Shown piece by piece: positions 1 through 64,000 of a stretch of DNA of 64,000 nt. The stretch lies in the NCBI GenBank assembly GCA_903842575.1, contig CAIMMM010000006.1, positions 11,456 to 75,455 of the forward strand, in the 5' to 3' direction. A program made the position numbers and the translations under genes. The notes beneath the pieces were generated by a model. That model saw nothing but the letters and a program-made list of their open reading frames with translations, searched no databases and was not told where the DNA came from. The DNA comes from an uncultured Bacteroidota bacterium. Lineage in GTDB: Bacteria; Bacteroidota; Bacteroidia; Flavobacteriales; Flavobacteriaceae. The number at the start of each line of letters is the position of its first letter. Within the stretch, counting starts at the first letter, position 1.

Positions 1-1111
1 CCAACGTTTGGGCTGGAAACTGGTCTTGGGAAATATGGGGTAAAAACTTTTTGGCATCTACAAAAATTCCGTGACCTCCAATAGGTTTTACAATTGGAAT
101 CCCATATTCCATCATTTTTTCACCCAAATAAATTACCTGCCCTACTCTGGCTCTAATGTGGTCGTCATTAACACTCTCTCCAATTCCAATTGCCATAGCT
201 TCCATGTCTCTTCCTGCAAGACCACCATAGGTGTGTAATCCTTCATAAACCACCACCATGTTTCTGGCTTCTTCAAAAACATCCCAATCATTTACCGCAA
301 GAAATCCGCCGATATTCACCAAGGCATCTTTTTTGGCACTCATTGTGGCACCATCGGTATAGGAATTTATTTCTTTTACAATTTCTCTAATGGTTTTGTC
401 TTCATATCCTTTTTCTTTTTGCTGAATGAAATAGGCATTCTCAGCAACTCTAGTCATATCATGGATGACACGAATACCGTGTTTTGTTGTTAGTGCTCTA
501 AGCTCTTTTAAATTTTGCATGCTGATGGGCTGTCCACCAGCCATGTTCACGCTAGTTGCCATACTTACATAAGGAATTCGCTCCGCACCATATTCTTGTA
601 TCAATGCATCCAATTTATCCATATCGATATTTCCCTTAAAAGGAAATTCATTTTCAGGATCGTGTGCTTCATCAATAATGATGTCTTTGAAAGTTCCTCC
701 AGCTAATTCTTGATGCAAACGAGTGGTTGTGAAATACATGTTTCCTGGAATGATATCCCCTTCTTTAATTAAAATTTTGGAAAGGATATTTTCTGCGCCT
801 CTCCCTTGATGGGTCGGAATAAGATATTTATAACCATATACTTCTTGTACCACTTGTTCCAAATGATAAAAATTACTACTTCCAGCATAGGCTTCGTCTC
901 CCAACATCATTCCGGCCCATTGTCTGTCGCTCATAGCAGAAGTTCCACTATCGGTTAATAAATCGATATAAACATCCTCCGATTTTAATAAGAACGTGTT
1001 GTAACCCGCTTCTTCTAATGCGATTTGGCGTTGTTTTGGCGTTGTCATTTTCAACAACTCTACCATTTTTATTTTATAGGGTTCGGCCCAACTTTGTTTT
1101 ATAGTTTTCAT
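1..1111 (-). CDS. beta-eliminating lyase, tyrosine phenol-lyase-like (N-terminal ~370 aa; C-terminus lies beyond the window start)
   Basis: My own minus-strand translation from ATG (1111..1109): MKTIKQSWAEPYKIKMVE..IDLLTDSGTSAMSDRQWAGMM..IPTHQGRGAEN..GNMYFTTTRLHQE..SAKKDALVNIGGF. It has the PLP-lysine SAKKD motif. The NMYFTTTR motif is as I recall it from Citrobacter tyrosine phenol-lyase. Missing from the ORF track because it is open at the window edge. Confidence 0.75.
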   Translation of the reverse strand, partial: MKTIKQSWAEPYKIKMVELLKMTTPKQRQIALEEAGYNTFLLKSEDVYIDLLTDSGTSAMSDRQWAGMMLGDEAYAGSSNFYHLEQVVQEVYGYKYLIPTHQGRGAENILSKILIKEGDIIPGNMYFTTTRLHQELAGGTFKDIIIDEAHDPENEFPFKGNIDMDKLDALIQEYGAERIPYVSMATSVNMAGGQPISMQNLKELRALTTKHGIRVIHDMTRVAENAYFIQQKEKGYEDKTIREIVKEINSYTDGATMSAKKDALVNIGGFLAVNDWDVFEEARNMVVVYEGLHTYGGLAGRDMEAMAIGIGESVNDDHIRARVGQVIYLGEKMMEYGIPIVKPIGGHGIFVDAKKFLPHISQDQFPAQTL

Positions 1112-1126
1112 TTTAATTTATTTTAA

Positions 1127-2500
1127 TTATTGTATGGGTTTTAGTTTAGCCGTAAAGTGTCTTAGCATTTGTGCTTCTTCTATGATTTTAAGGCCTTTTA
1201 TTGCTGTTTTATTTTTAAAAACTTCTATTATTATTTCTGCTACATAATCGATGTGGCTTTGTGTATATACCCTTCTTGGAATTGCCAGACGAACCAATTC
1301 CAATGCTGCCGGGATTAAATTTCCATCATTATCATATTTGCCAAACATAAGCGAGCCAATTTCCACACTTCGAATACCTCCTTCTAAATATAAAGCACCC
1401 ACTAATGCTTGTCCCGGATATTGTTCAACAGGAATATGAGAAAGGAATTCTTTTGCGTCAAGATATACGGCATGACCGCCCGCTGGTTGCATTATTGGGA
1501 CACCCGCTTCAATCAATTTATTGGCAAGATATTCTATACTGCGGATGCGATATTGTAAGTAATTTTCATCTAGCACTTCGTTCAATCCAATAGCAATGGC
1601 TTCAAGATCTCTTCCTGCAAGACCACCATAAGTTGGAAACCCTTCGGTTATTACAAGTAGATTTCTGCATTGAAGTGCTAAATCTTCATTATACATAGCT
1701 AGGAAACCCCCAATATTGGCAAAAGCGTCTTTCTTGGCGCTCATCGTACAACCATCGGCATATGAAAAAAGTTCTTTTGCAATTTCTCTAACAGAAACAT
1801 TCTCATACCCTTTTTCTCTGGTTTTGATGAAATATGAATTCTCTGCAAATCGGCAAGCATCAATAAAAAGAGGGATGCCATTTGCCACACAAATTTCTTT
1901 AACATCCTTTATGTTTTGCATACTTACTGGTTGACCACCACCCGAATTATTGGTGACTGTAATCATACAAAGCGGAATATTTTCTGCTCCTTTTTCTGCA
2001 ACAAAATTTTTCAAGGCTTCAACATCCATGTTGCCTTTGAAAGGCGCCGGAATTGAAGGATGTTTCCCTTCTTTACATAAAAGATCTACTCCTTCCGCAC
2101 CTGAAAATTCAATATTGGCTCTTGTTGTATCAAACAAAGTGTTGCTCACAATATATTTCCCTTTACCACCAAGAATACTAAAAAGTATTTTTTCGGAGGC
2201 TCTACCTTGATGAGTAGGGATTACCAATGGCATTCCTGTGATTTGTTGTATGGTTTCTTGAAATCTAAAAAAGCTTGGGCTTCCCGCATACGATTCGTCT
2301 CCCTGCATTATTCCTGCCCATTGATTGCTACTCATGGCGCTAGTTCCGCTATCTGTCAATAAATCGATTATTACATCTGTGGAGTGTATCAAAAAAGGAT
2401 TATAATCTGCTGTTTCTAAAATATATTGTCTCTCTTCCTTGGTATTAAAATAAATGGGTTCAACAGATTTTATTCGGAAGGGTTCTATGATTGTTCTCAT
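1127..2500 (-). CDS. tnaA: beta-eliminating lyase, tryptophanase-like
   Basis: 457 aa. Motifs EPFRIKSVEP, DLLTDSGTSAMS, IPTHQGR, SAKKDAF (PLP lysine) and LFDTTR. The C-terminal LRHFTAKLKP resembles E. coli TnaA. Only 15 nt upstream of the next lyase gene. Confidence 0.7.
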   Translation of the reverse strand: MRTIIEPFRIKSVEPIYFNTKEERQYILETADYNPFLIHSTDVIIDLLTDSGTSAMSSNQWAGIMQGDESYAGSPSFFRFQETIQQITGMPLVIPTHQGRASEKILFSILGGKGKYIVSNTLFDTTRANIEFSGAEGVDLLCKEGKHPSIPAPFKGNMDVEALKNFVAEKGAENIPLCMITVTNNSGGGQPVSMQNIKDVKEICVANGIPLFIDACRFAENSYFIKTREKGYENVSVREIAKELFSYADGCTMSAKKDAFANIGGFLAMYNEDLALQCRNLLVITEGFPTYGGLAGRDLEAIAIGLNEVLDENYLQYRIRSIEYLANKLIEAGVPIMQPAGGHAVYLDAKEFLSHIPVEQYPGQALVGALYLEGGIRSVEIGSLMFGKYDNDGNLIPAALELVRLAIPRRVYTQSHIDYVAEIIIEVFKNKTAIKGLKIIEEAQMLRHFTAKLKPIQ

Positions 2501-2727
2501 AAGTGATTTTTTTAAGTTAATTGGAATTGCCTTGTCTTCATTGGCGTAAGCTTACACAAGCTTTTAAAACTTGGGAATTTCATAAAATAGTTAAAATTTA
2601 AAGTAATTTAAATGGAGAGTGCCCCCGCAAAGTGATGGTCTTAGGGGCTTTAAAAATTATGAAGGATGTTTTATGATATTTTTCCAATGTTTCATGATAC
2701 AAAGGTGATTTTTCTAATTTAAATTTT

Positions 2728-2743
2728 ATATGATTTTTATCAT
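2728..2743. promoter_or_regulatory. Fnr/Crp-type palindrome TATGAT-tttt-ATCATA (distal site upstream of ric)
   Basis: Perfect 6+4+6 inverted repeat read directly. Core TGAT-N4-ATCA matches the FNR-box core. Confidence 0.5.
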
Positions 2744-2782
2744 ACTCTATTTAATAGCTTAGGGCTAAAATTAGTTTCATTA

Positions 2783-2798
2783 TTATGATTACCATCAT
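2783..2798. promoter_or_regulatory. Fnr/Crp-type palindrome TATGAT-tacc-ATCATA (proximal site upstream of ric-nrdDG)
   Basis: Perfect 6+4+6 inverted repeat. Its centre lies about 32-39 bp upstream of a TAAATTTG -7 box (2822..2829), a class-II-like position. Confidence 0.55.
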
Positions 2799-2821
2799 AC
2801 ATATCAATAATCGATATCCTG

Positions 2822-2829
2822 TAAATTTG
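2822..2829 (+). promoter_or_regulatory. Bacteroidota sigma-A -7 box (TAnnTTTG) for ric-nrdDG
   Basis: TAAATTTG, 15 nt upstream of the ric ATG. Matches the TAnnTTTG consensus. Confidence 0.45.
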
Positions 2830-2843
2830 AAAAAAAAATAGTT

Positions 2844-3572
2844 ATGGAAATTATGGGAAAAAAGACAATCGGAGAATATGTTGCAAAAGATTTTAGAACT
2901 GCAGCCGTTTTTTCAAAACACAAAATTGATTTCTGCTGCAAAGGCAATAGAACTTTAGAAGAAGTTTGCCAAAAAAAAGGATTAGACAATAAACTTATAC
3001 AAAATGAAATCATTTCAGTCTTGGAAACTAAAAATGATACTACTACCGATTTTAATTCTTGGGATTTGGATTTATTAATTGATTATATTGAGAAAAAACA
3101 CCATCGTTATATAGAAGAGAAAACACCATCTATTTTACAATTTTTGGAAAAACTATGCAAAGTCCATGGCGAAAGACATCCTGAACTTTTTGACATTAAT
3201 GTTTTGTTTAATATTGGCGCTGGAGCATTGGCGCAACACATGAAAAAAGAAGAATTAATTTTATTTCCATATGTAAAAAAATTATGCCAAGCAATAAAAG
3301 AAAATTCATCCATAGAACAACCTCATTTTGGCACCATCGAAAACCCTATTGCAATGATGATGGATGAACATGAAAATGAAGGAGAGCGATATAGTAAAAT
3401 TTCACAATTAACCAACAATTATACTCCACCAGAAGATGCTTGTAATACTTATAAAGTAGCCTTTTTAATGTTACAAGAGTTTGAGCAAGATTTACACAAA
3501 CACATTCACCTAGAGAATAACATCCTCTTTCCAAAAGCCAAGGAAATAGAAAAACAATTTTCTATTTTATAA
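2844..3572 (+). CDS. ric: iron-sulfur cluster repair di-iron protein (RIC / ScdA / YtfE family)
   Basis: N-terminal ScdA_N-like KTIGEYVAKDFRTAAVFSKHKIDFCCKG. Hemerythrin-like His/Glu motifs (HHRYIEE, HMKKEE, MMDEHENEGE, HIHLENN). Confidence 0.85.
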   Translation: MEIMGKKTIGEYVAKDFRTAAVFSKHKIDFCCKGNRTLEEVCQKKGLDNKLIQNEIISVLETKNDTTTDFNSWDLDLLIDYIEKKHHRYIEEKTPSILQFLEKLCKVHGERHPELFDINVLFNIGAGALAQHMKKEELILFPYVKKLCQAIKENSSIEQPHFGTIENPIAMMMDEHENEGERYSKISQLTNNYTPPEDACNTYKVAFLMLQEFEQDLHKHIHLENNILFPKAKEIEKQFSIL

Positions 3573-3604
3573 TTAAAAAATTAAACACTAAAAAGCGATC
3601 ACCT

Positions 3605-5719
3605 ATGGAAAAATATGTTATCAAAAGAAACGGCGATTACAAACTTTTTGAATCCTTTAAAATAAAAGACGCTATTGAAAAAAGTTTTAAAAGTGTCTCA
3701 ATTCCATATAATGATAGCGTTTTTGAAAGTGTTATGGTTTCTATTGACATAAAGGAAACATGGGCTGTTGAGGAAATTCAAGATTTGATTGAAAAAATGC
3801 TTTTTCAAAAAGAGTATTTTAGTGTTATGCGTTCATTTATGTTATTTCGTCATACGAGAAAATTACAACGGGAACATATTCAAGGATTAAATGACGATAC
3901 AACCTATGTAGATAGTACGCAAACTATCGAAGAATATATTTCTCAAACCGATTGGAGAATTAATGCCAATGCCAATACATCTTATTCCAATGCTGGCTTA
4001 GTAAATAATGTAGCTGGGAAAATAATTGCCAATTATTGGCTGGACAAAGTATATACAAAAGAAGAAGGTTATGCCCATCGAAATGGTGATATTCATATCC
4101 ATGATTTGGATTGTTTGACTGGTTATTGTGCGGGATGGAGTTTGAGAGTTTTACTAAATGATGGCTTTAATGGTGTTCGTGGACGTGTGGAAAGTAAAGC
4201 GCCTTCCCATTTTAGAGAAGCACTTGGACAAATGGCAAATTTTCTGGGCATTCTTCAAAGCGAATGGGCCGGAGCTCAGGCTTTTAGTTCATTTGACACT
4301 TATTTGGCTCCGTATATTTTTAAAGACAATTTGTCATTTGATGATGTTTTAAAAGCGGTTCGAAGTTTTGTCTACAATTTGAATGTTCCAGCGCGTTGGG
4401 GGCAATCCCCTTTTACAAATATTACTTTAGATTGGGTTGTGCCTTCCGATTTAAAAGAGCAAATTCCAACCAAAAATGATCATCATTTATTTGAAACTAT
4501 AACCGATGAAAACGTAATCATTCGTTGCAAAGAAAGAGGGGTTGCTTCTTTAATTGAAATGCGTTATGAACATTTTCAAACCGAAATGAATTTGATTAAT
4601 AAAGCCTATTATACTGTAATGACAGAAGGTGATGCCAATGGACAACCTTTTACTTTTCCAATTCCAACTGTAAATATTACCGAAGATTTTGATTGGAATG
4701 GCGAAAACACCGAAATACTTTTTGAAAATACTGCTAAAATTGGTTCGTCCTATTTTCAAAATTTTATTGGAAGTCAATATGTTTTAGATGAATTAGGAAA
4801 TCGCGTTGAAAATCCTAATGCCTATAAACCCAATGCCGTTCGCAGCATGTGCTGTCGTTTGCAACTCGATTTAAGAGAGTTGTTAAAACGGGGGAACGGT
4901 CTTTTTGGAAGTGCCGAAATGACGGGAAGTATTGGTGTTGTAACAATTAATATGGCTCGATTAGGTTATTTATATGAAGGAAATAAAGAAGCTCTTTTCG
5001 ATCAATTGGATAAGCTAATGGAGATTTCAAAATCAACTTTAGAGAAAAAAAGGGTATTTATTCAGCAAATGTATGATAGAGGTTTGTTTCCTTATACTAA
5101 AAGATATTTACCTCATTTTCGGAATCATTTTTCAACCATCGGTGTTAACGGAATGAACGAGATGGTTCGAAATTTCACAAATGATAAAGACGATATTTCA
5201 TCTGATTTTGGCAATGATTTTTGTTTAGAAATTTTAAATCATATCCGAAATCGGATGAAAGAATTTCAAGAGCAAACAGGGAATCTGTACAATCTTGAAG
5301 CCACGCCAGCAGAAGGGACTACTTATCGTTTTGCCAAAGAAGATAAAAAACGTTTTCCAAATATTCTGCAAGCCGGAACTGGTGAGAATATCTATTACAC
5401 TAATAGTTCTCAAATTCCTGTTGATTTTACCCAAGATCCATTTGAAGCTTTACTTATGCAAGACGAATTGCAATGTAAATATACAGGAGGAACGGTTTTG
5501 CATTTATACATGAATGAAAGAATAAGTTCTTCTGAAGCGTGTAAAAATTTTGTAAAAACAGTCTTGACAAATTTCAAATTGCCTTATATAACGGTAACAC
5601 CTGTATTTAGTGTTTGCCCTATACATGGATATTTAAACGGAGAACATGAATATTGTCCAAAATGTGACGAAGTCTTAATTGAAAACCAAAACAACACACT
5701 ATATGAAAACAAAGACTAA
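3605..5719 (+). CDS. nrdD: anaerobic ribonucleoside-triphosphate reductase NrdD, catalytic body without the glycyl-radical motif (stops early)
   Basis: N-terminal ATP-cone (VIKRNGDYKLFESFKIKDAIEKSF), class III RNR body and a Zn-ribbon (CPIHG..CPKC). The ORF stops 40 nt after CPKC, and no RVxGY motif occurs in this frame. Confidence 0.85.
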   Translation: MEKYVIKRNGDYKLFESFKIKDAIEKSFKSVSIPYNDSVFESVMVSIDIKETWAVEEIQDLIEKMLFQKEYFSVMRSFMLFRHTRKLQREHIQGLNDDTTYVDSTQTIEEYISQTDWRINANANTSYSNAGLVNNVAGKIIANYWLDKVYTKEEGYAHRNGDIHIHDLDCLTGYCAGWSLRVLLNDGFNGVRGRVESKAPSHFREALGQMANFLGILQSEWAGAQAFSSFDTYLAPYIFKDNLSFDDVLKAVRSFVYNLNVPARWGQSPFTNITLDWVVPSDLKEQIPTKNDHHLFETITDENVIIRCKERGVASLIEMRYEHFQTEMNLINKAYYTVMTEGDANGQPFTFPIPTVNITEDFDWNGENTEILFENTAKIGSSYFQNFIGSQYVLDELGNRVENPNAYKPNAVRSMCCRLQLDLRELLKRGNGLFGSAEMTGSIGVVTINMARLGYLYEGNKEALFDQLDKLMEISKSTLEKKRVFIQQMYDRGLFPYTKRYLPHFRNHFSTIGVNGMNEMVRNFTNDKDDISSDFGNDFCLEILNHIRNRMKEFQEQTGNLYNLEATPAEGTTYRFAKEDKKRFPNILQAGTGENIYYTNSSQIPVDFTQDPFEALLMQDELQCKYTGGTVLHLYMNERISSSEACKNFVKTVLTNFKLPYITVTPVFSVCPIHGYLNGEHEYCPKCDEVLIENQNNTLYENKD

Positions 5720-5867
5720 CGAAGTTTTAGAACAAAATCAACATTTAAGAACAAAATGTTTGGTTTATACTAGAGTTATGGGGTATCACAGGCCTGTGGA
5801 AAGTTTTAATATTGGGAAAAAAGGAGAACACAAACAACGAGTTCATTTTAAAGAAAGTGTGTGTTAA
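5703..5867 (+). CDS. detached NrdD glycyl-radical domain in the +1 frame (frameshifted C-terminus or stand-alone peptide)
   Basis: Translation ..KCLVYTRVMGYHRPVESFNIGKKGEHKQRVHF carries the RV-x-GY glycyl-radical signature. ATG at 5703 (the track ORF begins at TTG 5679). It overlaps the nrdD stop, and nrdG overlaps its own end. Confidence 0.6.
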   Translation: MKTKTNEVLEQNQHLRTKCLVYTRVMGYHRPVESFNIGKKGEHKQRVHFKESVC

Positions 5868-6535
5868 CAAAACCTATTTATAATATTACACCATTTACCT
5901 TATTAGATTATCCAAATAAATCGGCTTGTATCCTTTGGTATTCAGGTTGTAATATGCGGTGTTTGTATTGCTATAATCCCGAAATTGTTTTAGGAAAAGG
6001 AACTCTTTCTTTTTCTGAAGCAATTTCTTTTTTAAAAAAGAGAAAAGGATTGCTTGATGCTGTTGTTTTTAGTGGTGGTGAGTGTTTAATTCATAAAAAT
6101 ATTATTGAACAAATCAGAGAAGTAAAAGCATTAGGGTTTTTAATAAAAATTGACACCAATGGCTCAAATTCATTGGTTTTACAACAATTGATTGCAGAAA
6201 ACCTAATTGATTATGTTGCATTAGATTTCAAAACTGTTAGAAGTAAGTTTCAGGAAATCACAAATTCAAATTTGTTTATAGAATTTGAAAAATCATTTGA
6301 AACACTTCTTAATAACAATGTGAAATTTGAAATAAGAACTACTTACCACTCCAATCTTATATCAAATGATGATTTAAAAGAAATGTCGAATTATCTTGAA
6401 TCCAAAAAATATTTGGGAAATTACTATATACAATCTTTTAAAAATAATGTTGAAACCATCGGAAAATTGCCAGCTTCATTAAGAATAAAGGAAACTAGAA
6501 ACGCATTAAATTATAGTGTGTTTTTTAGAAATTAA
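5861..6535 (+). CDS. nrdG: anaerobic ribonucleoside-triphosphate reductase activating protein (radical SAM)
   Basis: ITPFTLLDYPNKSACILWYSGCNMRCLYCYNP has the CxxxCxxC motif. Follows nrdD directly. GTG start. Confidence 0.85.
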   Translation: MLTKPIYNITPFTLLDYPNKSACILWYSGCNMRCLYCYNPEIVLGKGTLSFSEAISFLKKRKGLLDAVVFSGGECLIHKNIIEQIREVKALGFLIKIDTNGSNSLVLQQLIAENLIDYVALDFKTVRSKFQEITNSNLFIEFEKSFETLLNNNVKFEIRTTYHSNLISNDDLKEMSNYLESKKYLGNYYIQSFKNNVETIGKLPASLRIKETRNALNYSVFFRN

Positions 6536-7843
6536 TTTCAAGTTTTTTAATAGCTCAAAGACAATTATATACAATCCTACAAATATTCCCATCCCAAAAA
6601 GTACAAACACTGTATAAATCCAATGCAGTGAATCTTGAAATTTACTAAACGAAAGTATTTGATTAAAATACATCCAGTATCCTTTTTTTATTCCCAATAG
6701 CAATAGAGTCAACCAAAAAAGCATGAAAGAAATACTAAAGATTTTAGTTCCAATGTGTATTCTTTTTTCTGAAATAAAAGTGATTTTTTTCTCCAAGTCT
6801 AAAATATATGCGATTGAGGATAATAGTATTAGTGTGTTAATTCCAATAGTTGTTCCCATGGAATGAGCAACCGTAATATGGGTGCCATGAGTAAATAAAT
6901 TAATGGATGGAATAGATATTAATAAGGCTAAAACAATGTTTAAAAATATCCAAAAATTTGCCAAAAGCATAAATTTATAGGCTATCGAATATTCAATTTT
7001 CTTTTCTTTAGACAAGCTCTTTTTCCAATCATAAATTATTGAAAATAAAATAATCCATTCTGTCATACTGATACCATAAGCTAAATATCTAATCCATGGT
7101 GCCGTAGGAACAATGTAAATGTGATGCGCCCAACCAAACATTAAATTGATTAACCCAAGAAAGTAAAAGAAAAATGCTTTTTTAGATTGTGCATAACTAT
7201 CATCGTTACTGATTTTTGACATAACAAAGAGAGCCGTTCCATAAATCAACATATTCCAAGAACCCACATAGGAACCACCAGATTTCCATTGCATTGCTAT
7301 ATTTTGCACAAAATTATCTCTAAAATAAGGCAACATCCATAAATGTGCTTCCGTGAAATGATAGATCATAAACCCAATTCCTGTTGCCCACATCCAAAAA
7401 TAAACAGGCCAACTTTTAAATGACGGCAACATTGTTTTATAATAATTTATTCCAAATAAAATCCATCCTGAAACAATTGGAAAATAAAAATAGGGAGGGA
7501 ATTCTAAATATTCCCTTCCACTAAAATTATGTAAAACATAGGAGATAGCAATTCCAATTCCGGCACAAACAAAGAGCCAAAAATGTACCTTTATGAGTTT
7601 TAGATTATATATTTTAAGGTTGGGATTTGTGTTTAAATAATAATAAATTCCACCAATGGAAGAAAGTAATATCCAGGAAACAACGAAAAGAGTATGAAGA
7701 GGACGCAGCGCATTGAAAGGCAAAATGTCTTTCATAAAATCAGGGATGATGTATTGAAAGCCTGCCAATAATCCACAAAGCAAACCAAGAAGTAATGAAA
7801 TCAAACCTACTATAATAAAGTAAAAAGGATATTTATTTTTCAT
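6506..7843 (-). CDS. heme-copper oxidase superfamily subunit I-like protein (NorB/CcoN-like, divergent)
   Basis: About 12 predicted TM segments. Motifs RPLH (aa 47-50), YHFTEAH (161-167), WAHH (238-241) and THGTHITVAHSMG (318-330), which parallels the CcoN motif SHYTDWTIGHVHSG. Its start overlaps the upstream cytochrome c gene. Confidence 0.65.
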   Translation of the reverse strand: MKNKYPFYFIIVGLISLLLGLLCGLLAGFQYIIPDFMKDILPFNALRPLHTLFVVSWILLSSIGGIYYYLNTNPNLKIYNLKLIKVHFWLFVCAGIGIAISYVLHNFSGREYLEFPPYFYFPIVSGWILFGINYYKTMLPSFKSWPVYFWMWATGIGFMIYHFTEAHLWMLPYFRDNFVQNIAMQWKSGGSYVGSWNMLIYGTALFVMSKISNDDSYAQSKKAFFFYFLGLINLMFGWAHHIYIVPTAPWIRYLAYGISMTEWIILFSIIYDWKKSLSKEKKIEYSIAYKFMLLANFWIFLNIVLALLISIPSINLFTHGTHITVAHSMGTTIGINTLILLSSIAYILDLEKKITFISEKRIHIGTKIFSISFMLFWLTLLLLGIKKGYWMYFNQILSFSKFQDSLHWIYTVFVLFGMGIFVGLYIIVFELLKNLKLISKKHTII

Positions 7844-8270
7844 GATTCACTTTTTTATATTTAATTCTAACCCAACCATCGTTTTCTATTGAAGCGTTCA
7901 CATTTGGATAATGCCCTGTTTTATCTATTTCTTCTAAAAACTGATATAGCGCCTCTTTTTCTGTCTCTTTAAAATTAAATCTTGGCATAGCTTTTATGCC
8001 GCTGCTCAACAAGGCTTTGATATATGCTTTATCTTTACCTTTAACGGAGACAATATTAGTCAAGTCGGGCCCAAGATAGCCGCCTAATCCGTAAATTTGA
8101 TGACAGGAATTGCAGTTGTTTGTCAACCAAATATTTTCACCATCAATAGCTTTTTTAGATAAATGAATTGTACCATAATCAGATTTTGAAGTATAAATAG
8201 TGAAATTATAAATACTAAAAATGATAATTAAAATAAGTAGAATTATTAAATATATCCTTGAGTGTTTCAT
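7833..8270 (-). CDS. membrane-anchored mono-heme cytochrome c (NorC-like position)
   Basis: One CNSCH heme-binding motif, a downstream AMPRF (candidate Met ligand) and an N-terminal TM helix. I prefer the start at MKHSRIYLI (ATG 8270..8268) over the longer track ORF. Confidence 0.7.
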   Translation of the reverse strand: MKHSRIYLIILLILIIIFSIYNFTIYTSKSDYGTIHLSKKAIDGENIWLTNNCNSCHQIYGLGGYLGPDLTNIVSVKGKDKAYIKALLSSGIKAMPRFNFKETEKEALYQFLEEIDKTGHYPNVNASIENDGWVRIKYKKVNHEK

Positions 8271-8294
8271 TAAGCAATAAAATATCTTAATCAC

Positions 8295-8329
8295 AAAAAA
8301 GCGTGAATTAAAACAGTTCACGCTTTTTT
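8295..8329 (-). terminator. rho-independent terminator-like hairpin after the fasciclin gene
   Basis: AAAAAAGCGTGAA-ttaaaacag-TTCACGCTTTTTT. On the minus strand the stem is followed by a T-run. Confidence 0.55.
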
Positions 8330-8370
8330 ACTTTAATTAAAATGAATAATATTTTTGAATTAATAATTAT

Positions 8371-8925
8371 TTATTTTGGCAATAGCACATCTCCAATTAC
8401 GTGTATAATCCCGTTAGAAGTTGGAATAGAAGCTAAAATTTCAGAACCGTTTACAAAAGTTTTATCTCCTTTTTTAGTGATTTTTACTTTTCCGCCAAAC
8501 ACCATATCATACTCTTGACCATCTTGCATGTACTCGGTTTTTAAAGTCCCAACATAAGTATGATAACCTAAAATATTTTGTAAATCTCCTTTTTTCTCAG
8601 GTTTCAACAATCCTTCAACAGTTCCTGCAGGAAGTTTGGCGAATGCTGCATTGGTTGGTGCAAAAACGGTAAAAGGACCCGCATTACTCAATGCTCTTAC
8701 TAAATCGGCAGCTTTTACAGCCGCAACTAAAGTTGTATGGTCTTTACTGCCAACAGCAACTTGAACAATGTTTGGCGACGAAGTTTCGTCAACAACACCT
8801 TCTTGTCCTGCGGCTTGTGTTTCGGTTGTTTCTGTAGTAGATGCTGATGCTGATTCACTGTTGTTCTTGCAACCAAAAGCAATAAGCAAACTCGCTAATA
8901 ACAAAGTTGTAATTGATTTTTTCAT
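8371..8925 (-). CDS. fasciclin (FAS1) domain lipoprotein
   Basis: Lipobox LIAFGC. FAS1 motifs TVFAPTNAAFAKLP and NGIIHVIGDVLLP. Confidence 0.8.
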   Translation of the reverse strand: MKKSITTLLLASLLIAFGCKNNSESASASTTETTETQAAGQEGVVDETSSPNIVQVAVGSKDHTTLVAAVKAADLVRALSNAGPFTVFAPTNAAFAKLPAGTVEGLLKPEKKGDLQNILGYHTYVGTLKTEYMQDGQEYDMVFGGKVKITKKGDKTFVNGSEILASIPTSNGIIHVIGDVLLPK

Positions 8926-8989
8926 AATATAAATGTTTATTTTATTTTAGTTTATAAATGCAAAGTAATTCATTATATGAATGATATTA

Positions 8990-9005
8990 TATGATATTAA
9001 TCATA
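8990..9005. promoter_or_regulatory. Fnr/Crp-type palindrome TATGAT-atta-ATCATA upstream of the fasciclin gene
   Basis: Perfect 6+4+6 inverted repeat. Overlaps the stop codon of the 9001..10248 gene. Centre about 72 bp upstream of the fasciclin ATG. Confidence 0.5.
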
Positions 9006-10248
9006 AAAGCGGAGAATTTTTATTTTTCTTTATAGAATAAATAGATGTGATTCCAATTCCAGTAACTAGTATAATAGCAATTCCAAAGAGCATTCCATTC
9101 ACGTGGGGTATAACAGTATAACTAAACGATGCAATGCCTTGTATTGCAAGTATAATTTCATTTAATAAAACCCCAATTGAAAAAATAATTACGCCTATTT
9201 TAATTTGTTTATTGAAATGAATGAAATGATTGGCATAAATATAAAAGAGCAAGAACAAACTAATAATTGCTAATAAAACCAGGTGTAAATAGGCAATGAC
9301 TATGGGTCTAAATCCAAATGCTAATTGACTTAAAGCGGGTATTGTTGAGCCCAATTGAAGTAAAAATTTTACGCTCAATGAAAAACCAACAAAAAGCAAA
9401 ATATAGCGCAAAAAGAATGGGTGATTATCAATCAATTCTTGTTTTGTTTTTACAAGAAGAATTAAAAATCGGAGCCATGAATAAACTTGAATGAAAGATG
9501 CAATTACCGTTACTACATATATCCAAATAGGCAAATCCCACCAAAGAGTAGATAAAAAATAAGCGGGAATACATGAAAAGAAAAAGAGTTTAAAGACAGT
9601 TGCGTAAAAGGGATTTTCGGAGGCTTTCAAATTCAAAAAAGAGAATAATAATCCCATACAAGCAAAGAAAAACCAACCGTTATATTGGAAATGCAAATAG
9701 AAATAAATGGAAGCTAAATATTCTTCCTGATGAATATTTTTAGTAATCATCATATATGCTAAAGCAAAAGTGCCTAGTGATGAAAGAATAGCAAAAAAGA
9801 GTGCTGCTTTAAACCAATTTTTAGATAAATCATCGGCGGGAATTAACTTTAAATCTTTGATGAAATAATAAGCAAAAAAGCAAAAAACTAGAATTGACGC
9901 CGTCGAAAATAGAATAGAGAAAAATCCATATCCTTCTATGCAGAAAAAAATTAACATGCCGTAAGCACAAATTAAATTTGCCACAAGAATGGCATTGTAT
10001 TTTTTACAACTCTTGTCTAATGTGTCTCGCCACGCCTCTTTCTTCACCAAAAAAGAAATCATTAACACCATCAAAGTATGACTAATCCAACCCGAAAACG
10101 CAAAATGGGAATGGGAATGTTGCAAATGTTTTTGGTCAAAAAAAGGAAATTCAAAACCAATTTTATATCGCATTAAGACACCAATTAGAGCAACAATTAA
10201 AAGGTTAATTAATGAAAATTTTAACCAAAACTTACTATTAAATTTCAT
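9001..10248 (-). CDS. polytopic membrane protein with a His-rich motif, function unknown
   Basis: 415 aa, about 12 hydrophobic segments, motif HLQHSHSHFAFSGW near TM2. Its ATG overlaps the TAA of the upstream Crp/Fnr gene by 1 nt. Confidence 0.55.
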   Translation of the reverse strand: MKFNSKFWLKFSLINLLIVALIGVLMRYKIGFEFPFFDQKHLQHSHSHFAFSGWISHTLMVLMISFLVKKEAWRDTLDKSCKKYNAILVANLICAYGMLIFFCIEGYGFFSILFSTASILVFCFFAYYFIKDLKLIPADDLSKNWFKAALFFAILSSLGTFALAYMMITKNIHQEEYLASIYFYLHFQYNGWFFFACMGLLFSFLNLKASENPFYATVFKLFFFSCIPAYFLSTLWWDLPIWIYVVTVIASFIQVYSWLRFLILLVKTKQELIDNHPFFLRYILLFVGFSLSVKFLLQLGSTIPALSQLAFGFRPIVIAYLHLVLLAIISLFLLFYIYANHFIHFNKQIKIGVIIFSIGVLLNEIILAIQGIASFSYTVIPHVNGMLFGIAIILVTGIGITSIYSIKKNKNSPLL

Positions 10249-10835
10249 TAGTAATATATTTTATGATTGATGATTTCTACCTTATTGCTAGCACTCATTT
10301 TAGCAAAAACACGTATTACAGTTTCTACTCTTAATCCCGTAAAATTAGCAATCTCTTGTCGTGTGAAAGGTACAATTTCTTTTTTGTCGCTATTTACTTT
10401 CTTATGTGCCTTTAAAAAAGCAATGATTCTAAACTCTGGTTTTTGATTAATTATAGCTGTAGTAGATTTTGCTTTGGAATGGATTCGTTTACACATCAAC
10501 TCCAAGAACTGTTTTTGAATATTAGGATATTCATCTAATATTTTTAAAAACTTTTCTTTCGACAATTTAATAATCTTGCTTTCTTGAAATGCAATCGCTA
10601 TTGATGGATATGTCTCATTAATAAACAAAGGAGGTTCACCAAAACTGTCTCCTGAATTAAAATATCCTTGTGTAAATTCTTTCCCTTCATCATTTGAATT
10701 AATCATTTTTACATTGCCATCCACAATTTGATAATAAAAATTAGCCGTTTCATTTTCATTAAAAATTACTTCGCCTTTTTTATATTCTTTAGCAATAGCT
10801 CCCCAAGTAAAAAGTAAATCTAAATCTATTTGCAT
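10248..10835 (-). CDS. Crp/Fnr family transcriptional regulator (no N-terminal Cys cluster)
   Basis: cNMP-binding-like beta-roll (GDSFGEPPLF). C-terminal HTH TRQEIANFTGLRVETVIRVFAKM with an E-T-V-x-R recognition helix like FNR. Only one Cys in the whole protein. Confidence 0.8.
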   Translation of the reverse strand: MQIDLDLLFTWGAIAKEYKKGEVIFNENETANFYYQIVDGNVKMINSNDEGKEFTQGYFNSGDSFGEPPLFINETYPSIAIAFQESKIIKLSKEKFLKILDEYPNIQKQFLELMCKRIHSKAKSTTAIINQKPEFRIIAFLKAHKKVNSDKKEIVPFTRQEIANFTGLRVETVIRVFAKMSASNKVEIINHKIYY

Positions 10836-11054
10836 TTCTGATTATTAGATTGTTATGTGATAAATCGATGCCTTTTTTTCACAACATATATTAAGGTTGC
10901 AAAATTAAACAATATGATTTCACTAAAAACTGACTATTATCATATTAAAGGATAAAATTCTTATTGTAAATTTGCCCCGTGAAAAAAATTTTATAAAAAT
11001 GAATTCACGCGTGTATTTTTTCATCTAATAAAAAACACTAAACCAAACAACTTT

Positions 11055-11426
11055 TTGAAAAAAATATTGATTATAGTAGCGTTGCTAATGTTTCTAAAAC
11101 CAACACTTCCGGTTTTAGATTATGCTATTAATTATAATTATATCTCAAAAGTGCTTTGTAAAAACAAAGATAAACCAAAAATGCATTGTAATGGAAAGTG
11201 TCATTTGATGAAAGAATTGGCGAAAGCTTCCGAGCAAGAAAAACCCATTTTCCCTAATAAAAAAACATCTATGCAAGAACAGGAAGTGTTGTTTTTTCAT
11301 AAGCTAAAATCATTAATTGTTGAGCAAATTTATTTTCAAAACACAACATCTAGTGGTGACAATTATACCAATTTGTATTTTTATATGAATAGTTGTAGCA
11401 CTTTCCATCCACCAACATTAGCCTAA
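11055..11426 (+). CDS. small secreted or membrane-anchored protein with a C-x11-C-x3-C-H motif, hypothetical
   Basis: TTG start, N-terminal hydrophobic segment, motif LCKNKDKPKMHCNGKCHLMKEL. Confidence 0.5.
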   Translation: MKKILIIVALLMFLKPTLPVLDYAINYNYISKVLCKNKDKPKMHCNGKCHLMKELAKASEQEKPIFPNKKTSMQEQEVLFFHKLKSLIVEQIYFQNTTSSGDNYTNLYFYMNSCSTFHPPTLA

Positions 11427-11519
11427 ATTTTATCGTTTTAAAAGCGTAATTATCATTGGCCTTTTGACTTTTGATGGTTTAGTATGCTATAGTTTTATTT
11501 AAAAATTTAAAAAACACAA

Positions 11520-12440
11520 ATGAAAAAAATATTTTTAGTTGTTGTACTACTAATTACAGCACTACAATCGTTTAGCCAATGCGCTTGTTGCGCAGGTGCT
11601 GGAATTGGCTCCTCAAATGGCGATTATAACAATGGGATTTTAACCTTGCCCCAGAAACTGTTTCTTGTTGAAGCCTATTCCGATTACAGAACAATAAAAA
11701 ATGGAAATGCTCCCGAGGAAGACGAAAAACTTTTAACAAAAATGTTGATTAGTTCATTGGGCATTCGCTATGGCGTTACCAAAAACTTGACCGTTTCTGT
11801 ATTATTACCCTACGTGAATTTATATACAAACAGTGGCTCTGATGGCGGATTTGGCGATTTAATTTTACTTGGGTCTTATAATATTTATTCAAAAGAAAAA
11901 TTCAATTTTGCCATTCAAGCCGGAATTGAACTTCCAACCGGAGAACAAAAAAACTCTAGTTTTGATAATACTACCGTAATTGTTGGGTCTGGGTCTTATG
12001 ATCCAATGATTGGGATTTTATTTTCAAAGCAATGGAACAAGCTTACTTTAAGCGGAAATGCGCTATATAAGCATACTACAAATGGGTTTCAAGACAACTA
12101 TTATGGAAGCTTATCCGTTCATGGCGTAGGTGTTTCCTATAAAATTAAAGGGGAAAGTTCTATTTGCGAAACGGATAGTTTAGCAACTAAAACTGCTAGT
12201 AATTTTGGTCTGTCTGCAATGGTTGGCTATAGTGGCGAATGGTTGGACAAACTAAAAGAAGATGGAGTTGTGGATGAAAATTCGGGACATTATTTAGGAC
12301 TTGCCAATTTTGGCGGCACTTTTTTATATAAAAAATGGGCTTTCCCCCTAACGCTTTCTATGCCAATTATTAATAAAATGAATGGGCTTCAAAATGATTT
12401 TGGTTACCGATTTAGAATAGGTGTCATTCGAGCTTTTTAA
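11520..12440 (+). CDS. outer-membrane beta-barrel protein (MetA-pathway/transporter-like family)
   Basis: Signal peptide, alternating beta-strand pattern, GFGDL and ELPTGE motifs, terminal aromatic residue (..GVIRAF). The mature N-terminus begins QCACCAGAG. Confidence 0.55.
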   Translation: MKKIFLVVVLLITALQSFSQCACCAGAGIGSSNGDYNNGILTLPQKLFLVEAYSDYRTIKNGNAPEEDEKLLTKMLISSLGIRYGVTKNLTVSVLLPYVNLYTNSGSDGGFGDLILLGSYNIYSKEKFNFAIQAGIELPTGEQKNSSFDNTTVIVGSGSYDPMIGILFSKQWNKLTLSGNALYKHTTNGFQDNYYGSLSVHGVGVSYKIKGESSICETDSLATKTASNFGLSAMVGYSGEWLDKLKEDGVVDENSGHYLGLANFGGTFLYKKWAFPLTLSMPIINKMNGLQNDFGYRFRIGVIRAF

Positions 12441-12452
12441 TTTATCCATCAC

Positions 12453-12483
12453 AAAAAAGGAACTCCATTGAGTTCCTTTTTTT
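12453..12483. terminator. bidirectional rho-independent terminator between convergent genes
   Basis: AAAAAAGGAACTC-catt-GAGTTCCTTTTTTT. A perfect 7-bp GC-containing stem flanked by an A-run and a T-run. Confidence 0.7.
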
Positions 12484-13717
12484 ATTTCTTCAAAATTCCA
12501 ACAACCGTTCCCAACATAACATTGGCTCCAATTGCCAAATCTTCATAGGATGAATATTCTAGCGGATTATGACTAATGCCGTCTTTACAACGCACGAAGA
12601 TCATGCCGTAATCGCAGGCATAAGAAAGCGCTAATGCATCGTGGAATGGACCACTCATTAATTCAATTTCGTCCAATTGCAGTTTTTGACATTCGGCGTG
12701 AATAAGTTCTTTAATCCAATCGGCGCAATAACGTGGATCGCTTTTGGTATCTTCAGAGATTTCGTAAGTTAATTTATGTTTCTTAGTAATTCCTTCAATT
12801 CGGTCACGAAGTTGTTTCTCGTAGCGATTTCTTCGTTCCAAATCAATATCGCGTAAGTCAACGGTAAACGTCACTTCTTCGGGAATAATATTTCGGGAGG
12901 CTGGAAAAACATTAATAGTTCCAACGGTTCCAACGGTTGGCGCGCCAGGAATTTGAGTGGCAATTTCGTTAACCGCAACAATGATTTCTGCGGCACCAAC
13001 TAAAGCATCTTTTCTAATTGGCATTGGTACAGAACCTGTGTGTCCTGCCATTCCTTTGAGTTTGACTGTCCACCACAATGGTCCTGAAATTCCGGAAACC
13101 ACCCCAATAGGTTTGTTTGCCATATCGAGAACTGGGCCTTGTTCAATGTGTAATTCCAAAAAGCAAAAGATACTACCTTGCTTGTATTCGGAGGCTTTGA
13201 ATTGCGTAACATCGCAGCCAAAATCTTTTAACGCTTGTTCGCGCGTAATTCCGTCTTTATCGGCGCGTTGCAATTCGCCTTCTTCTAGTTTTCCTAGAAT
13301 CCCTCGGGAACCAAACAATCCTTTATTAAAACGCCAACCTTCTTCATCGGCAAAGGAAATCACTTCAATAGATCGCTCGGAAGCAATGTTGTTTTCATGC
13401 AGTGTCGCCACTACTTCAATGGCGCACAAAACGCCAGCTACGCCATCAAAGCGTCCGCCATAAGGTTGGGAATCGAGATGAGAGCCCATCATCAAAACTG
13501 GTAAGTCCGGATTTTTGCCTTCGAGTCTTCCGATTAGATTTCCAAAATTATCAATACGCGTTGTCATTCCGGCCTCTTGCATCCAAGAAGCAGCAATTTC
13601 AAATCCTTGCTTTTCGAGTGCTGTATGTGCCGGCCGACACGTTCCGGTTTCTCCAATTTTACCAATTAGACTCATGGCTTCAAAATGCTGCTGTAGTCTT
13701 TGAGAATTTATCTTCAT
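12482..13717 (-). CDS. M20-family amidohydrolase (allantoate amidohydrolase / N-carbamoyl-amino-acid / beta-ureidopropionase type)
   Basis: MMGSHLDSQPYGGRFDGVAGV, FADEEG and ELHIEQGPVL motifs typical of AmaB/AllC-type Zn hydrolases. Last gene of the pyrimidine operon. Confidence 0.75.
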   Translation of the reverse strand: MKINSQRLQQHFEAMSLIGKIGETGTCRPAHTALEKQGFEIAASWMQEAGMTTRIDNFGNLIGRLEGKNPDLPVLMMGSHLDSQPYGGRFDGVAGVLCAIEVVATLHENNIASERSIEVISFADEEGWRFNKGLFGSRGILGKLEEGELQRADKDGITREQALKDFGCDVTQFKASEYKQGSIFCFLELHIEQGPVLDMANKPIGVVSGISGPLWWTVKLKGMAGHTGSVPMPIRKDALVGAAEIIVAVNEIATQIPGAPTVGTVGTINVFPASRNIIPEEVTFTVDLRDIDLERRNRYEKQLRDRIEGITKKHKLTYEISEDTKSDPRYCADWIKELIHAECQKLQLDEIELMSGPFHDALALSYACDYGMIFVRCKDGISHNPLEYSSYEDLAIGANVMLGTVVGILKK

Positions 13718-13749
13718 GTTATTTTAGATTAAAGAACGTAGAATATAGA

Positions 13750-13795
13750 CTAAAGAAATATCACTACTTCTTTCCTCTATATTCTATTCTCTATT
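13750..13795. repeat. intergenic nested hairpin (M20 hydrolase / preA spacer)
   Basis: AGAATATAG..AAAGAA-n10-TTCTTT..CTATATTCT. Confidence 0.5.
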
Positions 13796-13808
13796 TTCTT
13801 ATTTCTTT

Positions 13809-15077
13809 TTAATGATCATTTAAAGGTAAGCCTTGAGCTTGCCAATCTTTCCAGTTCACATATTCGGGTGCTACACGATGTTCCTCCATGGTGATGCAAT
13901 TATCCACGGGGCAAACCAATTTACACAAATTACAACCCACACATTCTTCTTCTTTCACGGTGTAATTGTTGTGTGGATTACCTCTTTCCACATTGATAGA
14001 TTGGTGCGACGTGTCTTCGCAAGCGATAAAGCACAAACCACAATGGATGCATTTGTCTTGATCGATTTTGGCAATATGGTGGTAATTGATATCTAAATCT
14101 TCCCAGTGTGTAATTTTTTCAACTGATTTTCCAATGAAATCGGTTGTTTTTTGATACCCTTTTTCATCCATCCAATTGTTTAAACCTTCGCACATGTCTT
14201 CTACAATTCGGAAACCATGCGTCATAGCAGCGGTACAAACTTGCACGGAAGTTGCTCCCAAAAGCATAAATTCTACAGCATCTTTCCAAGTGCTCACCCC
14301 TCCAATACCAGAAATTGGAACTCGGGAGGCTACATCATCTTGTGCAATAGTAGTTAGCATTTTCAAAGCGATTGGTTTTACGGCAGGACCGCAATAGCCA
14401 CCAAAAACACTTTTACCAGCCACATACGGATTGGGAACTAGCGTGTCTAAATCAACTCCTGTCACACTTTGAATTGTATTGATTAAACTTAATGCATTTG
14501 TTCCTCCTTCTACAGCGCCTCGTGCTGTTGGAACTACCGAATGTACGTTGGGCGTTAATTTTGTTATCACAGGAATAGTTGCTTTTTCCATCACCCATTC
14601 CACTACCATTTTGGCAATAGCTGGATCTTGTCCAACTGCCGCTCCCATTCCGCGTTCAGTCATTCCGTGAGGACAACCAAAATTTAATTCAAATCCCATT
14701 GCGCCTGCATCTTCACATTTCATGATGAGATCGTGCCATGATTTACGGTCGTTGTCTGCCATCAGTGAAACAATCATCGCTCTGTCGGGAAACATTTTTA
14801 CGACTTGTGTAATTTCTTTTAGATTAATATCTAAAGGACGGTCGCTAATTAATTCGATATTATTGAAACCCATCATGCGTTTGCCTCCGTAATTTACAGA
14901 AGAGTAACGTGAGGAAACATTTTTGACTTGCGAGCCTAATGTTTTCCATACAACTCCGCCCCATCCTGCTTCAAAAGCACGAACAACGTTTATTAATTTA
15001 TCGGTAGGTGGCGCACTGGCCAACCAAAAAGGATTGGGTGATTTTATGCCTAAAAAATCTGTTGATATATCTGCCAT
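13809..15077 (-). CDS. preA: NAD-dependent dihydropyrimidine dehydrogenase subunit PreA
   Basis: Dihydroorotate-dehydrogenase-like TIM barrel plus two C-terminal 4Fe-4S motifs (CIHCGLCFIACED, CVGCNLCKLVCP). Confidence 0.85.
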   Translation of the reverse strand: MADISTDFLGIKSPNPFWLASAPPTDKLINVVRAFEAGWGGVVWKTLGSQVKNVSSRYSSVNYGGKRMMGFNNIELISDRPLDINLKEITQVVKMFPDRAMIVSLMADNDRKSWHDLIMKCEDAGAMGFELNFGCPHGMTERGMGAAVGQDPAIAKMVVEWVMEKATIPVITKLTPNVHSVVPTARGAVEGGTNALSLINTIQSVTGVDLDTLVPNPYVAGKSVFGGYCGPAVKPIALKMLTTIAQDDVASRVPISGIGGVSTWKDAVEFMLLGATSVQVCTAAMTHGFRIVEDMCEGLNNWMDEKGYQKTTDFIGKSVEKITHWEDLDINYHHIAKIDQDKCIHCGLCFIACEDTSHQSINVERGNPHNNYTVKEEECVGCNLCKLVCPVDNCITMEEHRVAPEYVNWKDWQAQGLPLNDH

Positions 15078-15119
15078 AATAGTATTATTTAGTTCCGATA
15101 GTTTCGGAAGTTGAATTTT

Positions 15120-16499
15120 TTAATTGTTGAATGTTGATTTTGGTTCCTCTACATAAGCTGCTCCAAGTACGTATTTAAGAATAGCATGTGCACCATCTTT
15201 CCCTGCTTGTACGGCATCAACTACTTCTTTACCTCCGTTTACACAATCGCCACCGGCAAAAATTCCTGTTTGATTGGTTGTTGCTTTGTCATTTATGATT
15301 AATTTCCCTTTATTGTTTTCAAAGGAATTGCTGTTTACCAAACTTTCAAAAGGCATTTGCCCAGCCGCCTTGATAACCATATCAACATCCAAAGTAAATG
15401 TTTCGCCAGAAACCAATGGGCTTCTTCTTCCGCTTGCATCAGGCTCCCCTAATTTCATTACATCGCAAACCAGTTGAGAAACTTTTCCGTTATCCCCTTT
15501 AATTTCTTTTGGCGCTGCCAACCAAATGATTTTACAACCATCCAATTTAGCAATATTCAATTCGTGTTCGGTGCATGGCATTTCATCTTGTGTTCTTCTG
15601 TAAACCAACGTCACATCGGAAGCGCCTAATCTTTTGGCTTGAGTAGCTGCATCGATAGCCGTCATTCCCATACCGATTACGGCTACTTTATCGCCAATAG
15701 CAATTTTGGAATAGTCGTTATTTCGCAATTCGTAGATGAATTTAATAGCATCTTCAACCCCTTCTAGGTGTTCGCCAGCAATGTCTAACTGACGTGCTAA
15801 TCCAACTCCAAATGCTAAATATACCGCATCATAATTACGTTGGAGTTCTTCAATACTAATATTTTTTCCTAATTCTTGGTTGTATTTAATATCAATTCCG
15901 CCAATAGAAGTGATATAATTCACCTCATCTTCACAGAATTCCGGCGTGACTTTATAGGCTGCAATTCCGTAAGTCATCAGTCCGCCACCTTTGCTTTCTT
16001 TTTCATAAATAGTTACATCTATTCCTTCTCGACTCAAGGTGTGTGCGCAGCTCAATCCAGATGGACCAGCACCAACAATCGCCACACGTTTCCCTGTTGC
16101 TGGTTTTCTTTCAAATAATTGCCATTTGTTTTTCATGGCGATTTCGGTGGAATAGCGTTGGAGTTTGGCAATGTGAATTGGTGTTTCGTGCATCATATTA
16201 TAGACACAAGCGCCTTCACATAATTTTTCTACGGGACACACTTTACTACATCCTGCGCCCATAATATTGGAAGAAAAAATTGTATGTGCCGAACCTTTTA
16301 AATTTTCTGTAGCGATTTGTTTGATGAATTTTGGAACGTTAATCGACGTTGGACATAACTTCATGCACGGCGGATCGTAGCAAAACAAACAGCGGTTCGC
16401 TTCTACCAAGGCTGCATCAGCTGTTTCAAAAGGAGGATGAATATCCGTGAAATTCTCTTGATATTCGGTTTGAGTTAATCGGTTACTCTTTATGCTCAT
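15120..16499 (-). CDS. preT: NAD-dependent dihydropyrimidine dehydrogenase subunit PreT (GltD-like)
   Basis: N-terminal Fe-S Cys motifs (CLFCYDPPC..CP) and a dinucleotide fold (VAIVGAGPSGLSCA). Confidence 0.85.
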   Translation of the reverse strand: MSIKSNRLTQTEYQENFTDIHPPFETADAALVEANRCLFCYDPPCMKLCPTSINVPKFIKQIATENLKGSAHTIFSSNIMGAGCSKVCPVEKLCEGACVYNMMHETPIHIAKLQRYSTEIAMKNKWQLFERKPATGKRVAIVGAGPSGLSCAHTLSREGIDVTIYEKESKGGGLMTYGIAAYKVTPEFCEDEVNYITSIGGIDIKYNQELGKNISIEELQRNYDAVYLAFGVGLARQLDIAGEHLEGVEDAIKFIYELRNNDYSKIAIGDKVAVIGMGMTAIDAATQAKRLGASDVTLVYRRTQDEMPCTEHELNIAKLDGCKIIWLAAPKEIKGDNGKVSQLVCDVMKLGEPDASGRRSPLVSGETFTLDVDMVIKAAGQMPFESLVNSNSFENNKGKLIINDKATTNQTGIFAGGDCVNGGKEVVDAVQAGKDGAHAILKYVLGAAYVEEPKSTFNN

Positions 16500-16521
16500 A
16501 TTTTGGTTGGTTTTATGGTTT

Positions 16522-16577
16522 TTGTCATTCTGAAGCAGGAAGAATCTCTGAGTTCTCTCCTTTGTTGGGATGACAAG
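16522..16577. repeat. intergenic inverted repeat of the GTCATTCTGA..GAAGAATCTC type (preT / CN-hydrolase spacer)
   Basis: TTGTCATTCTGAAGCAGGAAGAATCTC ... GGGATGACAAG. The arms pair over about 12 bp including G-U pairs. Confidence 0.5.
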
Positions 16578-16591
16578 TTTGTAAATATTTA

Positions 16592-17458
16592 TTACGGCGC
16601 AACAATTTCGCCATAAGTTTCTGGTCTTCTATCTCTGTAAAACTGCCATTTGCTTCTAATTTGTTCAATTAAATCCAAATCAAATTCGGCTATTAATAAC
16701 TCATCTTTATCTTCGGATGCGCAAGCAATTATTTCTCCTAAAGGATTGACAAAATAAGACGTTCCGTAAAAACGTCCCAAGTTCCATGGCTTTTCAATTC
16801 CCACACGGTTGATGCAACCCATAAAATAGCCATTAGCAACAGCATGTGCAGGTTGTTCAAGCTTCCATAAATTTTGTGATTGACCAACAGTTGTTGCTGA
16901 AGGATTGTATACTATTTCGGCGCCGTTCAATCCCAAACATCGAGCGCCATCTGGAAAGTGTCGGTCATAACAAATATAAACGCCTACTTTGGCATACTTC
17001 GTTTGAAAAACGGGATATCCTAAGTTCCCGGGCTTGAAGAAGAATTTCTCCCAAAATCCTCCGGTTTGTGGGATGTGGTTTTTGCGGTATTTACCCAAAT
17101 ACGTTCCGTCGGCATCAATGACAGCTGCGGTATTATATAAAACCCCTGCTTGATCTTTTTCATATACTGGTACAATGATGACCATGTCATATTTCTTGGC
17201 ATAAACTTGCATTCTCTCCGTCGTTGGGCCAGGCACGCTTTCTGCTGAAGCATACCAAGCGCTATCTTGTCCTGGGCAAAAGTAAGGCGTGTTAAAAATT
17301 TCCTGAAAACACAAGATTTGTACCCCTTGTCTTCCAGCTTCTTCAATATAGGGAATGTGCTTTTGCACCATCGCCTCCATGATTTCCGCAATCGTTCCTT
17401 CGCCTTCTGTTTTGGCTAAACTCAATTGAATTAGCCCTGATTTTACTATTCGCGCCAT
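16592..17458 (-). CDS. carbon-nitrogen hydrolase family, beta-ureidopropionase-like
   Basis: Nitrilase-superfamily Glu/Lys/Cys catalytic motifs (CFQEIF, KYRKNHIP, VYICYDRHFPD). Lies between preT and the dihydropyrimidinase gene. Confidence 0.75.
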   Translation of the reverse strand: MARIVKSGLIQLSLAKTEGEGTIAEIMEAMVQKHIPYIEEAGRQGVQILCFQEIFNTPYFCPGQDSAWYASAESVPGPTTERMQVYAKKYDMVIIVPVYEKDQAGVLYNTAAVIDADGTYLGKYRKNHIPQTGGFWEKFFFKPGNLGYPVFQTKYAKVGVYICYDRHFPDGARCLGLNGAEIVYNPSATTVGQSQNLWKLEQPAHAVANGYFMGCINRVGIEKPWNLGRFYGTSYFVNPLGEIIACASEDKDELLIAEFDLDLIEQIRSKWQFYRDRRPETYGEIVAP

Positions 17459-17475
17459 GTCTTTAATGGTGAATG

Positions 17476-17534
17476 GTGAATTGTAAATGGTGCATGAATT
17501 TTATCAAACTCAAAATTCATCACTCACAATTCAC
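17476..17534. repeat. intergenic nested hairpin (CN-hydrolase / dihydropyrimidinase spacer)
   Basis: GTGAATTGT..ATGAATTTT-n9-AAAATTCAT..ACAATTCAC, preceded by the tandem GGTGAATGGTGAAT. Confidence 0.5.
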
Positions 17535-17540
17535 AATTAA

Positions 17541-18923
17541 TTAAATTTTCCCTTCTACTTTATTTCGTTTCACAAATTGGCCGTAGCCTTTTGAAACTTT
17601 GCATTCATTATTATCGATTACAACTTGCCCTCGTAATAAAACGGTTTTCACTTTCCCTTTCACTTCCCATCCTTCATAACCACTGTAATCCACATTCATA
17701 TGGTGGGTTTTTGCAGAAAGCGTATGCGTTTCATTTGCATCAAAAAGCACAATATCGGCATCACTCCCTACAGCAATTGTTCCTTTTTTTGGAAACATAC
17801 CAAAGATTTTAGCGGCATTGGTACTTGCTACTTCTACATATTTATTCAAGGTAATTTTACCTTTGTTTACGCCTTCGCTAAAAAGCAATTCCATACGATT
17901 TTCAATAGCCGGGTGCCCATTTGGTATTTTAGAAAAATCATCAATTCCCATTAGTTTTTGTTCCCACATAAAAGGACAATGGTCAGTGGCTACTACGTTT
18001 ACCAACCCTTGATTCAATCCTGCCCATAGCGTGGCTTGGTCTTTCTTTTCGCGCAATGGTGGTGACATCACCCATTTGGCACCTTCAAAATTTTGCTCAT
18101 ACAAACTAGCATCCAATATCAAATATTGAATACAGGTCTCTACAAAAACATTTTGGTTTCTTTTAGTAGCATTTCGAACGGCATTCAAAGCTCCTTCGCA
18201 AGTTAGATGCACAATGTAGCCAGGACAACCGGTATAATTTGCCATGTCGGCAAATCGTCCGCTGGCTTCCGATTCGGTTACTTCGGGTTGTGATAAATAA
18301 TGATAAAGTGGTGCTAATTTCCCTTCGGATTTGTGTTTGGCAATTAAATAATCAATCATATCGCCATTGGTAGCGTGGACATTGATTAAACCACCGTGTT
18401 TTTTAACTTCTTGCATCAAGCCAATCATTTGTCGGTCGTCAATCATTAATGCTCCTTTGTAGGCCATAAAGGTTTTGAAAGAGGTGATGCCTTCAACTTC
18501 AATAAAATGTTTAATTTCCTTTTTGGTCTCGTCATTGAAATCGGTTACCGCCATGTGAAAACTATAATCGCCAACCGCATTATTGTCGCTTCTGCTCTTC
18601 CAATCTTGTAGTGCCGATTGTAAACTTTTACCTTGCGTTTGCAAAATGAAATCTATCACGGTTGTTGTTCCGCCATAAAGTGCAGCACGCGTTCCTGTTT
18701 CATAATTGTCGCTACTATAGGTTCCCATAAAAGGCATATCGAGATGCACATGCGGATCAATTCCGCCCGGCATTACTAATTTACCTGATGCATCAATTTC
18801 TGAATCGGCTTTTACGTTTAAGTTTTTACCAATGGCAGAAATTGTTTCGCCTTCTATAAAAATATCAGCCACATAATCATCGGTAGCTGTTATAATTCTT
18901 CCGTTTTTAATTAAGATGCTCAT
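17541..18923 (-). CDS. dihydropyrimidinase / D-hydantoinase
   Basis: GGIDPHVHLDMPFMGT metal-binding motif and cyclic-amidohydrolase length (460 aa). Confidence 0.85.
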   Translation of the reverse strand: MSILIKNGRIITATDDYVADIFIEGETISAIGKNLNVKADSEIDASGKLVMPGGIDPHVHLDMPFMGTYSSDNYETGTRAALYGGTTTVIDFILQTQGKSLQSALQDWKSRSDNNAVGDYSFHMAVTDFNDETKKEIKHFIEVEGITSFKTFMAYKGALMIDDRQMIGLMQEVKKHGGLINVHATNGDMIDYLIAKHKSEGKLAPLYHYLSQPEVTESEASGRFADMANYTGCPGYIVHLTCEGALNAVRNATKRNQNVFVETCIQYLILDASLYEQNFEGAKWVMSPPLREKKDQATLWAGLNQGLVNVVATDHCPFMWEQKLMGIDDFSKIPNGHPAIENRMELLFSEGVNKGKITLNKYVEVASTNAAKIFGMFPKKGTIAVGSDADIVLFDANETHTLSAKTHHMNVDYSGYEGWEVKGKVKTVLLRGQVVIDNNECKVSKGYGQFVKRNKVEGKI

Positions 18924-18927
18924 GATG

Positions 18928-20382
18928 TTATTCTTTATTTTTCATTAAAATCCAATATACTAAACCGCTAATACCGAAGCCCACGAACCAAGCGTAGTGA
19001 TACAAACCCGAAATCCATTCTGGAAAAACGGTCGTGTCAACTACTTTAATCGTCAGGAAAAAACCCGGTACATTAGGGAGAATTCCAAGGAGTAATGCCC
19101 AAATCGCTTTGGTGTTAAAGCCTTTGGAAAAACTGTAAATCCCTTTTTTGTTGTATAAATCATCTAGGACCAAAGTCTGTTTTCGGATGAAATAATAATC
19201 GGCTATCATAATCCCACCGACAGGTCCAAGTAAACTGGAATAACCAACTAGCCACGTGAAGATATAGCCTGTTGGATCGGCGATTAATTTCCATGGAAAA
19301 ATTAGAATTCCGATAATTCCTGTGATATATCCTCCTTTTCTAAAGTCGATTTTTGAGGGTGCTAAATGAGCAAAATCATTGGCTGGACTCACAATATTAG
19401 CCGCTATATTCGTAGCCAATGTTGAAATCGCAACAGCTATCATTGCAACGCTAACGAGTAACTTGCTATCAAATTTTCCTGCTAAAACAACGGGGTCCCA
19501 TATAGTGGTTCCAAAAACAATAGCTGTTGCCGAAGTCACTACAACTCCAACAAATGCAAATAGTGTCATGGAGGTGGGTAAGCCATAAATCTGCCCTTTA
19601 ATTTGCGCTTTTTGCGAAGTGGCATAACGTGTAAAATCGGGGATATTTAAGGATAAGGTTGCCCAAAATCCCACCATTCCAGTTAATGCAGGAAAGAAAA
19701 AATGGAAGAAGTCAACCGAGTTGGTGAATTTAGATTTTGTTTCTAATATAGGTCCCAAACCATGAGCAGCACTGATGGCCCAAAACAATAAAGCCAAAGC
19801 GGCAACTGGAAGAAAAATAGCTTTAAAAACTAATAATTTTCGAATGCTTTCAACCCCTAAATAAACCACATACATATTAAGCAACCAGAATAGGAAAAAA
19901 CAAATTGCCGGTCCAGTTTGTAATCCAAAAGAATCAGGGAAAACTTGGGGTAAGGTTTCAATACTTGGCATCCACAAACGCATCATTTGATAAAGGGCAA
20001 AACCACCAATCCAAGTTTGAATTCCGAACCAACCACAAGCAACAATAGCCCGAAGCATTGCCGGAATATTAGCTCCAACAGTTCCAAAACTGGCACGTGC
20101 AAATACTGGAAATGGAATTCCATATTTCGCTCCTGCATGACCATTTAAAATCATTGGAATTAATACAATTGTGTTTCCTAAGAATATGGTCAAAATGGCT
20201 TGCCACCAATTCATGCCTCCTTCAATTAGGGAACTCGATAGCATATAGGTCGGAATACATAGACTCATGCTAATCCAAAGAGCGGTATAATTCCAGGTAG
20301 TCCAGGTTCTTTTTTCAGAAGTAACCGGAGCCAAGTCTTCGCTATACAAAGAAGAGTTTGTATGATTTAGGTTTTCGGACAT
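18928..20382 (-). CDS. NCS1 family nucleobase:cation symporter (uracil/cytosine/allantoin permease type)
   Basis: 484 aa, 12 TM. N-terminal DLAPV..ERTW motif typical of NCS1 permeases. Confidence 0.8.
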   Translation of the reverse strand: MSENLNHTNSSLYSEDLAPVTSEKRTWTTWNYTALWISMSLCIPTYMLSSSLIEGGMNWWQAILTIFLGNTIVLIPMILNGHAGAKYGIPFPVFARASFGTVGANIPAMLRAIVACGWFGIQTWIGGFALYQMMRLWMPSIETLPQVFPDSFGLQTGPAICFFLFWLLNMYVVYLGVESIRKLLVFKAIFLPVAALALLFWAISAAHGLGPILETKSKFTNSVDFFHFFFPALTGMVGFWATLSLNIPDFTRYATSQKAQIKGQIYGLPTSMTLFAFVGVVVTSATAIVFGTTIWDPVVLAGKFDSKLLVSVAMIAVAISTLATNIAANIVSPANDFAHLAPSKIDFRKGGYITGIIGILIFPWKLIADPTGYIFTWLVGYSSLLGPVGGIMIADYYFIRKQTLVLDDLYNKKGIYSFSKGFNTKAIWALLLGILPNVPGFFLTIKVVDTTVFPEWISGLYHYAWFVGFGISGLVYWILMKNKE

Positions 20383-20432
20383 GTTTTTGATTTATTACGC
20401 TGCGCTCCATACAATTCGGCAACGCCTCGGGT

Positions 20433-21791
20433 TTATACTAAAGCTGTGTCAGAAATTTTTAAAGCTTCACTTATGATCGCTAAACCTTCATCGATTTGCA
20501 CTTCCGTGATGCATAAGGGTGGCGCCATAAAAATATAACCCCAACGCACGAAGGTGTATAATCCTAATTCACGAACCTTTGCTGCAATTTGATTGGTGAC
20601 TTTTAAATCATCTCCTGCAGCGTTATACGGCGCAATTAATTCGCCAGTTGTTTTATTTTTTAAGATGTCTAAACAACCTAGTAGTCCCGTGTTTCTGAAT
20701 GTTCCCATACTTGGATGTTGCCTTCTCATCGCTTCGATTCTGGATTCCAAATAGGCTCCCATTTTACGAGTGTTTTCAATCAGCCTGTCGCTTTCATAGA
20801 TGTTGATTACGGCTAAAGCTGCTGCTAAGGCAACGGGGTGTCCATTATAAGTCAAGCCAATCATCATCGGTGTATTTTCATATTTGGCTGCAATGGTGTC
20901 GGAAACCATTAAACAACCTAAAGGTAAATAGGAAGAAGTTAATCCTTTTGCCATACAAACCATATCGGGAACGATGTCGTGATTTTCAAATCCGAACCAT
21001 TTTCCAGTACGGCCAAATCCACTCATAACCTCATCGGCAACGAATAGAATTCCGTATTTTTCGCATAAGGCTTTTACCCCTTTTAAGTAACCTTTTGGAT
21101 AGTGCAAGCAACCCGAAGAACCGCTTTCTCCTTCAAAAATGAAGGCGGCAATATTGGTTTTCCCTTCCAAATGGATTACTCTTTCCACGTATTCTAAACT
21201 TAGATTCAACTTAGTGGTTTCATCTAAATCTTTCATGCCAAAGAAATAATATGGATCATCTAAATGCACTGCATTCGGCATTTGTTGGGAATCGTTAGCT
21301 AGTTTTCTTGGGTCGCCCCCAACGGTCATTCCGCCAATGGAACCGCCATGAAATGCTCTATATCTTCCAATGATTTTGTGTCTTCCAGTGTACAATCTTG
21401 CCAATTTAATTGCGTTATCAATAGACGAAGTTCCACATAAGGTATAAAACGCTTTGTTTAAATTACCTGGACATATTTCCGCCAGTTTTCGAGAAAGCTT
21501 AGCTCTGATTTCTGTCGTGCAACTTGGTGTTACAAAACTCACTTTTTGCATTTGGTCTACAACGGCGTCGGTAACTCTTTGGTCACCGTGACCAATATTT
21601 ACGGACATTAAGCCCGAAGAAAAGTCGATGATTCTATTACCATCATAGTCGTATAAATAAACCCCTTCGGCTCTTTCGATAGCAATTGGATTGACACTTG
21701 CTTGTGCCGACCAAGAGAATAAACTAAATTCTTTACTATCGCTTATAATTTGTTCTTTCGTCAATGTTTGTTCTTTCGTAATCATTTTCAA
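20433..21791 (-). CDS. class III (omega) aminotransferase, probable beta-alanine:pyruvate transaminase
   Basis: ADEVMSGFGRTGKWFG motif. The substrate assignment comes from operon context only. Confidence 0.7.
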   Translation of the reverse strand: MKMITKEQTLTKEQIISDSKEFSLFSWSAQASVNPIAIERAEGVYLYDYDGNRIIDFSSGLMSVNIGHGDQRVTDAVVDQMQKVSFVTPSCTTEIRAKLSRKLAEICPGNLNKAFYTLCGTSSIDNAIKLARLYTGRHKIIGRYRAFHGGSIGGMTVGGDPRKLANDSQQMPNAVHLDDPYYFFGMKDLDETTKLNLSLEYVERVIHLEGKTNIAAFIFEGESGSSGCLHYPKGYLKGVKALCEKYGILFVADEVMSGFGRTGKWFGFENHDIVPDMVCMAKGLTSSYLPLGCLMVSDTIAAKYENTPMMIGLTYNGHPVALAAALAVINIYESDRLIENTRKMGAYLESRIEAMRRQHPSMGTFRNTGLLGCLDILKNKTTGELIAPYNAAGDDLKVTNQIAAKVRELGLYTFVRWGYIFMAPPLCITEVQIDEGLAIISEALKISDTALV

Positions 21792-21801
21792 TTGTGTTTT
21801 A

Positions 21802-23259
21802 TTAGCTCATCCAGTTTACACCGGCTTCCGCATTCCATTTAATCGTACTCTTTTTCAATTTTGTCCAAAACTCAATGGAGCTTTTTCCGGTGATATCTCC
21901 AACTCCGAATTTACTATCATTCCATCCCCCAAAACTAAAAGGTTCTCTTGGAACAGGAACGCCAACGTTCACGCCTATCATTCCGGCACTTGATTTTTCA
22001 ATAATGTAACGTGCCATCCCTCCGTTTTGAGTAAAGACACTCGCTGCATTTCCATATGGATTGGCATTTTCAATAGCTAAAGCTTCGTCAACGGTGTTGG
22101 TTCTGATTATGGAAACTACAGGTCCGAAAATTTCTTCGGTTGCCACACTCATATCGGGTGTTACAAAGTCGATAACTGTTGGGCCAACATATGTGCCTTT
22201 TTCTTTACCTGCTACTTTGGTATTTCGACCATCCACTAGTATTTTTGCTCCGTCTTTTTCGGCTTGCGTAATATATCTTTCAATACGTTCTTGTGATTCT
22301 TTATTGATAACTGCACCCAAATTTACACCTGGAATAATCTTCCTTGCTTCATCGCAAATTTTAGCTACAATATGATCGATAGCTCCAACACCAACCATCG
22401 CTGATGCTGCCATACAACGTTGACCGGCACAACCCGACATGGATGCCGCAACATTTTGAGCGGTCATATCTGGAATAGCATCAGGTAAAACCAATAAGTG
22501 ATTTTTGGCACCTCCAAGCGACAAACATCTTTTGTAATTTGATGTAGCGCGTTGGTACACAATCTTCGCTACTTTGGTAGATCCTACAAACGAAACGGCT
22601 TCAATATTGGGATGATCGCAGATGGCGTTTACAATATCAACATCGCCATGAACCACGTTAAAAACACCATCCGGCAAACCTGCTTCTTTTAACAATTCGG
22701 CTAATCTTCCGCAACTTAAAGGCACTTTTTCGGAAGGTTTAATAATCATACAATTCCCTAATGCAATAGCGTTTGGGATTGTCCAATTGGGAACCATAGA
22801 AGGGAAGTTAAATGGAACGATAGAAGCTACTACTCCTAAAGGCACGTGCTCGGTTCTACATTCTACACCTCGACTTACTTCTAATAATTCTCCAGTAACC
22901 AATTGAGGCAAAGACGTAGCAAACTCGGTAAGCTCAATACATTTCTCAATTTCGGCAACGGATTCACCATATGTTTTCCCGTTTTCTTCACTGCACAATT
23001 CCGATAGTTCTTTTAAATGTTTTTCTAATAAAGTCTTATATCTAAAAAAAACTTGAACTCTTTCTTTAATAGGTGTTTTACTCCAGGCTGGGAAAGCCGC
23101 TTGAGCCGCTTTTACGGCATTATCTAAATCTTTAGCGCTAGATAATGGAACCGTTGAAAGAAGATTACCATCTAATGGCGATATTACATCCATTATTTTT
23201 GTGGTAGTTGCGTTGACAAATTTTCCGTTTATGTAGTTTTGAATTGCTGGGTATTTCAT
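21802..23259 (-). CDS. mmsA: CoA-acylating (methyl)malonate-semialdehyde dehydrogenase
   Basis: Aldehyde dehydrogenase fold with catalytic Cys (GCAGQRCMA). MmsA-like N-terminus (INGKFV..FPAWSKTPIKERVQVFFRYK). Confidence 0.8.
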   Translation of the reverse strand: MKYPAIQNYINGKFVNATTTKIMDVISPLDGNLLSTVPLSSAKDLDNAVKAAQAAFPAWSKTPIKERVQVFFRYKTLLEKHLKELSELCSEENGKTYGESVAEIEKCIELTEFATSLPQLVTGELLEVSRGVECRTEHVPLGVVASIVPFNFPSMVPNWTIPNAIALGNCMIIKPSEKVPLSCGRLAELLKEAGLPDGVFNVVHGDVDIVNAICDHPNIEAVSFVGSTKVAKIVYQRATSNYKRCLSLGGAKNHLLVLPDAIPDMTAQNVAASMSGCAGQRCMAASAMVGVGAIDHIVAKICDEARKIIPGVNLGAVINKESQERIERYITQAEKDGAKILVDGRNTKVAGKEKGTYVGPTVIDFVTPDMSVATEEIFGPVVSIIRTNTVDEALAIENANPYGNAASVFTQNGGMARYIIEKSSAGMIGVNVGVPVPREPFSFGGWNDSKFGVGDITGKSSIEFWTKLKKSTIKWNAEAGVNWMS

Positions 23260-23401
23260 TTATTTCTGGTTTATTTTATATAATATTTCAATAAAAATAG
23301 TAACTAATTATTAATATACAAGTTTTGCTTGTGAAAAATCAATAATTGATAAAGTTTTTAGGTTTTTACTTCCTTTAAAAAAGGCTTTCAGTCCTTAATT
23401 T

Positions 23402-23437
23402 GAAAACAAAACCTCCAACACTAATGTTAGAGGTTTT
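23402..23437 (-). terminator. rho-independent terminator after the M13 peptidase gene
   Basis: Minus strand reads AAAAACCTCTAACATTAGTGTTGGAGGTTTTGTTTTC, a hairpin plus a T-rich tail. Confidence 0.6.
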
Positions 23438-23482
23438 TCAATATTTATTATAAATGTTTTTGTGTTTTAAACAATCTCTAAA

Positions 23483-25525
23483 TTACCAAATCTTAACGCG
23501 TTTGTCAGCTGGTAAATACAAAGAGTCTGTTGGTTTTACATTAAACGCTTTGTAAAATTCGGGGACATTGCGCACCACGCCATTAATTCTAAATTTAGCT
23601 GGCGAATGTGGGTCGCCTGCAATTTGACTACGAACAGCTTCTTCACGTCCTTTTTCTCCCCAAACTTGTCCCCAACCTAAGAAAACACGTTGCATGCCTG
23701 TAAATCCGTCCATAACTGGCGCTTCTTTACCATTCAAAGTTGCTTTATAGGCTTTAATAGCAATACTTAATCCCCCAAGATCACCAATGTTTTCTCCTAA
23801 AGTAAACGCCCCGTTTACATTCAAATCAGGGAATGCCTTGAAGCTATTGTATTGTGTTACTAAAGCTCCAGTTTTAGATTTGAATTCTTTTAAATCGGCA
23901 TCAGTCCACCAGTTTTTCATTACACCTCCACCATCATAGGCACTTCCTTGGTCGTCAAATCCGTGACCAATTTCGTGACCAATAACCGCTCCAATTCCAC
24001 CATAATTTACAGCGTCGTCCGCTTTTAAATCAAAGAAAGGGGGTTGTAAAATTGCTGCAGGAAATACAATTTCATTAAGCGAAGGATTGTAGTAAGCATT
24101 TACGGTTTGTGGCGTCATGCCCCATTCGGTTCTATCAACGGGTTTTCCTAATTTGTTTAAGTTTCTTTGGTATTCAAATTCGTTGGCTCTTACTGAATTG
24201 CCATACATGTCATTTTTAGCGATTTTCAACGCCGAGTAGTCTCTCCATGTATCTGGATAACCAATTTTTATCATGAATTTATCAACCTTTTCCAATGCTT
24301 GTTTTTTTGTATCAGCACTCATCCAATCTAATTTTTTGATACTTTCGGCATAAGCTTTCAATAAGTTTTTTACCATTGTTACCATGCGTTCCTTGGCTTC
24401 TGGAGGGAAATGTTTTTCAACATAAACTTTCCCAACCATTTCGCCCATTGAACCATTAACAGCGCTTACACCACGTTTCCAATCTTCTTGTTGTTTTTCT
24501 ACCCCATACAACGTTTTATCATAAAATGCGAAGCTTTCATTGTCTAATGAAGCGTTAAGTCTATTAGAATTTCTGTTAATCAACCCCCATTTAAGATATA
24601 TTTTCCAAGTGTCAAGGGGCGTTTTTTTGATGATATTGTTTAAGCTTTTTGTATATTCAATTTGCGATATTATGATTGTTTTTTCTTTATCCATACCAGC
24701 AGATTTAAGCATAGGCGCCCAATCAAAATCAGGAGTCAAGGTTTTTAAATCTGCCATATTGTATTTATTGTAAAGTTTTACAACATCACGAGTGTCTTCT
24801 TTTTTCATATGACTTGAAGCTATTGTAGTTTCAAGAGCCATGATTTTAGCAGCATTTTCAGCCGGGTTTTCAATACTACATAATTGAAGCATATTTTCAA
24901 TATGAGCTACATATTTTTTACGAATGTCAGCCATCTTTGTATCCGTTGAAGTATAATATTCTCTTTCAGGAAGCCCTATTCCTGCCTGCCACGTGGTTAA
25001 AGCGTACTCGTTTGGCTTTTTAGAATCTTGGCTAACAGATATGTTAAATGGATTAGTTACACCAATCCTATTAGCTTTACCAAAATAACTTGCCAAATCA
25101 GTATAATTTGCAATAGCATCGATAGCTTTTAAATCAGGTTGCATAGGTTTTATTCCTTTAGCATCTCTATCTTTTCTATTCATAAAAGAAGCATAGTAAT
25201 CGCCTATTTTTTGCTGGTCACTACCTCCGGCATTATTGCCTTTGGCAGCATCTTCAATAATAGCTTTTACGTCTATCAGGGATTGGTCATATAGCAAATC
25301 GAAAGAGCCGTAAAATGCCTTATCTGCAGGAATTTTAGTTTTTTTACACCAAGTTCCATTGACAAATTCGGCAAAATTATCACCTGGATTTACTTTGGTA
25401 TCCATGTTTTTTAATTGAATCCCCGAAACTAAGACTTCCTCTTTTTCGGATTTATTACAGGCCGAAAGCAAGAATATTGCTGACAAGACCAGCGAAGACT
25501 TTATTAATACAGTTTTGTTTATCAT
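23483..25525 (-). CDS. M13 family metallopeptidase (PepO / endothelin-converting-enzyme-like) lipoprotein
   Basis: HEIGHGFDDQG zincin motif and GENIGDLGG. Lipobox LLSAC. I prefer the start at MINKTVL (ATG 25525..25523). Confidence 0.85.
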   Translation of the reverse strand: MINKTVLIKSSLVLSAIFLLSACNKSEKEEVLVSGIQLKNMDTKVNPGDNFAEFVNGTWCKKTKIPADKAFYGSFDLLYDQSLIDVKAIIEDAAKGNNAGGSDQQKIGDYYASFMNRKDRDAKGIKPMQPDLKAIDAIANYTDLASYFGKANRIGVTNPFNISVSQDSKKPNEYALTTWQAGIGLPEREYYTSTDTKMADIRKKYVAHIENMLQLCSIENPAENAAKIMALETTIASSHMKKEDTRDVVKLYNKYNMADLKTLTPDFDWAPMLKSAGMDKEKTIIISQIEYTKSLNNIIKKTPLDTWKIYLKWGLINRNSNRLNASLDNESFAFYDKTLYGVEKQQEDWKRGVSAVNGSMGEMVGKVYVEKHFPPEAKERMVTMVKNLLKAYAESIKKLDWMSADTKKQALEKVDKFMIKIGYPDTWRDYSALKIAKNDMYGNSVRANEFEYQRNLNKLGKPVDRTEWGMTPQTVNAYYNPSLNEIVFPAAILQPPFFDLKADDAVNYGGIGAVIGHEIGHGFDDQGSAYDGGGVMKNWWTDADLKEFKSKTGALVTQYNSFKAFPDLNVNGAFTLGENIGDLGGLSIAIKAYKATLNGKEAPVMDGFTGMQRVFLGWGQVWGEKGREEAVRSQIAGDPHSPAKFRINGVVRNVPEFYKAFNVKPTDSLYLPADKRVKIW

Positions 25526-25612
25526 GGTTTTAGTTTTGTTTAGAAATATAAAAGTAATAAAAGATTTCTGATAATAGAAAAACATAAAAAAATTTAATCC
25601 ATTAGTTTGGAT

Positions 25613-27199
25613 TTAATTTGTAAATATCAAGGAAGCTAAGCGCGCGTCTCTACTATATACATCATCATAGAAGTGAATATCGCCTTCGTTATCCACCCAA
25701 GCGGTGAAGTAGCCAATGTAAACTGGAATCTTATTCTTAAGTGCGTACCAGGTTTCTTTGCCTTTGTTCATTGCAGCATCAATCTTTTCGGGCGACCAAT
25801 TCTTGTCGCCTTTCATAATAAGATTGGCTAACTCTTTTGGTTTTTCTAAACGAATACAACCATGGCTGAAAGCTCTTTTCTCTTCGCTGAATAAATTTTT
25901 TGAAGGAGTGTCGTGTAAATAAATTGATTTGGAATTGGGAAATAAAAACTTCACCAAACCTAAGGAATTTTTTGGCCCTGGTTTTTGCCTAATGTTACCC
26001 TCATTCCATTCCATATTGTGTTGTGACAAGTATTTTTTGTTTTTTGCCATAGCAGGCAATAGCTCTTTTTTGATGATGCTTTTTGGCACATTCCAATAGG
26101 GACTAAACACAATATATTTCATCTCTCCACTAAAAACTGCTGTTTGATTCATGTCTTTTCCAACAACAACATTCATCGCCAATTCAGGCTTACCTTCCTT
26201 GAAATAGGTTAACTTATACGCTGGAATATTAATCACTATAAACGCTTTTGATTTTATAATATCGGGGGAAATCCATCGGCAACGTTCCATGTTGACCATA
26301 ATGGTTTTTATCCTTTCGCTAACAAGTACATTCATTGCAGCAATATGTTTAGCCGTAATAATTTTATCTTCTTTGAATGAATAATGGTTTTTAAATTTTA
26401 AAATTCCTGCAACCAAATCCTCATCATACAAAGTGCTTTTTGAGTCAGCCCCAATATCTCCGGTAATGAGCAATCGATGTCTGATTTGGGCAATGGTTTT
26501 AGAAGAATCACCAGGTTTGAGAGATGTTACATTAGCCTCTAGAACAATGGTATTCCACCCACCATTTTTCCCAATTTGTCTGTATTTTTGAAGGGCTTCT
26601 TTAAGCTTATAATATTGCCCAACCACTTCTTTTTCATTTTTATTTATCAAAGAAGGATTGGTCAATAACGAGTCTAAGCAAACGGCATACTCTTGTTTTT
26701 TTCGAGGTAAATACCATTCGAGTTCATTGGTTTTTTCTATATCAATACCATGATACACTTTCTCTGCATAAAAGAAATATAAGGAAGAGAGCAACAACTC
26801 TGTAGTAACATCCGGCTTGACCGTATTGGATTTTTGCAAAACTGCATCAAGTTTGTTTTTATAGGGAACTTCAACCTGAAGGCCTTCTTCTGCCAGATTA
26901 TTAATCTTATTATACAACAAGTCCCCCAGTTCATTTATCCCTTTGTTGTCATACCAAATGTAGTGATACTGATGTTTTTGATATAAAGCTTCCACATCCG
27001 ATTGAAAAGGAATCAATTTTGGATGTTTGACAAAAAAATCCTTTACCAAAGTACTGTCAAAAAGGATTTCGGTATAAATATAATCCTTAGGAGCTGTATT
27101 TAGTAGCTTCCCTTTTTTATTCTCGCTATTGTTTTTACAAGAAACATTGGCCGAAAAGCCAAAAACAATAACACCCAATAGAATAAAAAAATTTCTCAT
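25613..27199 (-). CDS. L,D-transpeptidase family protein (YkuD domain)
   Basis: YLHDTPSKNLFSEEKRAFSHGCIRL catalytic motif. Signal peptide. Confidence 0.8.
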   Translation of the reverse strand: MRNFFILLGVIVFGFSANVSCKNNSENKKGKLLNTAPKDYIYTEILFDSTLVKDFFVKHPKLIPFQSDVEALYQKHQYHYIWYDNKGINELGDLLYNKINNLAEEGLQVEVPYKNKLDAVLQKSNTVKPDVTTELLLSSLYFFYAEKVYHGIDIEKTNELEWYLPRKKQEYAVCLDSLLTNPSLINKNEKEVVGQYYKLKEALQKYRQIGKNGGWNTIVLEANVTSLKPGDSSKTIAQIRHRLLITGDIGADSKSTLYDEDLVAGILKFKNHYSFKEDKIITAKHIAAMNVLVSERIKTIMVNMERCRWISPDIIKSKAFIVINIPAYKLTYFKEGKPELAMNVVVGKDMNQTAVFSGEMKYIVFSPYWNVPKSIIKKELLPAMAKNKKYLSQHNMEWNEGNIRQKPGPKNSLGLVKFLFPNSKSIYLHDTPSKNLFSEEKRAFSHGCIRLEKPKELANLIMKGDKNWSPEKIDAAMNKGKETWYALKNKIPVYIGYFTAWVDNEGDIHFYDDVYSRDARLASLIFTN

Positions 27200-27238
27200 A
27201 TTTTAAAACTTTAAAATGAAAGAATGTCCGTCTGTAAA

Positions 27239-28183
27239 CTAATGCTTTTTCAAATTCTCCAACATTTCCACCGTAATCATTTCCAAATCAAATTGGTGTT
27301 TCCAATTCCAATCTTCTTTGGCGCTACTATCATCAATGCTGGCGGGCCAACTATCGGCAATTTTTTGGCGAAAGTCGGGTTTATAGGTAATCGTAAAATC
27401 ATGAATGTGGTTTTTAATGGTAGCCGCTATTTCTTTGGGAGTAAAACTAACACCTCCTAAATTATAGGAAGAGCGTATTTTTATTTGTTCGCTTGGTGCC
27501 TGCATAATTTGTATTGTCGCACGAATCGCATCATCCATATACATCATCGGCAAGCCCGTATTTTCGGAAAGAAAACACTCATACGTTTTATCAATCAAGG
27601 CTTTGTGATAGATGTCCACAGCATAATCGGTTGTGCCGCCACCAGGTTCGGTAGACCAGCTTATCAATCCCGGATAACGGATACTTCTAACATCAACTCC
27701 ATAAATATGGTGATAATACTCGCACCAGCGTTCTCCCGTTTGTTTTGAAATGCCATACACCGTTGAAGGTTCCATGATGGTATATTGTGGCGTGTTTATT
27801 CTTGGCGTGGTAGGGCCAAAAACCGCAATACTCGATGGCCAGAATATCTTTTTTATTTTTTTTGCTTTCGCCAAATTCAAAACGTGAAACAACGAATTCA
27901 TATTCAAATCCCAGGCAAAGGCAGGATTTTTTTCCGCAGTTGCCGAAAGGAGTGCCGCCATTAAATACACCTCTTCTATTTGATGCATCTCTACAATATG
28001 CTCAATTTGATTAAAGTCCAAAGCATTCACCACTTCAAATGGGCCAGAGTTCACTACCTCATTATTCAATTTTCGAATATCGGAAGCGATGACATTTTCA
28101 ACACCATAAATTTCACGTAACTTTTTGGTAAGTTCCGTTCCAATTTGTCCGCATGCACCAATGATTAGGATTTTTGTGCTCAT
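27239..28183 (-). CDS. NAD-dependent epimerase/dehydratase family, L-threonine 3-dehydrogenase-like
   Basis: ILIIGACGQIGTEL Rossmann motif and YGISK (YxxxK). Length and N-terminus resemble short-chain-type Tdh. Confidence 0.65.
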   Translation of the reverse strand: MSTKILIIGACGQIGTELTKKLREIYGVENVIASDIRKLNNEVVNSGPFEVVNALDFNQIEHIVEMHQIEEVYLMAALLSATAEKNPAFAWDLNMNSLFHVLNLAKAKKIKKIFWPSSIAVFGPTTPRINTPQYTIMEPSTVYGISKQTGERWCEYYHHIYGVDVRSIRYPGLISWSTEPGGGTTDYAVDIYHKALIDKTYECFLSENTGLPMMYMDDAIRATIQIMQAPSEQIKIRSSYNLGGVSFTPKEIAATIKNHIHDFTITYKPDFRQKIADSWPASIDDSSAKEDWNWKHQFDLEMITVEMLENLKKH

Positions 28184-28281
28184 GATTTTATTTTTCTTCT
28201 ACAAATATACTGTTTTCATAATTCTCTCTTTTCTAATATTTAACTATAATTTATTAAAGTTATACCAACGAAGTTTCGGCT

Positions 28282-28297
28282 TACCTTTGTACTTTTG
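28282..28297 (+). promoter_or_regulatory. two adjacent TAnnTTTG -7 boxes upstream of the lipoprotein-mfd unit
   Basis: TACCTTTG immediately followed by TACTTTTG, 21-29 nt upstream of ATG 28318. Confidence 0.4.
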
Positions 28298-28317
28298 TAT
28301 TTCAAATTTCTAAATAA

Positions 28318-28917
28318 ATGAAGGCTAAGGAATTCCTGTTGTTGTTTACTTTTCTGCTTTTTTTATCTTGTCAAGATGAAAGCAAACTTCGTATTATTGA
28401 GCAAAAAAAAGAAGCCCAAAAAATGGAAATTGTTTTTGCTAATATCAATAAAGGATGGAACTTTAATGCACAACCTCAAAATGAAACTTCCCGAGCCCTA
28501 TTAACCAATTGGTCCGAATGGCGCGTATTTCTCAAAGAACTTTCCCAAAAACCAAAAAGCAGCATTGGCGCTTTCCAGCAAAAAGCCAAAACACTTTCCA
28601 AAAAAGCAGTTGATTTAAACAATCACATTCCTTTTGCCTATAGCAAACCCGAAATAAAAAGCCGAATTGCGGTTATTACAACCAAAGTTAACGCTATCGA
28701 TTTATTTATTCATCTCAATCAAATTCCAGATAATAAAATTGTTCAACTCGTTCAAGAAGTCAATTCAAATTTAACCGCAATACAATTGCAACTAGAAGAG
28801 ATTGACCGAAAAAATAGTATAAAAACGGAAGAGGGCGAAGCCGAAATGATCAGAATGTTAGACACAACTCGAGCAATTCCAAACGTTCACAACCCAAAAT
28901 TAAAACCCCACAAATAG
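28318..28917 (+). CDS. hypothetical lipoprotein
   Basis: Lipobox FLSC. No recognisable domain. Ends 3 nt before mfd. Confidence 0.5.
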   Translation: MKAKEFLLLFTFLLFLSCQDESKLRIIEQKKEAQKMEIVFANINKGWNFNAQPQNETSRALLTNWSEWRVFLKELSQKPKSSIGAFQQKAKTLSKKAVDLNNHIPFAYSKPEIKSRIAVITTKVNAIDLFIHLNQIPDNKIVQLVQEVNSNLTAIQLQLEEIDRKNSIKTEEGEAEMIRMLDTTRAIPNVHNPKLKPHK

Positions 28918-28920
28918 ACC

Positions 28921-31900
28921 TTGAGCCAGTCCTCACTCATTAACAGCTATACTACTTCCGAAAAAGTAAAGCAAATTGTTGACCGTTTATCCTCCGAAAC
29001 TTCTAGAATTCATTTGAAAGGATTAATTGGTTCTTCCTTGTCATTGGTCCTACAAGCCATAATAAAAAAAACCGAAAAGCCCTTTTTGATTATTCTCAAC
29101 GAGAAGGAAGAAGCGGCCTATTACCTCAACGATTTGGAACAAATGATTGGTGGAAATGACGTCTTGTTTTATCCAAGTTCGTATCGCCGTCCTTATCAAA
29201 TTGAAGAAACAGATAACGCCAATGTACTGCTGCGTTCGGAAGTTTTAAACCGCATCAATTCGCGCAAAAAACCGGCTGTTATTGTCACCTATCCCGAAGC
29301 ACTTTTTGAAAAAGTAGTGACTCGAAAAGAATTGGAAAAAAATACCTTGAAAGTTTCCGTTGGCGACCAAATTTCTATCGATTTTATTAACGAAGTCTTG
29401 TTTGAATACGAATTCAAACGCGTAGATTTTATTGCCGAACCTGGAGAGTTTTCCGTTCGTGGTGGCATCTTGGATGTCTTTTCGTTTTCCAATGATAATC
29501 CCTATCGCATTGAGTTTTTCGGCAATGAAGTGGAAAGTATTCGGACCTTCGATGTGGCGACACAACTATCCGTTGCAATTCAAAACAAGATTACCATTAT
29601 TCCGAATTTAGAAAATAAATTCATCAAAGAAAATCGGGAAAGCTTTCTGGACTATATCCATGAGAAAACCATTATTTGCATTGAAAACAGCGCGTTTTTA
29701 GGATCACAATTGGATAAACTTTTTGGGAAAGCCGTTGAAACCTTTGAAAAATTATCAAAAGACGTTAAGCACGCTTCTCCCGAACAATTATTCCTCAATC
29801 AATCCAGTTTTAATAAAAAGGTTTTGGACTTTTCCATCATTGAATTGGCTACTATACCATTATTCAAAACCACCAAAACATTTGAATTTCACATACAGCC
29901 GCAACCTTCTTTCAACAAACAATTTGATTTGTTGCTGAACAATTTGAGCGACAATCATTTCAACGGTTACACCAATTATTTGTTTTGTTCCAATGAAGCG
30001 CAAGCCAATAGGTTTCATGATATTTTTGAGAGTTTGGATGAAGAAAATCACGAGGACGTTCGTAAGCAATATCACACCATCGTTTTGCCTTTGTATCAAG
30101 GATTTGTTGACGAGGAAAATCAAATTGCTTGTTATACTGACCATCAAATTTTTGAACGTTATCATAAATTTTCAATCAAAAACGGGTATTCTAAAAAGCA
30201 AACACTAACACTAAAAGAACTCAATACACTTTCGGTTGGCGATTATGTTACCCATATCGACCACGGAATCGGGAAGTTTGGCGGATTGCAAAAAATTCAG
30301 GTGGAAGGCAAAACCCAAGAAGCGATAAAACTCGTATATGCCGATAACGATATCGTGTATGTGAGCATTCATTCACTACACAAAATTTCAAAATATTCCG
30401 GTAAAGACGGAACGCCGCCCAAGATTTATAAACTGGGTTCGAATGCATGGAAAGTTTTAAAACAAAAAACCAAAGCGCGTGTAAAACACATTGCTTTCAA
30501 CTTAATTCAACTTTACGCCAAGCGAAGATTGGAAAAAGGATTTGCCTTTGCTCCAGATAGTTATTTGCAAAAAGAGTTGGAAAGCTCATTCATATACGAA
30601 GACACACCCGACCAAATTACCGCAACACGTGACGTGAAAACCGACATGGAAAAAGACCGTCCTATGGACCGTTTGGTTTGTGGCGATGTAGGTTTTGGCA
30701 AAACCGAAGTCGCCATTCGCGCCGCTTTTAAAGCGGTAGACAATAGTAAGCAAGTGGCTATTTTGGTACCGACCACCATTTTGGCCTACCAACATTACAG
30801 AACATTCACCGAAAGATTAAAGGAAATGCCAGTGAATGTGGGTTACTTAAATCGTTTTAGAACCGCCAAACAAAAAACCAAAACCTTGGAAGAATTAGCT
30901 TCCGGGAAACTCGATATTATTATTGGAACGCATCAATTGGTTAACAAAAATGTCGTTTTTAAAGATTTGGGATTACTTATTGTGGATGAAGAACAAAAGT
31001 TTGGCGTGAATGTAAAAGACAAACTCAAAACCATTGCCGCCAATGTAGATACGTTAACCTTAACGGCAACACCCATTCCAAGAACCTTGCAATTTTCGTT
31101 AATGGCAGCGAGAGATTTATCGGTGATTACAACAGCTCCGCCCAATCGTTATCCTATAGAAACGCAAGTGGTGGGTTTTAATGAAGAGTTGATTCGGGAT
31201 GCGATTTCCTATGAAATACAACGAAACGGGCAGGTTTTCTTTATCAATAACCGCATTGAAAACATTAAAGAAATTGCCGGAATGATTCAGCGATTGGTTC
31301 CCGATGCGCGCGTTGGGATTGGTCACGGTCAAATGGAAGGCAACAAATTGGAAGAGTTAATGCTCGGATTTATGAATGGCGAATTTGATGTTTTGGTAGC
31401 GACTACTATCATTGAAAGCGGTTTAGATGTACCCAATGCCAACACCATTTTCATTAATAACGCCAATAATTTTGGGCTTTCCGATTTGCATCAAATGCGG
31501 GGTCGCGTGGGTCGTAGTAATAAAAAAGCTTTTTGCTATTTTATTTGCCCGCCTTATTCTGCAATGACTGATGATGCGCGAAAACGAATACAAGCATTAG
31601 AACAATTCAGCGAATTGGGTGGCGGATTTAACATTGCGATGAAGGATTTGGAAATTCGTGGGGCAGGGGATTTATTGGGTGGTGAACAAAGTGGTTTTAT
31701 CAATGAGATTGGTTTTGAAACCTATCAAAAAATCATGAATGAAGCCATTGAAGAATTGAAAGAAACCGAATTCAAAGAATTATATCAAGACGAAAATGAG
31801 AATGAAAACAAAGAATATGTCAAAGATTTACAGATAGACACCGATTTCGAATTGCTATTCCCTGATGAATATATTAACAACATTTCGGAGCGACTGAATT

Positions 31901-32283
31901 TGTACAACGAATTGGGAACCATCAAAGACGAAATAGGATTATTGGCCTATGAAGCAAAACTAATAGACCGTTTTGGACCTTTACCAAAAGAAGCCAAATC
32001 CTTGCTCAACAGCATTCGCATCAAATGGATTGCCACCAAAATGGGAATTGAAAGAATCATCATGAAAAACGGAAAGCTGATTGGTTATTTTGTTGCCGAC
32101 CAACAATCGGCCTATTATAATTCCAAGCATTTTCGACAAATGTTGCAATTTGTGCAACAACACGGAAACCTTTGCAAAATGAAAGAGAAGGAAACCAAAA
32201 ATGGACTACGATTATTGTTGACTTTTGAAAATGTAAAAAGTATTGGTAAGGCTTTGGAGATGATGGAAATGATGGAGGGGTAA
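28921..32283 (+). CDS. mfd: transcription-repair coupling factor
   Basis: 1120 aa. UvrB-homology N-terminus, CarD-like region, SF2 helicase motifs (GDVGFGKTEVA, DEEQKFG, TATPIPRT, QMRGRVGRS) and a TRCF C-terminus. TTG start. Confidence 0.9.
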   Translation: MSQSSLINSYTTSEKVKQIVDRLSSETSRIHLKGLIGSSLSLVLQAIIKKTEKPFLIILNEKEEAAYYLNDLEQMIGGNDVLFYPSSYRRPYQIEETDNANVLLRSEVLNRINSRKKPAVIVTYPEALFEKVVTRKELEKNTLKVSVGDQISIDFINEVLFEYEFKRVDFIAEPGEFSVRGGILDVFSFSNDNPYRIEFFGNEVESIRTFDVATQLSVAIQNKITIIPNLENKFIKENRESFLDYIHEKTIICIENSAFLGSQLDKLFGKAVETFEKLSKDVKHASPEQLFLNQSSFNKKVLDFSIIELATIPLFKTTKTFEFHIQPQPSFNKQFDLLLNNLSDNHFNGYTNYLFCSNEAQANRFHDIFESLDEENHEDVRKQYHTIVLPLYQGFVDEENQIACYTDHQIFERYHKFSIKNGYSKKQTLTLKELNTLSVGDYVTHIDHGIGKFGGLQKIQVEGKTQEAIKLVYADNDIVYVSIHSLHKISKYSGKDGTPPKIYKLGSNAWKVLKQKTKARVKHIAFNLIQLYAKRRLEKGFAFAPDSYLQKELESSFIYEDTPDQITATRDVKTDMEKDRPMDRLVCGDVGFGKTEVAIRAAFKAVDNSKQVAILVPTTILAYQHYRTFTERLKEMPVNVGYLNRFRTAKQKTKTLEELASGKLDIIIGTHQLVNKNVVFKDLGLLIVDEEQKFGVNVKDKLKTIAANVDTLTLTATPIPRTLQFSLMAARDLSVITTAPPNRYPIETQVVGFNEELIRDAISYEIQRNGQVFFINNRIENIKEIAGMIQRLVPDARVGIGHGQMEGNKLEELMLGFMNGEFDVLVATTIIESGLDVPNANTIFINNANNFGLSDLHQMRGRVGRSNKKAFCYFICPPYSAMTDDARKRIQALEQFSELGGGFNIAMKDLEIRGAGDLLGGEQSGFINEIGFETYQKIMNEAIEELKETEFKELYQDENENENKEYVKDLQIDTDFELLFPDEYINNISERLNLYNELGTIKDEIGLLAYEAKLIDRFGPLPKEAKSLLNSIRIKWIATKMGIERIIMKNGKLIGYFVADQQSAYYNSKHFRQMLQFVQQHGNLCKMKEKETKNGLRLLLTFENVKSIGKALEMMEMMEG

Positions 32284-32284
32284 A

Positions 32285-32644
32285 TTAAAAATGATAAAAA
32301 GCATCTTCTATATGCTCTATCTTAAATTCTTTTTCTTCTTTACTGATAGCAATAATATCAAAGCGGACTTCCACATCCAAATCATTGGAAATAACATATT
32401 CGTTCACAGCTTTTACCAGCAGTTGGATTTTTTTTGGTTTTACAAAATCCTGTGGCAAACCAAACTCAATACTGGAACGCGTTTTCACTTCCACAACCGC
32501 CAGGACATTTTCTTTCTGGGCGATAATGTCAATTTCGGCTTTTTGAAAAATCCAGTTGGTTTCCAGAATTTCATAACCGTTTTTTTGTAGAAAATCCACA
32601 GCTAGTTCTTCTCCCAGTTTGCCTAAATCATTATGTTCTGCCAT
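32285..32644 (-). CDS. YraN family (UPF0102) endonuclease-like protein
   Basis: GKLGEELAVDFLQKNGYEIL..EIDIIA..VVEVKTR motif. Confidence 0.75.
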   Translation of the reverse strand: MAEHNDLGKLGEELAVDFLQKNGYEILETNWIFQKAEIDIIAQKENVLAVVEVKTRSSIEFGLPQDFVKPKKIQLLVKAVNEYVISNDLDVEVRFDIIAISKEEKEFKIEHIEDAFYHF

Positions 32645-32667
32645 TGTTTAGATTCTTAGAAATCTAT

Positions 32668-33624
32668 CTATTTGAAAATCAATTTGCTTTCTTGGTCATT
32701 CACTTCCATAGAAACTTGTCGCCCAAAAATCAAGGAGCGGTTATCTTGAATGTGTCCCGCTGGGAAATTATAAATCACGGGTATTTTTAAATCTTTGGTA
32801 ATATCTTCAATGATTTCCAACGCATTTTTACCCCATGGAATATCATTATCGTTCATTTTTGTCATGGCGCCAACAATAATTCCTTTTAAACTTGTGAGAC
32901 AACCATTGCGTTTTAAATTCATCAACATTCTGTCGACATGATATAAATATTCATCTAAATCTTCTAGAAATAAAATTTTATCATGGCAATCAATCGCCGA
33001 TTCGGAACCCAAAAGACTGTACAATATAGACAGATTTCCACCAACCAATTCGCCTGTAGCTTTCCCTTTATGATTGATGGCATCGCATGCCAAAGTATAT
33101 TCTAAATGTTCGCCAAAAAGCGCTTTACAAAATGAATCTTTCGCTTCGTCCGTCGCTCTTGGAACACTAACAGGCATAATACCGTGTACCGATTCAAATC
33201 CCATTCGGTTTAACTGACTGTGCAAAACGGTAACATCGCTAAAACCCACAATCCATTTTGGATTTTGTTTGAATTGGGTAAAATCCAATAAATCAATCAT
33301 GCGGACCGTTCCATAACCCCCGCGAACACACCAAATGGCTTTGATATTGGGATTGTCTATTTGTTCTTGAAAATCGGCCGCGCGCTCTTCATCGGTTCCC
33401 GCCAATTGAAAATGATCTAAACCAATGGTTTTGCCAATTTTAACTTTCAATCCCCAATTTTCCAGCAAGTCAATCGCTGGTTTTAAATTGTCTTCAATGT
33501 TTTTTCGAGCGGTGGAAACGATGGCAACGGTGTCGCCTTTTTGTAGATAGGGTGGTGTTATCATCTTTTTTTGGGAATAAGAAGAAAATGAAATTATATA
33601 AAATAGTAGTAATAACTTTCTCAT
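32668..33624 (-). CDS. S66 family LD-carboxypeptidase (LdcA-like)
   Basis: GYGTVR and GFSDVTVLH (nucleophile Ser) motifs. Signal-like N-terminus. Confidence 0.75.
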   Translation of the reverse strand: MRKLLLLFYIISFSSYSQKKMITPPYLQKGDTVAIVSTARKNIEDNLKPAIDLLENWGLKVKIGKTIGLDHFQLAGTDEERAADFQEQIDNPNIKAIWCVRGGYGTVRMIDLLDFTQFKQNPKWIVGFSDVTVLHSQLNRMGFESVHGIMPVSVPRATDEAKDSFCKALFGEHLEYTLACDAINHKGKATGELVGGNLSILYSLLGSESAIDCHDKILFLEDLDEYLYHVDRMLMNLKRNGCLTSLKGIIVGAMTKMNDNDIPWGKNALEIIEDITKDLKIPVIYNFPAGHIQDNRSLIFGRQVSMEVNDQESKLIFK

Positions 33625-33768
33625 TAAGCGTAAATAAATGGCTTTTGTTACTTTTCAAAAGTGCTTTTCAAAAGTAAACAAATAACAAATAAATTCGTGA
33701 ATTCGTGGCTAAAAAGTTATTTTTGCATTCATTCTGGATTCGTTCGGAATCTAATTATAATCTTTACA

Positions 33769-35832
33769 ATGTTAGAAAATCCAAAAAGATATACCATTAC
33801 AGCGGCTTTGCCTTATACAAACGGACCCATTCACATTGGTCATTTGGCGGGCGTTTACGTGCCTTCCGATATTTATGCGCGCTTTCAACGATTGCAAGGA
33901 AAAGATGTGGCGTTTATTTGTGGCAGCGATGAACACGGCGTTGCCATTTCAATGAAAGCCAAAAAAGAAGGGATCACACCGCAACAAGTTATTGATAAAT
34001 ACGATGGGATTATTCGCAAATCGTTCCTGGATTTTGGGATTTCGTTTGATAATTATTCCCGAACTTCTTCCAAAATACATCACGATACGGCTTCCGAATT
34101 TTTTAAAAAACTATACGGCAAAGGCGATTTTATTGAAGAAGTAACCGAGCAATTGTATGATGCCAAAGCGGATCAATTTCTTGCCGACCGATTTGTGGTG
34201 GGAACTTGCCCTAAATGCGAGAATCCAGAAGCCTATGGCGATCAATGTGAGCGTTGCGGTTCTACATTAAATGCTACTGATTTAATCAACCCAAAATCAA
34301 CCATCACTGGAGATACTCCCATATTAAAAAAAACGAAACACTGGTTTTTGCCTTTAGACCGATACCAAGATTTTCTTTCAGCATGGATTTTGGTGGGTCA
34401 TGCCAAAGATTGGAAAGTAAATGTATTGGGTCAGGTAAAATCGTGGATTGATGGCGGTTTGGAGCCTCGTGCTGTGACGCGAGATTTAGATTGGGGTATA
34501 GATGTTCCTGTGGAAGGTGCCGAAGGGAAAAAACTCTATGTTTGGTTTGATGCGCCTATTGGCTATATATCATCAACCAAAGAATGGGCAGCCCGAGAAG
34601 GAAAAGATTGGGAGCCTTATTGGAAAGATGCCGGTACCAAATTGGTTCATTTTATTGGAAAGGACAACATTGTTTTTCATTGCATTATTTTTCCAGCAAT
34701 GTTGAAAGCGGAAGGAAGTTATATTTTACCCGATAATGTTCCGGCTAATGAGTTCTTGAATTTAGAAGGAAATAAATTATCAACTTCTAAAAACTGGGCT
34801 GTTTGGTTGCACGAATATTTGGAAGATTTTCCAGATAAGCAGGATTCTTTGCGTTATGCCTTGACATCCAACGCGCCTGAAACCAAAGACAACGATTTTA
34901 CCTGGAAAGATTTTCAGGCGAGAAACAACAACGAACTGGCGGCAATTTTTGGGAATTTCATTAATCGCGTGGTGGTTTTGACCAATAAATATTATGAGGG
35001 TATTGTTCCCGTTCCAAATGAATTTACGGAATTTGACGAACAAACTTTGGCCGAATTAAAAGCGTATCCAGCGGTGATTTCAAGTTCTATAGAGCGCTAT
35101 CGATTTAGGGACGCGCAAGGAGAATTGATGAATGTGGCCCGATTGGGAAATAAATATTTAGCTGACGAAGAACCTTGGAAAATGGTAAAAACCAATCCAG
35201 AGCGGGTGCAAACTCAAATGTATGTGGCGTTGCAAATTGCTGCGGCGTTGCAAATTTTATGCGAACCTTTTTTACCGTTCACATCCAATACATTAGGAAA
35301 AACACTTCGCCAAGCTCCTCAAAAAAATGGATGGGAAGCGGTTACTGAAACATCCGAATTATTAAAATCGGGTCACAAAATTGGCGATGCAGCAATATTG
35401 TTTGCTCAAATCGACGATGAACAAATTCAAAAACAAATAGACAAACTGGAAGCTACCAAAGTAGCCAATAAAGAAGAAAACAAAGTGATAGAGCCACAAA
35501 AAGAAACCACCACTTTTGAAGATTTTTCCAAACTCGATTTGCGTGTTGGAACGATCCTCGAAGCTGAGAAAATGCCGAAAGCCAACAAACTATTGGTGTT
35601 AAAAGTAGATACCGGAATAGATGTTCGCACGATTGTTTCGGGAATTGCCGAGAGTTTTTCTCCGGATGAAATTATTGGAAAACGCGTCACGGTTTTGATA
35701 AATTTGGCTCCGAGAAACCTTAGAGGTGTAGACAGTCAAGGGATGATTTTGATGACCAATAATGCGGAGGGAAAATTGGTTTTTGTAAACCCAGATGCGG
35801 ATGGTGTTGGGAATGGAACGATTATTAGTTAA
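33769..35832 (+). CDS. metG: methionine--tRNA ligase
   Basis: [14 protein letters not shown] (HIGH), KLSTSK (KMSKS), Zn knuckles (CPKCE..CERCG) and a C-terminal EMAP/tRNA-binding domain. Start placed at MLENPKRY (ATG 33769). Confidence 0.9.
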
Positions 35833-35833
35833 A

Positions 35834-36523
35834 ATGCAAAATATAAAAGTAATTGCTTTCGACGCTGATGACACGCTATTTGTCAACGAACCTTATTTTC
35901 AAGAAGTAGAACAAAAATTTTGTGTTTTGATGAGTGATTATTTGTCGAAGCAAGGCTTGTCGCAACAGCTTTTTAAAACCGAAGTCGATAATTTGCACTT
36001 GTATGGTTATGGTATTAAAGGGTACTCGCTTTCTATGATTGAAGCGGCCATGAAAATTTCCAACAATACCATTTCCATGGAAATCATCGAAAAGATTATT
36101 GGTTATGGAAAAGATTTACTCCAAAAACCCATTGAATTATTAGACGGTGTAGAGGAAACTTTAGCGCAACTTCATGGCAAATACAAATTGATTGTAGCGA
36201 CCAAAGGCGATTTAAAAGACCAGCAAAGTAAACTGCATCGTTCCGGATTAGGACATTATTTTCATCACATCGAAGTAATGAGTGATAAACAAGAAATTAA
36301 TTATACCCATTTATTAAACAGATTAGAAATTCAGCCCAATGAGTTTTTTATGATTGGCAATTCTTTAAAATCGGATGTGTTGCCTGTATTGGAAATTGGG
36401 GGTTATGCCGTACATGTTCCGTTTCACACCATTTGGGCTCATGAAAAAATAGATCATAAAGTGGAACATGAAAATTTTAGAACGGTGGATAAAATCTCGG
36501 ATGTATTGGAGATTTTACTTTAA
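35834..36523 (+). CDS. HAD family hydrolase
   Basis: IAFDADDTLF (DxDxT) motif and ATKGD. Start at ATG 35834, directly after the metG stop. Confidence 0.7.
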   Translation: MQNIKVIAFDADDTLFVNEPYFQEVEQKFCVLMSDYLSKQGLSQQLFKTEVDNLHLYGYGIKGYSLSMIEAAMKISNNTISMEIIEKIIGYGKDLLQKPIELLDGVEETLAQLHGKYKLIVATKGDLKDQQSKLHRSGLGHYFHHIEVMSDKQEINYTHLLNRLEIQPNEFFMIGNSLKSDVLPVLEIGGYAVHVPFHTIWAHEKIDHKVEHENFRTVDKISDVLEILL

Positions 36524-36530
36524 TAAAAAA

Positions 36531-36556
36531 AGCGACAAAACTTTCGCCTTGTCGCT
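36531..36556. terminator. bidirectional terminator hairpin between HAD and ssb
   Basis: AGCGACAA-aactttcgcc-TTGTCGCT, flanked by A-rich and T-rich runs. Confidence 0.6.
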
Positions 36557-36576
36557 TAATCTAAAAAATAATATTG

Positions 36577-36909
36577 TTATTTCCCCAACAACAAGACATC
36601 ATTCGCTACTACCTCGGTTATAAAACGCTTTTCGCCGTTTTTGTCATCATAACTTCTATGCGTTAGTTTTCCATCAATAGCAATCTCTTTTCCTTTGGTA
36701 ACATATTTCTCAATAATGTCGGCCGTTTTCCCCCAAGCCGAAATTCTGTGCCATTCGGTTTGTTCTACTTTTTCTCCTTTTTCATTTTTGTAACTTTCAT
36801 TGGTTGCCAAAGTAATATTGGCTACTTTTTTACCTCCGTCAAAGGTTTTGATTTCCGGGTCATTCCCTACATGACCAATTAACTGTACTCTGTTTCTCAT
36901 TGCATTCAT
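36577..36909 (-). CDS. ssb: single-stranded DNA-binding protein, OB-fold only (no C-terminal acidic tail)
   Basis: NRVQLIGHVGNDPE..TEWHRISAWGK..KGKEIAIDGKLTHRSY. Ends right after the OB fold. Confidence 0.8.
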   Translation of the reverse strand: MNAMRNRVQLIGHVGNDPEIKTFDGGKKVANITLATNESYKNEKGEKVEQTEWHRISAWGKTADIIEKYVTKGKEIAIDGKLTHRSYDDKNGEKRFITEVVANDVLLLGK

Positions 36910-37097
36910 GGCTTGTAAAATTTAAATGTTAGTATATGTTTTTGCCGATTGTTATTTGATTTCGACAGGGCAAAGATGTGAAGGTTTCTAAAACTTAGTC
37001 GGTAGCTAACCATTTACTTTCGGTTGTAAATGTTTGTAACCGTTTGTAATTGGAAATTAATGATTATATTTGATTGATTTTTAAAGGATTATGACTT

Positions 37098-37445
37098 ATG
37101 AAAAATTGTTTGGAATGTACTGAGAAAATTGTGGGCCGGGAGGACAAAAAATTCTGTAGCGACGGTTGTCGCAATGCGTACAACAATAAAATCAATAAAG
37201 ACAGTACCAATTTTATGCGCAATGTAAACAACAAACTGCGTAAAAATTATCGTGTTTTATCAGACCTCAACATCGAAGGGAAATCGAAAACTACCAAAAC
37301 GAAATTGCTTTCGAAAGGTTTTGATTTCGAATTTTTTACCAATATTTTACAAACCAATACGGGTAATACTTATCATTTTGTTTACGACCAAGGTTACCGT
37401 TTTTTGGACAATGATTTTTATATGTTAGTTAAAAAAGAATATTAA
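37098..37445 (+). CDS. Zn-ribbon-containing hypothetical protein
   Basis: CLEC-x13-C-x3-C at the N-terminus. Nothing else recognisable. Confidence 0.5.
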   Translation: MKNCLECTEKIVGREDKKFCSDGCRNAYNNKINKDSTNFMRNVNNKLRKNYRVLSDLNIEGKSKTTKTKLLSKGFDFEFFTNILQTNTGNTYHFVYDQGYRFLDNDFYMLVKKEY

Positions 37446-37452
37446 CTTTACG

Positions 37453-39864
37453 ATGATGAAAAAGAACAATACCTCTCTAGTTTCTATTCTGATTTTAGCA
37501 GCACTTTTATTTGGTGTTTTTTATTTTATGATGCCACAAGGGTATGATGAAAGTGAAGCGCCACTTTCCGAATTTTCAACTCAAAGAGCTTTAGCTAAGG
37601 TAAAAATAATTGCGTCTAAACCACATTTTGTAGGCTCCAAGAACCATGAAGTAGTTGCCCAATATCTTATAAAAGAATTGCAAAATTTAGGGTTAGAAAC
37701 GTCCTTACAAGAAGGATTTACAATGATTGACAACGGCACGCTTGTAAAATCTAAAAATATTTTAGCGCGCATAAAAGGTAGCCAATCTTCGAAAGCTTTG
37801 TTATTGCTTTCGCATTATGACAGTGCGCCACATTCCTTTTCCAAAGGTGCTAGCGATAATGCATCGGGCGTGGCAACAATCCTAGAAGGCGTTCGTGTTT
37901 TTATAAATAATAAAACCAAACATAAAAATGATATCCTTATTTTATTTTCCGATGCCGAAGAATTAGGGTTGAATGGCGCGGCGCTTTTTGTGACGAAACA
38001 CAACTGGGCAAAGGAAGTTGGTTTTGTTTTAAATTTTGAAGCAAGAGGAACTTCGGGACCAAGTTTTATGTTGATGGAAACCAATCAGGGTAACGGGAAA
38101 ATGGTTGATGCTTTCAGCGCTGGAAGTGTAAAATATCCGGTTTCCAATTCTTTGATGTACAGCATTTATAAAATGTTACCCAATGATACCGATTTAACTG
38201 TTTTTAGAGAAAAAAGGGGGATTCAGGGTTATAATTTTGCATTCATAGACAATCATTTTAATTATCATACGGTACAGGACAAATATGAAAATTTGAATCC
38301 CAATACCTTGGCACATCAAGGCACTTATTTAGTTCCGTTGCTAAATTATTTTTCAAATGCCGATTTGAACACAATGAATACAACAGAGGACAAAGTGTAT
38401 TTTAATATTCCTTTTGCATTTATTAGCTATCCTTTTGGGTGGATTTTGCCCATATTTATAGGTGCGAGTATCCTTTTCCTCTTCTTAATTTTTGTCGGTT
38501 TAGGGAAACGCACTATAAAATCGAGGGATGTTTTTATTGGGTTTATTCCGCTTGTTGCAACGCTTATTGTGGCAGGATTGACAACATTTTTAAGTTGGAA
38601 ATTTTTACTTTCTATTTATCCTCAATACAATGATATTCTTCAAGGATTTACCTATAACGGACATGATTATATCTATGCATTTGTGTGTTTAACGCTTGCT
38701 ATTTGTTTTTTATTTTATCAAAATAAAGGCAAAAAAAATCCAGAAATGAGCCAAATGATTGCTCCATTATTTATTTGGTTGCTACTAAATTTAGGATTTG
38801 TCATTTCATTAAAAGGGGCAGGATATTTAATATTTCCCGTTCTTTCTAGTATGTTAATGCTTGGCTATTTTGTGCTTACTCAAAAAAGTAGTTGGTTTTT
38901 AAATATTCTATTAGCCATTCCTACTTTGGTAATTATAGCCCCTTTTATTCAAATGTTCCCAATTGCTTTGGGCTTAAAAATATTAGTAGGAAGTTCCATT
39001 TTAACCGTGTTGAGTTTTACCTTGTTGCTACCCATTTTTGGCTCTTTTCCACGAAAAGGAATTTGGTCATTGGGCTTCTTTTTAATTGCCATTGGCTTCT
39101 TTTTCAAAGCCCATCAATCATCGGGTTATGTAATTGGGAAGGCAAAACCTAACAGTTTATTATATGTGTTGGATGCTGATAAAAATAAAGCCGATTGGGC
39201 AACATATGATGTGACTTTAGATGAATGGACAAAAAGGTATTTGGGTGAAAATCCAAATGAAGCAGCAGATTTAAATTCCATAAAACCATATAGTAAATAT
39301 AAGTCTGAATTTACATTTATGTCGAAAGCAGAAGTCAAACAAGTCCCAAAACCAACTATAGAATTTCTTCGGGATACCATCAAAGGAAACCAAAGAATGT
39401 TAAAAATCTTGATTACACCAAATAGAAAAGTAAATCGCTATGATGTTTTTAAAAATAAATTATTGAAAATTAATAATTTAAAAGCCAACGGCGTTTCATC
39501 GTTAGATTTAAAAAGCAATATTTTAAAAAGAAGGAAAAACGATGAAATTCTAATGTATTATGTGGTTGATAATTTACCTCTAGAACTTGAATTTTCTATT
39601 CCGAAAGACCAAGTTTTAGACATGAAATTTGCGGAAAGTTCTTTCGATTTATTGAACAATCCCATGTTTAGTGTGGTAAAAAGAAAAGATTGGATGATTC
39701 CAACTCCCTTTGTTTTGAATGATGCTGTTGTAATTATGCAAAGCATTAAACCAACCCAAAAAAGAGGGGCAAAAATGAAAGATCTAACTGTTCCTAAAAA
39801 ATTCTACCAAAAAAAAACGGCTGAAGTAAAAGACACAATCCAAAATATTAATGAAACAAATTAG
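37453..39864 (+). CDS. M28 family metallopeptidase fused to a multi-TM domain
   Basis: LLSHYDSAPHS..GASDNASGVA..LFSDAEELGLNGA metal ligand motifs, followed by about 8 hydrophobic segments. Confidence 0.75.
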   Translation: MMKKNNTSLVSILILAALLFGVFYFMMPQGYDESEAPLSEFSTQRALAKVKIIASKPHFVGSKNHEVVAQYLIKELQNLGLETSLQEGFTMIDNGTLVKSKNILARIKGSQSSKALLLLSHYDSAPHSFSKGASDNASGVATILEGVRVFINNKTKHKNDILILFSDAEELGLNGAALFVTKHNWAKEVGFVLNFEARGTSGPSFMLMETNQGNGKMVDAFSAGSVKYPVSNSLMYSIYKMLPNDTDLTVFREKRGIQGYNFAFIDNHFNYHTVQDKYENLNPNTLAHQGTYLVPLLNYFSNADLNTMNTTEDKVYFNIPFAFISYPFGWILPIFIGASILFLFLIFVGLGKRTIKSRDVFIGFIPLVATLIVAGLTTFLSWKFLLSIYPQYNDILQGFTYNGHDYIYAFVCLTLAICFLFYQNKGKKNPEMSQMIAPLFIWLLLNLGFVISLKGAGYLIFPVLSSMLMLGYFVLTQKSSWFLNILLAIPTLVIIAPFIQMFPIALGLKILVGSSILTVLSFTLLLPIFGSFPRKGIWSLGFFLIAIGFFFKAHQSSGYVIGKAKPNSLLYVLDADKNKADWATYDVTLDEWTKRYLGENPNEAADLNSIKPYSKYKSEFTFMSKAEVKQVPKPTIEFLRDTIKGNQRMLKILITPNRKVNRYDVFKNKLLKINNLKANGVSSLDLKSNILKRRKNDEILMYYVVDNLPLELEFSIPKDQVLDMKFAESSFDLLNNPMFSVVKRKDWMIPTPFVLNDAVVIMQSIKPTQKRGAKMKDLTVPKKFYQKKTAEVKDTIQNINETN

Positions 39865-40669
39865 TATTCTTGGTTGTGGTTGGTTGGGATTGCCCTTAGC
39901 AAAAACATTGATTGGGAACGGATATAAAGTGAAAGGTTCAACAACTTCTGAAACAAAAATTCCTGCATTAGAAAATTTTGGAATTAATCCATTTCTTGTC
40001 ACCCTGAGCGCAGTCGAAAGCCTTACAGATGAAAATGAAATCGATTCATTTCTGGAAAATTCCAAAATCCTGATTATAGATATTCCGCCAAAATTACGAA
40101 GTGTTTCGAATGAAACCTTTGTTGGAAAAATTCAAAATTTTATTCCTTTTATTGAAAAATCAACTGTGAAAAAAGTATTGTTTATTAGCTCGACTTCTGT
40201 TTATGCGGATTCCACTTCATCACTCAATATTACAGAAGAAACAATTCTAAATCCTATTACCGAAAGCGGAAAGCAACTTTTGGAAGCGGAAGAATTATTG
40301 CTAAACAACATAAACTTCCATACAACTATCCTTCGTTTTGGTGGTTTGATAGGAGAAGGCCGGCATCCCATTCACTTTTTAGCAGGAAGAAAAGACATTG
40401 AAAATCCAGAAGCACCCATAAATTTAATTCATCAAGCCGATTGTATTGGAATTATTGAAGCCATAATCAAACGTGATTTTTTTGGGGAAACTTTCAATGC
40501 CGTGGCTCCTTTTCATCCATCGAGAAAAGAATATTACTCGCAAAAAGCTATTGAATTCCATTTGCCTTTGCCTGAATTTGATGAAACCAAACCTTCGGTC
40601 GGGAAACTAATTTCCGGCGAAAAAGTGGGTCGCCTTTTGAAATATAATTTTACTTTTTCAAAGCTTTAA
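39851..40669 (+). CDS. NAD(P)-binding Rossmann-fold oxidoreductase (SDR/NmrA-like)
   Basis: ISILGCGWLGLPLAKTL dinucleotide-binding motif. Confidence 0.6.
   Translation: MKQISILGCGWLGLPLAKTLIGNGYKVKGSTTSETKIPALENFGINPFLVTLSAVESLTDENEIDSFLENSKILIIDIPPKLRSVSNETFVGKIQNFIPFIEKSTVKKVLFISSTSVYADSTSSLNITEETILNPITESGKQLLEAEELLLNNINFHTTILRFGGLIGEGRHPIHFLAGRKDIENPEAPINLIHQADCIGIIEAIIKRDFFGETFNAVAPFHPSRKEYYSQKAIEFHLPLPEFDETKPSVGKLISGEKVGRLLKYNFTFSKL
39998..40022. repeat. 25-nt GTCACCCTGAGCGCAGTCGAAAGCC motif embedded in-frame in a CDS
   Basis: Resembles the GTCAYYCTGA..GAAG..C motif of the intergenic hairpin at 16522..16577. It also resembles Bacteroidota intergenic repeats as I remember them. Encodes VTLSAVES. 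Confidence 0.35.
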
Positions 40670-40723
40670 ACAAATTACAATTCCCTATATTTGAACTTCT
40701 ATCCCTATAAATTATATTCTAAT

Positions 40724-42670
40724 ATGAAATCAAAACAACTTCTTTTAGCCCTTTCGTTTCTGTCTACCATTCATATCTATGGGCAGCAAAATAAAAATAT
40801 TGTGGTGCCCAATGAAAATTTGATTACCCAAAATATTTCCGAAATATCAAAAGAATTATCCAATCAAGTAAAAAAATATTCCGAATCTCGTGGCGCTACG
40901 ATGTTTGCCATTCATCCATTAAAAAATAAAATTATCATCAGCACTCGTTTTGGAACCACTTCACAAATTCATAGTGTGACACAACCTATGGGAGCTCGAA
41001 CTCAGCTTACTTTTTTTGATGAACCGGTGAGTAGCGCATCTTTCGAACCCCTAAATGGTGAATATTTGATTTATTCGAAAGATGTTGGCGGAAATGAATT
41101 TGGCCAATTGTACAAACTCGATTTAAAAACATTAAAATCTACCCTTATAACCGATGGAGGCCGTTCACAAAACAGTGGAATTATATGGCGAAAAGATGGA
41201 AAAGGATTTTATTATTCCTCTACCAAAAGAAATGGCGGAGACAGAGATATTTATTATTTAGACCCAAACAATCCTTCCTCTGAAAAATTGGTTTTGCAAG
41301 TAAAAGGTGGTGGCTGGGGGATTTCAAATATTTCATCAGACGATAAACAATTATTGATAGAAGAATCTATTTCTGCTAATGAAGGACATATTTGGATGTT
41401 AGACATTGAAACGGGGAAATTAACCGAAGTAACCGATAGAAAATCTTCAAACGTTCTTCAAGGAGGGGCTATTTATTCTATGGATGCAAACGAAATTTGG
41501 TTTGTAACGGATAAAGACAATGAATTTAAACGGTTGGCAACACTAAATTTAGTTACCAAAAAGACTGCTTATTATACTTCAAACATTCCATGGAATGTTG
41601 AAAATTATAATTTATCTGAAGATAAAAAGTCTCTTGTATTTATTACTAATGAAGCAGGGTTAAATAAAATGTATTTCATGAATACCGCTAATAAATCCTA
41701 TTATGAAGTGAAAAATCTTCCTATGGGTTTAATTAGCAATGCAAAATTCACCAATGATAACGCTTCGGTTTTCTTCACGCAATCTACCTCAAGAACTTCT
41801 TCAGATGTTTATAAATTAAACATCCAAACAGGATCTATAGAACAATGGACAAAAAGTGAATTGGGAGAAATGCAAGAATCCGATTTGTCATTGCCAAAAG
41901 CTATTGAATGGAAAAGTTTTGACGGGTTGAATATTTCGGGGTTTTATTATCCTGCATCATCGAAATTTTCTGGGAAAAGGCCTGTTATGATTAATATTCA
42001 TGGGGGGCCAGAAGGTCAATCTATGGCGTCGTTTTTAGGAGCAAATAATTATTATACCAACGAAATGGGAGTTGCACTAATTTTTCCAAATGTCCGAGGT
42101 TCATCTGGTTTTGGAAAAACATTTATAGCCAAAGACAATGGGATTTTAAGAGAAGATTCTGTAAAAGATATTGGGGGTCTTCTGGATTGGATTGCACAAC
42201 AACCCGATTTAGACAAGGATAGAGTGATGATAATGGGAGGAAGTTATGGTGGATATATGACCTTAGCGACCGCTTTTCATTTTGCCGATAGAATAAAATG
42301 TTCGGTAGATGTTGTGGGGATTTCTAATTTCAATACTTTCTTAAAAAACACCGAAGAATATAGAAGAGATTTGAGGAGAGTGGAATATGGCGATGAAAGA
42401 ATTCCAAAAATGGCAGAATTTTTTGAAAAAATTGCTCCTTTAAATAATATCGATAAAATCAAAAAACCACTATTTATTATTCAAGGAACAAATGACCCTA
42501 GAGTTCCTGTTACTGAGGCAATACAAATGCGGGACAAATTGAAATCACAAGGGAAAACAGTTTGGTATCTTGAAGCCAAAGATGAAGGTCACGGATTTAA
42601 GAAAAAACCAAATATTGATTTTCAACGATTGGCGGTTATCCGATTTATGGAAGAATTTTTACTAAAGTAA
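40724..42670 (+). CDS. S9 family serine peptidase (prolyl oligopeptidase / dipeptidyl peptidase type)
   Basis: N-terminal beta-propeller-like region, GGSYGGYM nucleophile elbow, QGTNDPRV and DEGHGF. Signal peptide begins at the ATG 40724 start. Confidence 0.8.
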   Translation: MKSKQLLLALSFLSTIHIYGQQNKNIVVPNENLITQNISEISKELSNQVKKYSESRGATMFAIHPLKNKIIISTRFGTTSQIHSVTQPMGARTQLTFFDEPVSSASFEPLNGEYLIYSKDVGGNEFGQLYKLDLKTLKSTLITDGGRSQNSGIIWRKDGKGFYYSSTKRNGGDRDIYYLDPNNPSSEKLVLQVKGGGWGISNISSDDKQLLIEESISANEGHIWMLDIETGKLTEVTDRKSSNVLQGGAIYSMDANEIWFVTDKDNEFKRLATLNLVTKKTAYYTSNIPWNVENYNLSEDKKSLVFITNEAGLNKMYFMNTANKSYYEVKNLPMGLISNAKFTNDNASVFFTQSTSRTSSDVYKLNIQTGSIEQWTKSELGEMQESDLSLPKAIEWKSFDGLNISGFYYPASSKFSGKRPVMINIHGGPEGQSMASFLGANNYYTNEMGVALIFPNVRGSSGFGKTFIAKDNGILREDSVKDIGGLLDWIAQQPDLDKDRVMIMGGSYGGYMTLATAFHFADRIKCSVDVVGISNFNTFLKNTEEYRRDLRRVEYGDERIPKMAEFFEKIAPLNNIDKIKKPLFIIQGTNDPRVPVTEAIQMRDKLKSQGKTVWYLEAKDEGHGFKKKPNIDFQRLAVIRFMEEFLLK

Positions 42671-42676
42671 TTTTTG

Positions 42677-42925
42677 ATGAATGTAAATGACCTGATAGGA
42701 ACCATTGGTGTTGGGCTAATTCTTATCGCTTATTTTTTGAATATCTTTTCTTTAATCAAGAAAGATGGTGTTTTGTTTTATGTTTTGAACATTCTTGGCG
42801 GTGGCATTGCTTGTTTCGCTTCTATATTAATCAGGTTTTGGCCTTTTATAATACTTGAAGGAACATGGGCAATCATTAGCGTAATTGCTTTATTAAAAAG
42901 CATAAAAAAACCTCAAGATTCTTGA
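42677..42925 (+). CDS. small membrane protein (3 TM), hypothetical
   Basis: 82 aa, hydrophobic throughout. Confidence 0.45.
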   Translation: MNVNDLIGTIGVGLILIAYFLNIFSLIKKDGVLFYVLNILGGGIACFASILIRFWPFIILEGTWAIISVIALLKSIKKPQDS

Positions 42926-42934
42926 GGTTTTTTT
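42905..42934. terminator. bidirectional terminator between convergent genes
   Basis: AAAAAACCTCAAG-att-CTTGAGGTTTTTTT. Confidence 0.7.
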
Positions 42935-42949
42935 ATGCTTATAATTTGA

Positions 42950-45001
42950 TTACCAAATTTTCACTCGCTTATCAGGAGCAATATACATTCCATCTCCTTC
43001 TTTAATATCAAAAGCTTGATAAAATGTGTCCAAATTTTGAATTGGCACATAGGCTCTATACATACCTGGTGAATGAGGATCGGTTTTTACTTGATTTTTC
43101 AATGCTTCATCACGCATTTTACTTCTCCAAATGGTTGCCCAAGAAATGAACAATCTTTGCTCTGGTGTAAAACCATCAATTAATCCTGGGTTTTTATTTT
43201 CTTTTAAATACAATTGTAACCCATCGTAAGCAGCATTAATCCCGCCTAAGTCTCCAATGTTTTCTCCTAATGTAAATTTACCATCAACGTGAATTCCTGG
43301 CAACGGCTCCAATGCAGAATATTGATCTGCTAATGAAGTTCCTAATGCTGTAAATTTTGTCAAATCATCTGCTGTCCACCAATCTACAAGGTTTCCTTCT
43401 GCATTATAGGTTGCTCCTTGATCGTCAAATCCATGAGAAATTTCATGCCCGATAACCGCTCCAATTCCTCCATAATTTACAGCCTCATCTGCTTGATAGT
43501 TGTAGAATGGCGGTTGTAAAATAGCTGCTGGGAAAACAATCTCGTTATAAGAAGGGTTGTAGTAAGCATTCACCGTTTGTGGTGACATTCCCCATTCGGT
43601 TTTGTCAACTGGTTTGCTTAATTTTTCTAAATCTTGCCCCCAAGCCCATTGGCTTACATTTCTAATGTTATCAAAATAGCTTCCTCCTTCTTCTGGGCTT
43701 TTAACCATTAAAGCAGAATAGTCTTTCCATTTGTCTGGATATCCAATTTTGATAGTTAAACTGTTCAATTTCTCAATAGCTTTCGTTTTGGTTTCTGCCG
43801 ACATCCATGATAAGTTATTGATTCTATTCTCATAAGCACGCATAACATTTTTAATCATATTATAAGCCTTATCTTTTGCTTCGGCTGGGAACATTTTTTC
43901 CACATATAATTTCCCTAATGCTTCTCCAACTGTTCCGTTAACTACCTGAAGTGCTTTTTCATGACGGGGTCTTTGTTTCAAAGCACCTGTTAATGCTTTC
44001 CCGTAAAATTCCCAGTTTGCCGTTTCAATATCTGTAGATAACTGTCCCGATGCTCCTCTTAATAACATCCAACGCATGTAGGCTTTCCAGTCTTCCACTT
44101 TATTTTCGGTGAAAATGGTTTGCAAGGCAGCTATATATCTTGGCTGAGAAACAATAACCGTATCTATTTTTGTAATTCCAATGCCTTTCAAATAGGTATT
44201 CCAATCTATAATGGATGCCGTTTTTTGCAAATCACCTATAGCCATTGGATTGTATTGTTTTTTTGGGTCTCTTCTTTCAACTCTGTCCAATCTTGGTCTT
44301 GACATTGCTATTTCTAAAGCAAGAATTTTTTCAGCATCTGCTTTGGATTTCTCTGGACTTGTTCCTAAAAAGGCTAACATTCGAGCAATATGCACTTGAT
44401 ATTTTTCGCGTTTTTCTTTGGAATCTTTATCATCCGAAACATAATAATCTCTGTCTGGCAAACCTAATCCTCCAACTCCAAGACTTACCACATTCCTGTT
44501 ACTGTTTTTGTCATCAGCTCCAATCCCAAATCCAAAGAAACCAGCGCCTCCGCCTTTAGCTTCTTCTTCCATCAGCAATTTTTGCAAATCTTTAATGTTT
44601 TTAACGGCATCTATTTTTGCTAAATAGGGTTTTATTGGAGTAATCCCTTGCTTGTTTCTCGCTACCGTATCCATGGCAGCTTTGTACATACTTATCGCTT
44701 TCCCTTGATCGGTATTTGACTTATATATTGGATTTTTAGCTGCTTCTTTTAAAATAGCCAAAGCATCTTTATCGGTATTTTGACGTAATTCATCGAAACT
44801 TCCCCAACGTGTTTTATCTGCTGGGATTTCAGTATTTTTTACCCATGTCCCATTAACAAAATTGAAGAAATTATCATTTGGTTTAACAGATTTATCCATT
44901 AAAGAAACATTTATTCCTGGTGTTTTTTGAGCATTTGTTTGACCTATGCTTAAAAAAGCAATCGATACTAATAAAATTTTAGTGGTTTTTTGAAAATTCA
45001 T
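42950..45001 (-). CDS. M13 family metallopeptidase, second paralog
   Basis: HEISHGFDDQG and GENIGDLGG motifs, signal peptide. Collinear similarity to 23483..25525. Confidence 0.85.
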   Translation of the reverse strand: MNFQKTTKILLVSIAFLSIGQTNAQKTPGINVSLMDKSVKPNDNFFNFVNGTWVKNTEIPADKTRWGSFDELRQNTDKDALAILKEAAKNPIYKSNTDQGKAISMYKAAMDTVARNKQGITPIKPYLAKIDAVKNIKDLQKLLMEEEAKGGGAGFFGFGIGADDKNSNRNVVSLGVGGLGLPDRDYYVSDDKDSKEKREKYQVHIARMLAFLGTSPEKSKADAEKILALEIAMSRPRLDRVERRDPKKQYNPMAIGDLQKTASIIDWNTYLKGIGITKIDTVIVSQPRYIAALQTIFTENKVEDWKAYMRWMLLRGASGQLSTDIETANWEFYGKALTGALKQRPRHEKALQVVNGTVGEALGKLYVEKMFPAEAKDKAYNMIKNVMRAYENRINNLSWMSAETKTKAIEKLNSLTIKIGYPDKWKDYSALMVKSPEEGGSYFDNIRNVSQWAWGQDLEKLSKPVDKTEWGMSPQTVNAYYNPSYNEIVFPAAILQPPFYNYQADEAVNYGGIGAVIGHEISHGFDDQGATYNAEGNLVDWWTADDLTKFTALGTSLADQYSALEPLPGIHVDGKFTLGENIGDLGGINAAYDGLQLYLKENKNPGLIDGFTPEQRLFISWATIWRSKMRDEALKNQVKTDPHSPGMYRAYVPIQNLDTFYQAFDIKEGDGMYIAPDKRVKIW

Positions 45002-45005
45002 TTGT

Positions 45006-48000
45006 TTAGTTTTTAATAATTCTTTTTATTGTTGTTTGATTTTCTGATGTGATTCTGACAAAATAAACACCATCCGATATATTTGTCAAATTTAGTGTGG
45101 CGCTATTATTTGTTAAAGTAACATCGCTTTTCTTAACGATAACTTTTCCAGTAACATCAAAAACTTCAAGTTCATCTAAAGGAACGTTTCCGGAGTAAAT
45201 GGTATAAATTCCATTGGAAGGATTAGGATAGATAACAATTTTATTTAAATCAAATGTTTCATTGGCCAATGTTCCTCCAATTAAGAAATCATCAAGCACA
45301 ACGCCTAATTGATTAACGGATTCATCCGAATGGAAAACAATTCTGAAAATGATATTTGCCGGAGCTCCTAATGAAGCTAATGAATAATTATAAGGTTTTA
45401 AGGTTGTATCGGTTCCTGTCCATTGTGCCCCTACACAATTATTACAGTCATTCCCGGTAGTTTGTGGAGTCCTATTGCTATTATACCAATTAGTGCCTTG
45501 CTGTCCTAAAACTTGCCAGCTTTGCCCTAAATTTGTAGAATATTCAACGTATACAATGTCCCAATCTGACTCTAAATCAAATGCCATTTTAAAACTAATC
45601 TCAGGATTTGTAAGATAAGTTAAATTATAACATTGTGAAACTAAGTATGCTTTTGTTAAATCAGGATAATTATTTGTTGCATTTGAGGTGTATACATTGT
45701 TTGAGTTGGTTGCCAATGCACTACCCACTCTAATACCGCGTGTCCATAAACCCGTTGTGCTGCCTTCATTATAATCTAATAATGAAGTTGTAGCTGATTC
45801 AAAAGTATTTGTGACATTTACCGTTCCAGCATCATTTATGAAAAATATTGAAGTTCCATTATTATTATCATTAAATGCATCGTTTGGAATAGTTGAATTA
45901 ACTGCAAAAGCATAAGCTCCTTTTGTTAATGTTTGTTGCGGCAAATTAACAGCTACTGTTTCCAATGGGCTTATTGTTCCCGACCAATTATAGGAATAGG
46001 GCGCTCCATTTAAAGTATAATTAATAGTTGAGGCACTTATTGTATTTGTCCCATTATTTTTTACATAAACTTGGGGAACAATTTGGCCATCACAGCCTAT
46101 AGATTCATAGGTTGGACTTGTTATTTCAACGAATTTAATATCGTTTGCAGGAACGATAACTGGTATTGAAGATTGCCAAACGCCTCTTCCATAGGTAGAA
46201 GCAATTATTTTGCTGTCTTCAAGATTTATTTCTAAATCGGTAACATCTACATTGGGCAGATTGGTATCAAAAGGTTCAAATTGTGACATGGAATCATCAC
46301 GATAATAAACCCCTAAACTTGTTCCAACATACAATGGATTATCGGTATTTCTTCCTTGATGAACAATTATGTTTTTACCAATATTGGGTAATCCTTGGGA
46401 AATTGAAGTAAAAGTAGTTCCGCCGTTTATAGATTTCAATGCTAGCCCTGCTGTACCTTCTGTGGTTAGATAAACAATACTGCTGTTTGTAGAATGTACA
46501 TCAATTGATGTAATATTTGCAGCCGCACTGTAAGCAAGAATAAAATTTACTCCTCTGTCTGTACTTTTATATAATGAACTCCCATTGGCAGCATACATAA
46601 TATTGTCATTTGAGGGATCTACAGCTAGATAATCAATATTACCACTTCCAAAACTTGTTACACTTTGTTGTACCCATGCTCCTGCCGAAAGAATATATAA
46701 ATTGGTAAATCCAGAAAACAATTCCCCAACTGAGTTAGCAATCATTGGCGTTACCCAATTCCCTGATTGTCCTGTTGGCGCAGCTGCTCCACCAGTTAGT
46801 GAATTTCCGCCATTGTTACTGATAAAAAGAGACTGTCCATTGTATAAAAACCCATAGCATAAATTGCTATTGGTTGGATCTATTGCCGTGTCCATTCCAT
46901 CGCCGCCATGATAACTTTTCCATAAACTGTTGTCATAAAAATAACCTCCATTATCTTGAAACCCAGCAGATACTTTAGCTGCGCTTTGTTTTGAAACAGA
47001 AATTTTATAAATCTGACTAATTTGAGCTTCTGCTGTTTTATCTGTAAAAGTTAAACCGTTATCTTCTGAAAGGTATATCCCTCCATCACTTCCAACAAAT
47101 AGTTTGTTGCCAAAAAAACGTATATAGTGAACATCCGCGTGTGTAAATGTTGGATTGAAAGTTGCCCAATCATTAAGTTTTGTAGAAACAGCACCCCCGT
47201 TTGTAGATTTCCAAACATTTAAACAACCCGTATAAACTTCGTCAGCAGCGGTTTGTGAAACGGCTAAAGAAAGATCATACCAAGATTGCGTGTTTTCAAA
47301 AATATCGATTGCTCCCGACATCTTTGTCCAGTTTGTACCCCCATTTATGGATCTGTAAATTCCCTGAAATGTATTTCCAGTAGTAGCACTCAATATATAA
47401 ATATAACTAGAATTTGCCGCAGTAACATCCATTACCATTCTACCAGATGAAAATGGCAAACCAGTTGTAACTCCTGTAAACGAAGTTCCTGAATTCGTTG
47501 AACGATAAAATTTATTATTAGAAACAGCATAAACTGTCGTTGGATCGCCTGGTTTTAATCTGATCCTTCCTTGAGAAAAATTACCCGATTGAGATAAAGT
47601 CCAATTTACCCCAGCATTAATAGTTTTATAAACTCCATCAGAAGTAGCAACCCATAACATATTTGAATCATTTGGATTGATAAGAATATCCCCTGCTCTT
47701 TTATTGGTAGTTGTAAAAGTAAATCCTGTGGTATTCCATGTGGCACCTCCATCAATAGATTTCATTACACCAACAGAATAGGTGTCGCCAGCATCACAAT
47801 CTCCTGTTGCAATATAAATCACATTGGAGTTATTTGGGTCAACTGCAATTCCTGAAACACCAATTTGAGGCAAGTTATCAGACAATGCTGTCCATGAGGT
47901 TCCGGCATTGGTTGATTTCCAAATTCCTCCTGCGGGTGTACCCATATAAACAATGTTGGGATTGGAAGGGTCAACAAGAATAGTATTTACTCTCCCTCTT

Positions 48001-48392
48001 GCTCTTGTGGATTGTGGCGTTGCATTTGAAAAGGGCCCTAAAGGTTCCCAATTACTAGTTGGAACTAGCACGCTAGAAGTATTTCTGTTATTTAATCTTG
48101 CTTTTTTTTGGTTGAAAGCATTCTGAATTTCTTCCGGTGTAATCAAAAATCCTTGTGGATTTGTTTGGTTACGCCAATGATATTCCCAACGCTTAAAAGG
48201 TTTGTATCCGCTCCCTTTTTTAGTATAATCTCGAGTGGACCAATATTGGTTGAAAGCCGTTACTAAATCATCCATATTAGCTTGACCCGATCTTGCTTGA
48301 GCATTGTTAAGTATCCAAGGTGCGCTTGGATTAAATTGAGGATAAACCCAAAAACAACTGAAAAGCATAATAATTAGTACTGTTTTTTTCAT
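45006..48392 (-). CDS. large secreted BNR/sortilin(VPS10)-repeat protein with a T9SS C-terminal sorting domain
   Basis: At least 8 repeats of the S-x-[DN]-x-G-x-[TS]-[WF] type (KSTNAGTSW, SIDGGATW, RSTNSGTSF, SINGGTNW, LSEDNGLTF, KSTDRGVNF, KSINGGTTF). The C-terminus IYPNPSNGIYTI..GVYFVRI..IKRIIKN is typical of a type A T9SS CTD. Start at ATG 48392. Confidence 0.8.
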   Translation of the reverse strand: MKKTVLIIMLFSCFWVYPQFNPSAPWILNNAQARSGQANMDDLVTAFNQYWSTRDYTKKGSGYKPFKRWEYHWRNQTNPQGFLITPEEIQNAFNQKKARLNNRNTSSVLVPTSNWEPLGPFSNATPQSTRARGRVNTILVDPSNPNIVYMGTPAGGIWKSTNAGTSWTALSDNLPQIGVSGIAVDPNNSNVIYIATGDCDAGDTYSVGVMKSIDGGATWNTTGFTFTTTNKRAGDILINPNDSNMLWVATSDGVYKTINAGVNWTLSQSGNFSQGRIRLKPGDPTTVYAVSNNKFYRSTNSGTSFTGVTTGLPFSSGRMVMDVTAANSSYIYILSATTGNTFQGIYRSINGGTNWTKMSGAIDIFENTQSWYDLSLAVSQTAADEVYTGCLNVWKSTNGGAVSTKLNDWATFNPTFTHADVHYIRFFGNKLFVGSDGGIYLSEDNGLTFTDKTAEAQISQIYKISVSKQSAAKVSAGFQDNGGYFYDNSLWKSYHGGDGMDTAIDPTNSNLCYGFLYNGQSLFISNNGGNSLTGGAAAPTGQSGNWVTPMIANSVGELFSGFTNLYILSAGAWVQQSVTSFGSGNIDYLAVDPSNDNIMYAANGSSLYKSTDRGVNFILAYSAAANITSIDVHSTNSSIVYLTTEGTAGLALKSINGGTTFTSISQGLPNIGKNIIVHQGRNTDNPLYVGTSLGVYYRDDSMSQFEPFDTNLPNVDVTDLEINLEDSKIIASTYGRGVWQSSIPVIVPANDIKFVEITSPTYESIGCDGQIVPQVYVKNNGTNTISASTINYTLNGAPYSYNWSGTISPLETVAVNLPQQTLTKGAYAFAVNSTIPNDAFNDNNNGTSIFFINDAGTVNVTNTFESATTSLLDYNEGSTTGLWTRGIRVGSALATNSNNVYTSNATNNYPDLTKAYLVSQCYNLTYLTNPEISFKMAFDLESDWDIVYVEYSTNLGQSWQVLGQQGTNWYNSNRTPQTTGNDCNNCVGAQWTGTDTTLKPYNYSLASLGAPANIIFRIVFHSDESVNQLGVVLDDFLIGGTLANETFDLNKIVIYPNPSNGIYTIYSGNVPLDELEVFDVTGKVIVKKSDVTLTNNSATLNLTNISDGVYFVRITSENQTTIKRIIKN

Positions 48393-48501
48393 TTTATTTA
48401 AAATTTGTCCCAAATATAATTAAATTTCTATCACTTAAATTCAATTTAACATTGCTTAAAGGAATAATTACTGCAAGTTTCATAATTTCGCAAAAAAAAT
48501 T

Positions 48502-49167
48502 GTGCTTTTAATAAAAAAATATAGAATTTTTATTGCAACATTTTTTGTTTTCTCAATTATAACAATAGTTTTGTTTTATAGTGCTTTGAGTCCAAAAAAA
48601 ACGTTGCCAATATATAATCCCTCAGATATAAACCCTGAATTAGTAGACAGTACGGTGCAATATATCAGTAATTCACACACCATCGCCGATTTTTCTTTTA
48701 CTAATCAAAACGGGGAAATCATTACTCAAAAAGAATATGAAGGAAAAATTTATGTGGCCGATTTTTTCTTCACAACCTGTGGATCCATTTGTCCTAAAAT
48801 GACAACAAACATGGTAGATATTCAATCAACATTTCTTAATAACCCAAAAGTGATGTTGCTCTCTCATTCTGTTTTGCCCGATATTGATGATGTGGCTGCT
48901 TTGAAAGCATATGCCAAAAAAAATGGTGTTATTGATAGTAAATGGAATTTAGTTACTGGAGATAAAAAAGAAATTTACCGAATGGCTCGACAATCCTATT
49001 TAGCAGTAAAACAAGGAAAACCTAGCGAATTATACGATATGGTTCATACAGAAAACTTCGTTTTAGTAGATACTAAAAGGCGTGTGCGTGGGTTTTATGA
49101 CGGTACCAAAAACGAAGAAATCCAACGACTTATCGAGGATATCCGTTGGCTTTATAATGAGGAATAA
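48502..49167 (+). CDS. SCO1/SenC family thioredoxin-like copper chaperone
   Basis: N-terminal TM segment, FFFTTCGSICPKM (CxxxCP) and a conserved downstream His (VHTENF). GTG start. Confidence 0.75.
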   Translation: MLLIKKYRIFIATFFVFSIITIVLFYSALSPKKTLPIYNPSDINPELVDSTVQYISNSHTIADFSFTNQNGEIITQKEYEGKIYVADFFFTTCGSICPKMTTNMVDIQSTFLNNPKVMLLSHSVLPDIDDVAALKAYAKKNGVIDSKWNLVTGDKKEIYRMARQSYLAVKQGKPSELYDMVHTENFVLVDTKRRVRGFYDGTKNEEIQRLIEDIRWLYNEE

Positions 49168-49179
49168 AAATTTGTTTAA

Positions 49180-49193
49180 CTGATATATATCAT
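49180..49193. promoter_or_regulatory. Fnr-type box cTGAT-atat-ATCAt upstream of feoAB
   Basis: TGATATATATCA is a perfect 12-bp palindrome. Its centre lies about 29-36 bp upstream of the TACTTTTG -7 box at 49215..49222. Confidence 0.45.
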
Positions 49194-49214
49194 TTGATAT
49201 TCTTTTTTTATCTG

Positions 49215-49222
49215 TACTTTTG
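49215..49222 (+). promoter_or_regulatory. TAnnTTTG -7 box for feoAB
   Basis: TACTTTTG, 27 nt upstream of the feoA start. Confidence 0.45.
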
Positions 49223-49248
49223 CAATCTAAATTCAATCTAAATAAGAT

Positions 49249-49488
49249 TTGCAACCTACAATAGCCAGCCTCAAAAAAGGAGAAAAAGCCATCATTAAAG
49301 AATTTGATGTGGAAGCTATTCCATTAAAATTATTGGAGATGGGTTGCTTGCCCGGAAACATGGTGGAGTTGCTTCAAATTGCTCCATTTGGGGATCCGCT
49401 TTATTTAAATATCAATGGGGCGCATCTCGCTATTAGAATGGAAACTGCTCAAGAAATAGAGGTTGATATTATTAAAAGCAACGCCTAA
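49249..49488 (+). CDS. feoA: ferrous iron transport protein A
   Basis: 79 aa SH3-like FeoA (LKKGEKAIIKEF..LLEMGCLPG..). TTG start. Abuts feoB. Confidence 0.8.
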   Translation: MQPTIASLKKGEKAIIKEFDVEAIPLKLLEMGCLPGNMVELLQIAPFGDPLYLNINGAHLAIRMETAQEIEVDIIKSNA

Positions 49489-51591
49489 ATGGATAGCAAA
49501 CGAAATATCAATATTGCTTTAATTGGAAATCCAAATACAGGTAAAACTTCTGTTTTTAATCAACTTACAGGGTTAAACCAGCAAGTTGGAAACTATCCTG
49601 GAATTACCGTGGAAAAAAAAATAGGCTTTTGCAAATTACCCAATAATTTAAAAGCAAACATCTTAGATTTACCCGGAACCTATAGTTTAAATGCTAGCTC
49701 TATTGATGAAAATGTTGTCATTGAATTGTTGCTCAACAAAAACGATAAGTTATATCCAGATGTTGTGCTTTTGATTACAGATGTAGAAAATCTTAAACGA
49801 AACCTACTGCTTTTCACCCAAATAAAAGACTTAGAAATCCCAACAATATTGGTCATCAATATGATTGACCGAATGAAATATAAAGGCATTTCACTTGACA
49901 TTCCTTATCTTGAAGAACAGTTAAAAACCAAAATTGCGCTTGTCAGTTCTAGAAAAAAAATGGGGATTGACGCATTGAAAGATTTGATAGTAAATTATAA
50001 ATCCCTTCCAACCAATTCGTGTTTAAATGCTTCAAGTATTGACACAGAATATTTTGATAAGTTACAAAAAACATTCCCAAATCAACTGTTGTATAAATTG
50101 TGGTTAGTAATTACACAGGACGTCAATTTTTTAAATTTAGAGCGTAAGGAAATCGAAAGTTCTTTTGCAAAATCACATACCGATTTAAAACGATTACAGC
50201 AAAAAGAAACCATAAAACGCTATCAATTTATTAATGATGTTTTAAAGACAGGATTAAAAATCGATGCTTCCATTGCAAAAGACTTTAGAAGTAAGTTGGA
50301 TCGTGTTTTAACCCATAAATTTTGGGGTTATGCGATTTTCTTTTTCATTTTGTTTGGCATTTTTCAATCCATATTTGAATGGTCTAAAGTTCCGATGAAT
50401 TTAATTGACACCACTTTTGCCTACTTAAGCACCGTCGCTAGTGAACAATTACCAACAGGTGTATTTACCAATTTAATTTCGCAAGGAATTATTCCGGGGA
50501 TTGGGGGAATTTTAATTTTTATTCCACAAATTGCCTTTCTGTTTTTGTTTATTTCCGTTCTTGAAGAAAGTGGTTACATGAGTCGCGTCGTGTTTTTAAT
50601 GGACAAAATCATGCGAAGATTTGGGCTTTCTGGGAAAAGTGTGGTGCCATTAATTTCGGGAACCGCTTGTGCCATTCCAGCCATTATGGCGACAAGAAAT
50701 ATAGAAAATTGGAAAGAACGATTAATTACAATACTGGTCACGCCTTTTACAACGTGTTCGGCTAGATTACCCGTTTACGCTATTATTATTGGGCTAGTAA
50801 TTCCCGACAAACGTGTTTTTGGAATTGTAAACATGCAAGGTTTAACCTTAATGTTACTTTATCTTTTAGGATTTGGTATGGCGCTTTTTTCTGCCTATGT
50901 TCTCAATAAAGTGCTGAAATTAAAGTGCAAAACTTTCTTTATTGTAGAAATGCCAAATTATAAACTCCCAATGTTTAAAAATGTTGCTATTAATGTAGTA
51001 GAAAAAACCAAAGCGTTTGTTTTTGGAGCGGGGAAAATCATTTTGGCAATCTCTGTAGTATTGTGGTTTTTGGCTTCTACGGGTCCTGGTAAAAAGTTTG
51101 ACAATGCGATAACTATTGTAAACTCAAAACCCGAAAATGCGGCGTTATCAAAATCAAATTTGAACAATAAAATTGCTTCCTATAAATTGGAAAACTCCTA
51201 TATTGGGGTGATGGGAAAATCCATTGAGCCTGCCATTTCTCCGTTGGGCTATGATTGGAAAATTGGCATTGCTGTGCTTAGTTCTTTTGCTGCAAGGGAA
51301 GTTTTTGTTGGGACACTAGCAACCATTTATAGTGTTGGGAGTACCGATAATGAAGACACCATAAAAAACAAAATGGCCACAGAAACCAATGACAAAACAG
51401 GCGCCAAAATTTTCAATTTTGCTTCTGGGATTTCTCTATTGTTATTCTATGCTTTTGCGATGCAATGTGCCAGTACTTTGGCTATTACAAAAAAAGAAAC
51501 CAATAGCTGGAAATGGCCTTTAGGACAATTGGTTTTCATGAGTGGATTGGCCTATCTTGTTGCTTTGATTGCTTATCAACTTTTAAAATAA
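49489..51591 (+). CDS. feoB: ferrous iron transporter B
   Basis: G-domain motifs (GNPNTGKTS, DLPGTYS, NMID) followed by the polytopic permease domain. Confidence 0.9.
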   Translation: MDSKRNINIALIGNPNTGKTSVFNQLTGLNQQVGNYPGITVEKKIGFCKLPNNLKANILDLPGTYSLNASSIDENVVIELLLNKNDKLYPDVVLLITDVENLKRNLLLFTQIKDLEIPTILVINMIDRMKYKGISLDIPYLEEQLKTKIALVSSRKKMGIDALKDLIVNYKSLPTNSCLNASSIDTEYFDKLQKTFPNQLLYKLWLVITQDVNFLNLERKEIESSFAKSHTDLKRLQQKETIKRYQFINDVLKTGLKIDASIAKDFRSKLDRVLTHKFWGYAIFFFILFGIFQSIFEWSKVPMNLIDTTFAYLSTVASEQLPTGVFTNLISQGIIPGIGGILIFIPQIAFLFLFISVLEESGYMSRVVFLMDKIMRRFGLSGKSVVPLISGTACAIPAIMATRNIENWKERLITILVTPFTTCSARLPVYAIIIGLVIPDKRVFGIVNMQGLTLMLLYLLGFGMALFSAYVLNKVLKLKCKTFFIVEMPNYKLPMFKNVAINVVEKTKAFVFGAGKIILAISVVLWFLASTGPGKKFDNAITIVNSKPENAALSKSNLNNKIASYKLENSYIGVMGKSIEPAISPLGYDWKIGIAVLSSFAAREVFVGTLATIYSVGSTDNEDTIKNKMATETNDKTGAKIFNFASGISLLLFYAFAMQCASTLAITKKETNSWKWPLGQLVFMSGLAYLVALIAYQLLK

Positions 51592-51596
51592 ACGAG

Positions 51597-51719
51597 ATGA
51601 TACAGAAAATATTAGTATATATAGTTTTAGGAATTGCTGTTACTTTCTTAATAAAGAAATTCTTTTTTAAAAAGAAAAATTCGGATAAAAATTGCGGAGA
51701 TGATTGTAATTGTCATTAA
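51597..51719 (+). CDS. FeoB-associated Cys-rich small membrane protein
   Basis: 40 aa: MIQKILVYIVLGIAVTFLIKKFFFKKKNSDKNCGDDCNCH. One TM segment plus a C-terminal C-x3-C-x-C-H. Only 5 nt separate the feoB stop from its ATG. Confidence 0.6.
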   Translation: MIQKILVYIVLGIAVTFLIKKFFFKKKNSDKNCGDDCNCH

Positions 51720-51825
51720 ACCAACTTCATAAATACCTAATTTTGAAATAATTTTTTTAATTTTTCAGATGTTTGTCATTTTTAAAAACGGAAATATCGA
51801 ATAGCAGGATTAAGCTCCAAAAAAA

Positions 51826-53697
51826 TTATATTTTTATAATAAATAACGGTATCGAAATTTTGTGCCGCAATTTATCCACCGTAGTGCCAAAAAGAATGTC
51901 TTTCAAACCGGTATGGCCATGGGTTCCCATTACAAGAAGATCGAAATTTCCTTCGTTAATAATCTTAGGAATTATTTTATTGGGTTTGCCAAATCCTAAT
52001 TTAGTGTCCACTTTAAATCCTTTTTCCGACAACATTTTGTAATAATCCATTAATAATTTTTCGTCAATGGTCGTTTCATGGTCAATAATTGTGCTGCCAT
52101 ACATCAAAGCACCTACGGTTTCTACCACATGAATAAGAGTGTAATTCGCATGAATACCGCCAAGCTCAAAAGCACTATTTAGCGCAATTTCATCTGCATT
52201 AGAGAAATCTACTGTAATGGCAATATTCTTTTTATCATAGGTTGCTGTTGGTGTAAATTTTAAAACCAAATTATGAGGAGAATGATTTTCGATAGTTGGT
52301 TTTGATTTTGTCATAAACGGATTAAAAACAATATAAAGCAATAAAATCAAAAAGCCAACGGCTACCGGAACAACCGTTAGCCAAAGCACAACTGGATTTT
52401 CTGAAGCGGCTAACCAATCCTGTATTTCATTAAAAACCAATTTTGCATTGAGCGAAACGATTACCAAAGCCACAAGCCAAGACGCAACTTGCGTCGTTTT
52501 ACTAATGGCAAAACCTTTCATCTTTTGTTTATCGCTTACAAAGTGAATTAAAGGAATAATGGCAAACCCCAATTGTAAACTCAAAATCACCTGACTCAAA
52601 ATAAGCAATTTCCCAGTCACACTTTCGCCAAAAACAGATATCACTATCAAAGCAGGTACGATAGCTATTAATCGGGTAATTATTCTTCGAACCCAAGGTT
52701 GAATCCTTAAATTTAGATAGCCTTCCATGATGATTTGCCCCGCTAAAGTCCCTGTTATTGTGGAGCTTTGCCCAGCTGCAATCAAAGCCACAGCAAACAA
52801 AATGGGCGCCCATTGCGTTCCTAAAAGTGGCGCTAAAAAGCGATGTGCATCTTGAATTTCCGCAACTTCAAACATGCCGTTTCGATAAAATGTGGCAGCA
52901 GCTAAAATCAATATCGCCGCATTAACAAAAAAAGCCAAGTTCAAAGCAATAGTACTATCAATGAAATTATATTTCAAGGCTTGTTTAATACCTTTGTTGC
53001 TTCGGTCAAATTTTCGCGTTTGTACCAAGGAAGAATGTAAATATAAATTGTGTGGCATAACCGTTGCGCCTATAATCCCAATGGCTATATACAAAGCTGT
53101 TTCGTTTGGCATACTCGGAATTAAACCTTTAAGAACACTCCCAACTTCGGGTTGGGCAAAAATCATTTCAAAAATAAAGGAAACACCAATAATGACTACC
53201 AATGCAATAATAAAAGCTTCCATTTTTCGGATGCCTTTATTGATTAAGAAAAGGAGCAGAAATGTATCCAAAACGGTAATCATAACGCCTTGAATCAAAG
53301 GAATTCCAAATAATAAATTAATACCAATGGCCATCCCCAAAACTTCAGCCAAGTCGCAAGCCGCAATGGCTATTTCGGCAAGAAAATAAAGAATATAATT
53401 AATGAATTTAGAATAGGTTTCTCGGGAGGCTTGTGCCAAGTCGCGCTGAGTAACTATCCCCAATCGGGCACTTAAACTTTGTAAAAGCAATGCCATGATA
53501 TTACTCATCAGTAAAACCCAAAGTAGTGCATACCCAAACTGACTTCCGCCCGCAATATCGGTTGCCCAATTTCCTGGGTCCATATAACCCACACTTACCA
53601 AATAGGCCGGACCAAAAAAGGCAAGGATTTTTCTAAAAACAGTGGTTTTATTTTGGGTAGGAACCGATTGGTTTACTTCTTCTAAAGATTTTCCCAT
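51826..53697 (-). CDS. mntH: Nramp family divalent metal transporter fused to a C-terminal universal stress protein (USP) domain
   Basis: GPAYLVSVGYMDPGNWATD (Nramp DPGN motif) and ATVMPHNLYLHS. The last ~145 aa carry USP-like LVMGTHGHTGLKDILFGTT. Confidence 0.8.
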   Translation of the reverse strand: MGKSLEEVNQSVPTQNKTTVFRKILAFFGPAYLVSVGYMDPGNWATDIAGGSQFGYALLWVLLMSNIMALLLQSLSARLGIVTQRDLAQASRETYSKFINYILYFLAEIAIAACDLAEVLGMAIGINLLFGIPLIQGVMITVLDTFLLLFLINKGIRKMEAFIIALVVIIGVSFIFEMIFAQPEVGSVLKGLIPSMPNETALYIAIGIIGATVMPHNLYLHSSLVQTRKFDRSNKGIKQALKYNFIDSTIALNLAFFVNAAILILAAATFYRNGMFEVAEIQDAHRFLAPLLGTQWAPILFAVALIAAGQSSTITGTLAGQIIMEGYLNLRIQPWVRRIITRLIAIVPALIVISVFGESVTGKLLILSQVILSLQLGFAIIPLIHFVSDKQKMKGFAISKTTQVASWLVALVIVSLNAKLVFNEIQDWLAASENPVVLWLTVVPVAVGFLILLLYIVFNPFMTKSKPTIENHSPHNLVLKFTPTATYDKKNIAITVDFSNADEIALNSAFELGGIHANYTLIHVVETVGALMYGSTIIDHETTIDEKLLMDYYKMLSEKGFKVDTKLGFGKPNKIIPKIINEGNFDLLVMGTHGHTGLKDILFGTTVDKLRHKISIPLFIIKI

Positions 53698-53812
53698 GAA
53701 TTTATTCCTTTGAAATTCAAAAATACAATTTTTATAGCAATCAAATTATATTGTTAGAAATATCTAAAAAATTGTCTTTGATTCAGCGATATTAATAAAA
53801 ATATTTAGGGAT

Positions 53813-54181
53813 TTATACAATAGATTTATCAATTTTAAAGTGTTTAATTATCTTACTGATAAGTGAAAAAAGCAAAAGAAATGTTATAAGAACCATTTCA
53901 CGAATCGCTTCGGTTGTTTGATGAAGAGCTTCGCTATTTCTTTGCAAATGATAAAGAAGTCTTTTTTTGTTTTCGAGGTCTGAAATATCATTAGGGTATC
54001 CTGGAAAAACGTGTGGAATTGAAATTGCTAGTAACAACATCATTATTCCATAAGAATACAAGTGGTATTGCAATGTCCATTTCAAATTGTTTTGTCTAGC
54101 AACTATAAAATAACCTATTGCAAAAACAATCATTACCCCTAATTTTATATAAAGAGTGTCCATTCGTGCTAAAAAATCCAT
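53813..54181 (-). CDS. hypothetical membrane protein
   Basis: 122 aa, 3 hydrophobic segments, no recognisable motif. Confidence 0.4.
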   Translation of the reverse strand: MDFLARMDTLYIKLGVMIVFAIGYFIVARQNNLKWTLQYHLYSYGIMMLLLAISIPHVFPGYPNDISDLENKKRLLYHLQRNSEALHQTTEAIREMVLITFLLLFSLISKIIKHFKIDKSIV

Positions 54182-54255
54182 TGAATATTAATTTTTGAAA
54201 CGTAAACATAACAAATCTTTATGACTTCTTTGAATCGTAAAATTAGATTTCTCAT

Positions 54256-54263
54256 TATCTTTG
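54256..54263 (+). promoter_or_regulatory. TAnnTTTG -7 box for the bacilliredoxin gene
   Basis: TATCTTTG, 54 nt upstream of ATG 54317. Lies inside the inverted repeat 54242..54285. Confidence 0.4.
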
Positions 54264-54316
54264 CAAAAGATTTTTTAAATCTAATATCGTATATCTAAAA
54301 TTTAATATTCAAAATT

Positions 54317-54727
54317 ATGTATCCAGAAGAAATGATTAAACCAATGCGAACTGAATTGTCAGACGCTGGTTTTCAAGATTTATATAGTGCTGACGCCGTT
54401 GAAAATGCTATCAAAGCGGAAGGAACTACACTAGTGGTTATAAATTCTGTTTGCGGTTGTGCTGCAAGAAATGCACGTCCGGGAGCAAAAATGAGTTTGG
54501 ATGGCGCCAAAAAACCGGATCATTTAGTTACGGTTTTTGCTGGTGTTGACAAAGAAGCTGTTGATGCAGCTCGGGAGCATATGTTCCCTTTTCCTCCATC
54601 TTCGCCAAGCCTGGCTTTGTTTAAAAATGGGGAGTTGGTTCACATGCTAGAACGTCATCACATTGAAGGCCGTCCTGCAGAAATGATTGCAGAAAATTTG
54701 AAAGACGCTTACGCTGAATTCTGTTAA
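54317..54727 (+). CDS. BrxA/BrxB family bacilliredoxin (DUF1094)
   Basis: VINSVCGCAARNARPG (CGC redox motif) in a thioredoxin-like fold of about 136 aa. Confidence 0.75.
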   Translation: MYPEEMIKPMRTELSDAGFQDLYSADAVENAIKAEGTTLVVINSVCGCAARNARPGAKMSLDGAKKPDHLVTVFAGVDKEAVDAAREHMFPFPPSSPSLALFKNGELVHMLERHHIEGRPAEMIAENLKDAYAEFC

Positions 54728-54746
54728 TCAGAAAAAATCATCATCA

Positions 54747-54783
54747 AAACCTTTTAGAAAGCCATTTCTGAAAGGTTTTTTTA
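54747..54783 (+). terminator. rho-independent terminator after the bacilliredoxin gene
   Basis: AACCTTTtAGAAAgccaTTTCTgAAAGGTT followed by TTTTTT. Confidence 0.7.
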
Positions 54784-54823
54784 TTTTAATCCTTTTCAAA
54801 TCTCCAAATTTTCAAATTTATTT

Positions 54824-54831
54824 TACCTTTG
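54824..54831 (+). promoter_or_regulatory. TAnnTTTG -7 box for the trhO-radical SAM-U32-ferredoxin unit
   Basis: TACCTTTG, 57 nt upstream of ATG 54888. Confidence 0.4.
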
Positions 54832-54887
54832 TGCCGAATTCTTCCATTTAGAGTTCGACAACTGTTTCTCACTTAAACGTTTATAGC

Positions 54888-56276
54888 ATGCAACTGTATA
54901 ACACCTTAAGCGCAGAAGAAAGAGCCGAGCTTATTGACCAAGCCGGAAAACAAAGACTTACTTTGTCTTTTTATGCGTATGCCAAAATTGAAAACCCAAA
55001 AGAATTTAGAGACGCTTTATTTTTAGCTTGGAATAGGCTAGATGCCCTTGGCCGAACTTATGTAGCCAAAGAAGGAATCAATGCCCAAATGTCGGTTCCC
55101 GCTGAAAATTTTGAAGTTTTTCGGGAGACCTTAGAAGCTTATAATTTCATGAAAAACATTCGTTTGAATGTGGCTGTAGAACACGACGATCATTCGTTTT
55201 TGAAACTCACTGTAAAAGTGCGTGATAAGATTGTTGCCGATGGATTGAATGATGAAACCTTTGATGTAACGGATATTGGCGTGCACTTAAAAGCTAATGA
55301 ATTCAATCAAATTTTGGAGGATCCCAACACTATTGTAGTTGATTTTAGAAATCATTACGAAAGCGAAATAGGACATTTCAAGGGAGCGATTACTCCTGAT
55401 GTGGAAACTTTCAGAGAAAGTTTACCTATCATAAACGAACAATTAAAAGACTTCAAGGAAGATAAAAATCTAGTGATGTATTGCACCGGAGGCATTCGTT
55501 GTGAAAAAGCTTCTGCCTATTTTAAGCATCAAGGATTTAAAAATGTATTTCAATTGGAAGGCGGCATTATTAATTATGCCAAACAAATCAAGGAAGAAAA
55601 TTTGGAGAGTAAGTTTATCGGGAAAAATTTTGTTTTTGATCATCGTTTGGGGGAAAGAATTACAGACGATATTGTTTCTCAATGTCATCAATGTGGGAAT
55701 CCTTGTGACAATCATACCAATTGTGAAAACGAGGGGTGTCATTTGCTGTTTATCCAATGTGATAGTTGCAAAGTCGCTATGGAAAATTGTTGCTCTGCCG
55801 AATGTCAGGAAATTATTCATATGTCATTGGTAGAACAAGTGAAATTACGTCGCGGCGTAAAGAATGGCAATAAAATTTTTAGAAAAGGAAAATCAGATAA
55901 ATTGGTATACAAACATTCTGGTGACTCGAGAGCAAAGATCGAACAGACGGTGCAATTGTCGAATATTGCTTTATCAACTTTTAAAAATCCAACGGCTATT
56001 CGACAAAAAATTAAAATCAAAAAAACACTACTCGGTAAAGCAGCGCATTATTTTACAAAAGCCAGTGTGGGTCTTTTTATCATTGAAAATAAGGAATTGA
56101 ATGTTGGTGATAAAATCTTAATATCGGGTCCAACCACGGGTAATGAGGAATTACTATTAGAAAAAATGTTGGTCAATGGAGCTGAAAACACAGTTGCAAA
56201 ACAAGGGGACAAAGTTACTTTTGCTTTACCGTTTCGGATTCGACTTTCAGATAAATTGTATAAATTAAACACATAA
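54888..56276 (+). CDS. trhO: rhodanese-type tRNA uridine(34) hydroxylase TrhO (UPF0176/YceA family) fused to a U32-peptidase C-terminal-like module
   Basis: TLSFYAYAKI..GRTYVAKEGINAQMSVP, rhodanese loop YCTGGIRCEKAS and a Cys-rich Zn-finger-like tail. The last ~85 aa (KKTLLGK..LPFRIRLSDKLYKLNT) align with the C-terminus of the U32 protein at 57365..58606. Confidence 0.75.
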   Translation: MQLYNTLSAEERAELIDQAGKQRLTLSFYAYAKIENPKEFRDALFLAWNRLDALGRTYVAKEGINAQMSVPAENFEVFRETLEAYNFMKNIRLNVAVEHDDHSFLKLTVKVRDKIVADGLNDETFDVTDIGVHLKANEFNQILEDPNTIVVDFRNHYESEIGHFKGAITPDVETFRESLPIINEQLKDFKEDKNLVMYCTGGIRCEKASAYFKHQGFKNVFQLEGGIINYAKQIKEENLESKFIGKNFVFDHRLGERITDDIVSQCHQCGNPCDNHTNCENEGCHLLFIQCDSCKVAMENCCSAECQEIIHMSLVEQVKLRRGVKNGNKIFRKGKSDKLVYKHSGDSRAKIEQTVQLSNIALSTFKNPTAIRQKIKIKKTLLGKAAHYFTKASVGLFIIENKELNVGDKILISGPTTGNEELLLEKMLVNGAENTVAKQGDKVTFALPFRIRLSDKLYKLNT

Positions 56277-56285
56277 CTACAAGCA

Positions 56286-57320
56286 ATGGATATCTATAAA
56301 GTTTTAAAATTTAACAACTATATCAAAAGTCATCGAATAAAATTCTTTGGATTGTGGCTGCTTAGCATTTTAAACAAAAGATACCTTTCGATCCAATTTG
56401 ACCCTGTTTTAGCGTGCAATCTTCGCTGTAAAATGTGCTATTTTACCGATGCCGATTATGTTAAAAAAAACATGAAAGGAATTTTTCCTGAAGCTGATTT
56501 GGAAAATTTAGCCAACGTTAATTTTAAAAATGCGCTGAAATTACAAATTGGTTGCGGTGCCGAACCAACCCTTTTCAAACACAACACCAAGCTGATTGAA
56601 ATAGCCAAAAAACAAAATGTTCCTTACATCAGTATGGTTACTAATGGCAATTTGTTGACAACAAAAGACATTCATGAATTTGCCACAGCTGGACTAAATG
56701 AATTCATCCTTTCCATGCATGGCGTTACCAAAGAAACCTATGAAGACCTAATGGATAAAGGGGTATATGAAAAATTTCATGAAGTTTTAGGGCTTATAAC
56801 GGAGCAGAAAAAAACCAATCCAAAATTGCGTTTGCGTATCAATTACACCTTTAATCAGGATAATTTCCATGAACTAAAAGACTTTTTTAAAGTGTATAAT
56901 CAATATGCCATTGATATTATCCAATTGCGACCTATTGATAAAATAGGAGAAACAACCTATGATAATTTCAGTTTAAAAGCCATAGAAAATGAGTATCCGG
57001 AAATATCCAATTTTCTAAAAACGGAATGTGTAAAAAGAGGCGTTACACTTTTATTTCCGGAATCGATTATGCGAAATGAGAATGAATCCTTAGTAGTGAA
57101 AACCGAAAACAACAGTTCCTATCTGCTTCCCTACACCTATTGTTATGTTTCCCCAAGCTATTATTGGAAGGGTGATTTTGATTGGAAAAAAGAAACTTTT
57201 TCAAGTTGGCAAAAAAGAAATAACTGGAATCAAACTTTGTTTAAAAACATATTTATATCAAAAAAAGAGCTCGAAAAACCCAACAGAAACATGTTGAATT
57301 ACTCCATCTCTATTAGCTAA
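56286..57320 (+). CDS. radical SAM protein, function unknown
   Basis: ACNLRCKMCYF (CxxxCxxC) and a GCGAEPT glycine-rich SAM motif. No SPASM-type second Cys cluster is evident. Confidence 0.75.
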   Translation: MDIYKVLKFNNYIKSHRIKFFGLWLLSILNKRYLSIQFDPVLACNLRCKMCYFTDADYVKKNMKGIFPEADLENLANVNFKNALKLQIGCGAEPTLFKHNTKLIEIAKKQNVPYISMVTNGNLLTTKDIHEFATAGLNEFILSMHGVTKETYEDLMDKGVYEKFHEVLGLITEQKKTNPKLRLRINYTFNQDNFHELKDFFKVYNQYAIDIIQLRPIDKIGETTYDNFSLKAIENEYPEISNFLKTECVKRGVTLLFPESIMRNENESLVVKTENNSSYLLPYTYCYVSPSYYWKGDFDWKKETFSSWQKRNNWNQTLFKNIFISKKELEKPNRNMLNYSISIS

Positions 57321-57364
57321 TTTGCTTTGTATTACTTTAATAAATTATTTAAAATTAAACGCTA

Positions 57365-58606
57365 ATGACAAATTCAGGAAAAATTGAACTTATGGCTCCT
57401 GCAGGGAATTTCGAATCCCTGCAAGCGGCTCTAGATAATGGTTGTGATTCCATTTATTTTGGCGTAGAACAATTAAATATGCGCGCTCGGGCCACCGTAA
57501 ATTTTGTTTTAGAAGATTTGCCAGAAATTGCCCGTAGATGTAAAGAAAAAAATGTTAGGACCTATTTAACATTAAATACAATTATTTATGATCATGATTT
57601 ATCCCTTGTAAAAACACTTTTAACAAAAGCAAAAAAAGCAGGAATTACAGCCGTTATCGCTTCGGATCAAGCCGTAATTATGACGGCAAAAACAATGGGA
57701 ATTGAAGTGCATATTTCTACCCAATTGAATGTCACCAATGTTGAAACGGTTAAGTTTTATGCAATGTTTGCCGATACAATTGTGCTTTCTCGCGAATTGA
57801 GTTTGCGTCAAGTGAAAAAAATCACGGATGCTATCAAAAAAGAATGCGTTATAGGTCCAAGCGGTAATTTAATAGAAATAGAAATCTTTGGCCACGGCGC
57901 TTTATGTATGGCCGTTTCCGGGAAATGCTATTTGAGTTTGCATTCCCATAATTCCTCTGCAAATCGTGGCGCTTGTAAACAAAATTGCAGAAAAAAATAT
58001 ACCGTAATCGACCAAGAAAGCGGTTTCGAAATTGAAGTTGACAACGAATATTTAATGTCTCCAAAAGATTTATGCACACTAGACTTTTTGGATCAAGTAA
58101 TCGATTCAGACATTAAAGTATTGAAAATTGAAGGTCGCGGAAGAGCTGCCGATTATGTAGCAACAGTTATCAAAACCTATCGCGATGCAATTGATTCGTA
58201 CTACGAAGGAACATTCACCAAGGAAAAAATCAACACTTGGATGGAAGCCTTGTCAACCGTTTATAATCGTGGATTTTGGAGCGGTTATTACCTTGGACAA
58301 AAATTAGGGGAATGGTCGGATAATCCCGGGTCGAGTGCTACACAAAAGAAAGTATATGTTGGAAAAGGAATTAATTATTTTGTAAAATCTAGTGTGGCCG
58401 AATTCAAAATTGAGGCTTACGATATTAAAAAAGGCGATAAAATTTTAATTACTGGCGCAACAACTGGAGCTCAAGAATTAATTATTGAGAACATGTTTGT
58501 AAACGACATCCATTCGGATAAAGCAACCAAGGGCGATAGTTGTACTATGAAAGTGCCTTTTAGAATTCGATTGTCGGATAAAATATATAAAATTGTGGAA
58601 GCCTAA
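57365..58606 (+). CDS. U32 family protein (TrhP/RlhA/UbiU-type O2-independent hydroxylase family, formerly 'peptidase U32')
   Basis: U32 signature EIFGHGALCMAVSGKCYLS plus RGACKQNC (4 Cys, candidate Fe-S site). C-terminal beta-barrel-like module ending VPFRIRLSDKIYKIVEA. Confidence 0.8.
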   Translation: MTNSGKIELMAPAGNFESLQAALDNGCDSIYFGVEQLNMRARATVNFVLEDLPEIARRCKEKNVRTYLTLNTIIYDHDLSLVKTLLTKAKKAGITAVIASDQAVIMTAKTMGIEVHISTQLNVTNVETVKFYAMFADTIVLSRELSLRQVKKITDAIKKECVIGPSGNLIEIEIFGHGALCMAVSGKCYLSLHSHNSSANRGACKQNCRKKYTVIDQESGFEIEVDNEYLMSPKDLCTLDFLDQVIDSDIKVLKIEGRGRAADYVATVIKTYRDAIDSYYEGTFTKEKINTWMEALSTVYNRGFWSGYYLGQKLGEWSDNPGSSATQKKVYVGKGINYFVKSSVAEFKIEAYDIKKGDKILITGATTGAQELIIENMFVNDIHSDKATKGDSCTMKVPFRIRLSDKIYKIVEA

Positions 58607-58836
58607 TGATCATTGTTACATTGCAAAGAGACAAGTGTATTGGCTGCAATTACTGTGTGGAAATGGCTCCGGCACAATTTCAAATGTCAAAAAAAGATGG
58701 TAAATCGGTGCTAATTAAATCGGTTAATGCCAAAGGGTTTTACACTCTAAAATCGCAAGACCACACTATTGCCGAAAATTGTGAGTTAGCGGCAAAAGCC
58801 TGCCCCGTTCATATTATTTCAATTAAGGAAATGTAA
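58606..58836 (+). CDS. small ferredoxin
   Basis: 76 aa with CIGCNYC ... CP. Its ATG overlaps the TAA of the U32 gene (TAATG at 58604..58608). Confidence 0.7.
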   Translation: MIIVTLQRDKCIGCNYCVEMAPAQFQMSKKDGKSVLIKSVNAKGFYTLKSQDHTIAENCELAAKACPVHIISIKEM

Positions 58837-58989
58837 GCTGTTTCCATCCCGTTTTATTTATTTTAAACAACTTTTTTCTAACTTAATAAAGTTTCGAATT
58901 TTAACTTTTGACCTTAATTCAAAAATACTATCTTTACAAATTAATCGTTTTATAAACTTAAATTGCTTTTTAGCAATACTACATATATT

Positions 58990-60222
58990 ATGGCATGTCA
59001 AAGTTGTTCAACCTCTGATGGCGGAGCGCCAAAAGGTTGTAAAAATAACGGAACCTGTGGCACAGATAGTTGCAATAAATTAACCGTTTTTGATTGGCTT
59101 TCAAACATGAGTTTGCCTAATGGGCAAACTCCCTTTGATTGTGTTGAAGTACGATTCAAAAACGGGAGAAAAGAATTTTATCGAAATGTCGAAAAAATTA
59201 CACTCAGCATTGGTGATATTGTGGCTACAGAAGCCTCTCCGGGACATGATATTGGAATTGTGACTTTAACGGGGGAATTGGTGAAAATCCAAATGAAGAA
59301 AAAAGCGGTAGACCACAACAGCAAAGAAATTGCAAAAATTTACCGAAAAGCATCACAAAAAGACATCGATATTTGGTCGGCAGCTCGTGATAAAGAAGAG
59401 CCTATGAAAGTGAAAGCGCGTGAATTGGCCATTACACACAAGCTTGAAATGAAAATTTCTGACATTGAGTTTCAGGGCGATGGTTCAAAAGCTACTTTCT
59501 ATTACACATCAAATGACCGAGTTGATTTTCGGCTTCTTATAAAAGATTTCGCTCGTGTTTTTAACAACCGAATCGAAATGAAACAAGTAGGATTGCGTCA
59601 AGAAGCGTCTCGCCTTGGGGGAATTGGTTCTTGTGGAAGAGAGCTGTGTTGTTCCACTTGGCTTACCGATTTTAGAAGTGTAAATACCTCGGCAGCGCGA
59701 TACCAACAACTTTCTTTAAATCCACAAAAATTGGCAGGACAATGTGGTAAATTGAAATGTTGTTTGAACTATGAGTTAGACACTTACCTTGATGCATTAA
59801 AAGATTTCCCGGATTTTGATTTAAAATTAAAAACCGATAAAGGCGATGCGCTTTGCCAAAAACAAGATATTTTTAAAGGATTAATGTGGTATGCCTATAC
59901 CGATAATTTTGCTAATTGGCATGTGCTAAAGATTGAACAAGTAAAAGAAATCGTTGCTCAAAATAAACTAAATAAAAACGCAAGTTCTTTGGAAGATTAT
60001 GCCTTTGAAATAGTTGTTGAAGTAGAAAAAGATTTCAATAATGCTATGGGACAAGAGAGTTTAACGCGATTTGACCAACCAAAAAAGAGCAAAAACAGGA
60101 ATAAGAATAAAAATAAAATTACAAGTTCAAATTCAAATCAGAAAACAAATCAAGAACAAAATATAATTCCACAACCAAAAAAAACACCTATAATTATCAA
60201 AAAGAATGAGAATAAAGAATAA
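58990..60222 (+). CDS. PSP1 domain protein (RicT/YaaT-like)
   Basis: Cys-rich N-terminus (MACQSCS..CKNNGTCGTDSC) and PSP1 region (GSCGRELCCSTWL..GQCGKLKCCLNYE). K/N-rich tail. Start at ATG 58990. Confidence 0.75.
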   Translation: MACQSCSTSDGGAPKGCKNNGTCGTDSCNKLTVFDWLSNMSLPNGQTPFDCVEVRFKNGRKEFYRNVEKITLSIGDIVATEASPGHDIGIVTLTGELVKIQMKKKAVDHNSKEIAKIYRKASQKDIDIWSAARDKEEPMKVKARELAITHKLEMKISDIEFQGDGSKATFYYTSNDRVDFRLLIKDFARVFNNRIEMKQVGLRQEASRLGGIGSCGRELCCSTWLTDFRSVNTSAARYQQLSLNPQKLAGQCGKLKCCLNYELDTYLDALKDFPDFDLKLKTDKGDALCQKQDIFKGLMWYAYTDNFANWHVLKIEQVKEIVAQNKLNKNASSLEDYAFEIVVEVEKDFNNAMGQESLTRFDQPKKSKNRNKNKNKITSSNSNQKTNQEQNIIPQPKKTPIIIKKNENKE

Positions 60223-60691
60223 TATCCTTTTTGTTTTAATCCTGTTTTTAGTTATTTCTTGTGACAAAAAAAGAGTTTTTGATCAATACAAATCTGTTGG
60301 AGACACCTGGCACAAAGACAGTATTGTTACTTTTGATTTACCAAAATTAGATTCAAAAAAAACCTTTAATCTGTTTGTCAACATTAGAGACAACAATGAT
60401 TATCCATTTAACAATCTTTTTTTAATTGTGTCTTTAGAACAACCCAATAGGAAAGTAAAAGTGGACACTCTTGAATATCAAATGGCCAATCCAGACGGAA
60501 CTCTTCTTGGTGACGGCTTTTCGGATATAAAAGAAAACAAACTTTTTTACAAAAATAAAGTGATTTTTGATCAAAAAGGACTTTACAAAATACATATTAA
60601 ACAAGCTGTTCGCCAAACTGGAAAAATTGAAGGCGTTTCAGCATTACCTGGGATTTCAGACGTTGGATTTAGAATAGAATCAATAGATTAA
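60206..60691 (+). CDS. gldH: gliding motility lipoprotein GldH
   Basis: Lipobox LVISC, about 160 aa, motifs NDYPFNNLFL and DGFSD. The PSP1-gldH-PBP1A order matches what I remember of Flavobacterium johnsoniae. Confidence 0.75.
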   Translation: MRIKNNILFVLILFLVISCDKKRVFDQYKSVGDTWHKDSIVTFDLPKLDSKKTFNLFVNIRDNNDYPFNNLFLIVSLEQPNRKVKVDTLEYQMANPDGTLLGDGFSDIKENKLFYKNKVIFDQKGLYKIHIKQAVRQTGKIEGVSALPGISDVGFRIESID

Positions 60692-60696
60692 AAGAC

Positions 60697-63003
60697 ATGT
60701 CACAAAAAAATAACACAACCGTAAAAGACATTAATTACTATAAAAATAAGTTTTGGAAACTTTTCTTTTATAGTCTTGGGATATTTATTTTTTTCTTCTT
60801 TTTAGCGTCATGGGGGTTTTTTGGATCAATGCCTTCCTTTGAAGATTTAGAAAATCCCGAGTCAAATTTAGCAACGGAAATTATCTCCTCAGATGGCGTA
60901 ACAATAGGAAAATTTTATAACGAAAACAGAACGCCCGTCAAGTATGAAGATTTACCAAAATATATGGTTTATGCTCTCGTTTCTACTGAAGACGAACGGT
61001 TTTATGAGCATTCGGGCATTGATGCCCGTAGAACTTTTGGAGCCGCTTTAAAGTTAGGATCCAATGGTGGCGCCAGTACATTAACCCAACAATTAGCCAA
61101 ATTACTTTTCCATGGAGAGGGATCAAAATTTAAACTTTTCCGAATTATCCAAAAAGTAAAAGAATGGATAATCGCCATTAAATTAGAACGCCAATACACC
61201 AAAAATGAAATCATTGCTATGTATTTAAACAAAGCTGATTTCATTAATACGGCGGTTGGAATTCGTTCTGCGGCTAAAGTGTATTTTGGAAAAGAACCAA
61301 GAGATTTATCCATTGATGAAAGCGCTATGCTAATTGGAATGCTTACCAATCCTTCCTTATTCAATCCTGTTCGTCGACCAGAAAAAGTACAAAAAAGAAG
61401 AAATATTGTCTTAGGACAAATGGTTAGAAACAAGCATTTGGATGAAGCTACCAAAAAATTATTAGAAGTTAAACCAATAGTTTTACACTTTCATCCTGAA
61501 AGTCACAATGAAGGTACGGCAACTTATTTCCGTGAATTCCTTCGTGAATACATGAAAAACTGGGTCAAAGAAAATAAAAAACCCGATGGTTCCGATTATG
61601 ATATTTATAGCGACGGTTTGAAAATTTATACCACCATCGATTCCAAAATGCAAGAACATGCCGAAGAAGCGGTTTCTGCTCATATGAAAAATTTACAAAA
61701 AGAATTTTTTGCACAATCCAAAGACAATAAAAATGCTCCATTTGTAAATATCTCTGATATCGAAACACAAAGAATTCTTGACAAAGCAATGAAAACTTCC
61801 GATCGTTGGAGGATTATGAAAGAGAATGACAAATCCGATGAGGAGATTATAGCGTCATTCCAAGTGAAAGCAAAAATGAAAGTATTCTCATGGCGAGGTG
61901 AAATTGATACTATCATGAAACCCATCGATTCCATCCGTTATTATAAACATTTTCTACAAGCCGGATTAATGTCGATGGAACCACAAACAGGCCATATAAA
62001 AGCTTGGGTTGGCGGAATCAATTACAAATATTTCCAATACGATCACGTGGGCCAAGGCGCAAGACAAGTTGGTTCTACATTCAAACCATTTGTATATGCA
62101 ACCGCAATTGAACAGCTTGGAATGTCCCCTTGCGACTCCATTATTGACGGTCCTTTTATGATTCACAAAGGACGCCATCATGTAACTAAAGATTGGGAAC
62201 CACAAAATTCCGATCGCAAATACCGAGGTATGGTTACACTCAAAAAAGCTTTGGCAAATTCTATCAACACGGTTTCGGCAAAATTAATTGACAAAGTGGG
62301 TCCAGAAGCTGTTGTGGAACTTACCAAAAAATTGGGAATCAAATCAGAAATTCCCATACAACCCTCCATTGCACTTGGCGCTGTAGATATTACAGTGGAA
62401 GACATGGTTGCTGCCTATAGTACGTTTGCAAATCAAGGCGTTTATATTAAACCCCAATTCATCAGTAGAATCGAAGATAAAAATGGCGTGGTATTATACG
62501 AACCAAAAATGGATTCTCATGACGTACTAAACAAAGACATTTCCTATGCAATTATCAAATTGCTTGAAGGTGTTACTGAAGAAGGATCGGGTGTGCGTTT
62601 AAGAACACAAGGTGGTGGAAACGGAGATAATCGCTGGACAGGTTATCCATACATGTTTACGAATCCTATTGCCGGAAAAACAGGAACCTCCCAAAATCAA
62701 TCCGATGGATGGTTTATTGGAATGGTACCCAACTTGGTAACGGGTGTTTGGGTAGGTTGTGAAGATCGATCGGCACGTTTCAAAGGAATAACCTATGGCC
62801 AAGGGGCAACTGCAGCTTTGCCAGTTTGGGGTTATTATATGAAAAAATGTTATGAAGACAAAGACTTACAAGTGTCCAAAGACGCTTTTGAAAGACCTGA
62901 TAATTTATCTATAAAAGTGGATTGTTATTCGCCTAGAACTGTTGTTGATACTACATTAGTTCCCGTTGAAGAAGAACAAAATACCGAAGAATTTGGATTA
63001 TAA
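60697..63003 (+). CDS. mrcA: penicillin-binding protein 1A (bifunctional glycosyltransferase/transpeptidase)
   Basis: GT51 motifs (EDERFYEHSGID, GASTLTQQL, RKVKE-like) and transpeptidase STFKP, SINT, KTGTS. Confidence 0.9.
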   Translation: MSQKNNTTVKDINYYKNKFWKLFFYSLGIFIFFFFLASWGFFGSMPSFEDLENPESNLATEIISSDGVTIGKFYNENRTPVKYEDLPKYMVYALVSTEDERFYEHSGIDARRTFGAALKLGSNGGASTLTQQLAKLLFHGEGSKFKLFRIIQKVKEWIIAIKLERQYTKNEIIAMYLNKADFINTAVGIRSAAKVYFGKEPRDLSIDESAMLIGMLTNPSLFNPVRRPEKVQKRRNIVLGQMVRNKHLDEATKKLLEVKPIVLHFHPESHNEGTATYFREFLREYMKNWVKENKKPDGSDYDIYSDGLKIYTTIDSKMQEHAEEAVSAHMKNLQKEFFAQSKDNKNAPFVNISDIETQRILDKAMKTSDRWRIMKENDKSDEEIIASFQVKAKMKVFSWRGEIDTIMKPIDSIRYYKHFLQAGLMSMEPQTGHIKAWVGGINYKYFQYDHVGQGARQVGSTFKPFVYATAIEQLGMSPCDSIIDGPFMIHKGRHHVTKDWEPQNSDRKYRGMVTLKKALANSINTVSAKLIDKVGPEAVVELTKKLGIKSEIPIQPSIALGAVDITVEDMVAAYSTFANQGVYIKPQFISRIEDKNGVVLYEPKMDSHDVLNKDISYAIIKLLEGVTEEGSGVRLRTQGGGNGDNRWTGYPYMFTNPIAGKTGTSQNQSDGWFIGMVPNLVTGVWVGCEDRSARFKGITYGQGATAALPVWGYYMKKCYEDKDLQVSKDAFERPDNLSIKVDCYSPRTVVDTTLVPVEEEQNTEEFGL

Positions 63004-63059
63004 ATTTTAGAAGCTGTTTTCTGTCTAGTCCTAAAAGATGAGAGGCTAAAAATTTCAGT

Positions 63060-63761
63060 ATGATTAATAAAAAAGTAAACTCAGTACAAGAAGCATTACA
63101 AGGAATCCAAAACAATATGACCATCATGTTGGGCGGATTTGGTCTTTGCGGCATTCCCGAAAACAGCATCGCCGAATTGGTAAAAAAAGAAACTACAGGA
63201 CTAACTTGCATTTCCAATAATGCCGGAGTAGATGATTTTGGATTAGGATTGTTGCTTCAAAAAAAACAAATCAAAAAAATGATTTCTTCCTATGTGGGAG
63301 AAAATGCCGAATTTGAACGCCAAATGCTTTCTGGCGAACTCGAAGTAGATTTAATTCCGCAAGGGACTTTAGCCGAACGTTGTCGTGCAGCACAAGCTGG
63401 AATTCCAGCGTTTTTTACGCCTGCAGGTTATGGTACCGAAGTTGCTAATGGAAAAGAGGTTCGAGAATTCAACGGAAAAATGCACATTATGGAGCATGCT
63501 TTTAAAGCCGATTTTGCTATTGTAAAAGCTTGGAAAGGGGACGCCGCTGGCAATTTGATTTTTAAAGGAACGGCTCGGAATTTTAATCCTTGCATGTGTG
63601 GCGCCGCAAAAATTACTATTGCCGAAGTAGAAGAGCTTGTTGAAATAGGAATACTTGATCCCAATCAAATTCACATTCCAGGAATATTGGTGCAACGCAT
63701 TTTTCAAGGTGAAAATTACGAAAAAAGAATTGAACAACGTACCACTCGTAAAAGAGCATAG
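63060..63761 (+). CDS. 3-oxoacid CoA-transferase subunit A
   Basis: [15 protein letters not shown] and MISSYVGEN motifs. 233 aa. Confidence 0.8.
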
Positions 63762-63763
63762 TC

Positions 63764-64000
63764 ATGGCTTTAGATAAAAATCAAATCGCGAAACGCATCG
63801 CACAAGAATTAAAACACAACTATTTTGTGAATCTAGGTATTGGTATTCCAACACTAGTTGCGAATTATATTCCCAAAGGAATTGATGTGGATTTTCAAAG
63901 TGAAAACGGCATACTTGGAATGGGGCCATTCCCCTATGAAGGAGAAGAAGACGCCGATTTAATCAATGCTGGGAAGCAAACCATAACAACATTGCCTGGA
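63764..64000 (+). CDS. 3-oxoacid CoA-transferase subunit B (5' part, runs off the window)
   Basis: My own translation from ATG 63764: [47 protein letters not shown]. Confidence 0.75.

What the first reader, a model, noticed from the sequence alone, without database searches (positions are those of the whole stretch)
5653..5867. NrdD is interrupted: the glycyl-radical motif sits in the +1 frame as a separate 54-62 aa ORF
Seen: the nrdD frame ends at 5719 (..CPKCDEVLIENQNNTLYENKD*) without any RVxGY motif. The next frame (+1) reads from 5679/5703 to 5867 and encodes ..TKCLVYTRVMGYHRPVESFNIGKKGEHKQRVHF. This is the class III RNR glycyl-radical signature, and it is also where the last Zn-ribbon Cys would be expected. 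The small ORF overlaps the nrdD stop by 17 nt, and the GTG start of nrdG overlaps its end by 7 nt. The junction is A-rich low-complexity sequence with a loose repeat: GAAGTCTTAATTGAAAACCAAAAC at 5669 versus GAAGTTTTAGAACAAAATCAAC at 5721. The offset is 52 nt, which is not a multiple of 3, so a diverged duplication could itself have created the frameshift. Possible explanations: (a) a sequencing or assembly indel in an A-run; (b) a real inactivating frameshift; (c) a naturally split enzyme with a stand-alone radical-bearing peptide, analogous to the GrcA/YfiD spare part of pyruvate formate-lyase; (d) recoding.
Basis: partly seen in the sequence, partly recalled or inferred. Interest (0 to 1): 0.65.

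Follow-up and report, generated by a model that had tools for sequence, protein, structure and literature searches.

The report
Two-gene anaerobic ribonucleotide reductase (split NrdD)
The anaerobic ribonucleotide reductase here is not broken: its radical-carrying tail is a separate, strongly conserved 54-residue protein encoded between nrdD and nrdG, an arrangement found in hundreds of bacteria including Pseudomonas aeruginosa, and I found no paper that describes it.

Summary
nrdD (3605-5719) stops just after its zinc ribbon. The glycyl-radical motif RVMGY lies in a +1-frame ORF (ATG 5703 to 5867, 54 aa). That ORF overlaps nrdD by 17 nt and nrdG (GTG 5861) by 7 nt.

It is not an artefact, a pseudogene or a recoding site.
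- Independent metagenome assemblies show the same junction with no indel.
- All 79 Flavobacterium loci that could be scored have the same split. The small ORF lies in any of the three frames, from 23 nt of overlap to 310 nt downstream.
- The small ORF is under strong purifying selection (dN/dS about 0.04).

The split is much wider than Flavobacterium. Of 276 distinct bacterial junctions in this NrdD clade, 267 are split and 9 are fused. Split genomes include Pseudomonas, Stutzerimonas, Thiobacillus, Achromobacter, Chromatiaceae, Omnitrophota and Verrucomicrobia. The gene order is nrdD-large, small ORF, nrdG wherever genes were called or I read the DNA. Outside Bacteroidetes the small ORF has its own Shine-Dalgarno site.

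Best reading: an obligate two-chain class III reductase whose radical sits on a small subunit of about 6 kDa. Many uncultivated phage contigs carry the peptide gene with no nrdD or nrdG nearby. I found no paper describing this, and a 2026 review says spare-part radical proteins are known only for formate-lyases.

The parts
2730..2798 (.). Two Fnr/Crp-type palindromes, ATGAT-N4-ATCAT (2730-2743 and 2785-2798), upstream of the RIC-nrdD gene row. They are candidate low-oxygen control sites.
   Evidence: The window holds 3 matches against 0.23 expected, and no shuffle out of 100 reaches 3. A Crp/Fnr-family regulator is encoded at 10248-10835. Function is inferred, not tested.
2844..3572 (+). RIC/ScdA-type di-iron protein for iron-sulfur cluster repair. 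It ends 32 nt before nrdD and is probably in the same transcription unit.
   Evidence: Pfam ScdA_N (2.2e-20) and Hemerythrin (1.5e-13). The operon link is inferred from the spacing alone.
3605..5719 (+). nrdD large subunit, 704 aa. It holds the ATP-cone (aa 3-86), the catalytic barrel with finger-loop residues M415-C416-C417-R418 (nt 4847-4858), the zinc ribbon C671-x2-H674...C684-x2-C687 (nt 5615-5665), and a variable tail (5666-5716) before the TAA stop. It has no glycyl-radical loop.
   Evidence: Pfam NRDD 2.2e-161 (profile 2-528 of 562) plus ATP-cone. NF006126 scores 1074.8 bits over profile 3-649 of 684. The zinc ribbon aligns to PDB 8p23 and 4coi.
5703..5867 (+). Small radical-bearing subunit, 54 aa: MKTKTNEVLEQNQHLRTKCLVYTRVMGYHRPVESFNIGKKGEHKQRVHFKESVC. 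The predicted radical glycine is Gly27 (codon 5781-5783). The ORF is in the +1 frame relative to nrdD and overlaps its last 17 nt.
   Evidence: - Matches Pfam NRDD profile 531-562 of 562 and NF006126 profile 648-683 of 684.
- The core aligns to T. maritima NrdD residues 615-645, which contain RIVGY.
- Present as a separate ORF in 79 of 79 scorable Flavobacterium loci.
- dN/dS is 0.04, with variable sites by codon position of 14, 8 and 37.
- The exact 54-aa sequence is on record in public collections, and its 90% cluster has 65 members.
5861..6535 (+). nrdG, the radical-SAM activase (224 aa). Its GTG start overlaps the end of the small ORF by 7 nt.
   Evidence: TIGR02495 NrdG2 at 1e-56, 191 bits against a cutoff of 131. 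Pfam Radical_SAM.

Best explanation
This is a functional class III (anaerobic) ribonucleotide reductase whose catalytic chain is encoded by two genes.

The large gene product (704 aa) carries the ATP-cone, the catalytic barrel with the thiyl-radical cysteine loop, and the zinc ribbon. The small gene product (54 aa, about 6 kDa) carries only the glycyl-radical loop (RVMGY, Gly27) and the C-terminal tail. The small gene is translated on its own, here probably by coupling to termination of nrdD 14 nt downstream of its ATG.

Inferred steps:
- The peptide inserts its glycine loop into the barrel of the large subunit, as the C-terminus does in fused NrdD.
- NrdG, encoded immediately downstream, installs the radical on it.
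- The radical is then passed to Cys416 or Cys417 for nucleotide reduction.

The cut lies in a linker between the zinc ribbon and the glycine loop. This linker is longer in this NrdD clade than in the solved enzymes.

Likely benefit (inferred, not shown): oxygen cleaves glycyl-radical enzymes at the radical glycine. In a two-chain enzyme only a 6-kDa peptide is lost and can be replaced. The activase may also be able to act on a free peptide.
For: Shown:
1. The profile break is exact: the large ORF covers NF006126 3-649 and the small ORF covers 648-683.
2. Independent assemblies cover 5453-5942 with no gaps.
3. All 79 scorable Flavobacterium loci are split. The gap between the two ORFs runs from -23 to +310 nt, with relative frames +1 (50 loci), 0 (16) and +2 (13).
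4. dN/dS of the 38-codon core is 0.04.
5. Across bacteria, 267 of 276 distinct junctions are split. This holds even when loci are ranked by likeness to a fused enzyme (70 of 78).
6. The order nrdD-large, small ORF, Radical_SAM is seen in called genes.
7. A Shine-Dalgarno site lies 5-12 nt before the small-ORF ATG in 62 of 78 non-Bacteroidetes loci. Most of the remaining loci have one before an ATG two to three codons upstream.
8. Split and fused catalytic cores are 60-79% identical, so the split enzymes are not degenerate.
9. The finger-loop Cys pair and the zinc ligands are intact in the large ORF.
10. Stranded RNA-seq of Stutzerimonas stutzeri shows sense coverage of 91-197x on the small ORF against 15-60x over most of nrdD.
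11. P. aeruginosa carries the same kind of 48-aa protein on more than 1000 contigs.

From papers:
- P. aeruginosa nrdD mutants grow poorly without oxygen, and the defect was complemented with a cloned nrdDG stretch (PMC4860495; PMC12284477).
- NrdD protein is detected only under anoxia (PMC12284477).
- In P. copri NrdD the C-terminal radical domain is a mobile unit that leaves the barrel (PMC11226230).

Also supporting action in trans: 76 of 80 viral-contig loci carry the peptide gene with no nrdD or nrdG within 3 kb.
Against: - There is no protein-level or enzymatic evidence for a two-chain NrdD in any organism.
- No RNA data exist for this organism.
- In this window the two frames overlap, so a low level of +1 frameshifting that makes some fused protein cannot be excluded.
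- Fused relatives exist in similar habitats (Maricaulis, Cellulomonas, Propionicimonas), so no clean ecological reason for the split emerges.
- No structure of the complex was modelled.
- The oxygen-repair and free-peptide-activation ideas are inference from pyruvate formate-lyase/GrcA and from established NrdD chemistry.
Confidence: 0.88

Rival explanations
1. Sequencing or assembly indel in an A-rich run: the real gene is one continuous ORF.
For: The junction is A-rich, low-complexity DNA.
Against: - Contigs from independent lake metagenomes cover the junction. X1 matches with 0 differences. X3 shows 9 substitutions and 0 gaps over 5453-5942.
- The split is present in 267 of 276 junctions from different species and sequencing projects.
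- Spacers reach 310 nt, which no single-base error could create.
Confidence: 0.01
2. A real inactivating frameshift: nrdD is a pseudogene and the small ORF is a decaying remnant.
For: The large ORF lacks the essential glycine, and Flavobacterium species are mostly aerobes that might not need the enzyme.
Against: - dN/dS of the small ORF is 0.04. Of its 38 codons, 37 vary at the third position and only 8 at the second.
- The ATG and, outside Bacteroidetes, a Shine-Dalgarno site are conserved.
- The large ORF keeps all catalytic motifs and is 83-89% identical across the genus.
- The same layout occurs in P. aeruginosa, where nrdD mutants have phenotypes.
Confidence: 0.02
3. Recoding: a programmed +1 frameshift or a ribosomal hop over about 52 nt joins the two ORFs into one canonical NrdD chain.
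For: In this window, and in 38 of the 79 Flavobacterium junctions, the ORFs overlap by 17 nt in the +1 relation, so a +1 shift within 5679-5719 would give a fused chain.
Against: - Relative frame and distance are not conserved: frames 0, +1 and +2, and gaps from -23 to +310 nt.
- 65 of 223 junctions cannot be fused by any single frameshift or read-through, and the rest would need three different kinds of event.
- I saw no known shift-prone motif at the stop, reading the sequence by eye.
- What is conserved is an ATG with a ribosome-binding site.
Confidence: 0.04
4. A true spare part: the small protein rescues an intact, oxygen-damaged NrdD encoded elsewhere in the genome, as GrcA does for pyruvate formate-lyase. 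The adjacent large ORF is then a separate matter.
For: Orphan copies of the peptide gene exist in phage contigs, which shows the peptide can be encoded away from nrdD.
Against: - In every bacterial locus examined the peptide gene sits directly after an nrdD that lacks the glycine loop.
- The window holds no second nrdD, by my reading of the ORF lists and Pfam scans of its first 14 kb only.
- Flavobacterium macrobrachii has two nrdD loci and both are split.
Confidence: 0.05

Closest known systems
Canonical single-chain class III ribonucleotide reductase NrdD (phage T4, E. coli, Thermotoga maritima, Prevotella copri) with its NrdG activase
   Same: - Same family: NF006126 and PF13597.
- Same parts in the same order: ATP-cone, barrel with Cys loop, zinc ribbon, RVxGY loop, tail.
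- An adjacent nrdG.
- The catalytic core is 60-79% identical to fused members of the same clade.
   Different: - The glycine loop and tail are a separate polypeptide with its own start codon.
- The zinc ribbon uses C-x2-H in place of C-x2-C.
- The linker between the ribbon and the glycine is about 30 residues in fused members of this clade, against about 12-13 in the P. copri and T. maritima enzymes.
GrcA/YfiD, the autonomous glycyl-radical cofactor of pyruvate formate-lyase, and phage T4 Y06I
   Same: It is a small stand-alone protein carrying a glycyl-radical loop that works with a large catalytic barrel and depends on the barrel's activase. Phage-borne copies exist in both cases.
   Different: - GrcA is homologous to the formate-lyase C-terminus (Pfam Gly_radical, PF01228). 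The peptide here matches only the NrdD C-terminus.
- GrcA backs up an enzyme that has its own radical domain and is encoded elsewhere. Here the large subunit has none, and the gene sits between nrdD and nrdG.
- A 2026 review states that spare-part proteins are known only for formate-lyases (PMC13450708).
Split class II ribonucleotide reductase NrdJa/NrdJb of Pseudomonas aeruginosa
   Same: A ribonucleotide reductase catalytic chain is encoded by two adjacent genes, with the C-terminal functional module on the second chain. It occurs in the same organism that also has the split NrdD.
   Different: It is class II and adenosylcobalamin-dependent. The second chain carries the Cys-rich zinc-finger and IscU-like module, not the radical site (PMC9669993).
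Class I ribonucleotide reductase (NrdA with NrdB)
   Same: The stable radical is stored on a separate, smaller subunit that docks onto the catalytic subunit. This is a likeness of logic only.
   Different: The radical subunit is unrelated (a ferritin-like metalloprotein), the chemistry is oxygen-dependent, and the radical is transferred over a long range rather than by a loop inserted in the barrel.

Membership tests
Class III RNR catalytic protein NrdD (NF006126 / PF13597) | N-terminal ATP-cone and catalytic barrel matching the family profile | tested here: met
   NF006126 scores 1074.8 bits (cutoff 548). Pfam NRDD 2.2e-161 and ATP-cone 2.4e-13.
Class III RNR catalytic protein NrdD (NF006126 / PF13597) | Finger-loop cysteine that becomes the thiyl radical | tested here: met
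   RSMCCRLQLD at aa 413-422. M303, C304, C305 and R306 are invariant in alignment A2 of split and fused members.
Class III RNR catalytic protein NrdD (NF006126 / PF13597) | C-terminal zinc ribbon | tested here: met
   C671-P-I-H674...C684-P-K-C687 aligns to the C-x2-C...C-P-K-C of P. copri NrdD (8p23) and to T. maritima NrdD (4coi). One ligand is His instead of Cys.
Class III RNR catalytic protein NrdD (NF006126 / PF13597) | Glycyl-radical motif RVxGY on the same polypeptide | tested here: not met
   The large ORF stops at 5719 before the motif. The motif is on the separate 54-aa ORF. The locus as a whole has it, so it is a two-chain variant of the family.
Class III RNR catalytic protein NrdD (NF006126 / PF13597) | Adjacent NrdG radical-SAM activase | tested here: met
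   TIGR02495 NrdG2 at 1e-56 for 5861-6535.
Class III RNR catalytic protein NrdD (NF006126 / PF13597) | Formation of a glycyl radical and reduction of ribonucleoside triphosphates | not testable with these tools
   Needs EPR and activity assays.
GrcA/YfiD autonomous glycyl-radical cofactor | Homology to the formate-lyase C-terminal domain (Pfam Gly_radical, PF01228) | tested here: not met
   The small ORF matches only PF13597 (NRDD) positions 531-562. There is no PF01228 match at E <= 0.01.
GrcA/YfiD autonomous glycyl-radical cofactor | The partner enzyme has its own radical domain, so the protein is a spare | tested here: not met
   The adjacent large ORF has no glycine loop, as do the nrdD genes at 267 of 276 junctions.
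Programmed ribosomal frameshift or bypass site | Conserved frame relation and a conserved shift or take-off site across relatives | tested here: not met
   Relative frames are +1 (50 loci), 0 (16) and +2 (13), with gaps from -23 to +310 nt. 65 of 223 junctions cannot be fused by one event.
Independent protein-coding gene (small subunit) | Own start codon with a ribosome-binding site, and purifying selection | tested here: met
   Conserved ATG. Shine-Dalgarno site in at least 62 of 78 non-Bacteroidetes loci. dN/dS 0.04. Sense transcription in S. stutzeri.

The most novel reading that the evidence does not exclude
The peptide of about 6 kDa is an exchangeable radical cartridge. NrdG activates it while it is free or loosely bound, and it then docks into the large subunit. 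After oxygen cleavage at the glycine it is swapped for a fresh copy, so the 80-kDa catalytic subunit is reused. Phages exploit this by carrying only the 150-nt peptide gene, seen without nrdD or nrdG nearby in 76 of 80 viral loci, to re-arm the host enzyme during infection.
Probability: 0.35. Interest if true: 0.9.

Novelty: new variant of a known kind. Interest (0 to 1): 0.8.

Why it matters
[quoted passage not shown] Here, in a large and widespread clade, it sits on a separate mini-protein.

This has several consequences:
- It changes how these genes should be annotated. The large ORF looks complete but cannot work alone. The small ORF is named 'anaerobic ribonucleoside-triphosphate reductase', 'oxidoreductase' or 'hypothetical protein'.
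- It bears on biochemistry. Expressing P. aeruginosa or Flavobacterium nrdD alone would be expected to give an inactive enzyme.
- It provides a natural system for testing how activases recognise the glycine loop, and how radical enzymes cope with oxygen.
- The orphan phage copies suggest a very small auxiliary metabolic gene.

Tried and rejected
- PDB sequence searches with the small ORF alone, or with a joined junction fragment, found nothing useful. A profile of 26 small proteins was needed to map it to T. maritima NrdD.
- No RNA runs hold the window sequence.
- The 'RNA' contigs X21 and X22 for S. stutzeri are 27-41 kb at flat depth and say nothing about expression.
- A tblastn search of deposited phage genomes (INPHARED) with two viral peptide sequences found no close relative. 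The phage copies are so far seen only in uncultivated viral contigs.
- Structure prediction of the two-chain complex was not attempted. The tool takes one chain and only sequences from the window or from earlier searches, and a single-chain model of the large ORF would add nothing beyond the 60-79% identity to fused enzymes.
- Six full-text literature searches and seven papers read found no description of a split NrdD (searches; papers). Subscription journals are not covered, so earlier mention cannot be excluded.
- An ecological rule (split in oxygen-exposed bacteria, fused in strict anaerobes) was considered but is not clean. Fused forms occur in Maricaulis and Cellulomonas, and split forms in Sutterella and Omnitrophota.
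Full report
**1. What is in the window**

The nrdD ORF runs from 3605 to 5719 (704 aa). It ends ...CPKCDEVLIENQNNTLYENKD* with no glycyl-radical motif. The +1 frame is open from 5679 to 5867 and reads ...RTKCLVYTRVMGYHRPVESFNIGKKGEHKQRVHFKESVC. nrdG starts at GTG 5861.

The family profiles are cut cleanly between the two ORFs. The large ORF matches NF006126 positions 3-649 of 684, and the small ORF matches positions 648-683. Pfam NRDD is split in the same way. The real start of the small ORF is ATG 5703 (54 aa), because relatives keep 'MKT...' there, often just after a stop codon.

**2. It is not an artefact**

Contigs assembled independently from lake-water metagenomes cover the junction. Run X1 matches with no differences. 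A 1256-nt contig of run X3 covers 5453-5942 with nine substitutions and no gaps.

**3. It is not a pseudogene and not a recoding site**

A genome scan with the large ORF returned 80 Flavobacterium loci. In all 79 that could be scored, nrdD stops shortly after CP[KS]C and a separate ORF of 51-56 aa carries the motif.
- The distance from the nrdD stop to the small-ORF ATG ranges from -23 to +310 nt.
- The relative frame is +1 in 50 loci, 0 in 16 and +2 in 13.
- Over a 38-codon core, 37 third positions vary but only 8 second positions do. The mean dN/dS is 0.04.
- Among 223 distinct junctions, 65 cannot be joined by any single frameshift or stop read-through. The others would need three different kinds of event.

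The only feature common to all is an ATG-initiated small ORF.

**4. The split is far wider than Flavobacterium**

- A word-indexed search with the 54-aa protein found 2413 relatives. The best 120 are all 52-86 aa long.
- An exhaustive HMMER search of 1.84 billion cluster representatives found 1079 hits. The top 150 are almost all proteins of 49-145 aa that start with Met. Only two look like fragments of fused enzymes.
- Gene calls around two distant members show nrdD (ATP-cone + NRDD, 673-680 aa) followed by the small ORF. In one of them a Radical_SAM gene follows.
- Three further genome scans gave: 81 of 81 loci split (profile of diverse small proteins, plus the three loci); 76 of 80 split (a Pseudomonas-type peptide); and 70 of 78 split (a profile of catalytic cores led by a fused Maricaulis enzyme).
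- After removing duplicates, 276 distinct bacterial junctions give 267 split and 9 fused.

Split genomes include Pseudomonas, Stutzerimonas, Halomonas, Achromobacter, Thiobacillus, Chromatiaceae, Janthinobacterium, Sutterella, Akkermansia, Omnitrophota and Elusimicrobia. Fused ones include Maricaulis, Propionicimonas, Cellulomonas and an Obscuribacterales genome. Catalytic cores of split and fused members are 60-79% identical, so the two forms are close relatives.

P. aeruginosa has the same kind of 48-aa protein on more than 1000 contigs. It is named 'anaerobic ribonucleoside-triphosphate reductase' or 'oxidoreductase'. In the related P. jinjuensis, a peptide of identical sequence (one also on record for the P. 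aeruginosa group) lies 39 nt after an nrdD that lacks the motif.

**5. Evidence for independent expression**

- In 62 of 78 non-Bacteroidetes loci, a GGAG, AGGA, GAGG or AAGG motif lies 5-12 nt before the chosen ATG. Most of the remaining loci show it before an ATG two or three codons further upstream. One example is AAAGGAGAgtcaccATG in S. stutzeri.
- Three stranded RNA-seq runs of another S. stutzeri strain give sense coverage of 15-60x over most of nrdD, 91-197x on the small ORF and 50-135x on nrdG. The dip between the genes falls on a spacer that differs between strains.
- Bacteroidetes generally lack Shine-Dalgarno sites (my own knowledge). Here the ATG lies 14 nt upstream of the nrdD stop, which fits termination-reinitiation coupling. 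This is inferred.

**6. Anatomy of the cut**

The large ORF aligns to P. copri NrdD (PDB 8p23) residues 8-707 of 743, and to T. maritima NrdD (4coi) up to residue 614. The core of the small protein aligns to T. maritima residues 615-645, which contain RIVGY.

The four zinc-ligand positions (C671, H674, C684, C687) are all in the large ORF. The small-ORF Cys19 is therefore not a zinc ligand, and it is replaced in some small proteins.

Fused members of this clade have about 30 residues between CxxC and the glycine, for example CPRCDEAILKEKPKGAVLIDEERELCEIWTRVMGY. The P. copri and T. maritima enzymes have about 12-13. The cut falls in this extended linker.

**7. How it most likely works**

Shown: two genes, both under selection, with all catalytic parts present between them and an activase next door.

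Inferred from homology to fused enzymes of 60-79% core identity, and from published structures:
- The peptide places Gly27 in the barrel next to the Cys416/Cys417 loop.
- NrdG makes the radical.

In P. copri NrdD the C-terminal radical domain is a mobile unit that becomes disordered and must leave the barrel (PMC11226230). A detachable version is therefore structurally plausible.

P. aeruginosa nrdD mutants are impaired without oxygen, and the defect was complemented with a cloned nrdDG stretch (PMC4860495; PMC12284477). By its position between the two genes in close relatives, that clone would include the small ORF. NrdD protein appears only under anoxia (PMC12284477). This makes it likely that the two-gene enzyme works in vivo.

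The proposed advantage is inference only. It rests on the known oxygen cleavage of glycyl-radical enzymes at the glycine, and on the GrcA rescue of pyruvate formate-lyase (PMC13450708). The idea is cheap replacement of the damaged part, and easier access for the activase.

**8. Phage copies**

A scan of uncultivated viral contigs found 300 stretches encoding relatives of the peptide.
- Of the best 80 loci, four show the split nrdD arrangement.
- The other 76 have no tblastn match to the window's NrdD or NrdG within 3 kb.
- Their neighbours, in the loci sampled, are phage genes: tail fibre, tape measure, integrase, internal virion protein, primase and an M15 peptidase.
- None of these 76 contigs is among the 80 best viral contigs that carry an NrdD of this clade. 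Of those NrdD loci, 51 are fused, 17 split and 12 unresolved.
- Whole contigs were not scanned.

If confirmed, these are orphan radical peptides that could only work with a host large subunit.

**9. Comparison with what is known**

The locus belongs to the NrdD/NrdG system but fails one defining feature of NrdD: the glycine on the same chain. It works like GrcA/YfiD in being a stand-alone radical carrier. It is not a member of that family (no PF01228 match), and it is obligate rather than spare. It also parallels the split class II NrdJa/NrdJb of P. aeruginosa.

I found no description of a split NrdD. Recent papers state that the class III radical is on the catalytic chain (PMC9531940) and that spare-part proteins are known only for formate-lyases (PMC13450708). 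No dedicated Pfam or NCBIfam model exists for the small protein. Subscription literature was not searchable.

**10. Verdict**

The feature is a real, conserved, widespread and apparently undescribed two-chain variant of a well-known enzyme. What remains open:
- direct proof of the complex and of radical formation on the peptide;
- whether the peptide exchanges;
- why most members of the clade are split.

Noticed in passing
L244-L323 (IMG/VR viral contigs), e.g. L284 3001-3150 and L288 near 3000: Phage contigs carry stand-alone NrdD-type glycyl-radical peptide genes of about 45-60 aa. In 76 of 80 loci there is no nrdD or nrdG within 3 kb, and the sampled neighbours are tail fibre, tape measure, integrase, primase and endolysin-type genes. 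These may be orphan 'radical cartridges' for host enzymes.
   Followed up: partly
L245, L261-L263, L269, L275-L277, L281, L305 (viral contigs): Some viral peptides have a Cys-rich N-terminal extension (C-x-x-G-R-x-x-P-x-D-C-x-x-C-A-x-Y-x-P-G-L) in front of ERTRCEVWTRVMGY. The peptide may carry its own small metal-binding module.
   Followed up: no
L419-L430 (viral contigs): In some phages with a split nrdD the small subunit is longer (about 75 aa) and starts MLSEFEKAVLKNN.... This is a distinct subtype of the small subunit.
   Followed up: no
window 2730-2743, 2785-2798, 8991-9004: The palindrome ATGAT-N4-ATCAT occurs three times against 0.23 expected. Two copies lie upstream of the RIC-nrdD genes and one lies upstream of the fasciclin / cytochrome c / COX1-like genes. 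These are probably binding sites of the Crp/Fnr-family regulator encoded at 10248-10835.
   Followed up: partly
window 6506-8321 (- strand): A 445-aa COX1-family membrane protein and a 162-aa cytochrome c, possibly a nitric-oxide-reductase-like pair, converge on nrdG. The COX1-like ORF overlaps the nrdG 3' end by 30 nt (6506-6535). Together with the RIC gene this looks like a low-oxygen / nitric-oxide stress neighbourhood.
   Followed up: partly
L005 and L011 (Flavobacterium macrobrachii): One genome has two nrdD loci. Both are split but arranged differently: a 17-nt overlap in the +1 frame in one, and a 15-nt gap in the same frame in the other.
   Followed up: no
L224, L231, L236, L100: Some members of the same clade appear to lack the N-terminal ATP-cone, judged from ORFs of about 570 aa whose starts I chose by rule. 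They include both fused (Maricaulis) and split (Vogesella) forms.
   Followed up: no
window 5669-5778, run X4: One 563-nt metagenome contig (about 87% alike) aligns only to the roughly 30 nt ending at 5669 and to 5778-5839, skipping 108 nt. It probably comes from a related organism with a different junction. Another X4 contig has compensating +1 and -1 indels at 5669 and 5677 in the large-ORF tail.
   Followed up: no
L175 2602-2757 (Stutzerimonas stutzeri): RNA-seq coverage on the small ORF and nrdG is about 2-4 times that over most of nrdD in three runs. This hints at a separate promoter, differential mRNA stability or mapping bias from strain divergence.
   Followed up: partly

What the first reader, a model, noticed from the sequence alone, without database searches (positions are those of the whole stretch)
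6506..8270. norCB-like gene pair whose oxidase subunit has Met in place of the second helix-X histidine
Seen: a membrane-anchored mono-heme cytochrome c (CNSCH) is translationally coupled (11-nt overlap) to a 445-aa, ~12-TM protein. That protein has heme-copper-oxidase-like motifs RPLH50, H162/H167, H240-H241 and T-H-G-T-H-I-T-V-A-H327-S-M329. Aligned to the CcoN motif as I recall it (S-H-Y-T-D-W-T-I-G-H-V-H), the first His (high-spin heme ligand) is kept. The H-x-H second His (low-spin heme ligand) is Met. The spacing between the helix-II His and the next His cluster is also shorter than in canonical NorB/CcoN. The genomic context is ric, nrdDG and a Dnr/HcpR-like regulator, which fits NO handling. 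Inference: a divergent member of the NO-reductase-like branches of the superfamily, with possible His/Met ligation of the electron-entry heme.
Basis: partly seen in the sequence, partly recalled or inferred. Interest (0 to 1): 0.65.

Follow-up and report, generated by a model that had tools for sequence, protein, structure and literature searches.

The report
NorCB-like enzyme with rebuilt active site
This lake Flavobacterium carries a two-gene relative of bacterial nitric-oxide reductase, from a widespread but biochemically untested family that has swapped one haem ligand (His to Met) and lost one of the three histidines that normally hold the catalytic metal, so its chemistry probably differs from any studied enzyme of this superfamily.

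Summary
Window 7833-8270(-) encodes a NorC-like mono-haem cytochrome c. It overlaps by 11 nt a 445-aa, 12-helix haem-copper-superfamily subunit at 6506-7843(-). Alignments to the cNOR structures place Met329 where NorB has the second axial His of haem b (PaNorB H349). Met is kept in 68 of 69 diverse relatives, and no other conserved His could substitute.

They are not conserved. Three alignment methods put invariant Gly190 at the canonical helix-VI metal His. The FeB glutamate is deleted and the cbb3 cross-link Tyr is Asn233. Lys187, one helical turn away, is conserved and covaries perfectly with Gly190 and Glu262. A cross-phylum subgroup has His187/Asp190/Ala262 instead.

The family forms a third lineage beside cNOR and cbb3 and occurs in at least 591 species. 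It always has its own NorC-like gene, sometimes next to a canonical norCBQD.

A TGAT-N4-ATCA palindrome lies upstream of it, ric and nadAB.

I infer that it reduces a nitrogen oxide, most likely NO. It is probably the uncharacterised "N2O red" family of Murali et al. 2024, which I could not verify. Function is untested.

The parts
6506..7843 (-). 445-aa haem-copper-superfamily subunit I (NorB-like, 'Met/Lys type'). Proposed roles: H50 + M329 ligate low-spin haem b; H327 is the proximal ligand of the high-spin haem; H240/H241 are the retained metal ligands; K187, G190, N197, N233, E262 line the remodelled pocket; E111/E114/E165 are periplasmic carboxylates.
7833..8270 (-). 145-aa membrane-anchored mono-haem cytochrome c, a NorC paralogue. 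It has CNSCH at 53-57, the 'GLGGYLGPDL' Gly/Tyr Ca-site motif and the 'AMP' Met95 ligand. It overlaps the subunit I gene by 11 nt.
6857..6859 (-). Codon ATG for Met329, at the position of PaNorB His349 (sixth ligand of haem b).
7274..7285 (-). Codons K187-S-G-G190. Gly190 is at the position of the canonical helix-VI metal His (PaNorB/PsCcoN H207). Lys187 is one helical turn towards the periplasm.
8295..8329 (.). 15-bp-stem hairpin flanked by A and T runs, between the fasciclin gene and the cyt c gene. It is terminator-like and conserved in relatives.
8281..8294 (-). GTGATTAAGATATT, a remnant of the GTGAT-N4-ATCAT operator. Relatives have this operator about 50 nt upstream of the cyt c start. 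Here the second half-site and the following ~45 nt (including a TAnnTTTG-like element) are missing.
8991..9004 (.). Perfect ATGAT-N4-ATCAT palindrome 66 nt upstream of the fasciclin gene. It is the candidate operator for a fasciclin-cytc-HCO transcript.
8371..8925 (-). Fasciclin-domain lipoprotein-like gene immediately upstream, on the same strand.
9001..10248 (-). 415-aa polytopic membrane protein with no Pfam or NCBIfam family. It neighbours Crp and/or RIC in 30 of 80 related loci.
10248..10835 (-). Crp/Fnr-family regulator with a single Cys, so no FNR-type cluster (Dnr/NnrR/HcpR-like). Probable binder of the TGAT-N4-ATCA boxes (inferred).
2844..3572 (+). RIC/ScdA/YtfE di-iron Fe-S repair protein, preceded by two perfect boxes at 2730-2743 and 2785-2798.
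3605..6535 (+). nrdD body (3605-5719), a separate 54-aa glycyl-radical ORF (5703-5867) and nrdG (5861-6535): anaerobic ribonucleotide reductase, convergent with the HCO gene.

Best explanation
The pair encodes a cytochrome-c-dependent, two-subunit oxidoreductase of a distinct, widespread lineage of the C-type/NOR branch of the haem-copper superfamily. Proposed electron path (inferred by homology with cNOR): periplasmic donor, then haem c of the NorC-like subunit, then low-spin haem b ligated by His50/Met329, then high-spin haem b3 (His327). His/Met ligation is expected to raise the haem b potential. The catalytic pocket is rebuilt. Only the two helix-VII histidines (H240/H241) remain. Gly190 replaces the helix-VI His. 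The FeB Glu and the cross-link Tyr are absent. Lys187 paired with Glu262 takes their place, either as substitute ligands of a non-haem metal or as a charged pair replacing it. Protons would come from the periplasm via the retained carboxylates E111/E114 (= PaNorB E135/E138) and the family-specific E165, so the enzyme would be non-electrogenic like cNOR. It is expressed as part of an NO/anoxia regulon. I commit to reduction of NO (detoxification or respiration) as the most likely reaction. Shown: fold, homology, ligand substitutions, family-wide conservation, covariation, synteny, shared operator. Inferred: haem and metal content, Met and Lys ligation, electron and proton path, substrate.
For: Fold and homology: the best PDB matches are cNOR NorB (profile E 1.6e-32 and 3.6e-25, TM 0.86-0.87), then cbb3 CcoN. 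The partner is a NorC homologue with haem and Ca-site motifs intact. Ligands: H50, H327 and H240-H241 are invariant; M329 is present in 68 of 69. No other invariant His exists except H319, the 'THGT' His that cNOR and cbb3 also have. Helix VI: HMMER versus cbb3, MAFFT and hhalign all put G190 at PaNorB H207, a gap at E211 and N197 at E215. Covariation at positions 187/190/262: K/G/E in 55, R/G/E in 1, H/D/A in 11, H/D/G in 1, Q/D/A in 1, with no mixed states. This argues that these three residues share one site. The His-x-x-Asp subgroup mimics the 3-His + carboxylate set of cNOR FeB. Selection: the family is found in at least 591 species genomes and always has its own cyt c gene. Regulon: a [AGC]TGAT-N4-ATCAT box lies ~50 nt upstream of cytc-HCO in 30 of 80 loci (8 more via osmC). 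It also lies upstream of nadA, ric, Rrf2 and unk603. 75 of 118 boxes fall in the 7.8% of the DNA that is intergenic. All three perfect ATGAT-N4-ATCAT copies in the 64-kb window lie in this locus. Neighbours are RIC, NsrR-like Rrf2, a Crp-family regulator, nrdDG, canonical norCBQD(E) and nosDFY.
Against: No experiment exists for any member that I could find. Two cNOR residues tied to NO reduction in helix VI are missing: FeB ligand E211 and E215. Their role is from established knowledge of P. aeruginosa and Paracoccus NorB, not tested here. Classical cNOR chemistry is therefore unlikely to apply unchanged. At least 14 of the first 80 loci also hold a canonical cNOR NorB a few kb away (norQ/norD are present in 25-26 loci). 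Seen from the canonical side, 10 of 80 cNOR loci hold the Met-type pair within 9 kb. A second plain NO reductase looks partly redundant. I had no model coordinates, so Met329-Fe and Lys187 geometry are unverified. In this window the pair's own operator and promoter are truncated.
Confidence: 0.45

Rival explanations
1. It is a NosZ-independent, membrane-bound nitrous-oxide reductase. This is the 'N2O red' idea of Murali, Hemp and co-workers for a cNOR-related family, prompted by the acetylene- and sulfide-insensitive membrane N2O reductase of Flexibacter canadensis.
For: Murali et al. 2024 describe an uncharacterised family 'closely related to cNOR', placed between the C-family and cNOR, without the cross-link Tyr. 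It was found in 293 GTDB r202 genomes. The present family fits on position, on Bacteroidota bias and on order of magnitude (at least 591 of 185,579 species). It often sits beside a canonical cNOR and beside nosDFY, as a next-step enzyme would. The loss of the FeB ligands argues for chemistry other than NO coupling.
Against: Identity with 'N2O red' could not be checked, because the supplements are not held. nosDFY next to it implies that those genomes already mature a NosZ. The shared operator groups it with ric, an NO-damage repair gene, rather than with nos genes specifically. Many loci have no denitrification genes nearby. There is no biochemical precedent for N2O reduction at a haem site of this superfamily.
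Confidence: 0.17
2. It handles another small oxidant. Candidates are high-affinity O2 scavenging, NO dismutation as proposed for the qNOR-derived NOD, or nitrite, hydroxylamine or peroxide reduction. The raised-potential haem b and the Lys/Glu pocket would be used for this.
For: Helix II 'RPLHT' and helix VI 'QW' are cbb3-like. Some members are fused to FixO- and CcoP-like haem c domains, which is a cbb3 subunit layout. NOD shows that loss of a metal ligand in this branch has been linked to new chemistry (PMC3413370, PMC11214002). OsmC (a peroxiredoxin-like protein) is co-transcribed in the closest relatives.
Against: There is no redox-active Tyr: N233 is at the cbb3 Y251 position and there is no H-x-x-x-Y in helix VI. 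O2 reductases of the superfamily all have one (PMC11214002). Nothing in the context points to nitrite, hydroxylamine or peroxide specifically.
Confidence: 0.2
3. It is not a catalyst but a haem-based NO/O2 sensor, a sink, or an electron-transfer module. For example, it could feed or protect neighbouring enzymes. In this particular genome it could be a decaying, poorly expressed remnant.
For: A metal-binding His is lost. In the window the operator half-site and promoter element upstream of cytc are deleted, reproducibly in four metagenome runs.
Against: Both ORFs are intact. The pocket residues K187, G190, N197, N233, E262 and E165 are invariant or coupled across hundreds of species and several phyla. 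The dedicated NorC-like electron-input subunit is always kept. A perfect box upstream of the fasciclin gene could drive a fasciclin-cytc-HCO transcript, as box-osmC-cytc-HCO does in the closest relatives.
Confidence: 0.08

Closest known systems
cNOR (NorCB), e.g. P. aeruginosa 3O0R and Roseobacter denitrificans 4XYD
   Same: Two subunits. NorC-like anchored mono-haem c with the Gly/Tyr Ca-site motif. 12-TM NorB fold (TM-score 0.86-0.87). The 'THGT..T.AH' helix-X motif, the HH pair in helix VII, the 'GRE(Y/F)LE' periplasmic glutamates, and E262 = PaNorB E280.
   Different: The haem b sixth ligand is Met, not His. The helix-VI FeB His is Gly. The FeB Glu211 is deleted. E215 is Asn. Lys187 and Glu165 are added. 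There is no norQ/norD in the window. It forms its own clade (200/200 bootstraps) and is as far from cNOR as cNOR is from cbb3.
cbb3 oxidase subunit CcoN (C-family), e.g. P. stutzeri 3MK7
   Same: Fold (TM 0.86). Helix II 'LRPLHT'. Helix VI 'VQW...'. Some family members carry fused FixO/CcoP-like domains.
   Different: No CuB helix-VI His. No cross-link Tyr (N233). Partner is NorC-like rather than CcoO/CcoP. NCBIfam ccoN scores 38 bits against a cut-off of 583.
'N2O red' family of Murali et al. 2024 (PNAS 121:e2316422121)
   Same: Described as an uncharacterised haem-copper family close to cNOR, lacking the Tyr, linked by the authors to a Bacteroidota phenotype, and of similar abundance.
   Different: The main text gives no active-site description, so the Met, Lys and Gly features reported here are not documented in what I could read. 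Membership is unverified.
nNOR, gNOR and some eNORs (B-family-derived proposed NORs)
   Same: nNOR is reported to have a His/Met low-spin haem. Some eNORs have His/Lys. gNOR replaces one active-site His by Asp. These are the same kinds of substitution.
   Different: Those families derive from B-type oxidases and have CuA subunits and cytoplasmic proton channels. This family is C-branch with a haem c subunit, so the similarity is convergent.
NOD (putative NO dismutase, qNOR-derived)
   Same: A C-branch enzyme in which loss of canonical active-site ligands prompted the proposal of new N-oxide chemistry (PMC3413370, PMC11214002).
   Different: NOD is a fused single polypeptide nested within qNOR. 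qNOR structures are more distant matches here (E 2.4e-18, TM 0.77).

Membership tests
cNOR (NorB/NorC) | NorC-type membrane-anchored mono-haem c subunit encoded upstream | tested here: met
   3o0r_C E 4.7e-10. CxxCH, Met ligand and Gly/Tyr motif are aligned.
cNOR (NorB/NorC) | 12-TM subunit I fold of the C/NOR branch | tested here: met
   AF2 pLDDT 94. Foldseek top hits are 3o0r_B and 4xyd_A, TM 0.86-0.87.
cNOR (NorB/NorC) | Bis-His low-spin haem b (PaNorB H60 + H349) | tested here: not met
   H50 is kept. H349 is replaced by M329, in 68 of 69 relatives.
cNOR (NorB/NorC) | FeB site of three His plus Glu (PaNorB H207, H258, H259, E211) | tested here: not met
   H240/H241 are kept. H207 aligns to G190 and E211 to a gap, by three alignment methods.
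cNOR (NorB/NorC) | Conserved glutamates E135/E138, E215, E280 (Pa numbering) | tested here: inconclusive
   E111/E114 and E262 are kept. E215 is N197.
cNOR (NorB/NorC) | NO reductase activity | not testable with these tools
   Needs an enzyme assay.
cbb3-type oxidase (CcoN) | CuB bound by three His, including the helix-VI His | tested here: not met
   PsCcoN 'QWWYGH207' aligns to 'QWKSGG190'.
cbb3-type oxidase (CcoN) | Helix-VII Tyr cross-linked to His (PsCcoN Y251) | tested here: not met
   It aligns to N233, which is Asn in 54 of 69 and Ser/Gly/Thr in the rest.
cbb3-type oxidase (CcoN) | Curated ccoN equivalog model TIGR00780 | tested here: not met
   37.7 bits against a cut-off of 583.
nNOR/eNOR/sNOR/gNOR/bNOR | B-family ancestry with a CuA-type subunit II | tested here: not met
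   The partner is a haem c NorC homologue. B-type ba3 structures are much weaker matches (TM 0.70-0.74) than cNOR and cbb3. The family definition is from PMC11214002.
'N2O red' (Murali et al. 2024) | Membership of the published clade next to cNOR | not testable with these tools
   Datasets S2-S4 are not held. Position, taxonomy and abundance are compatible.

The most novel reading that the evidence does not exclude
A haem-copper-superfamily enzyme whose non-haem metal site has been rebuilt. It would use two His plus a Lys/Glu pair, or His-x-x-Asp in a cross-phylum subgroup, together with a His/Met electron-entry haem. It would catalyse a reaction no characterised member performs, most notably NosZ-independent reduction of N2O to N2. 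That would be an unrecognised biological N2O sink in hundreds of aquatic and marine Bacteroidota.
Probability: 0.17. Interest if true: 0.9.

Novelty: new variant of a known kind. Interest (0 to 1): 0.62.

Why it matters
Haem-copper NO reductases are a main biological source of N2O. Genome surveys score these genes as 'norB' or 'cbb3 subunit I': JGI names relatives NorB and NCBI names them cbb3 subunit I. This family is in at least 591 species, mostly Flavobacteriales of lakes and seas. It lacks two features thought essential to either enzyme, so those annotations may misassign NO- or N2O-handling capacity. If it reduces NO with only two His and a Lys/Glu pair, it widens the set of active sites known to do this. 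If it reduces N2O, it is a second biological N2O sink. The natural His/Met versus bis-His pair and the K/G/E versus H/D/A pair give ready-made variants for testing how ligation tunes this scaffold.

Tried and rejected
- H162/H167 as helix-VI ligands: rejected. They are not conserved and lie at the end of TM5 and in the TM5-6 loop.
- Another conserved His as sixth ligand of haem b: none found. The invariant His are H50, H240, H241, H319 and H327 only.
- Classical FNR box TTGAT-N4-ATCAA with 2 mismatches: not enriched, 110 matches against 98 expected. The ATGAT-N4-ATCAT variant was the informative one.
- Supplements of Murali et al.: not held. The bioRxiv version, the FIND preprint and the Ignavibacterium and F. 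columnare genome papers gave no description of this family.
- The listing of cluster members gave no organism names. P0236 sits on a 1.5-kb contig with no context.
- No RNA runs hold this sequence, only lake and freshwater DNA metagenomes.
- Biopython NJ timed out and the Kimura distance was undefined at this divergence. I replaced them with my own NJ on Poisson distances. It has only 10 outgroup sequences and no qNOR, so it shows separateness, not branching order.
- Model coordinates are not exposed, so no distances could be measured.
- The scan for canonical Flavobacteriaceae cNOR was capped at 80 marine loci. It could not tell whether Flavobacterium species with the Met-type pair lack other NORs.
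- A divergent COX1-like protein in L101 was left out of the tree.
Full report
**1. What is there**

Two overlapping genes lie on the minus strand.
- The upstream gene (7833-8270, from the ATG) encodes a 145-aa protein. It has an N-terminal membrane anchor, CNSCH at residues 53-57 and an 'AMP' methionine.
- The downstream gene (6506-7843) encodes 445 aa. The overlap is 11 nt, ATGAAAAATAA.
- The large protein matches Pfam COX1 (E 9e-31). It falls far below the curated ccoN model, at 38 bits against a cut-off of 583.
- An AlphaFold2 model built on 58 diverse relatives is confident (pLDDT 94.2, pTM 0.94) and has twelve long helices.
- Foldseek ranks cNOR NorB first (3o0r_B and 4xyd_A, TM 0.86-0.87), then cbb3 CcoN (0.84-0.86), then qNOR (0.76-0.80) and ba3 (0.70-0.74).
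- The small protein is a NorC homologue (3o0r_C, E 4.7e-10). The haem motif, the Met ligand and the Gly/Tyr Ca-site motif all align.

**2. The Met is real and under selection**

HMMER alignments of the single sequence and of the family profile, plus hhalign, all pair 'AH327-S-M329' with PaNorB 'AH347-G-H349'. From established knowledge of the P. aeruginosa structure, H347 ligates haem b3, and H60 and H349 ligate haem b. The query therefore keeps H50 (= H60) and H327 (= H347), and has Met at the sixth-ligand position of haem b.

An exhaustive HMMER search of 1.84 billion cluster representatives found 530 clusters. Among 69 full-length representatives, down to about 22% identity:
- position 329 is Met in 68 and Ile in 1;
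- H327, H240-H241 and E165 are invariant;
- H50 is present in 68.

The only other invariant His is H319, the 'THGT' His that cNOR and cbb3 also have.

**3.

H162 and H167 are not conserved: Thr/Ser/Ala at 162, and Asn/Tyr/Met/Phe and others at 167. They lie at the periplasmic end of TM5 and in the following loop.

Three independent alignments agree on helix VI: the profile against cbb3 CcoN, MAFFT with cNOR and cbb3, and hhalign against a cNOR alignment at 99.9% probability.
- The family motif is Q185-W-K187-S-x-G190-x-x-V-G-S-W-N197.
- G190 sits at the canonical metal His (H207 in both PaNorB and PsCcoN).
- There is a one-residue gap at the FeB ligand E211.
- N197 sits at E215.
- The cbb3 cross-link Tyr251 aligns to N233.

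So only the two helix-VII histidines of the three-His metal site remain.

Lys187 lies one helical turn from G190 and is conserved. Positions 187, 190 and 262 occur in only two coupled states:
- K(R)/G/E in 56 representatives;
- H(Q)/D/A(G) in 13 representatives.

E262 corresponds to PaNorB E280, which lies beside the FeB site (knowledge of the structure, not measured here).

My inference is that Lys187 reaches into the space freed by Gly190 and pairs with Glu262. It would act either as a substitute ligand of a non-haem metal or in place of the metal. In the minority 'QWH-G-x-D' subgroup, His187-x-x-Asp190 plus H240/H241 re-creates a three-His-plus-carboxylate set like cNOR FeB, displaced by one turn. 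I could not check distances, because model coordinates are not exposed.

**4. A separate lineage**

In a neighbour-joining analysis (440 columns, 200 bootstraps), the 58 family members separate from 8 cNOR and 2 cbb3 sequences in 200 of 200 replicates. The K-type and QWH-type subgroups are each supported, at 195 and 200. Mean distances are 1.70 (family to cNOR), 1.73 (family to cbb3) and 1.68 (cNOR to cbb3).

The sequence is a mosaic:
- helix II 'LRPLHT' and helix VI 'QW' resemble cbb3;
- 'THGT..T.AH', 'GREYLE' and E262 resemble cNOR.

Some members are fused to FixO-like and CcoP-like haem c domains. The outgroup is small and lacks qNOR, so the tree shows separateness, not branching order.

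**5. Distribution and context**

The 80 best are all Flavobacteriales. The QWH subgroup occurs in MAGs labelled Gamma- and Alphaproteobacteria, Verrucomicrobiota, Leptospirales, a Thermoanaerobaculia MAG (Acidobacteriota, by my own assignment) and other Bacteroidota. The NorC-like gene precedes the oxidase gene in essentially every locus.

In Flavobacterium the neighbourhood matches the window: ric-nrdD-nrdG convergent with the pair, and often fasciclin, a 415-aa membrane protein and a Crp-family regulator upstream.

In marine genera, a canonical norC-norB lies a few kb upstream on the same strand.
- The genera are Xanthomarina, Formosa, Tenacibaculum, Ichthyenterobacterium, Altibacter and Aequorivita.
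- The canonical NorB carries HLWVEGVWE and H-G-H, and is followed by norQ, norD and a CoxIII/NorE-like gene.
- The family is therefore a paralogue that coexists with true cNOR, not a drifting copy of it.
- Seen from the other side, only 10 of 80 canonical-cNOR loci have it within 9 kb. Tenacibaculum insulae carries the two about 1.1 Mb apart.

Other recurrent neighbours are nadA-nadB (55 of 80 loci, directly downstream), Rrf2 (31 loci), RIC (43 loci), nosD-F-Y, an unannotated ~600-aa protein and a tryptophanase-family gene. Some lineages show no N-oxide genes nearby.

**6. A shared operator**

A palindrome [A/G/C]TGAT-N4-ATCAT lies about 50 nt upstream of the cytc start in 30 of 80 loci. In 8 more it lies upstream of an osmC-cytc-HCO arrangement. 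It also lies upstream of nadA (14), ric (9), Rrf2 (7) and the ~600-aa gene (5). 75 of 118 occurrences fall in the 7.8% of DNA that is intergenic.

In the window, the only three perfect ATGAT-N4-ATCAT sites in 64 kb are at 2730 and 2785 (upstream of ric) and at 8991 (upstream of the fasciclin gene). The core is that of FNR/Dnr-type boxes. The adjacent Crp-family protein has a single Cys, so it cannot carry an FNR-type cluster (sequence). I infer a Dnr/NnrR/HcpR-like NO or haem sensor; the binding itself is untested.

Directly upstream of the window's cytc, only 'GTGATTAAGATATT' remains. Relatives have hairpin, full box, ~50 nt including a TAnnTTTG-like element, then ATG. The window has hairpin, half box, 10 nt, then ATG. 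Contigs from four metagenome runs of three studies are identical there, apart from one mismatch in X2's contig that I did not locate, so this is not an assembly error. Expression here probably depends on the box upstream of the fasciclin gene and on read-through of the 8295-8329 hairpin. This is inferred.

**7. Function**

The context says NO and anoxia. The architecture says cytochrome-c-fed reduction at a haem b3 pocket, with protons supplied from the periplasm.

NO reduction is the most economical reading, and I give it about 0.45. The missing FeB ligands mean the mechanism cannot be that of cNOR unchanged.

Murali et al. [quoted passage not shown] They count 293 GTDB genomes and place it between the C-family and cNOR. 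The present family fits that description, and I think it is probably the same. I could not verify this, because the supplements are not held.
- For the N2O idea: adjacency to nor and nos genes, and the altered site.
- Against it: nosDFY implies a NosZ is already present, and the operator is shared with ric.

The same paper reports His/Met haem ligation in nNOR and His-to-Asp replacement in gNOR, both B-family derivatives. Each substitution type has precedent by convergence. I found the combination seen here described nowhere.

**8. Verdict**

It is a new variant of a known kind, and its function is open.

Noticed in passing
window 3605-5867 (+); also L001, L002, L006, L007, L009, L011-L013, L015-L018, L020, L021, L023, L027, L028, L032, L038, L066, L075: nrdD is split. 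A 704-aa ORF covers model positions 3-649 of 684 and stops at 5719. The last 36 positions, including the glycyl-radical motif RVMGY, are in a separate 54-aa ORF in the +1 frame. That ORF starts at ATG 5703, inside the end of the first ORF, and overlaps the nrdG start. The arrangement is conserved in more than 20 Flavobacterium-type loci. It is therefore either a separately made glycyl-radical peptide or a programmed frameshift, not an error.
   Followed up: partly
window 2730-2743, 2785-2798, 8991-9004; L001-L080: A conserved [AGC]TGAT-N4-ATCAT operator defines a Flavobacteriales regulon. It includes the cytc-HCO pair, ric, nadAB, Rrf2, an unannotated ~600-aa gene and CoA-transferase/ligase genes. 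The likely regulator is the local Crp-family protein.
   Followed up: partly
window 8271-8330: Compared with relatives, about 45 nt are missing between the conserved hairpin and the cytc start. The missing stretch held half of the operator and a TAnnTTTG-like promoter element. The sequence is identical in contigs of four lake or freshwater metagenome runs from three studies, apart from one unlocated mismatch in one run's contig.
   Followed up: yes
window 9001-10248 (-): A 415-aa polytopic membrane protein with a His-rich motif (HLQHSHSHF) has no Pfam or NCBIfam match. It is translationally coupled to the Crp-family gene and is found next to RIC or Crp in 30 of 80 related loci. It is an unknown member of the NO-response neighbourhood.
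   Followed up: no
L027 9385-11196; L051 3370-5277; L074 947-2875; L101 2787-4622: A ~600-aa protein with no Pfam family follows nosD-nosF-nosY in several genomes. It often carries the same operator upstream.
   Followed up: no
L001-L080, directly downstream of the HCO gene (e.g. L051 9330-11833): nadA-nadB (quinolinate synthase and L-aspartate oxidase) follow the pair in 55 of 80 loci and have their own box. This is an unexpected link between NAD synthesis and the NO/anoxia regulon. These genes are absent from this position in the window.
   Followed up: no
window 1127-2500 (-); L101 7203-8594: A tryptophanase / tyrosine phenol-lyase family gene (687 bits to PRK13238) lies divergent from ric in the window and immediately upstream of the cytc-HCO pair in a distant relative. 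It is a recurrent, unexplained neighbour.
   Followed up: no
P0139, P0151, P0159, P0196 (about 790-825 aa): Some family members are fused at the C-terminus to haem c domains: P0139, P0151 and P0159 to FixO-like and CcoP-like domains, P0196 to a cytochrome c domain only. This is a cbb3-like subunit layout on a Met-type subunit I. Their Met and Lys status was not tabulated.
   Followed up: partly
L101 16532-17884 (-): A very divergent 450-aa COX1-like protein lies next to DUF2249/DUF1858, hemerythrin and RIC genes, about 6 kb from the Met-type pair. It may be another uncharacterised superfamily member.
   Followed up: no
window 2001-12000 versus 12001-24000: The NO-response locus has 29-34% G+C, against 38-40% in the adjacent pyrimidine-catabolism cluster (preT/preA-like, hydantoinase, CN-hydrolase, permease). 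The cause could be acquisition or simply membrane-protein bias.
   Followed up: no

Follow-up and report, generated by a model that had tools for sequence, protein, structure and literature searches.

To our knowledge, the only described U32-centred operon for the synthesis of xo5U34 is trmR-trhP1-trhP2 (yrrMNO) from B. subtilis. In E. coli, the ferredoxin YfhL, which is of the two-cluster type, has reportedly been implicated in the TrhP route. TrhP, RlhA and UbiU/V are all U32 proteins acting as O2-independent, prephenate-dependent hydroxylases, and their electron acceptor is unidentified (PMC10990095). Across genomes, the two routes to ho5U34, embodied in E. coli by TrhO (YceA) and TrhP (YegQ), co-occur significantly (Sakai 2019, PMC6599085). 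According to the same study, Flavobacterium has TrhO and TrmR and no TrhP, and P. gingivalis and Capnocytophaga have TrmR and neither TrhO nor TrhP; as both of the latter carry PepU32#4, a hydroxylase is missing exactly where PepU32#4 occurs. We found no Flavobacterium tRNA modification data in the literature.

We analyzed a 64,000-nucleotide stretch of DNA from an uncultured Flavobacteriaceae bacterium (contig CAIMMM010000006.1; hereafter the window), in which four genes follow one another on the + strand: trhO (gene 1, 54888-56276, 462 aa), an orphan radical SAM (rSAM) gene (gene 2, 56286-57320, 344 aa), a U32 gene (gene 3, 57365-58606, 413 aa) and a ferredoxin gene (Fdx; gene 4, 58606-58836, 76 aa). 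On balance, we favor the reading that this locus is a Flavobacterium operon producing 5-hydroxyuridine at tRNA U34 by two routes, one O2-dependent and one O2-independent. The original prediction had described four co-oriented genes separated by 9 nt (trhO-rSAM), 44 nt (rSAM-U32) and a 1-nt overlap within TAATG (U32-ferredoxin), and all of this was recovered, as were the motifs it had named, which read GINAQMSVP and CTGGIRCE in the translation of gene 1, CNLRCKMC (given as CxxxCxxC) in that of gene 2 and EIFGHGALCMAVSGKCYLS in that of gene 3. The four genes are presumably co-transcribed. A terminator-like hairpin with a 15-pair stem and a T-run (54746..54787, + strand), located 3' of a bacilliredoxin gene (54317-54727), appears to mark the upstream limit of the unit. 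Both this terminator and a Bacteroidota-type -7 box, TACCTTTG (54824..54831, + strand; 56 nt 5' of the trhO ATG), had been predicted and are present; the box is a candidate operon promoter that is suggestive by position only, since its motif TAnnTTTG shows no enrichment in the window (80 matches versus 99 +/- 10 expected). On the other side, a ACTATCTTTACAAATTAATCG... block with the near-consensus -7 box TATCTTTA (58927..58952, + strand) lies 5' of ricT (ATG at 58990) and is kept in the window and in two related loci (L105 and L106); it is likely ricT's own promoter, which would set the downstream boundary of the unit. An iron/redox theme runs through the neighboring genes (FeoB, an Nramp-like transporter, bacilliredoxin and RicT).

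In profile searches, gene 1 hits UPF0176_N, Rhodanese and Rhodanese_C and reaches 262.5 bits, against a cut-off of 170, with the NCBIfam TrhO equivalog. This upholds the earlier TrhO call; by its profile scores gene 1 is classed as a genuine member of the O2-dependent tRNA U34 hydroxylase family. The solved tRNA uridine(34) hydroxylase 9j5o (E 3.8e-57) covers only residues 17-308 of the protein, whose acidic core (residues 1-309, pI 5.1) gives way to a basic linker (residues 310-377, pI 10.9) and then to an extra C-terminal domain that is also basic (pI 9.5). This last domain is a U32_C-type beta-barrel (residues 378-462; 56019..56273, + strand) paralogous to the C-terminal domain of the neighboring U32 protein, with which residues 378-460 share 52% identity (E 1e-23). 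The structure model of the C-terminal part has a pLDDT of 91.8, and its best PDB match is the U32 C-terminal beta-barrel of a G. thermoleovorans U32 protein (4HE5/4HE6, TM 0.78-0.83), followed by the tRNA-binding domain II of EF-Tu and IF2. The TrhO barrel copies form a single clade in the tree, retain the invariant LPFRIRLSDKLYK motif and, among the related loci surveyed, are confined to Flavobacterium-like TrhO. From its sequence, TrhO in the genus Flavobacterium has evidently gained a copy of the C-terminal barrel of the U32 protein, and the two barrels probably constitute a shared tRNA-docking module, although they could instead dock the ferredoxin or another partner. That the two proteins have a domain in common is a further, independent argument that they act on the same substrate.

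The assignment of gene 3 to the U32 family, made earlier from the letters, agrees with its match to PF01136 and with the presence of the quoted signature. The more precise TrhP/RlhA-type label has to be withdrawn: gene 3 scores 191 bits on the TrhP equivalog, below the cut-off of 534, and 158 bits against a UbiU cut-off of 440, and it is about equidistant from E. coli TrhP (26% identity, 118 bits), RlhA (29%, 148 bits) and UbiU (29%, 134 bits). Orthology to TrhP, RlhA or UbiU/V is ruled out on these grounds. Four cysteines (C181, C188, C204 and C208; 57905..57988, + strand) form the CX6CX15CX3C motif defined as the U32 [4Fe-4S] ligand pattern (PMC6747719). Flavobacterium proteins of the gene 3 type are listed under PepU32#4 in Sakai 2019 Supplementary Data 1, and we assign gene 3, as a predicted Fe-S protein and candidate O2-independent hydroxylase, to this subfamily, that of the P. 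gingivalis PrtC "collagenase". F. johnsoniae likewise has TrhO and a PepU32#4 protein (A5FLH8). The C-terminal beta-barrel of gene 3 (residues 328-413; 58346..58603, + strand), the type from which the TrhO appendage derives, gave no match to Pfam Peptidase_U32_C, though that fold is present according to the model and structure match.

Gene 4 matches Fer4_15 and Fer4_13, with cysteines arranged as C11xxC14xxC17...C66P, and is the 76-aa ferredoxin that had been predicted, here of a single-cluster type; the parallel drawn with YfhL did not extend to homology. The only parts of YfhL (86 aa) and gene 4 that BLASTP aligned were the cysteine motifs that bind the cluster (E about 0.014), which rules out gene 4 as a YfhL ortholog.

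The distribution of these genes was examined in three synteny surveys totaling about 170 related loci. TrhO, U32 and Fdx form a conserved, tightly packed unit: in 30 of 31 loci the stop codon of U32 overlaps the start of the ferredoxin gene by 1 nt, the distance from TrhO to U32 ranges from -4 to 19 nt with 1-4 nt overlaps in many species, and the trio is retained where the downstream context switches to SusC/SusD. Many Flavobacterium species, F. columnare among them, have this trio without rSAM. Among 80 TrhO-centred loci (76 informative), U32-Fdx accompanies TrhO in 38, rSAM does so in eight, neither module is present in 30, and the two together are found in none. The four-gene operon as first proposed therefore stands for TrhO-U32-Fdx, and the four-gene "system" including rSAM is not conserved. 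TrhO stands alone in 30 of the 76 informative loci, so its pairing with U32-Fdx is not obligatory, and the closest relatives of the window are without U32-Fdx. Much of this synteny lies within one bacterial order, in which RicT-GldH-PBP1A and RecA, unrelated to the unit, are also conserved neighbors.

In the two-route reading, TrhO would supply the O2-dependent hydroxylation of U34 and the PepU32#4-type [4Fe-4S] protein the O2-independent route, presumably with prephenate, while the single-cluster ferredoxin, translationally coupled to the U32 protein, would act as electron carrier and take away the two electrons removed from the substrate. Genomic context and domain sharing are what point to tRNA U34 as the U32 substrate. 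Elsewhere in the window are encoded NrdD, an NrdG-like activase, a NorB-like oxidase, Fnr/Crp and FeoB, and the organism therefore meets low oxygen. The dual-route unit originally proposed thus keeps its TrhO, the conserved TrhO-U32-Fdx linkage and, in addition, a shared domain; it loses the TrhP/RlhA orthology of its U32 protein and the conservation of its rSAM. The operon suggests a candidate function and an electron partner for PepU32#4, a family misnamed "collagenase-type".

We regard as possible, with odds clearly against it, that U32-Fdx hydroxylates something other than U34 (another RNA position, a quinone or an aromatic metabolite) and lies by trhO through shared oxygen/iron regulation or inherited synteny. 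The equidistance of gene 3 from the three E. coli proteins would fit this, as would the iron/redox neighbors, the uncharacterised status of PepU32#4 in the U32 literature and the behavior of U32-Fdx as a mobile two-gene cassette. However, rRNA is already served in Flavobacterium by a distinct RlhA1-type protein (Sakai 2019 Supplementary Data 1), gene 3 shows no match to DUF3656, the defining domain of RlhA, in profile searches, and no UbiT-like partner is found at the locus. Gene 3 also carries a C-terminal barrel, which Sakai 2019 noted in TrhP and TrhP2 (YrrO) and not in TrhP1 (YrrN). Moreover, exactly this barrel was copied into TrhO and kept under selection, which is hard to explain without a shared ligand, and the TrhO/U32 overlaps recur in many species.

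The radical SAM call for gene 2 was borne out by a PF04055 match and by a CX3CX2C motif at C44/C48/C51; C90, in GCGAEPT, is also conserved, and neither auxiliary-cluster cysteines nor an RNA-binding domain were detected in the protein. A second tentative alternative makes this enzyme a functional pathway member, either in a follow-on modification of ho5U/xo5U34 or as an O2-independent substitute partner of TrhO. In 46 Flavobacteriaceae loci, the rSAM gene directly follows trhO, at a median distance of 0 nt, and the gap 5' of RicT is at least 97 nt in all related loci, versus about 0-15 nt within the cluster. It stays in the cluster across four gene orders (TrhO-rSAM, TrhO-U32-Fdx-rSAM, TrhO-rSAM-U32-Fdx and U32-rSAM-Fdx) and, where the block breaks, is found with TrhO or U32 more often than with RicT; Apibacter-type operons lack TrhO and keep rSAM with U32 and Fdx, and in Apibacter these three genes overlap or are separated by 4 nt. 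The family is basic (median pI 9.2), an rSAM enzyme replacing an O2-dependent tRNA-modifying enzyme has a precedent (PMC13602947), and MnmC vs YhcC/MnmL and NrdAB vs NrdDG are analogous aerobic/anaerobic pairs. Against this stand the rarity of rSAM by TrhO, the rSAM-less F. columnare-type operons and the generic structural neighbors of gene 2. Outside Flavobacteriales, the family occurs in unrelated neighborhoods: relatives at 30-42% identity adjoin DAHP synthase/chorismate mutase, RecA, a Na+/H+ exchanger, UDP-glucose dehydrogenase or glycosyltransferases. Even Flavobacteriaceae copies at 50-72% identity adjoin GT2 glycosyltransferases, CysS or PorZ. The rSAM is a separately gained or lost module, an occasional passenger in the operon slot, and is probably not needed for either hydroxylation route; given its absence beside U32-Fdx in the 80 loci, the trios without it and its unrelated contexts, an RNA-modification role is speculation.

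Somewhat less probable still is that the substrate of the rSAM enzyme is a small molecule of the nucleotide or nucleotide-sugar type, that the enzyme is unconnected with RNA and that its gene merely shares a promoter with trhO in Flavobacteriaceae. Its best structural neighbors BlsE, MoaA, DesII and viperin act on nucleoside-linked substrates, and its best profile matches are viperin, MoaA and pVip cores; yet the TM scores of only 0.5-0.56 reflect the generic rSAM core, and every named-family score is far below its cut-off. One member, in Magnetospirillum, occurs with epimerases and a GT4, another adjoins UDP-glucose dehydrogenase, another is near a dTDP-sugar isomerase, and two (L048 and L015) adjoin a GT2 and a methyltransferase; these contexts are heterogeneous, however, and the members with the strongest sugar links are also the most distant (about 30% identity) and may be a different subfamily. 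Finally, the naming of gene 3 homologs as 'Collagenase' or 'putative protease' in UniRef and the literature on PrtC, of the same subfamily, would speak for a collagenase or protease, a reading that is highly improbable: gene 3 has no signal peptide-like N-terminus, carries the conserved four-cysteine Fe-S motif and shares its operon with genes for a ferredoxin and a tRNA hydroxylase, and every U32 member to which modern genetic methods have been applied is part of an O2-independent hydroxylase.

The two-route operon resembles the E. coli TrhO/TrhP pair (Sakai 2019, PMC6599085) in combining an O2-dependent rhodanese-type TrhO with a barrel-bearing U32 Fe-S protein, and in its logic of aerobic/anaerobic redundancy. 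It differs in that the E. coli genes are unlinked whereas the Flavobacterium genes overlap in one operon with a dedicated ferredoxin gene, in its PepU32#4 protein, at 26% identity to TrhP and below the equivalog cut-off, and in its TrhO, which bears a U32-type barrel absent from E. coli-type TrhO and from 9j5o. That barrel finds its best structural match in a putative U32 peptidase from Geobacillus (4HE5/4HE6), and the U32 protein of the window has the architecture of B. subtilis TrhP2 (YrrO), a U32 domain followed by a C-terminal barrel. The yrrMNO operon comprises two U32 paralogs (PepU32#5 and #3) and a methyltransferase and lacks both TrhO and a ferredoxin, whereas the locus has one U32 protein (PepU32#4), TrhO and a ferredoxin, and trmR is absent from the window. 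Like YfhL, gene 4 would be a small ferredoxin tied to U32-dependent ho5U synthesis; unlike YfhL, it is of the single-cluster Fer4_13/Fer4_15 type and operon-encoded. P. gingivalis PrtC (Kimura 2017; Sakai 2019), likened to gene 3 by subfamily listing and UniRef names, has been described as a protease and virulence factor, while the context in the window argues for an RNA hydroxylase role. UbiU-UbiV-UbiT (Pelosi 2019, 2024) likewise involves U32 [4Fe-4S] proteins with prephenate as oxygen donor, and its proposed mechanism requires an electron acceptor, a role that an operon-encoded ferredoxin could fill; unlike the lone U32 protein of the window, UbiU and UbiV are two U32 proteins joined in a heterodimer, which works with the lipid-binding UbiT on a lipid substrate.

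The four co-oriented genes lie on the forward strand of the window and encode the tRNA hydroxylase TrhO (54888-56276, 462 aa), a radical SAM enzyme (56286-57320, 344 aa), a U32 protein (57365-58606, 413 aa) and a ferredoxin (58606-58836, 76 aa). The ORF coordinates agree with the original prediction as to orientation and spacing, with gaps of 9 nt between trhO and the radical SAM gene and 44 nt between the latter and the U32 gene, and a single nucleotide shared by the U32 and ferredoxin genes within TAATG. A scan of the window found no terminator-like sites between the four genes, and the terminator expected behind the preceding gene, which encodes a BrxA/BrxB bacilliredoxin (54317-54727), corresponds to a hairpin with a T-run at its 3' end (54746-54779). 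The proposed -7 box, TACCTTTG (54824-54831), is present and well placed, but matches to its 8-mer class are no more frequent in the window than expected (80 vs 99), so that it qualifies only as a well-placed promoter candidate. A single promoter upstream of trhO would drive all four genes. Beyond the ferredoxin gene, a conserved block, ACTATCTTTACAAATTAATCG (58927-58952), lies upstream of ricT with a -7-like TATCTTTA box, one mismatch from TAnnTTTG; it is kept upstream of ricT in the closest relatives of the window, and the related loci L105 and L106 are among those carrying it. RicT, encoded downstream of the operon, is an Fe-S protein. Neither tRNA genes nor Rfam families were found in the window.

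The first protein is assigned to TrhO, as originally predicted, by its Pfam domains (UPF0176_N, Rhodanese and Rhodanese_C), by a score of 262.5 bits against the NCBIfam TrhO equivalog NF001133 (cut-off 170) and by a match to PDB entry 9j5o, a "tRNA uridine(34) hydroxylase", at E 3.8e-57 over residues 17-308 only. The cysteine of the rhodanese active-site loop (CTGGIRCE, residues 199-206) is kept, and ho5U34-forming activity, i.e. hydroxylation of the tRNA wobble uridine, is predicted. TrhO forms ho5U34 with O2, whereas TrhP forms it without O2, from prephenate (PMC6599085).

The window TrhO exceeds the ordinary TrhO length by about 110-150 residues, and part of this excess was a duplication between neighboring genes that the first description had missed: TrhO residues 378-460 align with residues 328-410 of the U32 protein at 52% identity (E 1e-23). 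Neither copy of this C-domain (TrhO residues 378-462, U32 residues 328-413) is recognized by Pfam, even at E <= 10, and the Peptidase_U32_C model, which the original prediction had suggested for an HMM search, was not matched, including by the U32 protein itself. The AlphaFold model of the TrhO copy (pLDDT 91.8) is a β-barrel that among PDB entries comes closest to 4HE5 and 4HE6 (TM 0.78-0.83, rmsd 1.7-1.8 Å), the C-terminal domain of a putative U32 peptidase of Geobacillus thermoleovorans, and next to domain II barrels, those of EF-Tu, EF1A, IF2 and eIF5B. Sequence comparisons gave fainter signals. The C-domain resembles the E. coli TrhP C-terminus weakly (E 0.02-0.05), its profile aligned with E. 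coli TrhP by hhalign at the right place and weakly (E 0.019, probability 2.4%), its matches to PDB sequences were chance-level RecA hits only, and a homolog search with the 85-aa domain returned gene fragments only. Because the profile match to TrhP is weak, homology of the C-domain rests on the fold match.

An invariant C-terminal LPFRIRLSDKLYK motif is retained in both protein classes. The genome survey found the barrel appendage confined to Flavobacterium-like TrhO (loci L001-L023), the TrhO of Winogradskyella, Algibacter, Lacinutrix and other genera being devoid of it, and TrhO keeps the appendage even at loci with no U32 gene. In a neighbor-joining tree, the TrhO copies form one clade apart from all U32 C-domains, which would fit one old capture of the barrel by TrhO followed by vertical inheritance. 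The parts of the window TrhO differ strongly in charge, with an acidic catalytic core (pI 5.1), a linker of pI 10.9 and a strongly basic barrel (pI 9.5). From its fold relatives and charge, the basic barrel may be a tRNA-docking module copied by TrhO, and its fusion to TrhO points to a likely role in substrate docking for the two enzyme classes.

The U32 assignment of the third protein is borne out by its PF01136 (Peptidase_U32) score of 233 bits, and the "TrhP/RlhA-type" label given to it originally has to be abandoned. Among the four E. coli U32 paralogs used for comparison, it is about equally distant from RlhA (29%, 148 bits), UbiU (29%, 134 bits) and TrhP (26%, 118 bits). A UbiU or UbiV identity is contradicted by scores of 158 bits (cut-off 440) and 52.7 bits (cut-off 275), respectively, and neither another U32 gene nor an SCP2/UbiT gene accompanies it at the locus. 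RlhA, the 23S rRNA ho5C2501 synthase, which combines a U32 domain with DUF3656 and C-terminal cysteines, is excluded by the domain content, PF01136 without DUF3656, and by length (413 aa vs 653 aa for E. coli RlhA). As for TrhP, the protein has the corresponding architecture, namely a U32 domain, a four-cysteine motif and a C-terminal barrel (its fold modeled on the TrhO copy), yet it scores 190.9 bits against the TrhP equivalog NF011996, whose cut-off is 534, and is less identical to TrhP than to RlhA or UbiU. Its four cysteines (C181, C188, C204 and C208) follow the CX6CX15CX3C pattern, a signature that Pelosi et al. 2019 ascribe to [4Fe-4S] clusters in most U32 families (PMC6747719). No PDB sequence matched it at E <= 0.01.

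Kimura et al. 2017 sorted U32 domains into 12 subfamilies, with Porphyromonas gingivalis PrtC in the uncharacterized PepU32#4 (PMC5727448). Sakai et al. 2019 found TrhP of the yegQ type mainly in proteobacteria, and TrhP1/TrhP2 (PepU32#5/#3) in Firmicutes, some Tenericutes and some Cyanobacteria (PMC6599085). For Flavobacterium columnare, F. johnsoniae and F. branchiophilum, Supplementary Data 1 of that study has a single PepU32#4 entry and a single RlhA1 entry each; F. psychrophilum is given RlhA1 only, and Capnocytophaga is given PepU32#4 (PMC6599085). In F. johnsoniae, which also has TrhO, the PepU32#4 protein is A5FLH8. The window protein is 87% identical to a 413-aa F. columnare protein, and several of its homologs bear the UniRef name "Collagenase". 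Given this identity, the lack of DUF3656 and the existence of a separate RlhA1, we infer by elimination, rather than from a tree with PrtC, that the window protein belongs to PepU32#4, a large and uncharacterized subfamily widely annotated as protease.

The distribution of the pathway suggests what such a protein could do. In Supplementary Data 2 of the same work, Flavobacterium, Gramella and Robiginitalea have TrhO and the pathway methyltransferase TrmR and are negative for TrhP, TrhP1 and TrhP2, whereas P. gingivalis and Capnocytophaga ochracea have TrmR with neither TrhO nor TrhP (PMC6599085). As these TrmR-positive species have PepU32#4, the hydroxylase is missing exactly where PepU32#4 occurs. 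Our literature search found no assignment of PepU32#4 or PrtC to tRNA hydroxylation. The occurrence of the gene in a TrhO operon and the donation of its domain to TrhO make PepU32#4 a candidate O2-independent tRNA U34 hydroxylase of Bacteroidota; the window protein would be the organism's O2-independent ho5U34 synthase and, if so, the source of ho5U in P. gingivalis and Capnocytophaga would be explained.

The fourth protein is indeed a 76-aa ferredoxin (best Pfam matches Fer4_15 and Fer4_13), of the single-cluster kind with one CxxCxxC...CP set. The YfhL ferredoxin has reportedly been implicated in the TrhP route, in work attributed to Lauhon in 2019. Likening the window ferredoxin to E. coli YfhL did not hold, since BLASTP aligns only their cysteine motifs, and a YfhL-type ferredoxin was rejected. 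U32 proteins bind [4Fe-4S] clusters; the mechanism proposed for prephenate-dependent U32 enzymes requires a two-electron oxidation of the substrate whose acceptor is unidentified, and none of the U32 hydroxylases has been reconstituted in vitro (PMC10990095). The overlapping ferredoxin may serve as electron acceptor or relay of the U32 protein; given that its start overlaps the U32 stop at 30 of the 31 loci, it suggests itself as a candidate acceptor for reconstitution.

Conservation of the operon was examined in three independent synteny surveys, which compared loci rather than whole genomes, mostly from one bacterial order. The survey centered on the radical SAM gene covered 80 species genomes; its loci were scanned with a 13-sequence alignment, a 50-sequence version being too divergent. 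The commonest arrangement was TrhO-radical SAM-RicT-GldH-PBP1A, with TrhO lacking the appendage at 27 loci and carrying it at 10, plus a few with partial or split TrhO. TrhO-U32-ferredoxin-radical SAM was found at 16 loci (18 with two variants), and the order of the window at five, where TrhO lacks the appendage. U32-radical SAM-ferredoxin occurred at two loci (at that of Apibacter the U32 and radical SAM genes share 4 nt, and 4 nt separate the radical SAM gene from the ferredoxin gene), U32-ferredoxin-radical SAM without TrhO at one or two, and the radical SAM gene with none of these partners at eight. Look-ups centered on the U32 gene retrieved TrhO(+barrel)-U32-ferredoxin-RicT-GldH-PBP1A, with no radical SAM gene, from F. 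columnare, Flavobacterium sp. HNIBRBA15423 and the locus of the metagenomic protein closest to the window U32 (92%), with trhO and the U32 gene overlapping by 1-4 nt. On one further contig, SusC/SusD take the place of RicT after TrhO-U32-ferredoxin.

The survey centered on TrhO, unbiased as to downstream genes, comprised 80 metagenomic loci with TrhO 78-90% identical. U32-ferredoxin lies downstream of TrhO at 38 of them, the radical SAM gene at eight, and RicT directly follows TrhO, with neither module, at 30; four were too short to tell. The two modules never co-occurred, so the four-gene order is found at none of the 80 loci and the radical SAM gene cannot stand as the conserved member that the original prediction made of it. 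A complementary pattern, in which each locus would carry either the radical SAM gene or U32-ferredoxin, was rejected as 30 of the 76 informative loci have neither. The two modules are thus present or absent independently of each other, and the exact combination of the window is rare.

Intergenic distances delimit the unit. At 30 of the 31 loci the ferredoxin start and the U32 stop share 1 nt, making U32-ferredoxin an inseparable two-gene cassette; the gap from TrhO to U32 ranges from -4 to 19 nt, and the medians are 0 nt from TrhO to the radical SAM gene and 15 nt from the ferredoxin to the radical SAM gene. Distances to RicT are far larger, with a median of 154 nt (minimum 97) from the radical SAM gene and 173 nt from the ferredoxin. 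TrhO, U32-ferredoxin and the radical SAM gene hence make up a single compact unit that ends ahead of ricT. The three closest relatives of the window (TrhO core 92-95%, radical SAM 90-92% identical) read bacilliredoxin-TrhO-radical SAM-RicT without U32-ferredoxin, and in the junction alignment the cassette of the window falls inside their radical SAM-RicT intergenic region. The similarity between CTTTTTTCTAACTTAATAAAGTTT, just 3' of the ferredoxin stop, and CTTTGTATTACTTTAATAAATTAT, just 3' of the radical SAM stop, suggests that two locus types may have recombined. The eye-catching set of four is a rare meeting of two independent modules, and the TrhO-U32-ferredoxin trio deserves priority.

Some loci carry further peculiarities. 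A Gelidibacter MAG (L063:1299-1421) has a truncated ferredoxin remnant between trhO and the radical SAM gene, with stop codons upstream, that looks like the relic of a deleted U32-ferredoxin cassette. In two Flavobacteriales lineages with different trio order (L061:6010-6597 and L037:3816-4373), a 5-formyltetrahydrofolate cyclo-ligase gene lies directly 3' of the U32/radical SAM/ferredoxin trio. In Flavobacterium CP031557.1 (L001:1980-7086), genes for a WYL regulator and the RNA ligase RtcB stand immediately 5' of TrhO(+barrel)-radical SAM, and the usual RicT-GldH-PBP1A block is missing.

The second protein was correctly recognized as a radical SAM enzyme by PF04055 (51.6 bits, its sole Pfam match) and the CX3CX2C cluster motif (C44, C48 and C51), which is nearly invariant among 50 family members; C90 is the only other conserved cysteine in this set. 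The family, a distinct one, comprises about 104 clusters at 50% identity (E <= 1e-30) of basic proteins (median pI 9.2) of about 335-345 aa, with the conserved motifs DPVLACNLRCxMCYFS, LQIGCGAEPT, TNGQLL, SxHG, LRINYTVN and LQxRP. The model (pLDDT 92) is TIM-barrel-like, and the fold search returned generic cores (BlsE, SuiB, MoaA, anSME, DesII and viperin; TM 0.50-0.56); the best PDB sequence match had E 0.003. Named NCBIfam radical SAM families gave 32-59 bits against cut-offs of 180-650. MoaA, viperin/pVip, HpnH, SPASM maturases, Tes, TYW1 and YhcC/MnmL were rejected on scores below cut-off and the lack of auxiliary-cluster cysteines. A role in defense was discarded because the similarity to viperin/pVip (64 bits to pVip) is confined to part of the core and below cut-off.

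Whether this enzyme has any part in wobble-uridine chemistry can be judged from its neighbors. It is packed against trhO, not ricT, and stays with U32 or ferredoxin genes in five lineages without adjacent TrhO, two facts that favor a functional link to the TrhO/U32 unit. Outside Flavobacteriales, its neighbors are unrelated to TrhO/U32 (RecA, a Na+/H+ exchanger, UDP-glucose dehydrogenase; epimerases and a glycosyltransferase in Magnetospirillum), and Flavobacteriaceae copies outside the TrhO block adjoin GT2 glycosyltransferases, a methyltransferase, CysS, PorZ, or Bcp and RecA. In distant Bacteroidota, recA recurs beside the radical SAM, U32 or TrhO genes (L043, L067, L086 and L101), arranged as RecA-U32-radical SAM, Bcp-radical SAM-RecA, radical SAM-RecA (9-nt gap) or RecA(-)-TrhO. 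This recurrence probably reflects ancient synteny rather than function, and means that old synteny devoid of functional meaning exists in the region. On balance, we regard a functional link as rather unlikely. The enzyme might still be a third player, either an O2- and prephenate-independent partner of TrhO or a follow-on enzyme acting on ho5U; this doubtful reading would explain the 0-nt packing on trhO across Flavobacteriaceae and the U32-radical SAM-ferredoxin order of Apibacter-type operons. In Tenuifilaceae (L083/L084:6001-8202), a gene for a fused DAHP synthase/chorismate mutase, i.e. prephenate supply, begins 76 nt behind that of a radical SAM homolog (41% identity), with cytochrome bd oxidase genes upstream; this link to prephenate occurs in that one lineage only.

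Elsewhere in the window, a region of low GC (2844-10835; 0.29-0.31 vs about 0.35-0.40 elsewhere) has the look of an island of anaerobiosis and NO-stress genes. Encoded there are ScdA/RIC (2844-3572), the anaerobic ribonucleotide reductase NrdD (3605-5719), a 193-aa radical SAM protein that is likely the NrdG activase (5954-6535), a NorB-like protein of the COX1 family (6506-7843), a cytochrome c (7833-8270), a Crp/Fnr regulator (10248-10835) and a fasciclin protein. Iron and redox genes occupy 48799-54727, just upstream of the operon and up to the bacilliredoxin gene: a SCO1/SenC-like protein (48799-49167), FeoB (49489-51591) and, on the reverse strand, a 623-aa protein (51826-53697) with a putative Nramp/MntH-like N-terminal part, recognized from sequence motifs. 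Together, NrdD, the NrdG-like activase, ScdA/RIC, the NorB-like oxidase with its cytochrome c, Crp/Fnr and FeoB make a low-oxygen life plausible, which would give a second hydroxylation route its purpose. A further group of genes (12482-17458), encoding an M20 peptidase-type amidohydrolase (12482-13717), a DHO_dh plus 4Fe-4S dicluster protein resembling PreA/dihydropyrimidine dehydrogenase (13809-15077) and a carbon-nitrogen hydrolase (16592-17458), may constitute a reductive pyrimidine catabolism cluster.

The central idea of the original prediction, two hydroxylation routes and their electron carrier in one unit, finds support in the genomic context. The parts of this operon belong to known kinds, and the closest described systems are the TrhO/TrhP pair of E. 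coli and the trmR-trhP1-trhP2 operon of Bacillus subtilis. In E. coli, the trhO and trhP genes are unlinked, whereas in the window both routes would be combined in one operon. Unlike either system, the window features a U32 protein that probably belongs to a subfamily without assigned function, a dedicated ferredoxin overlapping the U32 gene, and a TrhO extended by a U32 barrel.
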